NCBI GenBank assembly: GCA_002269645.1
Contig: NIVC01000801.1
Span: forward strand, 59,484-123,483
Reading direction: 5' to 3'
Source: Macrostomum lignano
Taxonomy: Eukaryota
Length of the DNA: 64,000 nt
In this document: piece after piece, positions 1 through 64,000 of the stretch
Position numbering within the stretch: position 1 is the stretch's first letter
How the letters are laid out: the number at the start of each line of letters is the position of its first letter
Made by a program: the position numbers and the translations under genes
The notes under the pieces: model-generated
Database searches by the model: none
Seen by the model: only the letters and a program-made list of their open reading frames with translations
Told to the model about the DNA's origin: nothing

Positions 1-533
1 GGACGTCGACTGGACGCCCACCATGGTCGGCGTGCTGCACTCCGTCTTCTACGTCGGCTTCCTGATCACCCAGGTGCCCGGCGGTTACCTAGCAACGAAA
101 CTGCCGACCAACCGGTGGGCCTGGCATGACATTCATTTGCTCACCTGCACCACTCGCTCGCGTCTTCGCTCAGCTGTTGCAAGCATGCATGGGCTTGTGC
201 GATGAGTCTGTCTAAGCCCTCCCCAAATCTCCATCTGCTTCTCCCTCTCCCTCTCCCTCTCCCTCTCCCTCTGCTTCTCACTCTCCCTCTCCCTCTCCCT
301 CTGCTTCTCCCTCTCTCCCTCTCCCTCCATCTCCCTCTCCCTCTCTCCCTCTCCCTCTCCCTCTCTCCCTCTACCTCTCCCTCTCTCTCCCTCTCCCTCC
401 CTCTCTCTCTCCCTCTCCCTCTCCCTTGCCCTGACAAAGAATTTACCTAATTCGAAATATCGGCAACTTAAATCAACTTGACTTGTTTGTCCTTTTTACA
501 TGTACCGCGTCCGTGCCTGAGATTTGAGGCGCC

Positions 534-581
<48 letters not shown>

Positions 582-3500
582 CTCCCTCCCTCTCCCTCTC
601 CCTCTCTCCCTCTACCTCTCCCTCTCCCTCTACCTCTCCCTCTCTCTCCCTCTCCCTCCCTCTCCCTCTCCCTCTCCCTCTCCCTCTCTCTCTCCCTCTC
701 TCTCTCCCTCTCCCTCTCAGTTTCCTACTCCCTCTCTTTCTTTCTCCCCCCTCTCTCTCCCTCTTCAACAGTCTCGTTCCCCTTGTCTCCCAATCCATCC
801 CTATATTGCACTCGTAAGCAGCAATAAGTCAAGAATGCTTCGCCATCTCCCTGAGCACAGATCGCCCTAAAGCAGACATGCGCAGTGCAAGGATTTGACG
901 TCGCCTATCGATTGGCAAATCCTTTAGAATCTGAGCTCCTATAACCCGTGAACTCGAAACTCAAGCCCAAGAGTAGGTTTATCGAGCGTCAGTACAGAGC
1001 TGTGTGTGCAGGTAGACTTGGCTTCAGTGGCTTTTCGAGCTCTTTAGGCGGGGGAAAGACGGACAGGTACGGACGGGGGCACTCACGGGAGCAGTCTCAA
1101 CTGATATGGGTGCCTAATCCGTTGAGACGGATCAAGCATTCGTGTACTTTTGTCAATCCCTGATCTCGGTAATCCGCCGTCCCCCCATCCGCGATAAACA
1201 GGATATTCGGGCTGTGTATCTGCCTGTCCTGCGCGCTGAACCTCCTGCTGCCCACCGCCATCGCCAATGTGGGCTTCATCTTCACCTGCTCTGTCAGGGT
1301 TGTGCAGGGACTGCTGGAGGTGAGGCTGCGGCTGTGTCAGCAAATGCGTCAGCGAATGTGTCAGCGAATGTGTCAGCGAATGTGTCAGCGAATGTGTCAG
1401 CGAATGCGTCAGCAAATGCGTCAGCGAATGTGTCAGCGAATGTGTCAGCGAATGTGTCAGCGAATGTGTCAGCGAATGCGTCAGCAAATGCGTCAGCGAA
1501 TGTGTCAGCGAATGTGTCAGCGAATGTGTCAGCGAATGTGTCAGCGAATGTGTCAGCGAATGTGTCAGCGAATGTGTCAGCGAATGTGTCAGCGAATGTG
1601 TCAGAGAATATGTCAAATATACGTCAGCAAAAAATATCAGTGGGCCAGCAAATGTCAGTGAATCCGTTAGTGGATGAGTAAGACAATGTGTCAGGCAATG
1701 TGTGAGCTAGCGTATCCGTGAATGTGTCAGTGAATCTATCAGGAAATGTGTCAGCTATTGTATCCGTAAATGTGTCAGTGAATCTATCAGGGAATGTGTC
1801 AGCTAGTGTATCCGTGAATGTATCAGTGAATCTATCAGGGAATGTGTCAGCTAGTGTATCCGTGAATGTGTCAGTGAATCTATCAGGGAATGTGTCAGCT
1901 AGCGTATCCGTGAATGTGTCAGTGAATCTATCAGGAAATGTGTCAGCTATTGTATCCGTAAATGTGTCAGTGAATCTATCAGGGAATGTGTCAGCTAGTG
2001 TATCCGTGAATGTATCAGTGAATCTATCAGGGAATGTGTCAGCTAGTGTATCCGTGAATGTGTCAGTGAATCTATCAGGGAATGTGTCAGCTAGTTCACC
2101 TACACAAACATGAACAACCTAAATGAACAACCTCGCAGGGAGCCGTGATCCCCACCATGTACAAAATCGTGAACGACTGGTCGCCGAGAATGCAGCGCAG
2201 CTCCTTCGCGTCGTTCTGCATCACCGGTGAGCACTGCAACGCTTTTGAATTGTAAAATCATCAATATTTTGATATTAGCAATATATAAGCACTCTTTGCT
2301 ACTGTCAGTAGGCGGAAACGCATCAGAGAATTCAGATGGATCCCAGGATCCCAAACTGATTCGAATCTGAAATAATGTGTAAAAAATGCACAAACGACCT
2401 GGGCTCGCGCACCCCGCAGGCATGTACGCCGGTGCCATCATCGGATTTCCCCTGGACGGCATGATCACCCACTACGCCAACTGGCAGTACATGTTCTACA
2501 TCCACGCCGTCTTCGGCTTCGTCTGGTTCTTCTTTTGGTTCCTGTTCGTCTACGAGCGTCCCGAGTTCGATCCCTCGGTAAAGGACGACGAGAAAAAGCT
2601 GATCATGGCGGGCAGAGACCAGGTGGTCGAGCTGGACAAGGTGCCTTGGAAAGCAATTTTTACCAGCTTGCCCGTGTGGGCGGTGATGGTGTGCCACTTC
2701 GTGCGCAGCTGGATGTTCTTCTTCCTACTGACAAATGAGCCCGCTTTTCTGAACATGTTCAACTTCTCCATTGTGGAGGTGCGTTTGCCTTTGCTGCAAT
2801 TTTATTAGTCTCCACTCTGCCAACCACCCACTCTGCCAACCACCCCACTCCGCCAGCCATTCGCCAACCACCCCACTCCGCCAACCACCCCACTCTGCCA
2901 ACCACCCCACTCCGCCAACCACCCCACTCTGCCAACCACCCCACTCCGCTAACCACCCCACTTCGCCAACCACCTCACTCCGCTAACCACCCCACTTCGC
3001 CAACCACCTCACTCCCCCAACCACCCCTCTCTGCCAACCACCACCTCCGCCAACCACGCCACTCCGCCAACCACCTGTCCACCTCACTCCGTTGTTAAAC
3101 TTTTGCACAAAACAGAACGGCATATTCTCGGCCACGCCGCACCTGCTGAAAGTTCTCTGCTGTATTCTGGGCGGCATAGTGGCCGACATTGTACTGCTAA
3201 AGTCGCCTTGCTCGCTCACGAATGTCAGAAAGATGTTCACCTGTTTCGGTAAGTCAGGAAATTCGATTGACAAAGGCTAACTTTTCTTTTTCTGTCAAAT
3301 CGTCACTGCTACCGATCCTGCAGGCTTCGGCATCGAGGCGATGTGCTGCTACGCGCTGTCCCGAGTGCAGCAGGGCTACGTCGCCATTGTGTTCCTCAAC
3401 CTGGGCGTTGGCTGCTCCGGTCTCACCGTGGCCGGCTGGCAGGTAAATCACCTGGACTTGGCGCCCCAGTTTGCGTCCGTTTTGGCCGGCATTTCGGCCA

Positions 3501-4286
3501 GCTTTGGCACCATTGGCGGCATTCTGTCGCCCATTGTTGTGGGCATCATTACGCATCCGCAGGTGAGTTGGCAACCTGGATGTTACTGTTATTAACTTGA
3601 AAGTGTGAGCAAGTGAATGCTTGCGTATCCATGTGCATTTAAGTCTGCGTGCTCAGGGCCATGACTGCTGGCCTCTCAAAAGCACTCCTGCAAACTAAAC
3701 TGTCACTCACTCTTCGGACATTCACTAACATTCGCTCATGAATAAATGTTAAGTTCATTGCGAAAATCACCATTTTAGACACTTTGGAACTGGCAAAAGT
3801 CGTTCATTCTCACTGGAACCGTGCTGGCCGCTGGAGTCATATTTTATTTCTTTCTGGGGTCTGGTAAGTACATTCTAGATGGCTGTTTGACCTAGTCAAT
3901 GTACTTTAATAGATCGATTCGATCTATAGCAAGTGTACAGCCATCCATCTGTTCTTAACCCAAGCCCAGCCAATCACAGATTAGAGCTTTCTCACCCGCT
4001 GACTAGCAAGTGTACAATAGAGTCATACTCCTAGCCTCCTAGCCCACTACTGACTAGCAAGTGTACATCACCAGAGTGTACATTAGCCCGCCCCACCCAC
4101 CCCCCGATCAAAGGCGAGCTTCAACCGTGGGCTGCTGCTAAAGTCGAGTCGGGCGAGGAGAAATCAAAGCCGCCAGACGTCAAAGAGGGCGATGAGTCGC
4201 AGCAGCTCAAGGGGGGACCGGCGGTGACAAATTACAGCAGCGTGGACCCGTCGCCGCCAGCCCAGCAGCAGGAGAGTGAGACTTGA
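1..4286 (+). CDS. SLC17-family MFS transporter, vesicular glutamate transporter-like; 5' end lies outside the window
   Basis: Exons <1-114, 1202-1319, 2139-2226, 2420-2778, 3116-3248, 3324-3562, 3779-3863, 4114-4286. All are GT-AG and phase-compatible, with stop TGA at 4284-4286. Motifs: [63 protein letters not shown]. Confidence 0.9.
238..765. repeat. CT-rich low-complexity/microsatellite tracts (intron)
   Basis: (CTCTCC)n and (CT)n tracts at ~238-425 and ~535-765. Confidence 0.9.
1334..1630. repeat. 12-bp minisatellite (TGTCAGCGAATG)n
   Basis: Directly visible tandem units starting just after the donor at 1320. Confidence 0.95.
1706..2094. repeat. 48-bp tandem repeat (about 8 units)
   Basis: Unit GTGAATGTGTCAGTGAATCTATCAGGGAATGTGTCAGCTAGTGTATCC. 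Confidence 0.95.
2812..3075. repeat. 17-bp minisatellite (CCAACCACCCCACTCCG)n
   Basis: Tandem units in the intron 2779-3115. Confidence 0.9.
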
Positions 4287-4911
4287 GAATTGATACGAGT
4301 AACAATCAATCAAAAACAGTCTCACAGGGTCATATAATCTGCGTATATTTTGTACTTGCATAAACCGGTACGAGTATTCGACGATGATGATGAAAGTTCC
4401 TTGTCAACATCAATAGAGCTGGACAGCATTAAATATTTTATTTTTCAAGATATTCTTTACACTGCATGCTGGTGAAATGGGAATCAGGGTTGCACCTTAT
4501 TTGACCCGTTAGAAAACTTCATCTAATCGTCATTCGGATGTCAAATTATTTTTTTCTTCGTCTATTTCTGCCGCTGGCATATCCATGCAACTTAAAAGTA
4601 CAAAACTTAAAAATTATTTAACTCTAGGTATTTTTCATTTGGAGATTAGTGCTTGTGCACTAATCTGTAGTTTTGCGTCGTGAGCTTTTGTGATAACATT
4701 GCTGCAGATTCGATATTCCTATTGCCTCTTTATTTGCCACTGTCCGATTGTTGCCAGTTAATTACCAATACATACTACTTACTGGCTTGACAAGACTGCT
4801 GCAGGCCTGGAGTCCTTTAATTGAAAATTTAATGTCTATGGCAGTCCTCCGGACCTCCTCTCCCTCAGGACCGTCGCAAACTCCCGTCAGTCCCCTACTA
4901 GCACCGTTGCA

Positions 4912-5125
4912 ACCCTCCCTCAGTCCCTCAGGACCGTCACTACCCTCCCTCACTCTCTCAGGACTGTCGCTACCCTCCCTCACTCTCTCAGGACCGTCGC
5001 TACCCTCCCTCACTCTCTCAGGACCGTCGCTACCCTCCCTCACTCTCTCAAGACTGTCGCTACCCTCCCTCAGTCTCTCAAGACTGTCGCTAACCTCCCG
5101 TCAGTCCCTGAGTACCGTCGCTACC
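4912..5125. repeat. 30-bp minisatellite
   Basis: Unit CTCTCAGGACCGTCGCTACCCTCCCTCACT. Confidence 0.85.
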
Positions 5126-6974
5126 CTCCTATCCCCTCTCTCAGTGCTGTCGCTCGCCTCTCAAGCGACAACTCCATACTAATAGTTGACAAAAACTCCA
5201 CCCAGCTCTTAAGCACTGGGGTCTTGGCGGGCGCTTTCTCCCAATCGATTTTCTGTCCCAAACGCAGCTACTCTGCCCCCTCTACTTCATCACCTGGCGG
5301 ACCGAGAGACAATGGAATGCGGCGACTATGCGAGAGGAATTTCTCAACTTCCTTTCAGAAATGAAGAGTTTCGGGAAATTATTTTTAGCAAAAATCTTTA
5401 AAGTCCTGCCCTACCAGAGTTAAAAAAGGAACTTTTTTCTCCCCTACCATCGGTCAGGCTGAGTTGTCAACGGCAACAGGGAATTTTTCTTGGCGACTGA
5501 AAAGCTGGGAGTTAAAGGTCTAGGACTGGACTCCGCTCTCAGCTTCCCAGATCCCAGATTTCTCAGCACGAGGCTATAATGCAGACTCAACGGGACCTCT
5601 TCCAGCAACTGTTGCCATCTTTGAGCATACAAGGTGCTCAGCTAACTCAAGCCGAGTCTGCAGCTGAGCAGGAGCTCAGTGTCAACGGAATTGCGCGCAG
5701 AAGTCGAGAAGCAACAACTATTGCGGGCAGCATTGGTGGTTGCCACAGTGACGGAGGAGGGTAACGCTATTAATATCTTTAGATTTTAGAGTCATAAATT
5801 GCATGAAAATCGGGATTGAGCCGTTTTTTTCTGAAATCAATCTCATATGCACGGGCAACTCATTTTCGGTATATAGGATTGTTGGGGAGGCAACAAAAAA
5901 GGAAATATATATTTTTCTGAATAAACGACTTTTATGAACGACTATAGCTCTGAAAGCCAGCCATCTTGCCTAGGATATCAGCACCCCTGTGAGCTTTGGC
6001 TCAAAGCATCTCTGAGTAGCTCATGAGGCACAGCATTTTAGCAAGTCCCCCATGAGCCTTGAAATCTCAGCAATTCCCCATGAGCACTGAGCCACAGCAT
6101 TTCAGCGACCCCCCTCATGAACCTTGACATTTCCCTCATAAGTCTTATGGTTAAACCGTGACCCAAATCCTAACCCGGCTGAGAGTCACAGCATTTCAGT
6201 AATTCCCCCATGAGCCTTGAGTCTTGACGTCCTAGCAATTCTTCTGTGAGACTTTTATGGCTGACAGGGCTAGCCATATCCATATGCGATCTCTTAACAC
6301 GATTTTTCTAGACAGCCATCAAAAGATAATTCAAGTAAAAACTCCATAAACTTGTGTTGAGGGTTAGGATCTACAATAATAATAATTAGTTTATTATTAT
6401 ATTATGTAAGCTCTTATATTCCTATAATGCAAACCAGAAAGGATAGGATTATCACTTATTACGAGTATAGCATAGTGCGAGTACGAGTATCAGTAATACG
6501 AAGCTAGATTAATCTGGGGGGGAATAGATCAAGTGTACACTTGCACAAATGTACACTGGCGCCACGGGGGCAGGGGTAGGACCAAAGAGGCGCGAATAAG
6601 GAAAGACAAGGAAAACAATGTACATTTAACTGTACAGCCAAGGCTATTTCTTTGCTTACTCACTCAACGTTTCTGTCCGCGCGCCGCCGCGTGACTCAAC
6701 CCCCCCTCACCCCCAAAAAGCCATTTCAACTATAGCAGCCTCCACCCCTCCACACTAGGCCCTTGCTTATCTATTTCACACTTCCTGACTCGCAGGTCAC
6801 GATTTGTTAAACAGTCTCAACTAGTTCAACTTTATTTATCACAAAACAACCACGATACACTTAAACGTTCAAAAGCGAGACTGTGAACGAAACTACAGAC
6901 AGACCTACGAGGCACGTTTCTAAATACTGGTTTAAATTAACCGAAGGCGGCAGCCGGAACCAGAGCCATCCACA

Positions 6975-9900
6975 ATGCGTCTTACTCGTCGAAAAGTACT
7001 ATTATCGCTTCTACTTCTAATCGGAGCTGCGCTGTTGTTTTTCTATTACGCATTTGCGCACAGCGGCTTAACAACGGAGCCGCGCCTGTCGGCCAGGGAT
7101 TTTCACAACTATCATGGCGAAGACCGCCAGCAGCATGGTGGACGGGGCCAACAGGAGGACGAGAGCTTCGAGTCAATTCGTCAGCAGCTGGACTTGCTGG
7201 AGCACGACAGCGGATTGAAGCAGCTGGCTGGCTTAGCCGCAGGACTGGCCACCGCCCCGGTGCCGACTCGCCGCCAGCCGCAGGTGGTGCACCGATTCGC
7301 TGACGGGGCAACCATCAGAGTGGCCGGCGAGTCCGCTGCGGCTGCATCGCTGAAGCTCGACTCCAACTCCAAGCTGGAAGACGCGGAGGAGGTCTGGGCT
7401 ACCGCGCTAGGAGGCGGCCCTTCCAGCCTGCTGACCGCCAGCTGCCACCCCTACAGGCGCTTCGGGCCGAAGGGCGACGGCGGCTGGTCCGTCTGTCTGG
7501 CCGGACCGTTCCGGCCGAGTCCCGGCCACTGCCTGTCCGTGTCGTTCGGCGTTGACAAGGTGTGGAGCTACGATGACCAGGTGAGCGGGAGTGTCGATAT
7601 GGATTTGTTGGACGATTTTTAAGCCCTCTTAGTGTCGTTTGAGGGTTGAGGCTCTCAAAATCGTTCGACGCCTCTCAAACTCATTCGGAACCTCTCAAAA
7701 TAATTAGGCGCCTCTCAAAATCATTCGGAACCTCTCAAACTCACTCGGAGCAGCCTCTCAAACTCATTCGGCGCCTCTCAAAATCATTTGAAACCTCTCA
7801 AAATCATTTGAAACCTCTCAAAATCATTTGAAACCTCTCAAAATCATTCTGATCCTCTCAAAATCATTAGGCGCCTTTTGAAATCATTTATTTAGCACAT
7901 TCGGCACCTCTGAAAAGAACTTTAGCACTTCTCAAAAACAGTTTCTTGAAAATGATTTTGACCCCTCTGAAAATGATTTCAACCCCTCTGAAAATGATTT
8001 CCCTCGCAGGTCGCCCAGCAGCTGCAGTGCCGCAGCCTGGCCTTCGACCCCAGCCTCACCCACCTGGGCAATCACACTCGAACTCTCAGCGGAGTGAAGT
8101 TCTACCGCATCGGTCTCTACTCCAAGCCCGGGCTCCTGCCCGGCACCAACTGGACTGTGGACACCCTCGAGCACCTGCTGGACACCCTAGCCGGCGGTCC
8201 AGACACCGTCGTGGACATCCTGAAGCTGGACATCGAAGGCGCGGAGTGGCCGGCGCTGACGGCCGCGCTGGACTCGAACTGCCTGCAGCGGCGGGTCCGC
8301 CAGCTGCTGGTGGAGCTGCACAGCAGGGAGTCCCGGCCGCGCCCCAACGAGGACAGCGAGGTGTACGACTACGCTGCCTACCTGAATGTGCTGGGCCGCC
8401 TGCGGCACTCCGGCTTCCAGCTGTGGCGAGTGGAGCCAAACTCAGCGGACGGCAGCTGGTTCTACAGCCGCGCTGGGCTGCGAAAGCGGCGCCTCTGCTG
8501 CTACAATGCCTACTTCATCAACACCAGATTCCTGCCCAGTGTCAACAGCAGCCAGGCTCTGATGGAGGACCAGCTGATGAGGGATTTGCACTCGGTGAGG
8601 CTGCGGCTGCCTCTGAAGCTGCTGCCGGATGCCAGACAGCTGGCCGCCGCCGCAGCCAAGTCGCCAGCGATCGCCGCCGAGCTGCTGTACTTCGACAGCT
8701 TGATGCCGGCGGTGCACGCCGACTGTCCCGACTGGAGGCGGCTGGGCCCGGCCACCGGGGACGGCGGCTACGACGTCTGCCTGACCCCGCCGTTCGGGCT
8801 CAGCAGGGACAGCTGCCTTGTGCTGTCCTTTGGCATCGGAGACCAGTTTGGCTTCGAAGATGCGCTGGCAGGTTGGTGGCGTCCTGATGGGCCTGACTCC
8901 TACTCACCCATCCCTGACCCTGTCATCCCATCCCTGTCTTCCCATCCCTGTCTTCCCATCCCTGTCTTCCCATCCCTGTCTTCCCATCCCTGTCTTCCCA
9001 TCCCTGTCTTCCCATCCCTGTCTTCCCATCCCTGTCTTCCCATCCCTGTCTTCCCATCCCTGTCTTCCCATCCTTGTTTTCCCATCCCTGTCTTCCCATC
9101 CCTGTCTTTCCATCCCTGTCTTCCCATCCCTGTTTTCCCATCCCTGTCTTCCCATCCCTGTCTTCCCATCCCTGTTTTCCCGTCCCCGCCTTCCCATCCT
9201 GTCTTCCCATTCCGCATCTTCCCATCCGTGTCTTCCCATCCCCGCCTTCACATTCCTGTCTTCCCATCCCTGTCTTCCCATCCCCGTCTTCCCATCCCCG
9301 TCTTCCCATCCCTGTCTTCCCATCCCTGTCTTCCCATTCCTGTCTTCCCACCCCTATCTTCCCATTCCCCATCTTCCCATTCCCCATCTTCTCATTCCCG
9401 CCTTCACATTCCTGTCTTCCATTCCTCCTGTATATCTTCCTGATGGGAAGGCAGTCAGGGATGGGATGGGAAGGCAGATCAGAGATGGGAAGGCAGATCA
9501 GAGATGGGAAGGCACATCAGAGATGGGAAGGCAGATTAGAGATGGGAAGGCACATCAGAGATGGGAAGGCAGATTAGAGATGGGAAGGCAGATCAGAGAT
9601 GGGAAGGCAGATCAGAGATGGGAAGGCACATCAGAGATGGGAAGTCACATCAGAGATGGGAAGGCACATCAGAGATGGGAAGGCACATCAGAGATGGGAA
9701 GGCAGATCAGAGATGGGAAGGCACATCAGAGATGGGAAGGCACATCAGAGATGGGAAGGCAGATCAGAGATGGGAAGGCAGATCAGGGATGGGAAGGTAG
9801 GTCAGGGATGGGAAGGCAGATCAGGGATGGGAAGGCAGATCAGAGATGGGAAGGCAGATCAGAGATGGGAAGGCAGATCAGAGATGGGAATGCAGATCAG

Positions 9901-10412
9901 ATTGTCTCGAACCCGCAGGCCGCGAGTTCGGCTGCCGAGTCCGCATGTTCGACCCGTCGCTCACGCAGCTGGGCGAGCACAAGCGCGGCCCGAGGCAGTG
10001 GCTGCACCTGGTGGGCCTCGGCGGCGAGGACTCCGTGCGCAAGGACACGGGCTGGGCGGTGAACAGCCTGCAGACCATTCTCAGCCGCTACGGTCACTCT
10101 GGCGACATTGTCGACTTGCTGAAGATCGACATCGAATTCGATGAATGGGAGGCCTTGGAGGCGGCTGCGAAGGACGGCTCGCTGAGCCGGGTCAGGCAGC
10201 TGATTCTGGAGACTCACACGATGGAGCTGCGAGACGAGAGCACGGGGGGCAGCGACTACCTGAGATTTGCTCGGGTGTGGCTCGGTCTCTACAGGCTGGG
10301 ATTTCGGCAGTGGCGCAGCAGGGAGAACGGCAGGACTCACTTTCTAGGGCCCAGCGGCCGGAGCAGGGCCTGTTGCCATGAGCACTCGCTCATTAACATC
10401 AACTTTATGTAG
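6975..10412 (+). CDS. Type II membrane protein with two tandem METTL24-like (Methyltransf_22/FkbM-like) domains, 653 aa
   Basis: Exons 6975-7580, 8010-8871, 9919-10412 total 1962 nt in one open frame. N-terminal signal anchor RRKVLLSLLLLIGAALLFFYYAFA. Each domain shows GDGGxxVC, SFG, FDPS, D(I/L)LK(L/I)DIE..EW, VRQL..E.H and a terminal CC. Confidence 0.85.
7650..8000. repeat. ~20-bp minisatellite (AAACCTCTCAAAATCATTTG)n
   Basis: Degenerate tandem units in intron 7581-8009. Confidence 0.8.
8905..9900. repeat. Two opposed minisatellite arrays: (TTCCCATCCCTGTC)n 8905-9420 and (GATGGGAAGGCAGATCAGA)n 9441-9900
   Basis: 14-bp and 19-bp units that share the core CTTCCCATC on opposite strands. Confidence 0.9.
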
Positions 10413-10526
10413 ACACCAGTTTGAGCATTTGCATATGACTGGCATTTCTGAGCCTTCATTTTGAGGAGTTATGAGGACCTTTGAATTTGAGATAAACGTT
10501 GAGTGAGGGTTTGGAATACAGATACT

Positions 10527-11115
10527 GGGGATTTGGGATTAAAAATGGGGATTTGGGATTAATAATGGGGATTTGGGATTAATAATGGGGATTTGGGATT
10601 AATAATGGGGATTTGGGATTAATAATGGGGATTTGGGATTAATAATGCGGATTTGGAATTAATAATATGGATTTGAGATTAATAATGGGGATTTGGGATT
10701 AATAATGGGGATTTGGGATTAATAATGGGGATTTGGGATTAATAATGGGGATTTGAGATTAATAATGGGGATTTGGGATTAATAATGGGGATTTGGGATT
10801 AATAATGGGGATTTGGGATTAATAATATGGATTTGAGATTAATAATGATTTGGGATTAATAATGCGGATTTGAGATTAATAATGATTTGAGATTAATAAT
10901 GGGCATTTGGGATTAATAATGAGGATTTGGGATAAATAATGGGAATTTGAGAATAATAATGCGGATTTGAGATTAATAATGGGGATTTGGGATTAATTTT
11001 GGGGGATTTTGGATTAATAATGAGGGTTTGGGATACAGAATGGGGATTTGAGTTAATAATGAGAAATTGAGAATAATAATGGGGATTTGGGATTAATAAT
11101 GCGGATTTGAGATTA
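10527..11115. repeat. 20-bp minisatellite (GGGGATTTGGGATTAATAAT)n
   Basis: Direct tandem units. Confidence 0.9.
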
Positions 11116-11431
11116 ACAAGGGGGTTGAAATATTTATCTGTAGACTAACCTTTAAGTAATGTATATTCTGCTTCCATTATCAGAAAAAATTTTATTAGTT
11201 TAATATGATTACCCTGTATTCCCAGTGATGAATAAAAGATGATTTTTCACTAACAATTTACACAATTGCACTTCCTTTTGCACCGATTTTGAAATAGCCT
11301 CTATTGACAATTGTTAATTATTTATACGCTGTTATTGTGAGTTTTTTAGCTTTTTAGTTTAATTTTTACTTGTTTTATCTTTAGCTCGCTACTAATTCAG
11401 TAGCGCACTGCGGATGTTTTCACTCTAGCAG

Positions 11432-14400
11432 GTTGTTGTAGGGTGAAAACGCCGAACAAGCGGCAAGTCAAAACTGCTGGAAATCCAGGACTGGAATTCC
11501 TGTTGCTGTCGCGGCCTCTGGGAGACAGCCAATCCAGTTCTGGGTTCCAGTTATCTTATCAGTTAGTGAGGCTTGATACCCCTGCTAGGCCGTTTTCTCT
11601 CTCCCTCTCTCTCCATTCACGCAAAAAACAAATGGTTTTCTAGCCTGCGTGCAAAGTCTGCAGCGCAGTTCTTAGCTGCCCGCGTGTGGCTGGCTGTTCT
11701 GGCGCGAAAATAATCGCATTTGAAAGTTCAAATACTGCGTTTTGCTGTGTGGCAGAATGCTGAATTTGCAAGCCTGTGTTGTCTGTGCGAGAACATTAAA
11801 TCTGAGTAGAATTTTAATGATTCTGTATGGAAACTGACTGACAGCAAGGATTGCAGAGTGACTGACAGAGTGAGGTCTGCAGAGTGACTGATAGAGTGAA
11901 GTTTGCAGAGTGACTGGCAGAGTGAGGTCTGCAGAGTGACTGGCAGAGTGAGGTCTGCAGAGTGACTGGCAGAGTGAGGTCTGCAGAGTGACTGGCAGAG
12001 TGAGGTCTGCAGAGTGACTGACAGGGTGAGGTCTGCAGAGTGACTGATAGAGTGAGGTCTGCAGAGTGACTGGCAGAGTGAGGTCTGCAGAGTGACTGGC
12101 AGAGTGAGGTCTGCAGAGTGACTGGCAGAGTGAGGTCTGCAGAGTGACTGGCAGAGTGAGGTCTGCAGAGTGACTGGCAGAGTGAGGTCTGCAGAGTGAC
12201 AGATAGAGTGAGGTCTGCAGAGTGACAGATAGAGTGAGGTCTGCAGAGTGAGTGGCAGAGTGAGGTCTGCAGAGTGACAGAGTGAGGTCTGCAGAGTGAC
12301 TGGCAGAGTGAGGTCTGCAGAGTGACAGAGTGAGGTCTGCAGAGTGACTGACACAGTGAGGTCTGCAGAGTGACTGACACAGTGAGGTCTGCAGAGTGAC
12401 AGATAGAGTGAGGTCTGCAGAGTGACTGACACAGTGAGGTCTGCAGAGTGACTGACACAGTGAGGTCTGCAGAGTGACTGACACAGTGAGGTCTGCAGTG
12501 ACTGACAGCAACCGCAGGAAATGAGTCTGTGTAGCCAACTAGCAGTCCCTGACTCTACCCCTTCATCCGCAGCACAGTCGGTGCGAACTACATTGTAGAA
12601 GCAATCAAACTGAAAGCAGGCACGCAGACTTAGGAGAAGCTGAGCTGCTTGCTGCTGTATTACGTAATCAACATTTGAGTTTGTCTGTCACAGCCAGCTC
12701 TCTTGAAACTCGCTAGAGCCGTAGAATTTCAGTTCTGAGTTAGGGGGGGGGCTTAAAAATCGATAACTTGGGGAACGCCGAACTGCTGCATGCAGAGGGA
12801 GCAAATATTATGCAATCTCATGGATTCCCAGTTCTCTCCATCTCTGCAACACTGGGGGTGATTTTCAAAATTGCTGTATTCAAACCCCCGAAGTTTCTTC
12901 ATACCAAAATTCGCCTGCAAATCGCATTTAAAATAAATAAGCGAAAAACAGTTGCGCTAATTTTGTCCTTTGATCTGCCGGCCGCGCGGTGCCTGCAATT
13001 CAATTTCGATGCGCTGAAAGATACTTGATTGATAGATAGGGATCTTCATATAGGATACTCTGAGCTGGAGCGGTCTGGATTAGTTCGTTTGTGGCTTTGC
13101 TGTGCTGTGCATTTTCGAGGCTAATTGCTTTTTTGCGATCATTCCCAGCTCAGTGAAGGGAGTGAAGTTTCGTTATAGAGAACGATCGAGCTGGGATACT
13201 GAGTGCACTGCTGGGCTGCGGCCAACTCTGCTGATGGGACAGGAAATTCGCCTTGGCTGAGAGCGAGGTGAATGCGGATTAGATAAGGGGAGAGATGATG
13301 GAGAGTGAGGGGAGTGGGGGAGAGAGTGAGGGCGAGTAAAGAGGAGAGTGTGAGAGAGAGTGAGGGAGAGATTGAAGGAGAGCGTGGGGGTGAGGACAGT
13401 GATGAGGAGTGAGGGGAGTGGGGGAAGTGAGGAATAGAGTGAAGGGAGTGAGGGAGAGAGTGAGGGGAGTGAGGGAGAGTAAGGGAGAGAGTGGGGGAGA
13501 GAGTGAGGGAGAGAGTAAGGGAGAGAGTGAGGGAGAGAGTAAGGGAGAGAGTGGGGGAGAGAGTGAGGGAAAGAGTAAGGGAGAGAGTGGGGGAGAGAGT
13601 GGGGGAGAGAGTGAGGGAGAGAGTGGGGGAGAGAGTGAGGGAGAGAGTAAGGGAGAGAGTGAGGGAGAGAGTGAGGGAGAGAGTGGGGGAGAGAGTGAGG
13701 GAGAGAGTAAGGGAGAGAGTGAGGGAGAGAGTGAGGGAGAGAGTAAGGGAGAGAATGGGGGAGAGAGTGGGGGAGAGAGTGAGGGAGAGAGTAAGGGAGA
13801 GAGTGAGGGAGAGAGTGGGGGAGAGAGTGAGGGAGAGAGTAAGGGAGAGAGTGAGGGAGAGAGTGAGGGAGAGAGTAAGGGAGAGAATGGGGGAGAGAGT
13901 GGGGGAGAGTGAGGGAGAGAGTGGGGGAGAGAGTGGGGGAGAGAGTGAGGGAGAGAGTGGGGGAGAGAGTGAGGGAGAGAGTGGGGGAGAGAGTGAGGGA
14001 GAGAGTGAGGGAGAGAGTAAGGGAGAGAGTAGGGGAGAGAGTGAGGGAGAGAGTAAGGGAGAGAGTGGGGGAGAGAGTGAGGGAGAGAGTAAGGGAGAGA
14101 GTGGGGGAGAGAGTGGGGGAGAGAGTGAGGGAGAGAGTGGGGGAGAGAGTGGGGGAGAGAGTGAGGGAGAGAGTAAGGGAGAGAGTGGGGGAGAGAGTGA
14201 GGGAGAGAGTAAGGGAGAGAGTGAGGGGACTTAGCAAAAGACGTGTCCCGAACGAGAATTGAGAGTCGCTCACAGAGGGACGAAATGAACGATTTTAAGT
14301 GCAGCAGTACTTTCTCTTCATATAATAGATTTGTACTCAAATAAGAGCTCAAAAATATATCCCGTCACCATTGCGTGACCCGGCATTCGTGTCTTAGCGT

Positions 14401-17400
14401 ATACTTTATGAAATTCCCTATAGGGGGCTGTCAAGTTCTTAAGCGGCTTCACCCCCCCCCGATCTCTGAGCCTCGCTTCCGCCTCGCGGCGCTCGCCTGC
14501 TCAAAATGCTCCATCAAATCTCAGACAAGATTTTTGGCATCGCTCTCAACAGTGCTCACCTTGACAGCGCACTTGAAATTATTGAGAAGAATTGCGTGAT
14601 AGAGTGCTTCGTATGCAGCCTGGCCACTGCAGATTGTGTTGCTGGTTGCCAGGTAGCTGGTCAAGCTTTAATGCCTTAATGTGGACTTTATAGGGAGGGA
14701 AATTTGAAGCGAAACTAATTCGAAAGAGTGACCTTCTGTGAGACTGGAGTGACTCACGTGCTGGGGCTGGAAAAGAAATGAGAGAAAAGGGAGAGGCAAG
14801 AGAAGGGAGAGGCAGAGAGAAGAGAGAGGGGGAGAACGGAGAGGGTGAGAGGTAGAGGACAGAGAGGGTGAGAGGTAGAGGACAGAGAGGGGTGAGAGGT
14901 AGAGGACAGAGAGGTGAGAGGTAGAGGACAGAGAGAGGTGAGAGGTAGAGGACAGAGAGGTGAGAGGTAGAGGACAGAGAGAGGTGAGAGGTAGAGGACA
15001 GAGAGGTGAGAGGTAGAGGACAGAGAGAGGTGAGAGGTAGAGGACAGAGAGAGGTGAGAGGTAGAGGACAGAGAGGGGTCAGGTAGAGGACAGAGAGGTG
15101 AGAGGTAGAGGACAGAGAGAGGTGAGAGGTAGAGGACAGAGAGAGGTGAGAGGTAGAGGACAGAGAGGTGAGAGGTAGAGGACAGAGAGAGGTGAGAGGT
15201 AGAGGACAGAGAGGGGTCAGGTAGAGGACAGAGAGATGTGAGAGGTAGAGGACAGAGAGAGGTGAGAGGTAGAGGACAGAGAGGGGTCAGGTAGAGGACA
15301 GAGAGAGGTGAGAGGTAGAGGACAGAGAGAGGTGAGAGGTAGAGGACAGAGAGAGGTGAGAGGTAGAGGACAGAGAGAGGTGAGAGGTAGAGGACAGAGA
15401 GAGGTGAGAGGTAGAGGACAGAGAGGGGTCAGGTAGAGGACAGAGAGAGGTGAGAGGTATAGGACAGAGAAAGGTGAGAGGTAGAAGGCAGAGAGGGGTG
15501 AGAGGTAGAGGACAGAGAGGTAGAGGACAGAGAGGTAGAGGACAGAGAGGTACATAAAATATCTTTCTTAGCGTTGGGCAGCCATCCAAGGCCCATACAT
15601 TCTTGTGGTGCAGCAGACCACGGCTGCAATCCAGTGCCAATTCTTGGCACGCAAAAGTACCTTCACCGACCCGAGAATTAGCCGAACTGGAATCAACTTG
15701 TCTCATCTGGCAGCTGCGCAGGGTGCAAAGCCGAACCCGCTAATTTGCACTTTGAAAGCAGCGTAGACAGCTAAAAGCAACAAGTGGTCCTGAAAGAAAT
15801 CCAAAAAGCAAACTCCACGTCCCCGCCGCATGTAGCTGCTGATAAAGTGCCGCGCGGTTGCAGCAAGGCGGGTTGGCAATGAAAGCGGCCATCATGACTA
15901 TTTAAAAAGAAGAGAGTAAACAGTTTATGAAAAACCCGCTTGTGTGTATTGCGGGGCAGGTATATTTATGATTTATTTATACAGTGGGTTCAGTTGGGCT
16001 GACAGCGATCTGAGCTGCTGCAATGACGGATGATTATGGCTTTTTGCGTAACGGTTTTGTGCAGAAGCAAGTCATCAACACGCTTTTGAATGCTTTGCTG
16101 ATGGTTACTAACATTCTTTGCTTCAGAGCCAGCTTGAAGACTCAACAGCGTCACCGGCTGTACCTGCATCAGCTGTCGTTTGAGCAGTGTGCTCAGCCAG
16201 CTGCGCCAGGGTTCGGGCATCCGCAGAGCTGCCTGGTTCAGCAGTGCCGGCCGAGGCCCATGACGCCTCTGCGGGTGAGATGCCTGCGTCTCATGTTTGG
16301 ACTGAGCACCTTCTGAGCTTCTCAAAAGAATTACTCAAAAATTTACTTAGTAATGCAGTAATTTTTCAGGAAAAAAACTAGGTAACTAAAACTGTCGGTG
16401 AACCGGTGTCTTGTGGCTTGCTTAAAAGTACAGATTAATAGTTTCTCAGGTAGAAGGTAATTTATGCCAATTCCCGTGCAAAGATTTCCACTCGGTTCTC
16501 CCATGGCCGAGTGCAGAATCAGATTTCCGTTGCCGTGGTCCGCTTGGTCCGTTTTGTTGGCTTTTGTGAAACACTTGTAGTTAGTTCTGGGTGGCTTAAA
16601 AAGCTGATCGGAACTTTTACAGACCCTCCCTCCTCTACTCCCTCTTCTCCTCTACTCCCTCTTCTCCAATACTCCCTCTTCTCCATTCTCTCTCCTTCCA
16701 ACTCTTCTCCTCTACTCCCTCTTCTCCTCTACTCCCTCTTCTCCATTCTCTCTCATTCCAACTCTCCGCTCTCTCCTCCCTCTTCTCCACTCTCTCCTCC
16801 CTCCTCTACGCTCTCCCCCCCCCTCTCTCCGCTCTCTCCTCTCTCCTCTCCACTCTCTTATCACTCATCTCCGCTCTCTCCTCCCTCCTCTCCGCTCTCT
16901 CCTCCCTCTTCTCCACTCTCTCATCACTCATCTCCGCTCTCTCCTCCCCCTCTCTCCACTCTCTCCTCCCTCCTCTCAGCTCTCTCCTCCCTCCTCTTCA
17001 TTCTCTCTCCTCCCTCGTCTCCGCTCTCTCCCCCTCTCTCCTCCTCTCACTCTCACATCTTCCTCTCCGTTCTCTCATCTTTCCTATCCTCCTCTCCGCT
17101 CTCTCCTTCCTGCTCTCTCCCTACACAGCCTGCCTTAGTGTAATACCCTTGGCCACCGCAAGAGTGCAATGCCAGCGCTATGCATTTATAGTTTACGCAC
17201 AAGAAATTCTACGGAATTCCCCCCCCCTCACACAGCTGGCTGGCAGCAGATGGCTCCTCAGGAATGCGGCAATCAAGCAATTCATTCAGCAGAACTGTAG
17301 AAGTTGTTGGACTTGCTTTTTACCGAACTGGAGTTCGGTGAACTGAGGGACTGAGGGATGCTCGACAGCCCGGGAAAATCCCGAGAGGAGATTTGCACTT

Positions 17401-20400
17401 TGCACTGTTATGCTTTAGATAGAATAGCTCTCTGGAATTGTATTTGCTTGAAGGTGAAGACTATGTTACTCAAAAAAATTAGAAATTTGAGCCTGTCCTT
17501 TACCTTCCTGCCTTTGACCTTTACAAACCCGCTTGAAGCGTGACCGTTCTCCCTCTGCACTCTAAGGAGACAAATTCCAATGCACATGTACTTACCTGTG
17601 CACTCTTTGGAGTGCAGCCACCAATGTGCGCTATTGTGTTGCAGTGTTTTGTTGTCCCCAGCAGCTGTCCGTCGCCGCTCAACTTAATCTTCATCATATC
17701 TCTTCCCCTCAGGGCGACTCTATCATTCATTCTCAGCCTCTCTTTGCGAAATCCATTCTCTCTGCTCTCTCTCTTCTGCACTGACCAACTGCCCTGCCTC
17801 TCTCCCTCCTTACCCTCTCTCCCTGTTTACTCTCTCTCCCTCTTTACCCTCTCTCCCGCTTTACCCTCTCACCCTCTTTACCCGCTCTCCCTATTTACTC
17901 TCTCTCCCTCTTTACTCTCTCTCCCTCTTTACTCTCTCTCCCTCCTTACCCTCTCTCCCTGTTTACTCTCTCTCCCTCTTTACCCTCTCTCCCACTTTAC
18001 CCTCTCACCCTCTTTACCCGCTCTCCCTATTTACTCTCTCTCCCTCTTTACTCTCTCTCTCCTCTTTACCCTCTTTACCCTCTCTCCCTGTTTACTCTCT
18101 CTCCCTCTTTACCCTCTTCTCCCGCTTTACCCTTTCTCCCTCTTTACCCCCTCACCCTCTTTACCCTCTCTCCCTCTTTACCCTCTCTCCCCTCTCTCCC
18201 CTCTCTCCCTCTTTACCCTCTGCGCTTGCCAGCGCTAAACAGTACCAGCGTCACTCCCCGCAGTTCCTCAGTCCAGCAGCTGCTGTCCCCTCCATTTCGC
18301 TGGGTCGCCAGCAACGCCATTGGGAGAGGCGGGGGCAGGAGTGGGAAGGTGCCAACAGTCTAACAGCGCCTCTCTACACTCGCAGACCAACGCTGCCTGA
18401 AGGAGTTGCAGGCAGAGAGTGGAGAAAAAAATTCTGAACGAACCCGCCTCGCCCCCCCCTCACGGCAGAAAAGACTTGGGCGAACGCGAAAGCACAAAAA
18501 CAATATGAGGAGAAAAGTGCGCAGCATGTCAGCAGTCCTTGTAAGGGAAGAAACACAGGGGATCGGGGGTAGGAAAAGGGAGAAAAAACTGATACTCGCA
18601 GACGTGTCCGGCATTTCCCTGTTGGGGAATTCGCACGCACGGCGATTGGGACAGACAGGGGCTGGCGCTGGTCCTAAAGAAGGGCGAGCCAGACAGACAG
18701 ACGGGAAAGCATTTTTGCACATCTGTATATTTTACGGCTTAGAATTGAGGTCTCAGTTCAGTGCCTATTTTTAGCTGGGCTACGGTTGATAACATATGCA
18801 AAATATACAGCCCGAAATTCGCAGAGCAACTCATTGACTGGCTTATTCGAGCAGTTCTCGGGTTCGATAATGAGTCCAGCTCATCCCAGACTGAGTTTAC
18901 TGTCCCGCAGTTTTAATCACAATAAGGTTTTTGAGTCCCAGGGTTCATTAGTGTCGAGTCGATGAGCTTTGAGGTGATTTATGATGGGTGATGGCCACAG
19001 ATGCGTGCAGTCATCGTTTTGCGACCATTGGGATTCGGGACACTCAGTCTCGTATATAGAGCACACACTTGGCGCTTGAATGGGAATAGGGGGCTTATAG
19101 GTAGACAGAGAGCGCTTATAGAGGGACAGAGAGCGCTTATAGAGGGACAGAAAGTTCTTATAGAGGGATGGAAAGTGCTTATAGAGGGACAGAAAGTGCT
19201 TATAGAGGGACAGAGAGTGCTTATAGAGGGACAGAAAGTGCTTATAGAGGGACAGAGAGCGCTTATAGAGGGACAGAAAGTTCTTATAGAGGGATGGAAA
19301 GTGCTTATAGAGGGACAGAAAGTGCTTATAGAGGGACAGAGAGTGCTTATAGAGGGACAGAAAGTGCTTATAGAGGGACAGAAAGTGCTTATAGAGGGAC
19401 AGAGAGTGCTTATAGAGGGACAGAAAGGGCTTATAGAGGGATGTAAAGTGCTTATAGAGGGACAGAAAGTGCTTATAGAGGGACAGAAAGTGCTATAGAG
19501 GGACAGAAAGTGCTTATAGAGGGATGGAAAGTGCTTATAGAGGGACGGAGAGCGCTTATAGAGGGACAGAGAGCGCTTATAGAGGGACAGAGAGCGCTTA
19601 TAGAGGGACGGAGAGCGCTTATAGAGGGACAGAAAGTGCTTATGGAGGGACAGAGAGCGCTTATAGAGGGACAGAAAGTGCTTATAGAGGTACAGAGCGC
19701 TTATAGAGGGACAGAAAGTGCTTATAGAGGGACAGAGAGCGCTTATAGAGGGACGGAAAGTGCTTATAGAGGGATTGAAAGTGTTTATAGAGGGACGGAA
19801 AGCGCTTATAGAGGGACGGAAAGTGCTTATAGAGGGACGGAAAGTGCTTATAGTGGGACGGAAAGTGCTTATAGAGGGACAGAGAGCGCTTATAGAGGGA
19901 CAGAGAGCGCTTATAGAGGGACAGAAAGCGCGTAGAGGGACAGGGCGCTTAAAAAGGGACAGGGAGCGCTTAAAAAGAGACAGGGAACGCTTATAGAGGG
20001 ACAAAGGGCGCTTAAAGGAACATAAGCACCTAATGAGGGACAGGTGGCGCTAGAAGAAGCGGGTCTAGGCCAATCAAAGTGCCCGCTCAAAGTGTCACTC
20101 TGTGCCCCCGCAGGCCTGGATCGGTTACCAAGGCAACGTGTACTTCAGCCCGCTGCTCATCCGAGGCTCTGGCTGCCCCTCAACAGCACCGGCAGCTATT
20201 GAATGCTCTGGTATCTACAGAGACCTGACTCACCATGGCAGGGACCTGACTCCCCATGGCAGAGACCTGACTCACCATGGCAGGGACCTGACTCACCATG
20301 GCAGGGACCTGACTCACCATGGCAGAGACCTGACTCACCATGGCAGAGACCTGACTCACCATGGCAGGGACCTGACTCACCATGGCAGGGACCTGACTCA

Positions 20401-20586
20401 CCATGGCAGGGACCTGACTCACACCAAGGCCGAATGCTTCAGGCTTTCCGACACCCACGCGGATGGCGGCAGCCTCCGACTGCGTGTCAGCGGCGAGGGC
20501 CTCCCCAATTCTGTGAAGGACAGGACTCGGCTGCCCCGGCGGCAACATCAAAGGCGCCAACAGTTCAGGGCGCCTCAGCCACCTAA
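11432..20586 (+). CDS. Putative multi-exon gene of unknown product (CUB-like and C-type-lectin-like fragments)
   Basis: AG/GT-bounded unique islands between arrays: 11432-11565, 12573-12663, 14471-~14610, 15573-?, 20114-20210, 20429-20586. Several junctions are phase-compatible. No start exon was found and the middle exons are unresolved. Confidence 0.3.
11850..12505. repeat. 26-bp minisatellite (AGAGTGACTGGCAGAGTGAGGTCTGC)n
   Basis: Direct tandem units. Confidence 0.95.
13285..14228. repeat. 12-bp GA-rich minisatellite (GAGAGTGAGGGA)n
   Basis: Direct tandem units. Confidence 0.95.
14785..15550. repeat. 22-24-bp GA-rich minisatellite (AGAGGTGAGAGGTAGAGGACAG)n
   Basis: Direct tandem units. 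Confidence 0.95.
16626..18220. repeat. CT-rich degenerate repeats (16626-17120 and 17785-18220)
   Basis: Polypyrimidine tracts with short repeated units. Confidence 0.85.
19095..20000. repeat. 21-bp minisatellite (GTGCTTATAGAGGGACAGAAA)n
   Basis: About 40 tandem units. Confidence 0.95.
20218..20421. repeat. 21-bp minisatellite (GGGACCTGACTCACCATGGCA)n
   Basis: About 9 units lying between GT 20211 and AG 20427-8. Confidence 0.95.
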
Positions 20587-21689
20587 TGATAACAAATTTA
20601 TGAGCAGGGCTGGCGGGACTGAGCTGCAGCTCACTGTGGAATCCACATCGCTTGGCTGACGATAATTATCCTGAGCAATAATAACATTGAATTTTACAAC
20701 TCGACTGTGCGCTAATTATTTTGACACCTTTTAATTACCTCACATGTAATGCGCAGTTAAAATTTAGCGCAATGATAATAAAACTGCGTAAAACTAGGAT
20801 CGAGAGAACTTATAAAGATAAAGATAAATAACAATAAATATTTTTCAAATGCGCGGAGAATAATAAAGATTAATTGCTTATATACCTGCACTGTTTTTAT
20901 CTCTGGACTTTTATTGTTCTAACAAATTCAAAGCCAAAAAACACCAGGTGGCTCGCAAGCAGATTATTTCTTTGACAGCTGCACATTTTGGCTGTCAAAC
21001 CTGCTGTGGGGACCACTGAGTCAGCCACCCCATGGCTGCAATAAATCTGCAGCAACACCGCTCCGCTGAGCACGGGGCAGCTTATCAAGTTTGCGAAACA
21101 CCAAAATAGAAATAACAACTGCAGTTTTTCACCTTATCAGACACCCCTATAGTAGCAGTGCTTAAATTCTTTCACAGAGGTTCATTCAGCCGCATTTCTG
21201 TGCTCACTCGCTGCTCAGCTATAAAAAGAACAGCACTATGAAGGATAAAAGTGCAGCTCTCAGATGCCACCGCCCCTCAGCCCAGACGGCTCAGGCGACT
21301 CCCAGCCGCCGCCCAGCCTCCCAAGCGTCATCAAGCAAATCTAAGCAAAGCCTATAGATCCACCACCCCCAGGGGAGCTGAGCTGCCTAAATCCAAAATT
21401 AAATTATCCACGCATATAACGGACAAGGCTGGGAGGCTGCTGCCCAGACTCAGACTTTTTGAGCAGACTTGACACTTTTCTAGAGCTACTCTGCTCCTTT
21501 ACCCGCTTCGTCTCTCCTCGCTCCTTCATCCCATTTCATTTCCTTCCCTCTCTTCCTGATATCATCAGTCTTCGCCCGCTCGCCCGGGAATCGCCTTGCG
21601 TTGCACTTTTTCTCTGCGATGGGTCCACGAGACTGCCAGGTTCTTGAGCCCAGCTAGATTTCGAACAGATCTTGTATCTGTAATCCGCC

Positions 21690-22172
21690 TGATGCGGATC
21701 TCTGCTTACCTGTCTGAGGATCTCTCCACCTGTCTGTGGATCTCTGCTTACCTGTCTAATGATCTCTCCACCTGTCTGTGGATCTCTGCTCACCTGTCTG
21801 TGGATCTCTGCTTACCTGTCTGAGGATCTCTCCACCTGTCTGTGGATCTCCGCTTATCTGTCTGCGGATCTCCTTTACCTTTATGTGGATCTTCTTTACA
21901 TGTCTTTGAATAATTTTTACCTGTCTGTGGATCTGACCCTACCTGTCTGTGGATCTGTCCCTACCTGTCTGTGGATCTGTCCTTACGTCTGTGGATCTGT
22001 CCTTACCTGTCTGTAGATCTGTCCTTACCTGTCTGTAGATCTGTCCTTACCTGTCTGTGGATCTGTCCTTACCTGTCTGTAGATCTGTCCTTACCTGTCT
22101 GTGGATCCGTCCCTACCTGTCTGTGGATCTGTACCCACCTGTCTGTAGATCTGTCCTTACCTGTCTGTGGAT
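21690..22172. repeat. 22-bp minisatellite (TCTGTGGATCTGTCCTTACCTG)n
   Basis: Degenerate tandem units. Confidence 0.9.
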
Positions 22173-22659
22173 CTTGCTTTTCGATCTGCGGCGGTGCCAG
22201 AAAAGCCACCATTATAGAGTTAATTAGCCCGTCTCGAATGAATTCTGAGAACCATTCAATATCTGCCAGTGAACACCAGTCACACTTCAGCCTAACAGTG
22301 TCATTTAGTGCAGCAGTAAATGCGGCCCTAATGGCTTCAAACAGCTCGCACTCAGATAATTGATTAAGCTGACATTGTGCCAGTCTATCTATCTACTCGA
22401 GAAGCAACCTGGAACCAGTGATAAGCGGGCCGGCCTTAAAGCAAAATGCCATGGGCCTGTGACACAGACAAATTGGCTTGGCACTTTGCCGGAAGGGCGG
22501 CCGTATGGTCCCGACCTGAAATGCTGCAGACACTCGCGCTGTGCTGACCTAATTTAATGTTTCAATTTAGGCCCTCCAAGGAAACAAAGTGGAGAATTTA
22601 AAGTACATTAGCACAGCATTGCTTTAGATTACACTGTGAGCAATATCTCAGTACATTGT

Positions 22660-23330
22660 TTTCACCTGGTGTTTCCTGAACACCAGGTGAAACAGAGTGA
22701 ATCCCACCTGAACACCAGGTGAAACAGAGTGTGAATCCGTCCTGAACACCAGGTGAAACAGAGTGTGAATCCCACCTGAACACCAGGTGAAACAGAGTGA
22801 ATCCCACCTGAACATCAGGTGAAACAAAGTGTGAATCCGTCCTGAACACCAGGTGAAACAGAGTGTGAATCCCACCTGAACACCAGGTGAAACAGAGTGA
22901 ATCCCACCTGAACACCAGGTGAAACAGAGTGAATCCCACCTGAACACCAGGTGAAACAGAGTGAATCCCACCTGAACATCAGGTAAAACAGTGTGAATCC
23001 CACCTGAACACCAGGTGAAACAGAGTGAATCCAACCTGAACACCAGGTGAAACAGAGTGTGAATCCCACCTGAACAGCAGGTGAAACAGAGTGTGAAACC
23101 CACCTGAACACCAGGTGAAACAGAGTGAATCCCACCTGAACACCAGGTGAAACAGAGTGAATCCCACCTGAACATCAGGTAAAACAGTGTGAATCCCACC
23201 TGAACACCAGGTGAAACAGAGTGAATCCAACCTGAACACCAGGTGAAACAGAGTGTGAATCCCACCTGAACAGCAGGTGAAACAGAGTGTGAAACCCACC
23301 TGAACACCAGGTGAAACAGAGTGTGAATCC
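22660..23330. repeat. 32/34-bp minisatellite with internal palindrome CACCTG-N5-CAGGTG
   Basis: Unit CACCTGAACACCAGGTGAAACAGAGT(GT)GAATCC, about 20 copies. Confidence 0.95.
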
Positions 23331-25256
23331 CCTATGAGCAACCATAAGAAAGAAACAATAAAAAAAATCATCCAAAAAAGTTTAGCTACCGTAGCAAGCA
23401 CAAATATTTAAATATGATGTTAATATCGACAATAATTTATTCTAATTATGAGTATGATACTGATTGCCCCAAAAAAGGATGGTGTCACAGGTAGATGTTT
23501 ATTGCAAAGCTGGCACCCTGGCAGGCAGCAAAGCTGATTCGCATACGGGAATAAAAGGCAACGCAGTCAGGCAAAACGCATTGCGCATAGTCAACTAATT
23601 GTGCGAATAATTAATTAGCTAATTATAGCCATTGCACCTGCATCTATTTTCTTTTCTATCTAATGTAATAAAGCTAATGCAAAGTACAAAATGAACTTTC
23701 TATCGCGAGAGGCGAGCAATAAAAACTTTGTTAGCAACTATTAGCCATATTATTATTAATAATCATAATCACCACGATTACATAACTGAAGGGAAAAATT
23801 GATAAAAATTATTAATAACAATACAAAGCACAAAAATCGCACATCTAAGCAAAAAAGGATGAATTTTAAAATCAATTAACAGAACAATGCAATCCTCATT
23901 TTCATTATAGAATTACTATAATTAATATTTGCAATCAGCAACTGTCTAGTGAAACTCAATCAGGTCAAACAGAAGATATCCATGCTGCGACCGGGTTAAA
24001 ATGACAAAAGGGGCTCGATGTAAGTTCTATATCCAATTAATACAAGCAAGGTAAACGGACAGGTGTACAAAGAGGCGTTAATTATGAGATTAAAAAAGCA
24101 CAGCATGCGACAGACAGAGCTGTACAGCACTAATTATCAGGGGGGGGGGGTTAGCGGCCTGCTGTGTACAACAAACAAACACACAGGTGAGCAGAAGAAG
24201 CAGCTGTTTCCCAAAGGCAGACTGACAGACATTTTTTTTTCAGTTTTTTCCTGCTTCAAAAAAGCAGTAATGCACAAAAGCTAAATATGAAAGTTGAATA
24301 GCACAGGTGATCCCGGTGAAAACGACAGCCAGGCCAAGAAGCGTCCCAGAGTGATTGCACAGGTAAAATAGGTAAGGAAGTGACTCTCTAGACGACCTAA
24401 AAACGACAATATGTCGCGGTACAAGTCGCTAAAAAGTTGTCGAAAGAGTCGCCTAAAGAGTTAATTTGAGCATTTTATTGTCTGCAATTCTGAAACGACT
24501 CAGGGGCCGTAAAGTCGTATCTGAGGCGTGCATTTCACATGTATATCAGCTCTATTTTGTATACTTGAGTTAGTAGACACGGGCAGTGGGGTGACGCTCC
24601 CCAAAGCAACGAAAGCGCGGTTGGAACATCAGCCAGTTCCAACCCAACCCAAATCTTGTTGTTAAAAAAATCGAAAAAAAAACTGAAACTGAAAAGCAGA
24701 AACGCGTTGCAGAAAAGAACTATTGCAGTATTCGTAAATAATTTCACAAAAAATTGATTTCACAGAATTTGCACGCCGCAGTACAGCTAATTAACAATTG
24801 CAATGCCTTACGCGCGTAATTAAAAATTTCAATTCATTAATCAAAGCAAGATGTGGCGGGGAGACGGCGGCCGAAGCTGTCTGGGGTAAAACAGACCGGT
24901 TAGGCCAGAAACAGAACAAGCAGAAAGTGTAATACCGCGATTATTATAGCTATCATTAATACGATTAACAGTTTGAGTGACGAAGTAGGCAGCAGTAAAT
25001 AATATCTGGAGAGAAAATAAAATCACCCGGCGGGCTCTGAGCTGCTTTGCGAAATTATATGGGAAAACGGAGGAAGTGGAGAGCGGATGATGGGAACTGG
25101 AGGGCGGAAAACGGGGGAAGTAGAGAGCGGATGATGGGAACTGGGGGGCGGAAAAACGGGGGAAGCACGGGGGAGAGCGGAAGCAGGGCTTGAGGGCGCA
25201 CTTGGCCAAGAGCTGTCACCAGGCAAGCAGATCAGAGCCGGCACCTCAGCTCAGAC

Positions 25257-28200
25257 TCAGAACAGGCCCACCTTTCTCTTCATATCGTTTCTCTTCCACT
25301 CCGGCAGCAGGCAGAACTGCCGCTTGGGAAGGCCGCGAAACACCTTGGCGAACTCGGCTTCGTCCAGATGCTCCTCGAGACGCGCCGGGTCCGCGTCCTT
25401 GGGCGGCGGCCGGCAGCGCAGCGCCTCGTACGGGTAGAGCTTGGGCGGCGACGGGCCCGGGTTCAGCGGCGCTGGCCGCAGTCCGAGAATGTCCGGATAG
25501 GCGGCCAGGAGGTCCTCCATGCGGCCGGCCGCTCGGCGGTTCCGTTGCTGCGGCAGGCTGGCGGACTTGCCGTGCTGCTGCCGCTGCTGAAGCTCCTCGG
25601 CGTCTCCGGCGAGGCTGCCGTCGCCGTTGCTGCTCCGCTTGGGCGGGTCGAAGGCCAGCGGCATGCGGGCGCGGCTGCCGCGGTGCTGCTGCCGAATGGA
25701 GTCCGCGTCCGACTCGTCCTGGGCTCCGTTGCCTGCGGGGGGGGGGAGTGGGATTAATGAGATGGGATTAATGAGATGGGATTAATGAGATGGGATTAAT
25801 GAGATGGGATTGATGAGATGGGATTGGGGATTGGTGAGATGGGATTGGGGACTGATGAGATGGGATTGGGGACTGATGAGATGGGATTGGGGACTGATGA
25901 GATGGGATTGATGACAGATGAGATGGGATTGGGGATTGATGAGATGGGATTGGGGATTGATGAGATGGGATTGGGGATTGATGAGATGGGATTGGGGACT
26001 GATGAGATGGGATTGGGGATTGATGAGATAGGATTGGTGAGATGGGATCAGAAAGTAAGGATTCCAGATTTATGAACTGGCCGGAATCCGAGTAGAGGGA
26101 ATTCGCTACCTCTGAACTGCAACGCCAATTATGATCAGCGGGTATGCAGGTGGAGACGGCTTGATGTGTGCGAAATTTTTTTTTTCATTTAGAGAGTCAA
26201 AAATTCTTCATAAAAAACTTTTTTCCCGACCAAATCCAGACCGGGAGCCACGTGGCGGAGCGCACACAAACAAAAAACATTCGAAATTCGAGCCAAGTCG
26301 GTGCTCGCTCAGCAACTGAACTTTGCCCACACCTGCTTGGCCTCGAAAGCAGACTTCCCACCAAAAAAGCACGCCGGCCAGAAAGACACGGAAAAATAAC
26401 AAAAAAGGCAGAACTCAAGCTCACTTAGTGCGCAAAAGGAAAGCAAGCCCCTAGCAGGTATATAGACCTACTAATTAGCATATTTGCTTGTTTTGAAAAA
26501 TACCGAATTATTTTTAAAAATTACATTAGCATATGCAGTTCCGTCTGGCATATCTGGATGCTAATTTTCTCTTTGCTGGCAAGGACTTCTGGGCCACTGC
26601 AGCTGCAATGTCCCGCGCTTTTGGACCGCTGCCAAAGCTTAAGGCTTTTAGCTATTAGGTCCTCCATTCTGGGCCGCTGCAACCCCCAGGGTCCTCCATT
26701 CTGGGCCGCTGCAACCCCCAGGGTCCTCCATTCTGGGCCGCTGCTACCCCAGGGTCCTCCATTCTGGGCCGCTGCTACCCCCAGGGTCCTCCATTCTGGG
26801 CCGCTGCTACCCCCAGGGTCCTCCATTCTGGGCCGCTGCTACCCCCCCGGGGTCCTCCATTCTGGGCCGCTGCTACCCCAGGGTCCTCCATTCTGGGCCG
26901 CTGCTACCCCCAGGGTCCTCCATTCTGGGCCGCTGCTACCCCAGGGTCCTCCATTCTGGGCCGCTGCTACCCCCCGGGGTCCTCCATTCTGGGCCGCTGC
27001 TACCCCAGGGTCGTCCATTCCGGGCCGCTGCAACCCCCAGGGACCTCCATTCTGGGCCGCTGCAACCCCCAGGGTCCTCCATTCTGGGCCGCTGCTACCC
27101 CCAGGGTCCTCCATTCTGGGCCGCTGCTACCCCCAGGGTCCTCCATTCTGGGCCGCTGCTACACCCCGGGTCCTCCATTCCGGGCCGCTGCTACCCCCAG
27201 GGTCGTCCATTCTGGGCCGCTGCTACAATTCCAGGGTCCTCTATTCTGGGCCGCTGCTACAACCCTAGGGTCCTCCATTCTGGGCCGCTGCTACCAGTGC
27301 TACCAGCACAGGTCATAAGAACAGAAACTGAGGTCAAACAAGCCCCATAACACGAAGGCAAATAAAATTCCTAAACCAGAAACAACAGGGGACGCCACTC
27401 CTACTCATGCCATATTAAGCGGTAAAACAAGCAGGGTGAATGCCAGGCATTTCGAGAATAAATTCACTCTTGCACACACCGACCGACTGTCTCCTCTCTC
27501 ACTAATAGCATGAAGTGCGCCAGCATGACCGCGGCTTGCCCGAACAAGCAGACTGGGGGACTGAGGGAGAGAGTGCCAAATATTGCAGGGCCAGGGTGTT
27601 GGGACAGGGGCGGCGCCAGTGCAACGAATTTAAGTGACAACCACTTGCGAGACAAAGAGTGATTATTTTAAGCATAACTTTATTAAAGGCGATGACCAGA
27701 TAATACACGATTCGCCTAATGGCAGCTTGACCAGGTAGATCCAATGAGCAATGACCAAGTAGATGAGCAGACAGGAAGACAGACATGATGGACAATGACC
27801 AGATACTTATAGAATCATATAGACCCAATTAGCAATGACCAGATATACTCAGAACCATATAGACCCATTAAAAATGACCAGTCAGATGTACCTAATGAGC
27901 AGAGCAATGACCAGTCAGATGTACCCAATGAGCAGAGCAATGACCAGTCAGATGTACCCAATGAGCAGAGCAATGACCAGTCAGATGTTCTCAATGAGCA
28001 GAGCAATGACCAGTCAGATGTTCTCAATGAGCAGAGCAATGACCAGTCAGATGTTCTCAATGAGCAGAGCAATGACCAGTCAGATGTACCCAATGAGCAG
28101 AGCAATGACCAGGTCAGATGTACCCAATGAGCAGAGCAATGACCAGGTCAGATGTACCGAATGAGCAGATCAATGACCAGTCAGATGCACCCAATGAGCA

Positions 28201-29452
28201 GATCAATGACAGTCAGATGCACCCAATAAGCAAGACACTCACCAAGTAGCAGGGCGGCGCCCAGTCCGCCAACTTCAATCTTGCCGTCGGCCAGTTCCTG
28301 TTCGAGTTTGCTCCGCCTTGGCCGCTGCTGCTGCTGCCGCCGCTGCTGCTGCTCAAGCTCCTGAGTCTCCCGCTGAGCATGGAACCCGTTCGACCCGTCG
28401 ATGCTGTCGTCCTCGTCGCCGCGGTGGCGCCTGCCCAGCTCGGCCAGCAGCAGGCTGGAGAAGGCGGGAGCCGGCCAGTTGTCCCGCTCGATCGGGGCCG
28501 GCCTGCTCAGGTCGGGCTTGGAGCCGCCCGGATACAGGCTCAGCAGCAGCGGGTCGTCTCCTGGCGACGGCGACAGAGACCTCGGCGTCCGTCTGCCGCT
28601 GCCGCCGGCGGCCACGGAGCCGGGGTGGGTGCTGCGAGAGGCCAGGCTGGCCTGGCGGGACACGCGGCTGGGCGGCAGGTGGAAATGCTGCGGGCTGGGG
28701 GCGCCGCTGCCGGTCACGGAGCCGCACACGGACGGGCTGGTGGTCCGCCTGTACCGGTCGTTCGGGTGAGTCCGCTGCTCTGTCTCCTGCTCCATGCTCA
28801 GGTAGGACCTGGCCAGCAGGTGCGACCCGAAGCCGCTGGGGAAGCGGCGGTGAACAACGCTGCCGCTGCCGCCGATGATGCTGCTGCTGCCGCCGCCGCG
28901 GTCGCCGAGGCCGGACTCGGACGGGCAGGAGAAGCTGGTGGGGCTGTGCTGGTGCTGCTGATAGGCCAGGTGCTGAGGATAGGCTCTGGACAGCGGCGTG
29001 CTGCTGCTGGCGCCCCCGGCCACTGTGGAATCCGAGTCCAGCGCCCGCTGGTGATGCCCGTTGCCATTGGAAACGCTGGAGGCTGCGCGGCCGGTGCGCT
29101 GGGAGCAGGCCTTGCACAGGTAGAGCTGGTTGGACCACTGGGTGACGCGGTCGCCAGGCGCGAACGGGCTGTCGCAGGACTGGCACTTGAAGCAGCGGGG
29201 GTGGAAGGTGCTGCCGAGGGCGGTGATCACCTCCCCGGTGACGTACTCGGTGCAGATGCGGCAGCGGACGCCGAACAGTTTCTGATAGTCGTCCGGGCAG
29301 TAGAACTTGGCCTCGCGCACAAAGAAGCCGCCCTTCTCCAGGCCCACCGAGCAGGCGGCGCACTTGAAGCAGTCGCGGTGCATGTACTTCTCCTGCACTC
29401 GGAGCACCTCGCCTTTGCAGCGCTTCTGGCAGGCTATGCAGTACACCTTCAT
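25257..29452 (-). CDS. Actin-binding LIM protein-like (abLIM/UNC-115 family): 2 LIM domains plus C-terminal villin headpiece, ~561 aa
   Basis: Exons 29452-28243 and 25732-25257 join in phase 1. LIM1 CIACQKRCKGEVLRV..H..CF.C..C, LIM2 CRICTEYVTGEVITALG..FHPRCF, headpiece YPYEAL...LEEHL...EF..VF...LPEWKRNDMKRKVGLF*. Splice acceptor at 29471-29472 upstream of the ATG. Confidence 0.88.
25750..26046. repeat. 14/21-bp minisatellite (GATGAGATGGGATTGGGGATT)n
   Basis: Intronic, abuts the acceptor of the headpiece exon. Confidence 0.9.
26655..27297. repeat. 32-33-bp minisatellite (CCCAGGGTCCTCCATTCTGGGCCGCTGCTACC)n
   Basis: Direct tandem units. Confidence 0.95.
27815..28228. repeat. 33-bp minisatellite (AATGAGCAGAGCAATGACCAGTCAGATGTACCC)n
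   Basis: Intronic, abuts the donor at 28241-2. Confidence 0.95.
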
Positions 29453-32410
29453 GGATGAGCGGGTCGCGGGCTGCAAGGTGAGCAGCTCATATATAAGCTA
29501 AATACTGCCTTGCGTGCGGCCTCGAATGGGAGGTCAAGAGGGGTCAAGTGTGCCTAAATTATTATTCTTATTATTATTGAGACGATTGCGCAACGATCCG
29601 AGAAACAGCGCCTGGATTATAAAAGCAAAGCAAACACCCCACAAGCTGTCAGTTATATATGATGTATGCGCAGTAATTATAGCCTCTGGCCTCCTGTTAT
29701 TTTCCCGATGCTAAAAATAGCACTAGCCAATCGGGCTGGACGAAAACCAGTTGTGCACACAGCTCCAGCGCTATCATTATCTTACCCTTCACTCTATGCG
29801 TCAAATGAATGACAGACTCGTGTTTTTTATTGACAAATACATTGCCTGGCTGTTAGACAAAAGCTCAGTCATGTGCATGAGTAATATGCTCATCAACAAC
29901 CGAATAGCTGAGATGAAAATTAACTATAATGACTCAATGATTATTAGCAGATTTCAGACATGGAAAGATTACAAGGCATTACAAGACATTAAAAGGATAC
30001 AGGGTTAATGCCACTGCAAATTGGCATATTGCATTAGAGGGAGGGCTGATCTATTTACCTGATTATTTGCTATAAAACAGCTTCAGAGCAGAAGAGATCA
30101 GTAAATTAAAAACAAAAAGACCAATTACTGTTACTTTTATTGAATAGCACTAAAAGCCCAAGATACTAATAGGTAGCATTAATAATAAATTAAAAAAATC
30201 AAAACTTCAAATACTAATGTTTTTACCTTACTTCTTAGATTGTTCAAAGCTTTTAACCTATAAAATTAGCAAAATTCTGCACACTATTTTGTTTATAGAT
30301 AAGTAGTATTATCTAGAGATTAGATAAGAAATACAATGGAGATATAATGTAGATAGAGATACAAATTAATATTTAACTCCTATAAAAGTTATTCAGTATA
30401 CAGCTATACTAAAAATCTTAATTAATCTTATCTACAAGGGCTGTCCCAAAAGTGGTGCTACTTTTATTATATCTCTCATTTTACACAATTTTATAGCAGC
30501 AACTCTCTTCTTAACATTAACTTTAACATCTATAAAATCAGACAATGGAAACAAAAGTTACAAACTAAAATGTAGTAGAAGCTTGACAATAGACTTATAG
30601 TAAATTAACAAGCTAGTAGAAAGTAACAAAAGTTTTATTTTATTTTATTTTCATAATGCATTTTAAACTAATACAAGTTGATTAATTGAGTTTATGCATG
30701 ATTGATGTTTTTATAGCTTAGCCCTTTTATTAGCTTGTACTATTAATAATATAAAGTATAAAGGGTTATAGGTCAAAAGGGCAACAGATCAATTGTCATA
30801 TAAATAATATACTATGACTATTGCCCTTTTGAATATCACCCTTTAATTGGTTCCTAGTATAAAGGGTATTTCAAAAAAAGCAAACAAGAAATCAAGAATG
30901 CAACTTATTCAGTTTCAAAAGGATAGATTTGTAGTTAAATATAACTAGACTATAGCTATTATTATAATTATAAAGTACAATATATAGAATAGTATATAAA
31001 ACTACGTCTAGTATTTGTTTTATTTTAGTTATTGTATAAATAACAACTACTATTTACACTGCACTGTTCAAATAACAAGTGCCCTTTTTCTAATATAAAG
31101 GATTAGGGTCTACTTTTATTGTCTCTAGACCCTAGAAAAAACAACTTTTTAGGCTTTCTTAATCTTAAATAAAAAAACAAAAAGTGATACATTGGGTAGC
31201 AAGTCCTGTGAGCTATATACAAGGTAGGAAAAATGGAAAAAAACAACTAACTGATTGAATTATGCAAATATGAAAAAAGTTACACTTGGTCAAACTTAAT
31301 ACATTTTGTATTTAATTTATAAAATGAAGCTGAAAAATAGGAAAACATATGCTTCTAGAAAATTGAAAATCATTGCAAAATTAAAGGAATAATAACACAA
31401 TACCCCATATACCCCTTTAAAAGGCTAGCAAAATTTTGTTTTTGAGTTTTTGTCCTTAAAAAAACTATCAATGGAACTTTTGAATAATGTTTTCTATTAT
31501 ACTAGCCACATAGTTTCCAATGTAGAAAACTGCTTGTTTATATGTATTCCTGCATTTACACAATAGCAATTCAAAGTTGGAGCCAAAATACATGTAAACT
31601 TCTATTTAAAATAAAAAATGTTGTACAATTTTTACAAATATTAGCTATAATAGCTAAAACAATTTGAATTAAATGTGCGAAACTAGAATTTCGTCCAAAC
31701 TAGTGCATAACCATAATTCTAGTTTCGCACATTTAATTCAAACTGTTTTTAAAATGACAGTTAATGACAGTTTTGTTTTATGTTTCATGCCTCAGACGGC
31801 ATAATAGTATGCCACCCAGAAAAGGATGTTCCCAAAGCCTAGAAGATTGTCGAAAATTGCATTATAGAATTGCATTATAACACTAAAAGTGTTATTAAAA
31901 TCTCACTGGACTCTCTACATTGGGATATCAGGCTAGGCATACAAAGAAATTGATCATTGCAAACCCAAACCTAATAGCCATCCATAGGATCTTACTAGGC
32001 TTAGGCTAGACTAGAAATTTTAGACATAGCCATAGGCTTAGGCATAATACTAATAGCCTAATAGGCTTATTTAGTATCTTAAAATAAATCCTATATTATT
32101 TCTAGTATGAGATATAATCAACTTTTTAAGATTAAGGAATTAATTAATGAAGTAGGCCCTATAATTTTTACTAGGATTCTCGGATTTCAAGAAATAGGTC
32201 TAGCTAGGGGCTAGGAATAAGGCCTAGGCCTACTATCTAATATCTAATTTATTTATCATATTAGTTAAAGTAAAAAAATACATAAAAAGGTGCCTGAGTG
32301 ATAGCTTAGTAATACTATAATACATAAGAGCCATATGTTGTATTGCTAATTTCTGCAACTCCAAGTCCAACGCCTGTTGTCATGTAGACAGGTCAAGACC
32401 AGACACCAAC

Positions 32411-34007
32411 GTAGTAGTAAGTAGTAGTAGTAGTAAGAGAATTTGGCTCAGGCAATTAGCCTGTTTGGCCAATATATTATAGAGCTATGTATTTGGAAAA
32501 ATTTTCGAAATAGAAGTTTATAAAGACGATTTGACGACGATTTGCCGAATTATTGTAAAAGATAAAGTATTTGAAAGCGCGCCAGAATTTTTACGGTATT
32601 TTTGGACGAAAAGTGACGACTAACAACTAACAACGAGTATAAAATATTAATACAAAAATGAGTACAAATTACGAGATATAGCTTTAATTGCGAGATTACT
32701 TTGGTAAGCGAGTTTGTAAAAAAAAAAGATGTAGTATTTTTGAAAGCGCGTGATATTTCAAAGCGTGAAAAACGAACATGAACAATACTTCGAAAGAACT
32801 TTACGTTTAACGAATAACGATGATTTAAATATAGGGAATTAAAAAAGACAGTAAATGAATAAACAACTGAAAAGCGGATTTGTTAAACTGCTAATGTATC
32901 TGATTCAGTTTGTTTAACTGTTTTAGCTATTCATGACTTCATATATTTTAGCTACACCAGTGAGTTCTTTTCTGACTCTTTTTTCGTTTGTAGCATATCC
33001 TATCTTGTGTATTTGATTGCTATTTAAGAGGTATTGACAGAAGTATTTCTTCCTGATCTCTTCAGTTTGTGGACATTCGGTCAAGTAGTGTAGAATGTCA
33101 GAACCATTTCGCACTCCACACATTTTACATGGTTCTTGAGAAAAAAAGTTGGGTGTAATCTCGCATTTCAGTTTTAGGAGGGTTGTTAAGAATTTTTTGT
33201 TTCTAAATGTACATGGAAAGAAATCTGAAAGGTCGGGCCTGCAGATTTTTTTGTAGAGATAGGCGTTTTTGTAGAGTTTAATATGTTGCTGATTCTCTAG
33301 CTTTTGGCTAAGTTCTCTTTCTCTGTGTATCTTGAGGTGCTTTTTCACTAGGTATTTCTCGTTATTAAAGCTTTGGGAAATTTTATCTTCAGTTAGTGCT
33401 TTTAGGTCTATACTTTCTAGTTTCTTTAGTACATTCATTTTCCATGGATTTTTTTGGCCGGTGTTTGAGTAGAAAATTTCTAGAGTCGTTTGGCAGAGTT
33501 TTTTGTGTCTAATCTTCAGCCAGTAGATGAGGTAGGATTTAGCGATTCGTTGAGAGATTGGAGTAAGCTCAAGTTCTGATGATATCACACTGTAGCTAGC
33601 AAATTTTGGTAGATTGAGGAGATATTTGTAGAATTTCAGCTGAATATTATCAATAGCTTTTGTATCAGACATGGTAGCCAGAGGGCCCCAGAGCTCACAA
33701 CCGTAAGTGATAACGGGGGTAACAAGCGCGTCGAATAGTCTGCGAATGAGTGTGATGTCTAGGGACGTATTCTTTACCCTATGGAGTAGGGAAAACATAG
33801 CTGTATATCCCTGCTTAGTTTGGTGTTCAATACATTTTTTAAAGCTGTTTTTTGGTTCAAAAATAATTCCCAGGTATTTAAATTCATTTACTTCCTCTAT
33901 TTCTTGGTTGTCGTAGTATATTTTTGTAGCAATGCTTTCTGTGTCGTTTTTTTGTCTGGTATTGCCCTGCATAAACTTTGTTTTGCTTGCATTTACTTTC
34001 AAGTAAT
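32411..34007 (-). mobile_element. LINE (non-LTR retrotransposon), 3' half: RT C-terminus, CCHC finger, 3' UTR and possible (TAC)n tail
   Basis: ORF 32923-34035: LKVNASKTKFM, FKYLGI, LFDALVTPVITYGCELWG, CKMC...HYLTEC. GTA-repeat at 32411-32436 is the putative tail. Confidence 0.85.
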
Positions 34008-35063
34008 TGATGTGTTCCTTATTACCAGTCCTCAACTGTAATCAAGGAACAATCACTTCTAGCTCTGTAGCTAGGCAACCCAGTAATCAAATGAAGGTAT
34101 TCAATTACCTTGATCCGGATTCCTTGATATCGTTCTTGAGTCGTTCGGTTCTGTAGATCTCTTAGACTTTTAGACGTCTTCAGATGTCGATCGGGTCCGA
34201 GTTTCCTTTTCTCTCCTTTCGAAGTATTTCCGGCCGGTATCTGTAGTGCGGACCAATGGGAAGCTTCCAAATTAACAATGGGTACCCTGCGCCAAATCTG
34301 CGGTTTAATATAAGCCTACTCCTTCTAGCAGTGCCTCTATGCACTCTAGGTATAGCTCCGGAAACCACTGATAGTCTTCTAAGACCTATCAGGGGCAGTC
34401 CTTCTGGAGACTGCAACCAGTGGAGTCTAAACAGACTCAAGAGTCTCAACAGACTCAAATAAACTCAAGTCTCAATAGACTTGAGCGAGACGTCTCAACC
34501 AACGGGCGCAAATGAGTAAGGCTTACCGCAAGAACTCGTCCACGACGCGAGTTTCTTCAGGAAGGCTTCACTAGAGCTTCCTCTTCGGAGCTTCTCTCTC
34601 TTGGAGATTTCTTGGCTCCGGGTCCGTTCCGGACCACTTGTATTTATAGGCAAATGGACCCCCATGAGGTCACGTGAGTCCAACTCTTCAGCTGTCAAAA
34701 AGGTCACGGTTTGGTTGCTGTCAAACTTGGCAGGGTAGAAAGTTATTCCATTGGTTCAGTGTAAAAGCGCGTGATTGGTCATCGCATTCGAGTTATTTTT
34801 AGTTACATTTGATTGGGTCACGTGCGTACAGTTGAATGATGCATCTTTCCTGGGGTTTGCGTTTGACAAGTACAGGTTACACGTGATTGGGTGATTTCTA
34901 AATTTAACATGCACAAGGTCTCTCTCTTCCTATTGGTTAGTCAGAATAAACTTATAATTCAAAGCATACCTTTATTCATGCTCTTCAACTTACTACTGAA
35001 TAAAATGTATGAGTAGTACATTAACACTTTTATGTCTTCTTACGGGAGGTAGAACACTCTACA
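34008..35063 (-). repeat. 3' LTR (1056 bp)
   Basis: Direct repeat of 43784-44839 (offset 9776); only one mismatch noticed by eye (C34783 vs T44559). Confidence 0.97.
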
Positions 35064-35281
35064 AAATCTCCCATGTTTACAAAAAACTCGTCCCGAGTTT
35101 TAAATAGAGGATTGAAACGCGTAAAAAGTTCGAGCATGTCTTTATAAAAATCTTTTGTCACAAGTGTTACAGGTATTTTGTAATGGGTAGTTAAGAGCGT
35201 TAGTTATAAAAGTTATTTAAAGGTAAGTATACGCATGCAAATAAAATGTTTTTGGTTACAGTATTGACATGTGCGCCAAGA

Positions 35282-35494
35282 CTAACAATAGGCGCACTGC
35301 CGCAAACTTCTTCTACCTATCGGGCAATTCTGCCAGAGCTGAATATAATGTGAGTCGCCTAAATATTGTCCGCATATGCGATGTCTGTTTTCACAAATAA
35401 TTGGTGGCTTGACAGCCAAGTCATCAGTTAAACATATTGGGCATTCGTAGAGTTGCTGTAATTGGGGCGCCTGTTTGGACAGTGCGTTGCCCAT
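35282..35494 (-). CDS. Small accessory ORF (70 aa): N-myristoylation motif plus degenerate SINA-type RING finger
   Basis: MGNALS (MGxxxS), Kozak ACAATGG; CPIC-x12-C-x3-H-x2-C-x2-[Y]-x12-CPI[G]R. Confidence 0.6.
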   Translation of the reverse strand: MGNALSKQAPQLQQLYECPICLTDDLAVKPPIICENRHRICGQYLGDSHYIQLWQNCPIGRRSLRQCAYC

Positions 35495-35605
35495 TGTCGT
35501 CGTCGCTTGAAGTTTGAAGTCGCTCAGATTAGTCGCCTCTTACGACAAGCTTGCGAAGCTGTAGAGCTATTCTGACCCGGTCTCTACACGGGTTATTTTC
35601 GCAAC

Positions 35606-38600
35606 TTAACGAGGTCGCAGATTATAGCCGTGCGGCTGGCTCTCGTTCGTTGTTTGAGTCTCCTCGTGTTTCGTTGCGATGTGGCGGTTTGTCGAACGCG
35701 TGCGGTCGGCATTGTCAAGTGACGGTAGAAATGTCGCCGTGTCAGTGTTGATCTTCTTTAGTCGATGAATGTGCACGTAGAATTGGTGCTGATGAGGATC
35801 TTGCACATTGGCCAGGCGTGCCGTTGTCGGTGACGTTAGTTGGACCACTCGATATGGTCCTTTGTACTTCTGTGCGTGTTTGTGCGTCTGTTGCGGCGGA
35901 TAGTGCAGGTAGACGATGTCGCCGGCTGTCAGAGTTGTCGATCTCGTGTCGGTGCCGGTGGTTAGAGCCACCTGATTGTCGATGTTGTGCTTGGCTACTT
36001 TCCATGCGAGGTGTAGTTGCGTGACGAACTTTTGAATGGACGTCGGGACTTCCACATATTGCGATGGTAGTAGTTGCTGTGCCAATAGGTTTGGCGGCTG
36101 GAAGTCTCGCCCAAACATTAGAAAGAATGGCGTATTATCCGTTGATCGATGAATAGCGCTGTTGTAGGCCATTGTTACTGCTTGCAGATAGATGATCCAG
36201 TCGTCTGGTTGTTGATGCGCGAAGTGTGTAATCATCTCGTGTAGGTTGCGGTGAAACCTTTCAACCATGTTCGCCTTCGGATTGTAGGTCGATGTGTAGA
36301 TCTGCGTGATGTTGAGGATCTTCACCACTTGCTGAAAGAGTTGAGACGTAAACTGCGATCCATTGTCCGATGTGAGGTTCTTTGTCGTACCGTACTTGCA
36401 GATGATGTCGTTGAAGAAACCCATTGCCACTGTCTGAGCTGTGATGTCCGGTATTGGTATGGCAATAGCAAACTTTGAGAAAATGTCCAAGGCGGTTAGG
36501 ATGTAGGTGTAGGCTATGCCATGGAGACAGCTCGGTGGCAGCGGTCCGGTGATGTCGATGCTGAGACAGTCCATAGTTGTTGACTTCGGTATCGATTGTA
36601 GCTGTGGTTTCTGTCGTCGCCCTGTCTTTGATGCTGCGCATGAGTGGCAATTGTTGCAATACTGTTTGATGTCGCCATGCATGCTTGGCCAAAAGTAGTA
36701 TTGCTCCACTCTTGCAATGGTTTTGGCTGCCGACAGGTGTCCAGCGAGTGGGTTGTCGTGCAGCTCGTTGAGAATGGCCTGCCTAAACGAATATGGCATG
36801 TAGATTCTAGGTTTGTTGTCACTCATCCAGTAGAGTCGTGACTTGTTGATTGTTAAATGTTGTCGCTGCTTGCGCAGGAATTTTCGTTCCACGGGGCTGA
36901 GCTTGATGTCCTTGTCGTTGTTTTTAACTGCTATGTAGAAGTTGTCGTGTTCAGTCTCATCCACCAATTCCTTGATGTTAGGGATTGGATGAATGGCGTT
37001 GACTTCGTAGGCTCTTGACAGAGCGTCCGCAGCCTTGTTAGTAATTCCTGGTTTGTAGACCAGCTTGTAGTTGTAGTCCTGGATCTTGAGCGTCATCCTG
37101 ATGAGTCGGTTATTTGTTTGTCCTTTTGTAGTTACGACGTAAGTCAGCGGTGCGTGATCTGTGCGTACTATCGTCGGTATTGGAGAACCATAGATGTAGT
37201 AATGGAACTGTCGTAGGGCGAACAAGACTCCTAGTAGCTCGCGTTCCGTAGCTGACCACTTTGTTTCATTTGGCTTGAGTGCTCGACTGACGTAGGCGAT
37301 AGGTCGCTCCTTCTTGTCCTCGGTTTCCTGTAGTAGGACGGCTCCGAGTCCCGTTCCTGAGGCGTCTGTCTCGATGATGAAGGGTTTGTCGAAGTCCGGA
37401 TGCTGTAGTAGTGCGTCTGATGTCAGTTGTCGTTTGATTTCGTCGAAACTCTCTTGCTGCTTTTGCGTCCAGTTCTCTCGTTTCCACTTGTCGAATTTGA
37501 GCAGGTCGTACAGCGGTTTTGCTGTCTTCGCGAAGTTCGGTAAAAACTTTCGGAAGTATTGCGCTAGTCCAAGAAACGATTGGACCTTCGTAATGCTAGT
37601 TGGCGTAGGAAACTTTTTTACTTTCTCCACATTGTCTGGGTCCGGTGAGATTCCTTTGGCTGTCACTTGGTGTCCTAGGTAACGTACGTTGTCTCGGAAG
37701 AATTTGCATTTCGTCGGTTGTAGCTTAAGACCTTGGCGTTGAATGAGCGCTAGGGCCTTCTCCGTAGCTTCATAGAGTCGTTGGAAGTCTTCTCCGTAGG
37801 CCAAGATGTCGTCGACATAGTGCAGCAGGTTTGTGCATCCTGCAAGCATGTATGCCGTTAGTCGGCTCATTGTTGCTGGGCTGTTGCTGAGTCCCATTGG
37901 CGATCGGTTGTACTCGTAGACTTGTCCATTGTAGGTCTTAAAAGCCGTGTACTGTCGTGATTCTTTCTCGATTTCAATTTGCCAAAATCCATGACGTAGG
38001 TCGAACACCGTGAACAATTTTGCTGTGTTGAGCTTTGCTAGTAGCTCGGAGATCTTTGGTAGGCTTTGCTGATCCGTCGGTATGTACTTGTTTAGCAGTC
38101 TGAAGTCGCATACAAGTCGTCTTTCGTTAGTCTCCTTCTTTTGTACCAGTAGGCACGGTGAGGAATAGGCTGAAATTGCTTTGCTGATGATGCCGTGCTT
38201 TAGCATTTTATCAATAATTTCGTCAAAGTGTTGTTGCAGATGCTTGGCAATCGGGTACGGCTTGCACTGAATTGGTTCAGTGTGCGGTAGAAGCTTGATT
38301 TCTTGTTTAATGTCTTTAGCGCGTCCGATGTCGTAATCATGATGGCAGAAGGCTTCGTTGTACTTCCACAACAGTTGTCGAACTTTCTTCTTTTGCTGTT
38401 CCGTGATCGGGCTGTCGTCCAAGTTGATTTTCTTTTGAAATTCTTCTTCTGTTAGTCGTGGAGTCGTGTGCTCAATCAGCATAACTGATGCTTGAGTGTT
38501 GAGATGACCGATGCACATTCCTTGTCGTAGATGAACCATTTCCGCGTTCGGGTTGAAGATTTGTACTGGCAGCTGCTTATCTTTCGCCACCAGCACTAGT

Positions 38601-40231
38601 GCCGTAGGCATCATGATTTGATGTTTTGCCGTGACTCTCCTGTGTGGATCAAATATCATTGCTTCATCTGCCGCGCTGGTCGCTTTCGCTCTGACCCAGC
38701 ATGCACTTTCAGGCTGGATGATGACATCTTGCTGTAAGGTAACTTTTGGTAGTACTCGAATCTGGTTAATCAGTGGTTGCTCCACCGTGTCAATCCTAAA
38801 CGTTTGCTTGTTGAAGTCGAAGGTCAATGGTAGTCGAAGCTGCTTGAACGTGTCGATTCCAACAATGACGTCTTGGTTTGGTAGTTTGTCGATGATGTAC
38901 GTCGGGACCGTCAGATGTTTATTAGCAATTTTCAAGTCGATATCTGCTTTTCCTAGGATATTGAGTGAATGTCCTCCTGCTCCTGCAACTGCGATTGCTG
39001 CTGGTCGTACCGCGAGTCGTAGCTTGTTGCATAATTGTTGCGAGATGACGGTGATAGAGCTGCCTGAATCCAGTAGTGCTCGACATGGCAAGTTGTTGAC
39101 AATGACCTGAGCCATTGCCTTGCCAATCTCAGCGTGTAGCGTGCAGACGTAGTTTTCTGGCCATTTCGGCTCGTGTTGATCCTGCTGATAGCCAGGTGGC
39201 TGCATTCTCGGTGCTGTTGGTGTTGTCGGAATCGATGGATACATTCGCGTTGATGGTGTCGGCTGTCCTTGAGTTTCTTGACGTGCATCCTCTGTCAATT
39301 CCAAGTTGTTGTCTTCTTCCCTTGGTATCTTCTGCATGATGGCGTTCACTGTTCGTTTCGCTGTGGGACAAGTGTTGCTGAAGCATCGTACTATCGACGA
39401 GATGATAAAGATTGCCGTAACTACCCATACAACACAGGCACTGTAGAAGATGAAGCCTTGATATAGGCTGCCTCTTCCGTTAAGCAGCTCTAAAAAGCTG
39501 TTGGTCCAAAACGATTGGATGGCGTTGTCCATAGACACTAGGACCGGGAAACTGCCTGTGCCTGTTCCTTTATTCTTTCGTGTGAAGAGTTGACGAATCA
39601 TCTTCCGTTGAGTGATGAACGCTTGCAAGAAGTCGTTGATGGTCCATCCGGGTGTTATCTCATCGAGTTGGATATCGGCGAATGGCGTGTACTTCGTTCT
39701 GTTAAACCGTATCTTCAGATCGTCCATATCGTACGTTTCATCGACAATCACTTCTGGTTCCGTGATATTCGCTGTCGTTCCTGTCGTTTTAATGACGTGT
39801 AGTGCATCGTCCAGTTGATAGTAGTTTGCTGCAGTGGTGCAGGGTCTTGGTATGGCTGTGCCAACGATGATGTTGTGTACCGTGTCCAAGAATCCTTGTA
39901 TTCTTTTGCCTTCGTAGAATGCTTCAATTCTCGGCTTGTCGTAGCAAGTTGTTGAAGTGTTCGACGGCAAGATGTTGAAGTGCTGTATCGGCGTGCACTT
40001 GTATATCAGGAGATGTCCATATATCGGAATTGCCAGAACCTCTCTCATTCCCGTGATCTTGCGAAATGTCATCGTAGGGTTGACATAGTAGTTCTGTCTT
40101 GCGTAGTTCAAGTTGATTGCGTGCATTTTGCAAGTTAGCTGAACCAGTGACCGATGTAAGTGGTTAAGCTGGTTATGCAGGTTGTGATCCAGCGCCGTGA
40201 TCTTTGCTGACAGCAGTCGGTTTGACACCAA
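35606..40231 (-). CDS. pol: Env C-terminal half (ectodomain, TM, tail) fused in frame to Pol (aspartic protease, RT, RNase H, integrase)
   Basis: TM ~39457-39389; LLDSGS at 39070; YSSPCLLV, RLVCDFR, YVDD at 37819-37808; TDASGTGLGAVL; HDNPLAGH..C..C; DITGP, SDNGSQF, VERFH; GPY; terminal YNLRPR. The frame is open upstream to ~40309. Confidence 0.95.
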   Translation of the reverse strand: MVSNRLLSAKITALDHNLHNQLNHLHRSLVQLTCKMHAINLNYARQNYYVNPTMTFRKITGMREVLAIPIYGHLLIYKCTPIQHFNILPSNTSTTCYDKPRIEAFYEGKRIQGFLDTVHNIIVGTAIPRPCTTAANYYQLDDALHVIKTTGTTANITEPEVIVDETYDMDDLKIRFNRTKYTPFADIQLDEITPGWTINDFLQAFITQRKMIRQLFTRKNKGTGTGSFPVLVSMDNAIQSFWTNSFLELLNGRGSLYQGFIFYSACVVWVVTAIFIISSIVRCFSNTCPTAKRTVNAIMQKIPREEDNNLELTEDARQETQGQPTPSTRMYPSIPTTPTAPRMQPPGYQQDQHEPKWPENYVCTLHAEIGKAMAQVIVNNLPCRALLDSGSSITVISQQLCNKLRLAVRPAAIAVAGAGGHSLNILGKADIDLKIANKHLTVPTYIIDKLPNQDVIVGIDTFKQLRLPLTFDFNKQTFRIDTVEQPLINQIRVLPKVTLQQDVIIQPESACWVRAKATSAADEAMIFDPHRRVTAKHQIMMPTALVLVAKDKQLPVQIFNPNAEMVHLRQGMCIGHLNTQASVMLIEHTTPRLTEEEFQKKINLDDSPITEQQKKKVRQLLWKYNEAFCHHDYDIGRAKDIKQEIKLLPHTEPIQCKPYPIAKHLQQHFDEIIDKMLKHGIISKAISAYSSPCLLVQKKETNERRLVCDFRLLNKYIPTDQQSLPKISELLAKLNTAKLFTVFDLRHGFWQIEIEKESRQYTAFKTYNGQVYEYNRSPMGLSNSPATMSRLTAYMLAGCTNLLHYVDDILAYGEDFQRLYEATEKALALIQRQGLKLQPTKCKFFRDNVRYLGHQVTAKGISPDPDNVEKVKKFPTPTSITKVQSFLGLAQYFRKFLPNFAKTAKPLYDLLKFDKWKRENWTQKQQESFDEIKRQLTSDALLQHPDFDKPFIIETDASGTGLGAVLLQETEDKKERPIAYVSRALKPNETKWSATERELLGVLFALRQFHYYIYGSPIPTIVRTDHAPLTYVVTTKGQTNNRLIRMTLKIQDYNYKLVYKPGITNKAADALSRAYEVNAIHPIPNIKELVDETEHDNFYIAVKNNDKDIKLSPVERKFLRKQRQHLTINKSRLYWMSDNKPRIYMPYSFRQAILNELHDNPLAGHLSAAKTIARVEQYYFWPSMHGDIKQYCNNCHSCAASKTGRRQKPQLQSIPKSTTMDCLSIDITGPLPPSCLHGIAYTYILTALDIFSKFAIAIPIPDITAQTVAMGFFNDIICKYGTTKNLTSDNGSQFTSQLFQQVVKILNITQIYTSTYNPKANMVERFHRNLHEMITHFAHQQPDDWIIYLQAVTMAYNSAIHRSTDNTPFFLMFGRDFQPPNLLAQQLLPSQYVEVPTSIQKFVTQLHLAWKVAKHNIDNQVALTTGTDTRSTTLTAGDIVYLHYPPQQTHKHAQKYKGPYRVVQLTSPTTARLANVQDPHQHQFYVHIHRLKKINTDTATFLPSLDNADRTRSTNRHIATKHEETQTTNESQPHGYNLRPR

Positions 40232-40284
40232 TCGTGGACGTACTATGTCGCGTCGTTGTCTCTCTTGTTGCTGATATGTTCCGT

Positions 40285-41772
40285 TTATGATTGCCGGAAG
40301 GTTTGTTTGTCACCATCCTTCACGTAGACTGGTATTTCTTGTTCTGAAATGAATAGCGTCTTGTCCGTATCTTTGCATTTGAGTTCCTGTTCGACCGGCT
40401 TCTTTTGAAACGTCAAGGCCAAGTCTCCTGCTTTTGCCAAAAATGTATTCGACAGTAGTCCTCCTTCCACTGTGTGATACTTTTGAAGCTTGCAGTCAAT
40501 TTCCGGCTCTACTTCCCATGCGAAGTAATATTGTCGTGCCTTGTACGGTTCCTCATAGTGTGAGTGTGCTCTGTGCTCAATCTGCCATCGATAGTTTTGA
40601 TGATATGTTGGACTTAGTGGTAGACTGTGTAATTCTTCCTTCCGTAGAATTGGTGTTGGACACCATCCTTCACTGTATCGACATTCGCTTAGTTGCAGCT
40701 GTAGCGATTCCATTTTCTCGTATGGATTGTAGTAGAATGGAATATTTCTGATCAAGTAGCTGTTGCGTGCCACATATTCTTTCCATTTTCCGAAGAAGTG
40801 AATGTATCGACCGTTGGCTGAATTCTTTGTTCTGAACAGCTGTGCGTTGCCGACCTTCTCATCTGGTTCCAGTTCACCATCCTTTGAAAACAGTGTTTGG
40901 TTCCATTGTAGGCATTCCGCGTGCGACACATGTAGCTCATGTTGTTTAAATCGGATCCGATTCCATTGTCCGCGCCAAACTTTTTCCACTAGGTGCTTGT
41001 CTCTGAAGCACACTATTCCGTGTTGTCGATGCTTTTTGATGTTAGCCTTGTAGAGATCGAGTGTAATCTTCTTTGGCTTCGTCTGGTTTGTCTTGAAGTA
41101 GCTGCATTTGATGTCGGTTGGTATCTTGTAGATCATCGGTTGGATATGCGCATCCGTTGGACAGATCATTGGTTTTTCCGTTGCCGTTGCTTTGGCGACT
41201 ACTGCTATCAGTAGTATCATGATGATCCAGAATAGCCAGTTTTTCCACTTCTTGGACCTTGCCGTTGTCTTTGCTGGCATTGGCTGCGATCGCCATTCGT
41301 TGTCTTCCATGTCCGCATCGTATTCTTTCGGTTGCTCTATTGGCTGTTTCAGGCGGAAGGGTTCTGATTCGCTTTGCTTTTTGGTTATTTCAGTATCTTC
41401 GTCTGCCGCTTCTTCTGATGTTTCAGTTGTTTCACTCCATTGCGTTTGGTATTTTCTCTCTGTCTTGTAGTCGACTGTTTGAATGTAGGCTTCACCATTT
41501 CGTTTGTATCGGATCTCGTAGCATTCGTCGCTGTCGGAACTCGGCTTTTCTTTCCTCTGTTCTTTTTCCATGTCTTCATCTTTCCATTGTATTTCGTAGC
41601 CTTGATCGCTGTCGGAACTTAGATTTTCCGCTCTCAGTTCTTCCTGCATTCCTTCTTCGGTTCGGTATCCGTTCGTGTCATCGCGCACCTCGCAGTCGTG
41701 ATCGTTGCCGTAACTCATACATTCTTCTTCTTTTATTTCTTTGTCTTTCATGCTTATTTTGTCGTCATCCAC
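40285..41772 (-). CDS. Acidic spacer, internal signal sequence and N-terminal half of a class III-like viral fusion glycoprotein
   Basis: Hydrophobic WLFWIIMILLIAVV (~41238-41191), then a Cys-containing ectodomain (PMICPT, GIVC, VSHAEC, ECRYSEGWC, DCKL, ISEQ) with NQT sequons. Confidence 0.7.
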   Translation of the reverse strand: MDDDKISMKDKEIKEEECMSYGNDHDCEVRDDTNGYRTEEGMQEELRAENLSSDSDQGYEIQWKDEDMEKEQRKEKPSSDSDECYEIRYKRNGEAYIQTVDYKTERKYQTQWSETTETSEEAADEDTEITKKQSESEPFRLKQPIEQPKEYDADMEDNEWRSQPMPAKTTARSKKWKNWLFWIIMILLIAVVAKATATEKPMICPTDAHIQPMIYKIPTDIKCSYFKTNQTKPKKITLDLYKANIKKHRQHGIVCFRDKHLVEKVWRGQWNRIRFKQHELHVSHAECLQWNQTLFSKDGELEPDEKVGNAQLFRTKNSANGRYIHFFGKWKEYVARNSYLIRNIPFYYNPYEKMESLQLQLSECRYSEGWCPTPILRKEELHSLPLSPTYHQNYRWQIEHRAHSHYEEPYKARQYYFAWEVEPEIDCKLQKYHTVEGGLLSNTFLAKAGDLALTFQKKPVEQELKCKDTDKTLFISEQEIPVYVKDGDKQTFRQS

Positions 41773-41977
41773 TGTTGTCGATTCATAGTTGTTCTCTTCG
41801 TCGGTCCCCCTCTTTTCTTCGTTGCCGGTATCGCTCTCCGCCTCCTCCCTTTTTTGTGATTTACTTTCTTCCTGTTTTCTCTGCTGTCTCCGGTGGTCTC
41901 TTTTAATTCGATCATTTCGGTTTCATTTGCCTCTTCTGTCTTGTCAGTGTTGTCCTCGTGCGTTGTCTTCTTTTCGA

Positions 41978-43066
41978 TCAAGCTGATGTCATTTCCAAGT
42001 CGTCAATTGTGAACACTTGCTGTTCTTGCTGCTCATTTTCCGGTGTGTACGTGATGGCATTCGCGTATCGTGGCATTGCTTGCGTTGGCTGTCTTTGTGT
42101 GTACCTGGCGTTGCGTGGCCTGTAGCTATTATTTCTGAAGCGGCCGTCATTTCCGAAGCGGCCATCATTTCCGGAGCGGTCATTATTTCCGAAGCGTCTA
42201 TCATTTCCGAAGCGTCTCATGCCTTGTTGTTGGCGACTTTGATACTGCTGCCATGGTTTCTGCGGCTTTTGATTGTTAAATGTCTGTCGCGGCTTGTCGT
42301 ATCTTGTTGACCAATGAGGACAATTAATCTGATAATGTCCTTCTTGTCCGCAGTAGTAACATCTGGCGGAGGCTTGTTCATTTCGTCTTTTTTGTTCGGC
42401 GATAGCAGCTGTCTGGTGCTGCATTAACTTGTTTAATTGCTGCGTCAGTTTCTGCACTTCATTGTTGCCTGTCGTCATTAATGGGGCACTGGCTTCCCAT
42501 TGCATTCCGCACCGCAAAAGGTCTTCTTCGGTTTCGATATTTTCACGCAAAAGTCTATCCCGAAGTGACGGCTGTGCGTTGTTTATTACGTGCAGGATGA
42601 GGTTTTGTTCGCGATCCATCAATCGTTGTCTTTCTCTGGCGGCCAATTCTGCCGCTCCCAGTGGCGGTTGGTCCGCAGCTTGCAGCGGTGGCTGATGCAG
42701 TGCTTTAATTATCTGGCGGATATCGTCCACAAAGGCGAGGAAGGATTCCGTTGCTTGCATCCTTCTGTTATGTAACTTGTGCAGCAGCACTGATCTGTTT
42801 GTGCCGCAACGGTTGAAATGCGCGCGCAGTTGAATGATTAGTGCTGGATAATTTTGCTGTGTTGCCGCGTCCAGCTTGCCGTAAATTTCTCGCGCAGTAC
42901 CTTGGAGAAGAGGTGGCAGCAGCTGTGCCTTCTCTGGATTTTGTAGGTTGTATTCCCTACATACCAGGTCGAAATGGTCGACAAATGTGTTAAAATCTTT
43001 CTCCATCGCGAAGGTATCGACCGTTTCTTTGATGTCTCTGTGTACCGTTGGATTGCGCCGCGCCAT
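41978..43066 (-). CDS. gag: Gag (capsid-like region plus CCHC nucleocapsid knuckle)
   Basis: DFNTFVDHFDLVC...LLQGTAREIY; CYYCGQEGHYQINC; RFGND repeats. Confidence 0.9.
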   Translation of the reverse strand: MARRNPTVHRDIKETVDTFAMEKDFNTFVDHFDLVCREYNLQNPEKAQLLPPLLQGTAREIYGKLDAATQQNYPALIIQLRAHFNRCGTNRSVLLHKLHNRRMQATESFLAFVDDIRQIIKALHQPPLQAADQPPLGAAELAARERQRLMDREQNLILHVINNAQPSLRDRLLRENIETEEDLLRCGMQWEASAPLMTTGNNEVQKLTQQLNKLMQHQTAAIAEQKRRNEQASARCYYCGQEGHYQINCPHWSTRYDKPRQTFNNQKPQKPWQQYQSRQQQGMRRFGNDRRFGNNDRSGNDGRFGNDGRFRNNSYRPRNARYTQRQPTQAMPRYANAITYTPENEQQEQQVFTIDDLEMTSA

Positions 43067-43761
43067 GTTGTTGATAGGATAGAACGGTAGTTCAAGATCT
43101 GGATCGATTTGTAACGGATCGTCCAGTGTGGTGTTTGCCTCGGAATAAACTTCGACTGTAACGAATTGCCTTGTGGTGTCGATTTGTTATTCGCTGGCCT
43201 CGAATGCGGTGTGGCTTGCTGCCACTGGTTGTCCTCAAATGAACTTGTTCTGTTCGCTTGCTGATTTCGCACTTATGCGGCGTCCCGCAAAGTGTATCTT
43301 CAAGTTGAAGTGGACTTTGTCTTCTTGCTTTGCAAAGGCTTTTTTCTCTTCTTTGACTTTCCTTCTTTTGTCAATTAACTCCGCTCTCCACGAAGTTTCA
43401 ATTAATTTCGGTTTTGTTTTAGTTTTTGTGCCGATAAAATGTTTCAGTTATTTTTTTGTTTGTTTTGCTTCGACGATTCTTTTATTTTCGGTTTGTTTTC
43501 AGTGTACCGATGAAGTTAATTTCGGTTTATTTTAAACTCACACTTGCTCGAGCTCGTTAAAACAAAAATTTACACGCGTGCTCAGACTGTACTCAAAATT
43601 GACAGGTGCTCAAACCTGTACACCAAAATTTTTACTCGAGTTTCAAAACGTTCGGACTTCAAAAGTGTTAACTCTAACACGTGCGCGCAAAATTAATGAA
43701 GTCGCTCTTTCGTCACGTTACAATAGCTTGATCAGGGCTATTGCTCAAAGTTTGAGTAGTG

Positions 43762-43781
43762 CCGAGAGGGCGAGATCACCA
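43762..43781 (-). other. Putative primer-binding site
   Basis: TGGTGATCTCGCCCTCTCGG begins 2 nt inside the 5' LTR boundary; the cognate tRNA was not identified. Confidence 0.55.
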
Positions 43782-43783
43782 AT

Positions 43784-44839
43784 TGATGTGTTCCTTATTA
43801 CCAGTCCTCAACTGTAATCAAGGAACAATCACTTCTAGCTCTGTAGCTAGGCAACCCAGTAATCAAATGAAGGTATTCAATTACCTTGATCCGGATTCCT
43901 TGATATCGTTCTTGAGTCGTTCGGTTCTGTAGATCTCTTAGACTTTTAGACGTCTTCAGATGTCGATCGGGTCCGAGTTTCCTTTTCTCTCCTTTCGAAG
44001 TATTTCCGGCCGGTATCTGTAGTGCGGACCAATGGGAAGCTTCCAAATTAACAATGGGTACCCTGCGCCAAATCTGCGGTTTAATATAAGCCTACTCCTT
44101 CTAGCAGTGCCTCTATGCACTCTAGGTATAGCTCCGGAAACCACTGATAGTCTTCTAAGACCTATCAGGGGCAGTCCTTCTGGAGACTGCAACCAGTGGA
44201 GTCTAAACAGACTCAAGAGTCTCAACAGACTCAAATAAACTCAAGTCTCAATAGACTTGAGCGAGACGTCTCAACCAACGGGCGCAAATGAGTAAGGCTT
44301 ACCGCAAGAACTCGTCCACGACGCGAGTTTCTTCAGGAAGGCTTCACTAGAGCTTCCTCTTCGGAGCTTCTCTCTCTTGGAGATTTCTTGGCTCCGGGTC
44401 CGTTCCGGACCACTTGTATTTATAGGCAAATGGACCCCCATGAGGTCACGTGAGTCCAACTCTTCAGCTGTCAAAAAGGTCACGGTTTGGTTGCTGTCAA
44501 ACTTGGCAGGGTAGAAAGTTATTCCATTGGTTCAGTGTAAAAGCGCGTGATTGGTCATTGCATTCGAGTTATTTTTAGTTACATTTGATTGGGTCACGTG
44601 CGTACAGTTGAATGATGCATCTTTCCTGGGGTTTGCGTTTGACAAGTACAGGTTACACGTGATTGGGTGATTTCTAAATTTAACATGCACAAGGTCTCTC
44701 TCTTCCTATTGGTTAGTCAGAATAAACTTATAATTCAAAGCATACCTTTATTCATGCTCTTCAACTTACTACTGAATAAAATGTATGAGTAGTACATTAA
44801 CACTTTTATGTCTTCTTACGGGAGGTAGAACACTCTACA
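43784..44839 (-). repeat. 5' LTR (1056 bp)
   Basis: TGTAGAG...ACATCA on the - strand, flanked by TSD. Confidence 0.97.
44417..44712 (-). promoter_or_regulatory. LTR U3 promoter: TATA box with upstream CCAAT boxes and CACGTG E-boxes
   Basis: TATAAATA at 44424-44417; CCAAT (- strand) at 44526, 44550, 44588, 44662, 44708; CACGTG at 44447, 44595, 44656. Confidence 0.55.
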
Positions 44840-45795
44840 TAATTTTGCTTGCAGTAATTTTCCATAGTCGTAAATGTGTCTTGAAGTTCGTCTTTGTTTT
44901 TAGCTAGAATGGCTTGATCGTCTGCAAAGAGTAGGATGAGTGGGAAAGCAGATCTCGTAAGAGCGCCTAGTGCTAGAGAGTTCAAGATATTCAACAATGT
45001 CGTCAATATATAGTGCAAAAAAGAAGGTAGAGAGGGTTGCCTTGAAGAACACCTTTAGATATTGGGATTGGCTGGGTTTCATCATCATCATCATCTTTTT
45101 TTAGAATGAAGCATGCAGGCATTTTTATGCATGTTCTTGATAAGTTCCGTCATTATATTTGACCTTTAATACCCTGGTTATCCGTTTTGTGCCAAAGGGT
45201 CGGTTGATTAAGCTATCGAAGGCTTTTTCATAGTCAACAAATCCAATAAAGAGTTCTTCTTTGTTGTAGATGGATTGGTTAATAATGTTGTAAAGATTAA
45301 AACATTGGTCAATTGTACTGTGATTGGGCTTGAAACCGTATTGGTATTTTGATATAAGATTGTTTGCGTATGCTAGGTTTTCGAGTCTGGATTTAATAAT
45401 TTGGCAAAAGAGCTTGCCAAGAATTGGTTGAATGCAGATTCCTCTGTAATTGTTGGGGTCGGCACTGCTGCCTTTGTTGTTATAAATCGGATGAAGTTTA
45501 TTTGTTATCCAACTAGTTGGGAAGGTTCCTTGTTTGAGTGCTTCGTTGAAAAGTGAGCATAGGAGGTCAGCAAGTTCGTTCTCGAGGTATTTGAGTGTTT
45601 CTACATATACTTTATCGTGCCCAGGTGCTTTGTCAGTTTTGAGCTTTTTAATATGTTTTATAACTTCTTCTTTGGTGAATGGGGCATTGAAAACCTCTAA
45701 ATCAGCCAGAATAGGGTTGTCAAGGTGAAGATTGTATGATAGTCTAATGCTGCTGTCTTGTTCAGTTACAAGATTTTGAAAGTGTATGACGAACG
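44840..45795 (-). mobile_element. LINE 5' half (RT N-terminal domains, 5'-truncated, frameshifted)
   Basis: - strand reads KAPGHDK, NYRGICI..ILGKLF, QYGFKP, FVDYEKAFDS, GVLQG, LYIDDI, LFADD. It rejoins the 3' half in frame (MENYCKQNYLKVN) once the LTR element and one TSD copy are removed. Confidence 0.9.
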
Positions 45796-46705
45796 TAGCA
45801 AGGAGTTATTTTGGCAATTGTAAAATTTACGTACTGGCAAGCTATGTTTTTAGCTATAAGTTATTGAATTTTTTAAACAGTTTTTGAGTAGAATTAGACA
45901 ACGATAACGAAATTTACAATAGATAAAAAAGTACCTTACTTGTTTTAAAAATTGTTATAACAGCTGATTGTTTTCATAGAACATTCAAAATTTTAATTTC
46001 GAAGGTTTTTATTATGACGGTGCTTTTTTATGAGTAAGTGACTGTGAGATTGAGGCAACTGATTTTTCAATACTTAGGACATTCAAATATTCTGTAATCA
46101 TATTCATAGATGATATAGATAAGATGTTTAGAAATAACAAAAATCCTGCTTTCATAGCTCGGAACGCTTAGTTTACTATTTAAAGCCGAAATATTCTAGC
46201 GCCCAGGCCTACAGAAAGGAAATCACGCGCGTGATGAATCATAAATAGCTTTAAAAATTTGTGTTTGCAGTTAACTAAAAAGTTTTTATAATTTGCAAAA
46301 ACTGATGTTTCCCTTATTTTCAAAATATATTGAATTGATATAATGATATTCGAGTTCAAGTACTTTCGCTTGCTTCTACTAGTACTATATAATATAATCT
46401 ACCTAGTGCTGAAAAATTGCATGCAGGACTTCAGTCAGTTATATATGAATGATTATAATGTCATAGCTACTTTTCTTTATTATAAAATACAAAATAGGCC
46501 TATAGTATGGCCTTGCTAGCATTGGCTGTTTTATAGAATAGCCTAGTGGCTATAGTGTTACCCATACCATAGACATAGTCAGGAAGATAGCATTTTTCAC
46601 GGAAAATTCTGGCACAAAAGGAGGTTAGACGTGTGCCACATTGGCACTAGCGCATTTTGCTACAAGTTTGCAAGGGAGAAAAATCTAGCATAATATGGGT
46701 ATAGT

Positions 46706-48006
46706 GTAATAAAATGAATACCAAGGAGCCTGTTTTAAATTCTTAGCCAAAAGTGCCAAATGAGAGTGGCAAACTCTTATAAAAAATTGATGATTCATAT
46801 TTATATTAGTTAATTATTAATATTAGTCATTAAAACAAGCTTCATTTTAAACTATCCAGCAAAATAAACATAAATACATACAGTAAAAAGTATAGTAAAA
46901 TATAAATAAATACAAATACAAATAATGCACAATGTGAAATAAGTACAAAATAATAAAATATGATTACTTTTAAAATAGATATAAAAATAAAGATATATTA
47001 CATTACCTTCCTCTATGAAAAAGACAATGTCCATATTGTCAATAAAAGTACAAAAAGATTGGAATACAAATTAAAGAAAATAACTATATGAATCATATAG
47101 TAAATATTATAGTAAATGCTAAATTTGAAGAAATAAATATTGAACTTTGCTTTCCCAACTAGACATTTGCAATGAGGAGACAGAATACATTAAAATAATA
47201 ATGGTCTGGTACCAAAAGAGAAGCCAATTACAAACACAAAAACCAGAACCCAATAGGGTTAGCAGAGCCCCGGGTTCTCCCTACCATAACTAGCGCAAAG
47301 CACAGCATGAATCAAGCAAAAACACTTTATAGCAAAAAGAATTGCTTGTACACTTTTGTGATGCACTGCCATTGGGTGACCTTTACAACAAGCAGAAAAT
47401 ATAGTACAACTTTCAAAAAATTATTTGAAAAGTAAAGTACATCATGGCAATTGCCAAAATACAATATAAAGTATATATGAAGAATTACAGTAGGTACAAA
47501 TTAAGTGCAATTACATTAAAAATCATTCAACACAGCTGGGAAGATGCAGCTTCTGGACTGTAGAACAGCAAAATTATCTGCACCTGCAATTTGATTGGCC
47601 AGGCTGATGTCAGCTAGCTAGGCACGTGCTGCTGATTGGCTATAACTTAAATATAATATTAATACATTTGCAGTTGATCAGTAGATCCAACAGAGTCCTT
47701 CCTGGAATTTGAGTCCTGGTGTTGTTGCCTTTGTAATGAAATGAATACCAAGGAGCCTATTTTAAATTCTTAGCCAAAAGTGCCAAATCAGAGCGGCAAA
47801 CTCTTACAAAAAATAAATGATTCATATTTATATTAGTTAATTATTAGTCATTAAAACAAGCTTCATTTTAAACTGTCTAGCAAAATAAACATAAATACAT
47901 ACAATAAAAGTATAATAAAATATAAATAGAATACAAATACAAATAATGCACAATATGAAATAAATACAAAATAACAAAATATGATTACTTTTAAAACAGA
48001 TATAAA
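46706..48006. repeat. Dispersed ~280-bp AT-rich direct repeat pair (46706-46985, 47732-48006)
   Basis: Both begin GTAAT.AAATGAATACCAAGGAGCCT.TTTTAAATTCTTAGCCAAAAGTGCC; moderately diverged. Confidence 0.85.
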
Positions 48007-51000
48007 GATACATTACAATAGCGCAAGATAAAGGCACAATTTGAATTTAGTGCAAAACCGAAATTTTCAATGAGACAACATATTCCCTAACAGAAAATTA
48101 GCATGTAATTTTTATTAGCACTTTTTGTTTGCCAGTATATTGATGGCTTTTTTAATTAATTCACATTAAACATTGTATTAAATATGGTTTTTGTGTTTTT
48201 TTAATAGGGCCTAAGTTGCAATTTATAATGCGAGCAAACTTTTTTGATAGGAATAGAAACCATTAGGCCTATAGAAGATTCCATCTATGGTCACCTCTTT
48301 TAAAAGTGCAGATGAAGTCTCTTTTTTGTGAGTGACAACTTGCTATGCCATGGCAGGCTTGATGCTTGAGTTGAAGAATGAAGTAGAGGGGTGGGGGTGC
48401 AATGTGTGAGGGTTTTATCAGATGGATTAAAGCTATTGATCAGTGATCAGTTTTCTCATATCTTTATTTAGAATAATCCAAGAGAAATTGCTCAGAGGTA
48501 CATAGAATGGTGACTTTTCAATCAATGTTGCTAAATATATATAAAATTTCAAATAAGAAAGAAATCAATTTGGAAATAGATAAAATATTTTGGGTCAAAA
48601 AGCAAATTTTCCATACTTTCAATGTTTGAATTTTGAATTTGAATGCCCCTATAGGGGATTAATGTGCTAGTATAAACTAATAATTTTCTATAATCTTGTT
48701 ACAGTTGGTTTCCCTACCATTATTTTTTGAATTATTAAGTGACCAAAAATAATACAGATAATCATACATGCATAAACCCATTGATTTATAATGGCTATCC
48801 AACTTACATTTTGACTAAAACAACTTACCTATAAAAGAAACCCTAAAACAAAAATTAACAAATTTTAGGTAAGTAGTAGGAATAACTATTATTAAGGCTC
48901 AATACCTTGTCATTTAATTAGTAATCACCTATATTTTTTCACTTGGGCATCTTCCCAACTTATCTCTAGTGGTCTACTATAATTTACAATGGCCAGATTA
49001 GCCAGGTCAGCTAGCAGTTGTGCATGTATGCTTTGACTTCTATTCTCAGATTATTCTCTTTAGGTCATTGCCAAGTTGGTTGGCAATATCTTTAGCAACT
49101 TCTGCAGCAACTAGGTCAGAACAAAAGTAGCTATTTACAGCTTAGAAGAATAGATTCCCTCAAGTAAGAGATACACATGATGAGCACAGTCAGATTGCCT
49201 TTTACCTCTTACTCAACAAGCCTTCAGCTCATCATCTGACCATAGGTGCCTTGCTAGTAAAATCCCAAACTCAGAATAAGATGAGTTGGTATGACCAATT
49301 TGACTTAAGTCAATTCCATTGAAAAGCATGGGTTCCAAATTCTCACACTTACTTCCAATAGCAATATCATTGAGAGGAACACTATTACCATTATGTTGAC
49401 CATTTTTCTAAGCCTTTTGCAACTTTCTCAGCTTCTGAATAACTGATTGCCACCCAAGCAATTTTGCAACATTTTTGTTCAACATTTTTAGTTTAGACAC
49501 TTGATCATTCTAATCACTGGTCATATTTGAAGTCATACTTATATTGATAGAGAATGGGTCATCATCATCACTTCTTCTCTATCTTCTACTATAATAAGTG
49601 TCAGTCTCATTCTTCAAAGAATCTTAAGCTGCTAGCTGCATGTCCTCATAAGAATCTGATTGATTATCAGGAAGATGACTTGTACCACCTGTGACCTGGC
49701 TTGAAAAGGTCACACTAGATGCACTAGCAATGCTAGAAGATTGACTAGTACTTAAGAGCAATGTGCTCATTGAAGAAAGGACAACATAGCCAGTTAGTCC
49801 ATTTGTTAACTATATGGCCATTTTTAGTTTGAGTTGTTGCAGGTCTATCTTGTAAAGCTCTTAGTAATAGCATTGAGTTGGCACTTAGCTTGGAATAGGT
49901 CTTATCATCTTTAAAGAATAGTAATGTATGTCATTTGGGCATGTTCCTCAAACCTATAGGCTGTTGAAATTCTCTGTCATTTTGAAACTTGGTATTGCCT
50001 TGAGTCTGCCATTCTGGAGTATAAGTAAAGTCAACTCATATTATAGGTATAGATTATACAACTATATACAATATAGTTAGTATATACAATATTAGTTCTA
50101 TAGAAAAAAACATTTTAGGAAATTAGGAAACAACTACCAAGAACAATGGTAGTTAGTCATTATGCACTAGGTTGTGGGAATACAATGGATGAGGCATTAG
50201 TTTCCAGCCAAGGTCCAGTAACTTTTTGTAAGTCACCTTGGTAGTTTGGGGATAAGGCATTATTGTGCAGGAATTAGACCAGACCATGATTCATTTGCTT
50301 CTGTGCAATGGTAGCAGCCAATCTATTAAGCTGTTTTTGGCATATACAAGCTTTATAAAAAAGTTGTGCATATTTTGTTATGCAAATAAATATGAAATTT
50401 TTATTCAATGTAAGCCATCAAAACAGTAATATATATATATTATATATATATACATATTCAATAATTAAGAAAGAATTAAAGTTTCTTAAAATTGGTTAAA
50501 AGAATATAAATAGGAATGATGCATTATGATATATTTTGTAATTTATTCTGCTCAAATAATTTGATGCTTTAATTTATTTCATAAATAAAATGATTTTTAG
50601 TGTTATTTAATTTGTTTATTGAGTATGCATATGCATATATGCTTGTTTTATTTTGTGACTTGGTGTACACTCTAATACAATGCTTTTTCTTTCTGGCATA
50701 TTGTACATGCGGCATGGTCTGCAATGTGGTGTTCACCCTGGTGTACTTTAAGTAACATTGTCACAAAACCAGCAAGAGGCATTGCTACCTATCCTGCTAA
50801 CTCCCCAGAGCAGGCACATAAGTACATAGATACTTATGCAGTTGTGTACACAAGCACACACAGGGGAGCACGAGAAATGCCTGCAGACAAATTGCCCGCA
50901 GGAGATTTTCCCATTGTGATTTTCCTGCTAAGATTTGCCCGCAACGCTTTTTTCCTATACAGTGCATTTTGCCACGTGGCAAAGTCTTTCTGCATTGCCT

Positions 51001-51579
51001 CCCCAATGCTTAGTAAGTCTTATTAATAAAGAGATTTACCCAATCAAACGTTTTGATAGTAACTGCATATCAAATGCATATTTTTTTGGGGGGGGGGCAA
51101 TGCAGACAGATTCCAGCTATCAAATGCGCTGCAGGAAAAAAGCATTGCGGGCAATTCTCATGGACCCCACACACAGGAATGCTCAGTTGACCTGACTTAG
51201 TTATTGTTAGCATGTACACTTTACTGTGCCTCGGGGTTTTGCTAAGACTTACAAAAAAGACTTACTAAGCATTGGGGAGAGGCAATGCAGAAAAAAAGCA
51301 CTGCGGTCAAATCTCTGCAGGCACCTTGTCAGTTTCTAATCATTATCATCACATTTGAACAATTAGTCTTTAATGATTTTCTTGTTCAAAGGTAACAAGT
51401 TAAAGTTGCGCAACTTGGGTTGTTTAATAATTATCTGAAAACCAGATTTCAACTTGTTTTACACGCCTGTTTTTCGCTTTCTAATGCATGCACCGAGAGA
51501 GCGCGCGAGTTCATGATAATTAGCGCCTAATTAGCTAATCTGGACCAGCCTTATCGCTTTCCGATCTGCAACTCCAACT

Positions 51580-60640
<9,061 letters not shown>

Positions 60641-60984
60641 AACCGTTAGGATCAGGCGATATGTGTCGAAAATTATTTAACTGTTTAATTGAAAAAAACT
60701 TGATTTCCATGAGACAAGCTGGCTTTCAATAATGACTTCCGTAGCATCTCATTGTTCTGTGCTCTTTTTTCTTTTTATTCATATATGGTGCTGCGCGTTC
60801 TCTCTGTCTGCTTGTCCGTTAATTTTTTAACGAATCTTATTTGTAACCCCGTTTATGGAACAAAATAATTTTTTCATTTCGTATTTTAATGCTACATTTT
60901 TTGTATTTTATATATCAATATATCCCATATAGTATACTACCAGTAGATTGATGTCATGCCTTTGTAGAAAAACTATAAATACAA

Positions 60985-61232
60985 CAGCCGATATGTATCG
61001 AAATTATATAAATTGAGTAGCCGATATGTATCGAAATTATATAAATTGAGTAGCCGATATGTATCGAAGCTATATAAATTGAGTAGCCGATATGTATCGA
61101 AATTATATAAATTGAGTAGCCGATATGTAGCGAAACTATATAAATTGAGTAGCCGATAGGCATCGAAAATATAAATTTAATAGCCGATATGTATCGAAAC
61201 TATGTAAATTCCGTAGCCGATATGTATCGAAA
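60985..61232. repeat. 33-bp minisatellite (GCCGATATGTATCGAAATTATATAAATTGAGTA)n
   Basis: About 7 units, intergenic. Confidence 0.9.
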
Positions 61233-62027
61233 TATTAACTTTGATTATCAATACGTACCGAGACATTTATGGCTGGAAGTTTTACGACAAGGCATTGTTT
61301 TGTCAGTCCATTATTAGTCTATCTAATAATGTCTTCCATGTCCTCAGCAGTGTTTCCTAGATTTTTATATTTAAAAGTTCCCTGTAGCCCTTTTTGTAAA
61401 AGTTGTTTGAATTCTTGTGGATCAATAGTTTTTTCGTGTCAGCCTGTGCTTACTTGGTTGCGCATTTTGTTTCAATAAAACAGTAAACAATGAGTTAATG
61501 CTTCACTCTGATTGCTGTTTTGAGTAGAGCCGTTGTCCAATTTCTTCTAAAAGCAGTGTTTAGTCAAACCGGTTTTATTGTTTATTTATTCATACATCAG
61601 CGCTTCCAGACTAGAGCTGGGCAGTCCTTATCTGATTCTAGTGTTAATTCCAATTGTATTTTTAATCTGCTGTCGAGTTTAGTTGCGCTATGAACTATGT
61701 ACTTGTGCTATTTCATTCCAGTTCTCTATGCCGACCGAATTCCGCGTGCCTTAAATAAAATAAAAGATTAGCGGCTTTTTTCCTTTCTTTCATCCATTTT
61801 CAATGACCTTACTTTGACCTAACTTTTTAGATAGACATTCACACTACTTGCTACTCAAATATTTGTACAGTAGTATAAATAGGTTAATAATCATACTACT
61901 CTTTCTCTTTCTAGTATAGTAGTGTAAATAGACTATGTGAATAATTCTTTTGAGTGTGAAAAACATCGAATTTGATTTCTGTCCTTGCAGGCACTTTCCC
62001 AATTGCCACCAAACTAATCGCTAGACT

Positions 62028-62612
62028 ATGTTCTCAAGCACTCTGGAGGTGAGCTCCACCTTCACTAAGAATTTGTGCGCCATATGCGGCGACCGCGCCT
62101 CCGGCAAGCACTACTCGGTGTACTCCTGCGAGGGCTGCAAAGGCTTCTTCAAGCGGACGGTGCGCAAGGATTTGAAGTACACCTGCCGGGACGAGCGCCG
62201 CTGCTGCATAGACAAGCGGCAGCGGAACCGCTGCCAATACTGCCGCTACATGAAGTGCCTGGCCATGGGCATGAAGCGCGAGGCCGTTCAGGAGGAGCGT
62301 CAGCGCGCCAAGGAGCGCGAAGAGGCTGCCGCCGCTGCAGCCGCCGCTGTGCCGGGGGGCGCCGCCGCCTCCACGGGTTTCAGCGCCACCGTCGGGTCTC
62401 CGCCAGCAGCGGCGGCGGCGCCGGCGGTCTGAGTTTCGGCGATCCGAACACGCCGGCGTCGGTCGGAGGCGCCTCTGGTGTCGGCGCCCCGGCTGCCGGC
62501 GCCGGCGCCGCCAATGGCGAGCACGGCATCGACGTGCAGAAAATTCTCAATGCCGAGCTGGCGCTGGAGCCGCCCATGTCTTCCTATGTGGACGCCACGG
62601 ACAACCCGGTGA

Positions 62613-62652
<40 letters not shown>

Positions 62653-63819
62653 GCCTGCCTGTCTGTCTTTCTACTAACCGGCCGTCTCCCCACCTGTCCA
62701 GGTGAGCCGCATCTGCCAGGCGGCCGACAAGCAGCTGATGGCGCTGGTGAACTGGGCCAAGCAGCTGCCGCATTTCTGCGAGCTGCCCTAGAAGACCAGG
62801 TGGTGCTGATCAAGAGCAGTTGGAACGAACTGCTGATTGCGTCGTTTTCTTATCGCAGCACGGTGGTGAGCAACGGCATCCTGCTGGCCACAGGTTTCCA
62901 CGTGCATCGCGAGGTGGCCAAAGAGCACGGAGTCGGCGCCATCTTTGACAGGATCCTGGTGGAGCTGGTGCAAAAAATGCGCGAGATGCGGATGGACCGG
63001 ACCGAGCTGGGCTGCCTCAAAGCCATCGTGCTGTTCAACTCCGACGCTAGGTCGCTCACGGCCAGGCCGCTGGTGGAACAGGTGGGTTCGCACTTTTATT
63101 ATTTAACTAGAAAATGTACTTTGTTTTTTACTCGGTGTTGTGATATTCGTTTTAATCGCACCCTGTCTTTCTATCGCAGCTCAGAGATGCTACCCTATCA
63201 CAGCACGGCTAACTGTGGAGCTCAAGTTTAGTTGCCTATCGCTTTCGGTGGCTGCATTAAGATGGGTGGCTCGAGCAGGGTACTAAGTACCCCCCCTAGT
63301 GTACCCTAAATTATCAGTCTTATTAAAAGAGCATCGTTTGATGTATAGTAGCACCTCATATATAGCCCGCCTCCTCGGGTTAAATGAGAGCTGAGCTTTC
63401 TGATTGCATTTAGTATATAGGACTAGCTCCACTGCCCCCCCCTCGGGCTAAATGAGAGCTGAGCTTTCTGATTGCATTTAGTATATAGGACTAGCTCCAC
63501 TGCCCCCTCGGGTTGAGTCTGACCTCCTTAGGAATAATAAGGAAGAATAAGTTGATTTACGATTATCCCAACTCATTATCATTCTTTGCTTTGGTCGACC
63601 TCATCCGCTTGGTCAGGTGCGGCGACAAGCTCTACTTGGCTCTGGAGGAGTACTGCCGGAACGCCTACCCGGACGAATCCGGCCGCTTCTCCAGGCTACT
63701 CTGCTAGGCTGCCGCTCTGCGCAGCATCGGCCTAAAGACCCTGGACACTTGTTCTTCTTCCAGCTGGTGGCCAGACTCCCGAGGACTCCTTCCTGGCCGA
63801 GATGCTCGCCGAGCCTTGA
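62028..63819 (+). CDS. RXR: Retinoid X receptor (NR2B) with several apparent 1-nt indels
   Basis: Exons ~62028-62608, 62702-63081, 63617-63819. [33 protein letters not shown]...[11 protein letters not shown]; [45 protein letters not shown]-2 FLAEML. Confidence 0.9.
63373..63514. repeat. ~68-bp tandem duplication in RXR intron
   Basis: CCTCGGG(T/C)TAAATGAGAGCTGAGC...CTCCACTGCCCC occurs twice, plus a partial third copy. Confidence 0.85.
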
Positions 63820-63829
63820 GCTTCCCGAC

Positions 63830-63832
63830 TGC

Positions 63833-63883
<51 letters not shown>

Positions 63884-63915
63884 GTGTCTGTCTGTCTGCT
63901 GTCGTGTGTGTGTCT
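63830..63915. repeat. (TGTC)n microsatellite; another at 62610-62665
   Basis: Visible tetranucleotide repeats. Confidence 0.9.
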
Positions 63916-64000
63916 GCCGGTCTGTCTACCTCCCTACCTCCCTGCTCGCATGACAATGTCCCTTTCAGCCTGTACATAACAGTCCGTGTCAGCACCGCAT

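Follow-up and report, generated by a model that had tools for sequence, protein, structure and literature searches.

The question raised by this locus is what a 70-codon open reading frame, lying between pol and the 3' LTR of a retroelement, represents in a 64,000-nucleotide stretch of Macrostomum lignano DNA (the window). A preliminary description had likened its architecture to that of arenavirus Z, with a matrix or budding factor or a captured ubiquitin-ligase module as its possible roles. Minus-strand 35282-35494 was found to translate to a 70-aa product beginning MGNALS, with A at -3 and G at +4 (a strong start context). The frame starts 112 nt past the end of pol (stop at 35606), with the 3' LTR (34008-35063) downstream of it, and its presence and position confirm the first description. 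The Tyr (TAT) and Gly (GGT) codons reported where two Cys are expected are present at codons 44 and 60, leaving both RING1 ligand positions non-Cys and two of the eight ligands gone, and codon 71 is TAG; a third CxxC lies within the frame and further zinc ligands stand directly past its stop. In base shuffles of a 542-nt stretch, an ATG frame of at least 60 aa arose in 2,463 of 20,000 cases, and one also having an MGxxx[S/T] start in 24 of 20,000. The 70-aa product alone gave no significant Pfam RING match (best E 0.2), and its matches in the PDB were weak (TRAF6, E 0.044; SIAH1, E 0.14).

The frame is held by an LTR element at 34008-44839 on the minus strand, in which the following features were recognised, genes A and B being the accessory cassette genes described below.

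34008..35063, minus strand: 3' LTR, differing from the 5' LTR at 1 base; the element is flanked on each side by a 4-bp target-site duplication
35104..35232, minus strand: about 130 nt without alignment to full-cassette copies; the rest of gene A and all of gene B are missing
35233..35281, minus strand: gene A remnant past the stop (part of RING2); similarity to full-cassette copies stops at 35233
35282..35494, minus strand: the 70 codons read as truncated gene A, with MGxxxS[K] start, RING1, the first CxxC of RING2 and a stop at codon 71
35531..35593, minus strand: conserved non-coding element in the spacer that separates pol from gene A, with pseudoknot-like pairing, a YAG end and then a short hairpin
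35606..40309, minus strand: open frame encoding the C-terminal portion of the env-like region, in which there is a hydrophobic segment, followed by protease, RT, RNase H and integrase
40285..41922, minus strand: linker between gag and env plus the N-terminal portion of the env-like region; in the window copy this stretch is in a different frame from those on either side
41978..43066, minus strand: gag, with MARR start and CCHC knuckle
43769..43780, minus strand: primer-binding site, a 12-mer identical to that given for Mlig_errantivirus_2
43784..44839, minus strand: 5' LTR, 1056 bp, with a TATA at 44424 and a conserved GTAAG donor-like site at 44302

The element runs in the order gag, env-like region, protease, RT, RNase H, integrase, accessory cassette and 3' LTR, and it has the features of an errantivirus, namely the Ty3/gypsy PR-RT-RH-IN order, LTRs, a primer-binding site, a target-site duplication and an env-like region between gag and pol. 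It is young, of the Ty3/gypsy type with GAG-ENV-POL order, and a relative of the Macrostomum lignano element Mlig_errantivirus_2, with which it shares the primer-binding 12-mer; a UniRef label also places it beside that element. The start of gag agrees with the earlier observation that Gag has no Gly2 site. The env-like region, which has two hydrophobic segments between gag and protease, found no match by sequence in the PDB or Pfam; the env of Mlig_errantivirus_2 is of the HSV gB type (Chary and Hayashi, PMC13524379 supplementary file 2), and assignment to that type rests on the table given there. In three relatives gag, env and pol form one uninterrupted frame of about 2,500 codons, as judged from overlapping coordinates. 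The same frame is broken in the window copy near 41990, 41870 and 40295, though its LTRs differ at 1 of 1056 bases, and these breaks may reflect genuine decay or a fault of the assembly.

A DNA search of the genome, in which 40 places were scored among 105 candidates, indicated that the 70-codon frame is almost certainly a relic of a longer gene, a truncated gene A. At 81-83% DNA identity, more divergent subfamilies have a gene A of 222 aa and, behind it, a paralogue of about 210 aa, gene B, and where the window has 35104..35232 one full copy has approximately 1.3 kb, with similarity restarting at 35103; about 1.2 kb, gene B included, is missing from the window subfamily. Twenty-two of the 40 scored places were 96-100% identical to the window, and among these the stop at codon 71 was present in 20, the other 2 being frameshifted. 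Decay of this copy had been suspected at the outset, and the shared stop and lost ligands bear this out: the window frame is a pseudogene stump. Of the two missing Cys, which the preliminary description proposed to look for in other copies, that at position 44 is present in 6 window-type copies, with Tyr in 15, and position 60 is non-Cys in 21 of 21 readable copies; the ligand at position 57 is lost in 2 copies. Variation among these copies (5 synonymous and 9 non-synonymous variants) was indistinguishable from neutral (p 0.19, at low power).

A second, independent truncated subfamily (L039-L046, L104-L106) was seen in which gene A ends at about 144 codons, gene B is lacking and the integrase background is different; it accounted for more than 20 places among 150 matches. 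A copy associated with Mlig_errantivirus_2 (G000:C995), 89.5% identical to the window over 3.2 kb, likewise has a truncated gene A and no gene B. Sequence comparison thus indicates that the cassette has been lost at least twice, and the integrases of the truncated subfamilies are near-identical to those of full-cassette copies. As an element with truncated gene A is given as intact and present in 16 copies in the available part of PMC13524379, and as the truncated subfamilies are numerous, the cassette appears to be dispensable in cis. Near-identical integrases (window versus L127, dS 0.05; also L037) were observed to accompany gene A versions that differ at dS of about 0.9-1.0, which points to swapping of cassettes by recombination. 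On contigs C2121, C1130, C87 and C3033 (L031-L038, L047, L048) partial elements form nested or tandem groups enriched in pieces of cassette plus LTR, two successive cassettes being present in some; these groups resemble transposon-dense clusters.

The intact gene A has a SINA-like RING1, a second RING-like repeat (RING2) and a helical domain of about 110 aa. Uninterrupted, near-full-length family-1 gene A was found at 17 places among 150 matches, a figure that is not a copy number because the assembly is described as redundant (available text of PMC12801592). A related element family, family 2 (RT about 80% and gag 56-65% identical), has a cassette in the corresponding position; it comprises two or three genes, or as many as about seven paralogue-like stretches that are not all intact. 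These longest arrays, with several stretches broken, were seen at L117, L118, L139 and L140. Intact subfamilies have 2-3 paralogues, each of about 200-220 aa and each with RING1, the RING-like repeat and the helical domain. Alignment of 24 mostly intact, diverse proteins, picked from 81 distinct frames and 18-80% identical to the first, showed all 16 ligand positions kept in at least 22 of the 24, and an invariant Trp-Pro in the C-terminal part. In the tree, first-position A genes split from downstream B genes (100/99), with unnamed Logan proteins on long branches on both sides.

Pairwise dN/dS was 0.11-0.17 for family-1 A (5 of 6 pairs, one being saturated), 0.19-0.31 for B (6 of 6 pairs) and 0.16-0.28 for family-2 A, with integrase at 0.04-0.09 for comparison (whole-gene p ≤2.2e-9, from non-independent pairs). 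Intact A and B genes are under purifying selection. The dN/dS comparison proposed in the preliminary description returned selection for the long genes and, for the 70-codon form, variation that at low power did not differ from neutral.

RING folds are very likely to be present in the cassette proteins. The hallmarks of an active RING E3 are eight zinc ligands, a Pro after ligand 7 and an Arg after ligand 8, the last two being E2-activating features. RING1 of the intact genes has these residues, with Arg after the last ligand in 24/24 aligned proteins and Pro after ligand 7 in 23/24, and the window copy, with two ligands lost, does not; at the matching position of RING2, Arg was found in 0/24. 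Position 20 has Cys in place of the usual hydrophobic residue in four family-1 B proteins. A family profile matched RING1B, SIAH1 and TRIM21 in the PDB through RING1 (E 3e-5 to 1e-4), whilst RING2 matches to RINGs were weak (E 0.025 or worse). Sina_RING (PF21362) matched 22 of the 24 members at E≤0.05 (best 1.3e-9), with ten cassette places above the Pfam cut-off and five proteins, scanned singly, under it. The SINA-like character first noticed in the short frame is a property of the family; a RING match and conservation in sister subfamilies were both obtained with the longer gene, and the 70-aa product by itself gave no significant Pfam match.

A confident AlphaFold model (pLDDT 89.9) had a helical C-terminal domain, which was all-helical in two models. 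Foldseek returned no match at E≤0.001, and the rows, mostly RING ligases and with a best VIA Z of 4.5, included none that was significant; arenavirus Z was not among the matches listed. For the helical domain there was no usable Atlas match; the best PDB profile match had E 0.15, the best VIA Z was 5.7, among unrelated helical proteins, and the best viral Foldseek match had E 0.68. The domain is without a known match in these searches, which does not in itself make its fold new. A single-sequence search with gene A found no homologue among 28 candidates. A profile search of 1.84 billion representatives gave 217 matches, nearly all RING-only, and among the 12 sequences inspected those of family type comprised a UniRef model and five unnamed proteins from Logan; with a second profile search there were 2 matches.

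The Gly2 motif that prompted the comparison with arenavirus Z was present in 4 of the 24 aligned proteins, all of them gene A of family 1. All four gene A subfamilies of family 1 retain the MGxxxS[K/R] start at a dS of at least 0.8 between them; it is absent from family-2 A and from all B proteins, and its carriers are nested among relatives without it. This distribution suggests that the Gly2 start was a later addition to one branch. Intact A is somewhat more likely than not to be myristoylated.

Separate spliced mRNAs are a likely means of expression for the cassette genes. A structured element ending in YAG was found upstream of every gene A examined, and in the window its YAG, at 35559, is a candidate acceptor for splicing. 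Both families have a GTAAG resembling a splice donor at a distance of 115-133 nt from the TATA of the LTR. Of 15 downstream paralogues, 9 have a CAG no more than 5 nt ahead of the ATG and 6 are without it, the background being 4.3%; this count overstates independence because the 15 paralogues are related. In a UniRef gene model, both junctions that were checked connect a GTAAG donor in an LTR with the CACAG|ATG of a B gene, the entry being a chimeric gene model and a prediction. Of 24 runs, none of them recorded as RNA, four contig runs were compared with a full-cassette copy, and three that are presumed to be RNA cover the cassette region; among the 15 joints listed out of 21, none linked the LTR by GT-AG. 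The possibility that pol is read through into gene A was considered and rejected, as the window has three in-frame stops and the length and frame of the spacer vary. The spacer element was seen in both families as 17 distinct variants, with an invariant 4-bp stem and a second stem of 6-7 bp, in a search whose pattern was composed after the motif had been seen. Two compensatory changes were noted among three sequence types (pairs 6-7 read by eye), and the element had no meaningful Rfam match.

From these comparisons our main reading, to which we give a probability of roughly 0.6, is that the cassette encodes separately expressed accessory proteins, RING ubiquitin-ligase-like and dispensable in cis; the proteins probably have ubiquitin-ligase activity. 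Of the two roles suggested at first, the ubiquitin-ligase module is accordingly the better, and the matrix or budding factor is not upheld, the conserved form having 222 aa and two RINGs. Each gene would be translated from its own mRNA, the LTR-leader donor being spliced to an acceptor just before the start codon. RING1 would recruit host E2-ubiquitin and RING2 would support it like the second half of a RING dimer; an Arg that is constant in RING1 and missing from RING2 fits such an active RING with a supporting repeat, given the general biochemistry of RINGs. The divergent helical domain would pick the substrate, and the motif gained by family-1 gene A would place that protein on membranes. 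The job of these proteins would likely be to remove or retag host proteins that restrict the element, and we tentatively infer that the substrate may be a host-defence protein. If the products act in trans, subfamilies lacking the cassette, the window's included, could still spread. We hold as doubtful the fullest version, of an invertebrate endogenous retrovirus lineage with an expanding set of stand-alone RING ligases, separately spliced and bearing new helical substrate domains, that destroy host anti-transposon factors in trans; if true, a Ty3/gypsy element would have an accessory arsenal like that of complex retroviruses, on which cassette-less subfamilies such as the window's would free-ride.

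The cassette proteins might instead be non-catalytic RING scaffolds or decoys whose binding to host E2s, to SIAH-like partners or to nucleic acid has a blocking or regulatory effect and involves no ubiquitin transfer, a reading that would suit the weak structural matches to ligases, the conserved Arg missing from RING2 and the precedent of arenavirus Z, a viral RING acting mainly through protein binding (available text of PMC3497041). We consider this unlikely, as the invariant Arg of RING1 and the conserved Pro and hydrophobic positions, held across paralogues of 18-40% identity, fit catalysis better. Less probable still is a ligase for particle assembly, in which A, bound to membranes, helps budding or Env traffic by ubiquitinating either an ESCRT adaptor or the Gag or Env of the element itself: the retention of MGxxxS[K/R] across diverged family-1 A subfamilies, the env-like region and a Gag without Gly2 are in its favour, but the motif is missing from family-2 A and every B gene, and the many divergent paralogues are easier to reconcile with several targets in the host than with a single one in the element.

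The reading of a small, myristoylated RING protein that acts in the matrix or in budding, as arenavirus Z does, and replaces the absent Gag myristate was suggested by the Gly2/Ser6 motif, single RING and small size of the window copy, and by the MARR start of Gag. The small size is however the result of truncation, and the architectural likeness holds for the window's truncated form only, since the conserved protein has 222 aa, two RING-like repeats and a helical domain. According to the available parts of PMC3497041, arenavirus Z is the matrix protein, with a single RING, late domains at its C terminus and a Gly2 that is universal among its members, and none of this holds for the cassette family. 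PTAP/PSAP, PPxY or YPxnL late-domain motifs were found in 0 of 8 A-type proteins, with one YPxxxL-like match in 1 of 16 B-type proteins, and the Gly2 motif is missing in family 2. Arenavirus Z was absent from the 58 PDB matches of the profile (to E 1) and the 11 single-sequence matches (to E 10, 70-aa query), and no Z-type family was among the 12 Pfam families in the scan of 24 members. Elements with truncated gene A are given as intact and multi-copy, which would not be compatible with a required matrix protein. The Z-like reading is largely refuted and very improbable. Equally improbable is a newly functional 70-aa micropeptide of the window subfamily, such as a dominant-negative membrane-bound RING, because the 70-codon frame shared by nearly all window-type copies is simply inherited among near-identical sequences, which have lost ligands at positions 60, 44 and 57 and whose variants, at low power, do not depart from neutrality.

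The preferred reading, of accessory ligase-like proteins, was compared with known systems. RING1 spacing and sequence are common to SINA/SIAH (PF21362) and the cassette proteins. In SIAH the RING is followed by zinc fingers and a TRAF-like beta substrate-binding domain. The cassette proteins instead have a second RING-like repeat and an all-helical C-terminal domain, with no SIAH-type Pfam match. Only the RING is common to both, and capture of an intact SIAH gene was rejected.

The nearest precedent in kind is Burro/GYPSM1, giant planarian gypsy elements in which env is placed in frame between gag and pol and which encode additional domains linked to ubiquitination and apoptosis (AIR1-like, MATH/TRAF, BIR and BCL2-like; PMC6431247, as far as its text was available), which are alike in being flatworm LTR elements, in env placement and in having ubiquitination-related extras. 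Those domains lie within a huge polyprotein or an upstream ORF, whereas the cassette is a row of duplicated small genes that stand on their own 3' of integrase and belong to a single tandem-RING family. RNF125 (232 aa) and RNF157 are myristoylated cellular RING ligases (PMC10357820, text available in part), and RNF125, which combines an N-terminal myristoylation motif with a RING at similar size, gave a weak Foldseek row (E 0.048); both serve as analogies only, homology being shown no further than the RING. The RING E3s of large DNA viruses (herpesvirus ICP0, baculovirus PE38/CG30, giant-virus RING proteins) are also stand-alone viral RING proteins and fill the weak rows of the viral fold and Atlas searches, all non-significant and mostly RING-sized, but the carrier of the cassette is a retroelement. 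Rotifer LTR elements capture other types of ORF3, with RING, ubiquitin and ligase unmentioned in the available part of PMC5408684.

No description of the cassette came up in the literature searched, and an earlier M. lignano LTR classification, Repbase or GyDB may annotate it. The main text of PMC13524379, so far as available, has no whole-word RING, zinc finger or additional ORF, a term search of its 7 supplements gave no RING, zinc, ORF4 or accessory, and there is no mention of RING in the available text parts and supplement 1 of PMC12801592. What is found here is a selected, duplicated tandem-RING accessory cassette in a flatworm errantivirus lineage, without a description found in that literature. 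Transmission mechanisms of env-carrying elements remain elusive for most (PMC13524379 discussion, in the part available), and Macrostomum lignano is an experimental animal with transgenesis (available text of PMC12801592). A conserved, duplicated and repeatedly lost ligase-like cassette offers a handle on how env-carrying retrotransposons persist against host silencing outside insects, and its substrates could name host factors that restrict these elements. With the cassette comes an additional protein family whose helical domain is unmatched; the 70-aa frame itself is only a relic.

Some further observations concern the surroundings of the elements. The window's element is apparently inserted in a LINE-like RT frame, the two parts of which flank it at 32923-34003 and 44844-46300 (minus strand); this frame was judged from translations, and its 349-aa part had no Pfam match. 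Positions 1-30000 and 53000-60000 of the window are dense minisatellite arrays with units of 12-26 nt, yielding many spurious long ORFs. Beside a family-2 cassette, at L122:7841-9901, there is a more distant gag and env-like element, 26-28% identical to that of the window, which is a third GAG-ENV-POL family.

Follow-up and report, generated by a model that had tools for sequence, protein, structure and literature searches.

Nematodes, bryozoans and flatworms are known to carry gypsy elements with the order GAG-ENV-POL and a gB-type env (Chary and Hayashi, eLife, PMC13524379), and such elements were also described, as cited there, by Sacco et al. 2022 (PMID 35550022). Those of Nematoda, Bryozoa and Platyhelminthes combine this gene order with a class III gB-type Env, whose ectodomain is flanked by two hydrophobic segments, and a Ty3/gypsy Pol (PMC13524379), all of which recur in the element analyzed here. 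According to the same study, neither the exit of gB-type elements from cells nor their mechanism of entry is understood, and env-mediated transmission is unproven outside Drosophila. Its Supplementary file 1 lists one element of the flatworm Macrostomum lignano, Platyhelminthes_Rhabditophora_Mlig_errantivirus_2, as ENV_HSV type with 16 copies, family membership requiring >98% identity over ORFs; Macrostomum has no row among the flatworm rows of its cysteine-bridge table.

Two other systems are similar in part. The Drosophila errantiviruses (gypsy, ZAM) are likewise Ty3/gypsy elements with an envelope gene, but their Env is F-type and is encoded by a separate third ORF after pol (PMC13524379). 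In Atlas virus and nematode Belpaoviridae, Gag, Pol and Env are also made as one polyprotein, of 2,828 aa; unlike the present element, however, Atlas virus is a belpaovirus with Env in last position and a class II phlebovirus-like fusogen (PMC9094657).

We analyzed a 64-kb stretch of M. lignano DNA (the window) containing a 10.8-kb Ty3/gypsy element on the minus strand. Most probably, it is a young, frame-broken copy from an active multi-copy Macrostomum family that has the published GAG-ENV-POL layout and encodes a gB-like Env of class III. Novelty of the layout, as implied by a preliminary description of the locus, has to be given up, since both the gene order and the gB-type fusogen class are already published.

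Element boundaries and insertion site

The two LTRs, aligned to each other, are 1,056 bp each with TG...CA ends (5' LTR, 43784..44839; 3' LTR, 34008..35063) and differ by one mismatch. A tRNA primer-binding site (PBS; 43770..43781) lies 2 nt past the 5' LTR, and 21 of the 22 copies fetched share its 11-nt core, the other (L022) being cut ahead of the PBS. A short polypurine-tract-like stretch (35064..35073) adjoins the 3' LTR, and the 4-bp target-site duplication TAAT occurs at 34004..34007 and 44840-44843, completing the Metaviridae feature set of TG...CA LTRs, PBS, PPT and target duplication. The insertion split a minus-strand LINE-type RT sequence (44844..45805; Pfam RVT_1), whose reading frame resumes at 34003-32923 according to flank translations. 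The window element is a recently inserted copy. Heat-shock elements were not found in the LTR, nor tRNA genes within the window. The earlier bounds (35606..43066) omit both LTRs, the PBS and a small 3' ORF.

Mlig_errantivirus_2 shares with the window copy the host species, the ENV_HSV type, multi-copy status and an identical PBS 12-mer. Compared by description only, the listed element has an LTR of 864 bp versus 1,056 bp, and a between-LTR stretch of ~8,864 nt by its coordinates versus ~8,719 nt. One subfamily in the genome (L027-L029 and L031; 8,860-8,884 nt) fits the listed length and is ~90% identical to the window copy. The window copy looks like a sister subfamily of the listed Macrostomum element.

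Reading frames of the window copy and its sister copies

In the window copy, gag (41978..43066; capsid region, by ORF and Pfam) starts at 43066, encodes a CCHC knuckle (42361-42320) and stops at 41978, directly past a frame break near 41,990. From the zinc knuckle to the env signal runs a low-complexity acidic linker (41239..42319) with two frame breaks; its length in unbroken copies is 307-366 aa and its D+E content 23-25%. Env is split over two frames (41922-40285 and 40309-35606), and its C-terminal half shares one 1,567-codon frame with the protease. Alignment with an unbroken sister copy placed the three frameshifting gaps near 41,990, 41,860 and 40,300. In the window copy as assembled, translation from the gag start can reach neither Env nor Pol. 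The Env-Pol fusion described earlier holds for the C-terminal env half, which shares its frame with the protease; env as a whole occupies two frames, a point that the preliminary description leaves out.

Downstream of env, Pfam identified, all on the minus strand, an aspartic protease (38840..39109; DSG, with LLDSG at 39076; PF13650/PF13975), a reverse transcriptase core with RNase H (37073..38143; YVDD at 37819; also matched in PDB) and an integrase reaching the pol stop (35606..36796; HHCC, core and GPY-type C-terminus), giving the Pol order PR-RT-RNase H-IN. The best solved RT match was yeast Ty3 RT (E 5e-69), above pararetroviral and retroviral RTs, in a comparison set possibly lacking Bel/Pao RTs. 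By sequence, the window element is a Ty3/gypsy (Metaviridae) element, in agreement with the original gypsy assignment.

A search for further copies, as proposed with that assignment, was productive: the genome has at least 40 env-bearing places of 85-100% identity, the window included (40 of 90 candidates scored). From these, 22 copies picked from the hit lists were read at length. Env motifs lay between gag and pol in all 22, which bears out the gag-env-pol order in this invertebrate, a flatworm, and argues against a one-off insertion; a furin-type site occupied the env position in 21. Gag, linker, Env and Pol formed one ORF of 2,480-2,538 codons in four copies, which come from different subfamilies, whereas 18 of the 22 were frame-broken or cut, as is the window copy. 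Because these four sister copies have an uninterrupted gag/env/pol ORF, the family possesses one and the window copy, which lacks it, is a defective member. Nematode elements of one clade are said, after Sacco et al., to have one continuous gag-env-pro-pol ORF together with extra ORFs. Among 50 database env relatives, the same chain held a CCHC knuckle upstream in 21, a protease motif downstream in 13 and both in 10, the polyproteins in this set being gene predictions. We also considered pol-only matches as env-less derivatives and rejected this idea: 12 fetched as a test all carried env motifs.

Between the four single-ORF copies (six pairs), env dN/dS was 0.04-0.13, versus 0.38-0.51 for the linker; env is, judged from these ratios, under purifying selection.

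Two explanations of the broken frames other than decay were weighed. The separate frames could be the natural arrangement, gag, env and pol being linked by programmed frameshifts; such shifts are widespread among Ty3/gypsy elements, and the window has three overlapping ORFs. The single ORF in four copies of different subfamilies largely refutes this, 17 broken copies break at scattered codons rather than at the three places of the window (an approximate comparison, with different references), and one window break sits mid-ectodomain of Env, so that we hold programmed frameshifting to be very improbable. Alternatively, the window breaks and most sister-copy breaks may be assembly errors, leaving many more copies intact. 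The near-identity of the LTRs suits this explanation, as does the spectrum of frameshifting gaps: 73 of 90 lack just one base, and the copies concerned are 91-99.9% identical to an unbroken copy. Yet enrichment at homopolymer runs of at least 3 was weak (26% vs 16%, n = 74), and a longer gap accounts for one of the window breaks. We give assembly error a little under an even chance; it concerns the window copy only, not the design of the family.

Env and its predicted fold

Env begins with an internal signal or signal-anchor segment (41181..41238; hydropathy 2.29), the motif of which was found in 22 of 22 copies and which is probably cleaved. The ectodomain of ~570 aa follows. Its N-terminal half (40285..41180), bounded by the break near 40,300, contains fusion and PH-like domains in a model of the unbroken sister copy L024, in which two aromatic hairpin tips (40977-40963 and 40803-40783) are candidate fusion loops. 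The C-terminal half (39458..40309), delimited by Pfam, profile and model, comprises a furin-type site RQRR (40261-40250), a 46-residue central helix and a crown domain, with the helix LHNQ...LTC at 40180-40130 and the NPT motif at 40081. Sequons are NQT (41088 and 40902), NGT (40285), NTS (39961), NIT (39769) and NRT (39703), and a transmembrane anchor (39401..39457; hydropathy 2.38) closes the ectodomain; all these features are on the minus strand. The signal segment, sequons, RQRR, helix, NPT motif, transmembrane segment and same-frame protease were all found where the preliminary description had placed them.

Pfam PF24664 matched the C-terminal half under its curated cut-off (E 3.7e-5), and a profile search of Env matched gB structures (E 1e-14). 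The L024 model (monomer; pLDDT 77, pTM 0.50; helix H321-366) gave Foldseek top matches in PDB that were all herpes gB (E 3e-20), and among viral models nyami-, rhabdo-like and chu-like G and gB. Structural alignment was best with HSV gB (Z 12.8, 403 residues aligned, rmsd 9.5), followed by vesiculovirus and thogotovirus G. Global TM-scores were modest (0.37-0.46), and an Atlas search with Env returned leads only, all under 0.9. Profile, Foldseek and structural alignment agree with the class III assignment made earlier, and the Env of the family is, as modeled, a class III protein with a gB-like fold. This fold is shared with herpesvirus gB and nyamivirus, chuvirus and rhabdo-like G over the whole ectodomain, at an identity of ~10-13%, and a donor cannot be named.

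Late-domain-like motifs and the 3' ORF

The predicted cytosolic stretch between the transmembrane anchor and the protease contains a minus-strand cluster of late-domain-like motifs, YPSI, PTAP and PPGY (39188..39241). In close kin, YPx[LI] was present in 23 of 23 sequences, PTAP in 22 of 23 and PPxY in 23 of 23, with variation at the x positions. When the window tail was shuffled 20,000 times, all three types occurred together twice; this test was post hoc, run after the motifs had been spotted. The matching 110-aa stretch of 12 relatives held five late motifs, versus a shuffle mean of 0.74 (reached in 7 of 5,000 shuffles), and 8 of the 12 had none; P0003, a near-identical chimeric record excluded from this count, also had none.

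The 70-aa ORF near the 3' LTR (35282..35494, minus strand) is a degenerate remnant, shortened from a RING protein of 222 aa that other copies encode and that starts with a myristoylation-like MGxxxS. The RING protein had no database homologue among proteins of similar length, and its model (pLDDT 45) was too poor for fold search. The main text of PMC13524379 has no mention of polyprotein, frameshift, fused, late domain, ESCRT, budding, RING or myristoyl, and neither the motif cluster nor the 3' RING ORF was found in the literature examined.

Proposed life cycle

The late-domain-like motifs and the RING ORF point to putative ESCRT-type budding of enveloped particles. Given the single ORF at the DNA level, one genomic RNA would yield a single polyprotein, and Gag, Env and Pol would therefore be made 1:1:1. 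Gag and the acidic linker would be made in the cytosol; judging from the two hydrophobic segments, the internal signal would then thread Env into the ER and the transmembrane segment would halt transfer, leaving the tail and Pol back in the cytosol, with Gag and Pol initially membrane-tethered. Signal peptidase and furin may process Env, and the element's protease may release Gag and Pol. Retroviral late domains recruit ALIX, TSG101 and NEDD4-type ligases in budding, and by analogy the YPxI/PTAP/PPxY cluster could do the same. Trimeric Env would fuse the particle with another cell, probably carrying it from somatic into germline cells, as for Drosophila gypsy.

Two alternatives concern Env. 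From the sub-cut-off PF24664 matches and the low Atlas scores it might be argued that the env-like segment does not encode a fusogen, or that it was inserted only once; this is refuted, to the point of deserving almost no credence, by the presence of the segment in every fetched copy, its selection and its gB-likeness by profile and two structural aligners. The element might otherwise spread intracellularly like an ordinary retrotransposon, Env being kept for assembly anchoring or neighbor-cell fusion and not for free infectious particles. Purifying selection tells us that Env is of use but not for what, and the lack of proof for env transmission outside Drosophila (PMC13524379) fits as well; the family has nevertheless kept an entire gB-like ectodomain, including the furin site, the aromatic hairpin tips and the transmembrane segment, and a budding-type motif cluster directly behind it, which makes this explanation unlikely. 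That herpes gB needs partner glycoproteins counts against the proposed life cycle. The earlier phrase "potentially infectious" may apply to the family, but not to the window copy as assembled.

Only tentatively, and with more doubt than belief, do we extend the proposed life cycle to a functioning "complex" enveloped retroelement, with a membrane-spanning Gag-Env-Pol, a tail with three ESCRT late-domain types and an accessory myristoylated double-RING protein. In that case the RING protein, sometimes present as tandem paralogues, is predicted to be a ubiquitin ligase acting against host membrane or defense proteins. If true, the family would add to the gypsy plan a budding module of retrovirus grade as well as an accessory gene, and would offer a tractable system in which gB-type Env acts without herpes partner proteins. 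The remaining value is mechanistic, the single ORF, selected Env, budding motifs and RING gene yielding testable predictions in a host amenable to RNAi and transgenesis, in which LTR promoters have been tested by transgenesis (PMC12801592).

Read coverage

Contigs of four of the 24 runs listed, three of them only presumed to be RNA and the fourth of unclear kind, covered 30, 30, 29 and 30 of 30 bins, and in two runs a 1.7-kb contig spanned gag, linker and signal; such contigs carry no information on transcription, strand or level. No minus-strand GT..AG joint was present among the 15 joints listed. A loose end at 40,411 was traced to an unrelated locus without env likeness. In two runs, depth dipped at 39,300-40,285, because the C-terminal env half of some subfamilies is only 80-86% like the window, under the 88% cut.

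A class III envelope between gag and pol

The minus-strand element is flanked by LTRs of 1,056 bp (44839-43784 and 35063-34008) with one mismatch between them, which, together with the 4-bp target duplication, primer-binding site and short purine tract at its ends, marks this as a recent insertion. The site lies within a LINE-type RT frame, the halves of which join across the insertion according to Pfam and flank translation. The interrupted element is AT-rich, and its halves (32923-34003 and 44844-45805, minus strand) are joined across the target duplication. Dense mini- and microsatellite arrays (periods ~8-26 nt) lie at positions 1-22000 and 53000-60000 of the window.

ORF reading yielded three long minus-strand frames: a gag frame (43186-41978, first Met at 43066), a second (41922-40285) and a third (40309-35606). 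Pfam placed a zinc knuckle in the first frame and protease, RT, RNase H and integrase in the third, ahead of whose protease PF24664 (Monjiviricetes fusion glycoprotein) gave a weak match below the cut-off (E 5e-4). Every motif listed in the preliminary description was recovered where it had been placed.

The first protein search returned a sole match, a UniRef record 93% identical and named as a polyprotein of Macrostomum lignano; this species name is also attached to a more distant env relative. In the searched genome, the env region had at least 40 matches at 85-100%, window included (a lower bound, with 40 of 90 candidates scored), and gag and pol searches returned similar lists. Twenty-two other copies were examined at 7-10 kb each, two of them ending at contig ends. 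All 22 of these sister copies have the Env motifs (signal, NPT and TM), and in 21 a furin-type site stands in its env place; one further match to this site was off position. The gag-env-pol order proposed earlier is shared by the window copy and all 22 sister copies. In four of the 22, a single ORF of 2,480-2,538 codons starts with gag and an acidic linker and continues through env into protease, RT, RNase H and integrase.

Relative to an unbroken copy, the window copy has three frameshifting gaps, near 41,990, 41,860 and 40,300. Across the window and 17 broken copies, 73 of 90 such gaps were single-base losses at scattered codon positions, weakly enriched at homopolymers; assembly error is a plausible, though unproven, cause. 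The subfamilies are mosaics of one another, env included. For example, the recombinant copy L032 matches the window at 97-98% in the gag and signal blocks but at 80-86% in the C-half of env, a segment it has in common with the L021 group. Several element or 3' ORF copies are clustered on each of four contigs (C1130, C2121, C2447 and C87), possibly as nested arrays or silencing clusters.

The ectodomain of L024, an unbroken copy, gave 50 matches in a search of 1.8 billion representatives; the query and 28 of the shorter matches formed a 29-sequence Env profile. With this profile, herpesvirus gB was the only solved structure matched (best E 1.3e-14; 22 sequences). In the AlphaFold model of this ectodomain (pLDDT 77, pTM 0.50), a helix of 46 residues accompanies long beta-hairpins. 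Among the matches listed by Foldseek against PDB, every row was gB (best E 2.7e-20, TM 0.37-0.46), and the best viral-model matches were nyami-, rhabdo-like and chu-like G proteins and gB. A wide structural aligner also ranked gB top (Z 12.8, 403 aligned, rmsd 9.5), followed by Chandipura and Bourbon virus G. These matches firmly identify Env as a class III fusogen, as the preliminary description had proposed. The nearest solved structure to RT-RNase H was that of yeast Ty3.

For the six pairs among the four unbroken copies, dN/dS (Nei-Gojobori with Jukes-Cantor) was 0.06-0.13 in the env N-half, 0.04-0.10 in the C-half with TM, 0.00-0.03 in gag, 0.01-0.03 in RT-RNase H and 0.38-0.51 in the linker. 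Env is maintained as a protein.

Relation to known elements

Sacco et al. (2022) reportedly described a continuous gag-env-pro-pol ORF in nematodes. Elements with an HSV/gB-type ENV in GAG-ENV-POL order are reported from Nematoda, Bryozoa and Platyhelminthes (Chary and Hayashi, PMC13524379), so the novelty implied for this layout is not supported, although the observation is real and the class III envelope in gag-env-pol order was rightly read. Among the nine elements that the paper tabulates from flatworms is one of M. lignano (864-bp LTR, 16 copies). By the listed data, its PBS 12-mer is identical to that of the window, whereas its LTR is 864 bp rather than 1,056 bp, and its internal length matches a fetched subfamily ~90% identical to the window; the window copy is therefore best read as a sister subfamily. 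It is a defective member of a kind already on record, and the host is on record too. Hookworm Atlas virus has a single Gag-Pol-Env polyprotein (PMC9094657), and LTR elements of rotifers can carry additional 3' ORFs (PMC5408684), with no mention of RING or late domains in the passages searched. The abstract, passages and searched supplement of a Macrostomum LTR survey (PMC12801592) yielded no envelope annotation for these elements. The remaining interest, which is modest, lies in testable budding motifs and accessory gene features.

Polyprotein design

The single frame contains two hydrophobic segments around a glycosylation-prone, cysteine-patterned ectodomain, and a conserved furin-type site. 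Gag, the linker, the tail and Pol would lie in the cytosol and Env in the lumen; the chain would be cut by the host's signal peptidase and furin and by the element's own protease, producing Gag, Env and Pol in equal amounts. The design is not confined to the window family: in the predicted chains of the 50 env relatives, a CCHC knuckle precedes the env part in 21 and a protease motif follows it in 13, with 10 showing both features. A second, distant Macrostomum family (P0005, cluster 3; a 2,852-aa predicted chain, env identity 30%) also runs in the order knuckle, env, TM and protease, and PSAP and YPTL stand ahead of its protease. Another database env relative, P0009, has an N-terminal NADAR domain (PF08719, E 8.5e-16) in the same predicted chain.

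Late-domain-like motifs behind Env

Retroviral late motifs of the YPxI, PTAP and PPxY types bind ALIX, TSG101 and NEDD4. YPSI, PTAP and PPGY cluster within 18 residues (39241-39188, minus strand) of the ~100-aa, predicted cytosolic TM-protease stretch. YPx[LI] and PPxY were each found in 23 of 23 sequences and PTAP in 22, with the x positions varying; in the four unbroken polyproteins, the tail PTAP and PPxY are the sole occurrences in the chain. All three types came together in 2 of 20,000 shuffles of the window tail. The same stretch of 12 database relatives held five motifs, in four relatives, against 0.74 expected (7 of 5,000 shuffles reached five); the other eight had no late-type motif. 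P0003, a near-identical chimeric record without such motifs, was excluded from this count. Both shuffle tests are post hoc, the motifs having been noticed first. ESCRT-type budding through the tail motifs is somewhat favored. The cluster is reported here as new; neither late-domain motifs nor the RING ORF was found by term search of the eLife text of PMC13524379 or by library searches, and subscription papers, figures and preprint supplements may describe both.

A 3' accessory RING ORF

A 70-aa ORF (35494-35282, minus strand), truncated in the window's group, sits in the interval from the pol stop to the 3' LTR. Its full-length form in sister copies (L032:190-855 and L026:41-706, both minus) encodes a 222-aa protein, present in three of 22 copies (L022, L026 and L032), which begins with MGxxxS and has cysteines in RING-type patterns. 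Two stretches matched Pfam zf-RING_2 below the cut-off (E 1.7e-4), and the nearest Atlas clusters, scoring 0.91 at most, were RING proteins of viruses; no database homologue was found among proteins of similar length. By its motifs, the protein may be myristoylated and may act as a ligase. Two versions share 73% identity, with dN/dS ~0.12 at a near-saturated dS of 1.5. The 3' ORF had 151 matches in the genome, among them forms 41-44% identical; in many the full-length frame is open, and in some a second, ~30% identical paralogue follows directly in tandem. In the window's group the ORF is shortened and zinc ligands are missing, so recent copying does not depend on it.

Follow-up and report, generated by a model that had tools for sequence, protein, structure and literature searches.

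Late-domain-like motifs in the envelope tail of a gag-env-pol Ty3/gypsy element from the flatworm Macrostomum lignano

Does an envelope-carrying retroelement hold the signals for leaving its host cell on the tail of its own fusogen? The question is raised by a locus in the 64,000-nucleotide stretch of Macrostomum lignano DNA analyzed here (the window), where three short motifs lie between the membrane helix of an envelope protein (Env) and a protease. A sequence-only reading of the locus had proposed that these motifs may recruit ESCRT through the glycoprotein tail rather than through Gag. Env-carrying Ty3/gypsy elements are known across invertebrates, and the evidence that those outside insects leave the cell has so far mostly been the presence of env itself. 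Late domains under selection would be a separate sequence signature of egress, and one that names testable host partners.

Architecture of the element and its Env

The window contains a young insertion of a 10.8-kb Ty3/gypsy element, which lies on the minus strand, as do all of its features given below, and has env placed between gag and pol. Paired long terminal repeats (LTRs) of 1,056 bp each, a primer-binding site, and a target-site duplication were all found. The 5′ LTR (43784 to 44839) has TG...CA ends, and the 3′ LTR (34008 to 35063) is part of a 1,063-base repeat with 2 mismatches, of which one falls immediately beyond the LTR. Since the LTRs differ at one position, the insertion is very recent. 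The target-site duplication has 4 bp (44840 to 44843 and 34004 to 34007), and the 12-base primer-binding site (43770 to 43781) is identical to the one that the supplement of PMC13524379 gives for Mlig_errantivirus_2.

Gag (41978 to 43186), with one CCHC zinc knuckle and without a strict late motif, is followed by an acidic linker between nucleocapsid and the first hydrophobic helix (41239 to 41922) and by this helix itself (TM1, 41182 to 41238), a putative internal signal sequence with a candidate AxA-type peptidase site. Next come an ectodomain in an N-terminal half (40285 to 41181) and a C-terminal half (39455 to 40309), with a furin-type RQRR (40250 to 40261) at a basic site that aligns across lineages, and a second helix, the Env membrane anchor (TM2, 39389 to 39454), located by sequence and hydropathy scan. 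The 76 residues behind TM2 (39161 to 39388) form a tail, or preprotease spacer, predicted by hydropathy to lie on the cytosolic side. This tail is in frame with pol (35606 to 39160; protease catalytic Asp at 39068 to 39070), for which Pfam confirmed the Ty3/gypsy order of protease, reverse transcriptase (RT), RNase H, and integrase. A single frame of 1,567 codons (35606 to 40309) thus runs from the second half of Env through membrane helix and tail to protease, RT, RNase H, and integrase. Among database proteins, the closest (91% identical) is a retrovirus-related polyprotein from Macrostomum lignano, and when the Env-tail-protease region served as query in a word-seeded search of proteins, 1 of 7,998 scored candidates matched. 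The element splits an apparent LINE reading frame, with an RT fragment upstream (Pfam RVT_1; 45125 to 45805, minus strand) and a probable continuation, without a Pfam match, downstream (32923 to 34041, minus strand). The rest of the window (1275 to 19900 and 53190 to 60000) holds many short-period tandem arrays with units of about 12 to 26 bases, plus ATCT runs.

The frame of this copy is broken twice, between gag and the linker (about 41990 to 41850) and where the two ectodomain halves meet (near 40300), and the source of these breaks may be mutation or assembly error. Because its siblings mostly read through both junctions, we conclude that the element is designed as a single Gag-Env-Pol chain: the zinc knuckle and the start of Env share one stop-free frame in 15/20 family loci, and the mid-env junction is read through in 27 of 30 (the best 30 of 41 DNA matches). 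A single open frame from Gag to integrase is accordingly found in the family, although not in this copy, and open frames of at least 2,400 codons contain 16 of the family's 135 protein matches. With 27/30 loci continuous there, we rejected programmed frameshifting as the cause of the mid-env break. No env-removing joint was seen among the 15 joints listed, of 18 in all, from contigs of four sequencing runs (all 30 bins covered), contigs being a source that cannot exclude a spliced form.

Env is a relative of the class III fusogen gB of herpesviruses. A profile built from eight sister lineages matched gB with an E value of 3.6e-12, five of the eight profile members matched Pfam Monjiviricetes_fusion, and a structure modeled for one sister Env (pLDDT 62, pTM 0.39) returned gB in every Foldseek match listed, with a best E value of 1e-17 and a TM score of about 0.25. 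The two ectodomain halves in the window are 61 to 66% identical to this modeled Env, and the C-terminal half matches Monjiviricetes_fusion below the cut-off (E value of 5e-4). It is the two hydrophobic helices flanking the gB-like ectodomain that suggest a topology with a cytosolic tail. Right behind the anchor helix lie two Cys (39365 to 39385), also present in both sister lineages, which are possible palmitoylation sites. Two further features vary across the genome's lineages: three of them carry a long mucin-like insert rich in Thr, Ser, and Pro directly before the furin-type site of Env (L093:644-2518, L095:4019-5893, and L096:3953-5827), and the zinc knuckles of Gag number three in two lineages (L098, L099, L100, and L101), two in one (L096 and L097), and one in this family.

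The tail motifs and their recurrence among relatives

The 18-residue stretch that drew attention to the tail is, as first read, the minus-strand translation of 39188 to 39241 and lies between TM2 and protease, 49 residues past the former and 40 before the catalytic Asp; it is in frame with the protease-to-integrase part, while the env frame of this copy is broken upstream. A Met directly before the stretch makes its first motif MYPSI (39230 to 39244), of the ALIX type (ΦYPx[LI]), which is followed by PTAP (39209 to 39220), of the TSG101 type, and PPGY (39188 to 39199), of the Nedd4 WW type PPxY. All three match late-domain patterns (YPxn[LI], P[TS]AP, and PPxY), and the strict patterns occur nowhere else in the element's Gag, linker, ectodomain, or Pol. 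Gag does contain a YPAL, but this was not accepted as a late domain, as it fails the strict pattern and is located in the capsid region, where it presumably belongs to a helix. The clustering of the three motifs had been called notable, and shuffling agrees: all three came together in 37 of 1,673,877 shuffles of the 38-residue Pro-rich part with the loose pattern YPx(1-3)[LI] and in none with the strict one, and they never co-occurred in 50,000 shuffles of the 76-residue tail, where the single-motif rates were 0.014, 0.002, and 0.037. Both tests were made after the fact, on a stretch picked for its motifs, so that the weight of the argument rests on tests in other lineages.

Within the family, [LM]YPSI is present in 31/31 loci (the window's own included), PTAP in 30/31, and PPxY in 31/31. 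In the last, P, P, and Y are invariant, and the free position takes four residues (N in 21 loci, T in 6, G in 3, and I in 1). Only 1 of 10 motif-defining sites varies, compared with 26 of 63 other tail sites (Fisher P of 0.08; 27 of the 31 loci, the 4 with indels being dropped, in 11 haplotypes), which is suggestive only of constraint on the motif residues. The whole motif block is missing from the tail of P0003, a database protein that belongs to this family and is either a deleted copy or a gene-prediction artifact.

Of the more distant env matches in this genome, 40 loci were taken up, 4 of them without a protease motif and several with broken tails. Nine lineages were compared with one representative each, whose Envs are 23 to 86% identical and whose tails, with 10 to 22% Pro, are 17 to 54% identical. 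Conservation of the motifs in related elements, which the sequence-only reading had made its touchstone, was borne out for two of the three classes: P[TS]AP is present in 7/9 lineage tails, compared with 0.27 expected from shuffling, and [LMI]YPx[LI] in 6/9, compared with 0.04, where Ile at the first position was allowed only after inspection of the data (strict [LM]YPx[LI], 3/9) and where P values from shuffling overstate independence, the lineages being related. PPxY, by contrast, did not exceed chance level (1/9 compared with 0.48 expected, P of 0.39), the cluster of all three motifs is found only in this family, and one of the nine tails holds no motif at all. Both enriched classes occur in each of three deep clades of the Env tree (8 rows, with lineage G absent), which are joined by branches of about 3 changes per site. 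The motifs are kept where the flanking residues are only about 20 to 30% identical, and their order differs, the Tyr motif preceding PTAP in this family and following it in sister lineages.

The proposal that the late motifs sit in Env rather than in Gag holds in part. In its favor, the element's own Gag and linker are free of strict motifs, and the PPxY of this family is in the tail, with no counterpart on the Gag side. However, Gag, Env, and Pol form one chain in the siblings, and five lineages (L091, L092, L093, L095, and L096) carry a Gag-side PPxY or PSAP, with Env tails that lack PPxY.

Beyond this genome, a profile search gave 474 proteins with E values of ≤0.001, of which 150 were listed and 75 had an anchor helix called. 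Without three from this genome's own families and seven with tails shorter than 40 residues, 65 distant tails remained, with limits set automatically and several anchor calls falling within the protease. Here all three classes exceed expectation: P[TS]AP in 8/65 (0.60 expected), ΦYPx[LI] in 5/65 (0.28), its strict form [LM]YPx[LI] in 3/65 (0.17), PPxY in 9/65 (1.27), and any motif in 17/65 (2.11). Among the 27 distant proteins with a protease found downstream, 8 had a motif, compared with 0.85 expected. Two of the motif-positive proteins, P0005 and P0007, are similar to lineages of this genome and possibly stem from close hosts. Five decoy patterns stayed at chance level in the same 65 tails (0 to 3 matches, compared with 0.25 to 1.27 expected). 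In the same proteins, the motifs matched 9 times per 32,270 residues of ectodomain as opposed to 22 times per 6,950 residues of tail, and the linkers from zinc knuckle to TM1 in 35 distant proteins showed no enrichment (0, 0, and 2 matches). Yet the motifs are not needed across the group as a whole, because 48/65 distant tails, like the one lineage tail mentioned above, have none.

Where the protease begins bears on which protein the motifs would end up on. A Trp-Pro pair at the end of the tail (39158 to 39163; same position in L051 to L090) is present in 8/9 lineages, lies 22 to 60 residues ahead of the catalytic Asp in 6/31 distant proteins, and occurs in 13/65 distant tails, compared with 5.9 expected. 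The protease probably starts at or after this pair, and the motifs would thus remain on Env; the pair itself is possibly a protease site or an additional motif.

Egress, sorting, and other readings of the motifs

The host genome encodes the partners that such motifs would call for, namely a TSG101 UEV domain, ALIX V-domain exons, and HECT domains, the last not sorted into the Nedd4 type. Relative to human TSG101, the host UEV keeps T58, Y68, N69, M95, and V141, with His in place of Tyr63 as a point against recruitment, and the host ALIX keeps the KFY stretch of its V domain. We take the kept residues of both to be binding-pocket positions. A TSG101 M95A variant appears in the literature. In the host tsg101, coding parts are separated by a tandem repeat (L146:2091-2606) whose translation reads as repeated YPSIPP, which is probably a noncoding coincidence.

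We give a probability of roughly 0.6 to the reading that the motifs are late domains which, from the Env tail, recruit ESCRT and drive the release of enveloped particles. The ectodomain would be directed by TM1 into the lumen of the ER, with TM2 stopping the transfer, so that Gag and the tail with Pol would face the cytosol and the immature particle would be tied to the membrane from its synthesis onward. PTAP would then bind the UEV domain of TSG101, MYPSI the V domain of ALIX, and PPGY a Nedd4-type ligase, after which the neck would be severed by ESCRT-III, with budding either from the cell surface or into endosomes. Later, the protease would cut downstream of the motifs and leave them on the Env tail. 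This proposal of ESCRT recruitment through the tail gains from the conservation of two motifs and loses from a three-motif cluster that is specific to the family and from the majority of distant tails that are empty. It is tempting to go further and regard the gag-env-pol metaviruses as budding and infectious from cell to cell, with a third egress design in which the virion is one membrane-threaded polyprotein, ESCRT is recruited by the tail of the fusogen, and TSG101, ALIX, and Nedd4 motifs are repeatedly gained, lost, and reordered across lineages; this we hold tentatively, at somewhat less than even odds.

The motifs are no proof of budding, since endosomal sorting of membrane proteins uses the same motifs. 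Late-domain-type motifs are reportedly used in this way by LITAF. The main rival to budding is accordingly that ESCRT and Nedd4 ligases are recruited to sort Env, or Env-Pol, into multivesicular bodies, for a lower surface level or for degradation, and not for virion scission. Sequence statistics cannot separate the two, and endosomal sorting is described for LITAF and similar host membrane proteins (PMC5095921, in part). The tail also has three Lys, and turnover might be useful where a chain with Gag, Env, and Pol at 1:1:1 would overproduce Env. We nevertheless regard sorting as unlikely, though a serious contender: redundant motifs of three classes side by side, with swaps from lineage to lineage, are what viral late domains typically show (PMC8402826 and PMC2958808, both in part), and sorting into multivesicular bodies shares its machinery with budding, so that the two may here be one event. 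Alternatively, YPSI could be a tyrosine endocytosis signal (YxxΦ) read by AP-2, with the other two motifs incidental. It does fit YxxΦ, and such signals are frequent in viral glycoprotein tails (PMC5217368, in part), but P[TS]AP would be left unexplained. Moreover, YxxΦ without Pro at +1 is at chance (1/9 lineages compared with 2.33 expected and 25/65 distant tails compared with 25.3), whereas YPxΦ is enriched (6/9 compared with 0.51 and 8/65 compared with 2.88), which makes an AP-2 signal very improbable; dileucine and LPxY motifs showed no enrichment in the tails.

Equally little credit goes to the view that the motifs are functionless matches in a Pro-rich spacer, inherited by descent. The Pro content of the tails, the YPSI in the translated repeat of L146, and the many distant relatives without a motif would fit such a view. 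Judged by sequence statistics, however, the motif stretch exceeds chance: the tails stand out from background in composition-preserving shuffles, against decoys, and against the controls from ectodomains and Gag linkers, and the motifs persist in changed order while their surroundings diverge. Finally, the spacer might be a p6-like end of Gag that was stranded behind TM2 by the insertion of env and now serves as a cleaved peptide or protease regulator, not as an Env tail. HIV p6 is located just ahead of the protease, the position of the spacer here, and the Gag-side PPxY or PSAP of the five lineages named above would also suit this origin. In elements without env, by contrast, the reading frame of the protease is free of such motifs ahead of the protease (40 loci; 0/11 protease clusters), a control that is imperfect in that the regions compared are zinc knuckles and not Pro-rich spacers; their matches are a PTAP behind the zinc knuckle in one cluster, a PPQY about 285 to 320 codons upstream in 3 loci, and two more P[TS]AP outside the protease frame (L131 and L137). 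As there is also no stop or frameshift between TM2 and the motifs, and as the likely protease start lies downstream of them, a stranded p6 is the least probable of the explanations considered.

Relation to known systems

Egress by way of late domains thus remains the reading that we favor, and the recurrence of the motifs in distant relatives suggests, at the level of sequence, that these elements bud from cells as particles. No account of late domains in these Env tails was found in the literature searched, a search with most subscription journals outside its scope, and their presence there appears to be a so far undescribed trait of some members of the gag-env-pol group. RNA interference (RNAi) and transgenesis are established in the flatworm that hosts the closest named relatives. 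In such an RNAi-capable animal, the question of egress becomes approachable by knock-down of host genes.

Foamy viruses have a long cytosolic segment before the Env signal helix, and their Env takes part in egress. The element shares with them a predicted long cytosolic segment ahead of this helix; however, foamy viruses have their late domains in Gag and their Env as a separate gene, whereas here the motifs are on the Env tail and Env is in the shared chain. The nematode endogenous retroviruses (NERVs) are said to have a continuous gag-env-pro-pol frame, a trait in which the family of this element resembles them. Env precedes pol both in NERVs (Sacco et al. 2022, doi 10.1099/jgv.0.001739, as cited in the part of PMC13524379 available to us) and here, although the NERV hosts belong to a different phylum.

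The architecture of the element has already been published, and by architecture it is a member of the GAG-ENV-POL errantiviruses of the HSV/gB type described from Nematoda, Bryozoa, and Platyhelminthes, including Mlig_errantivirus_2 (Chary and Hayashi, eLife 2026, PMC13524379, in part). It agrees with this group in gene order, in a gB-type Env between two hydrophobic helices, and in having many young copies. With Mlig_errantivirus_2 in particular it shares the 12-base primer-binding site, a likeness drawn by description only, whereas the LTRs of that element are about 864 bp long, compared with 1,056 here. The main text of PMC13524379, as far as it was available, analyzes ectodomains and has no match for “late domain,” “ESCRT,” “budding,” “cytoplasmic,” or “polyprotein.”

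A precedent for late domains outside capsid and matrix proteins is NS3 of bluetongue virus, a membrane protein that aids release through its motifs PSAP and PPRY (PMC4452911, in part), although NS3 is nonstructural, is no fusogen, and comes from an unrelated virus. The pattern YPxn[LI] is an ALIX motif in Ebola virus VP40 (PMC5217368, in part), and retroviral late domains include PTAP with YPXnL in HIV p6, LYPSL in RSV, and a Gag with three motifs in HERV-K (PMC8402826, in part). The same three motif classes are clustered here, likewise in a Pro-rich stretch. Retroviral late domains, however, are in Gag or matrix, while those of this element lie behind the anchor of the fusogen and before the protease of the same chain, a layout unlike that of retroviruses, in which a single Gag-Env-Pol chain has the candidate scission signals on its fusogen.
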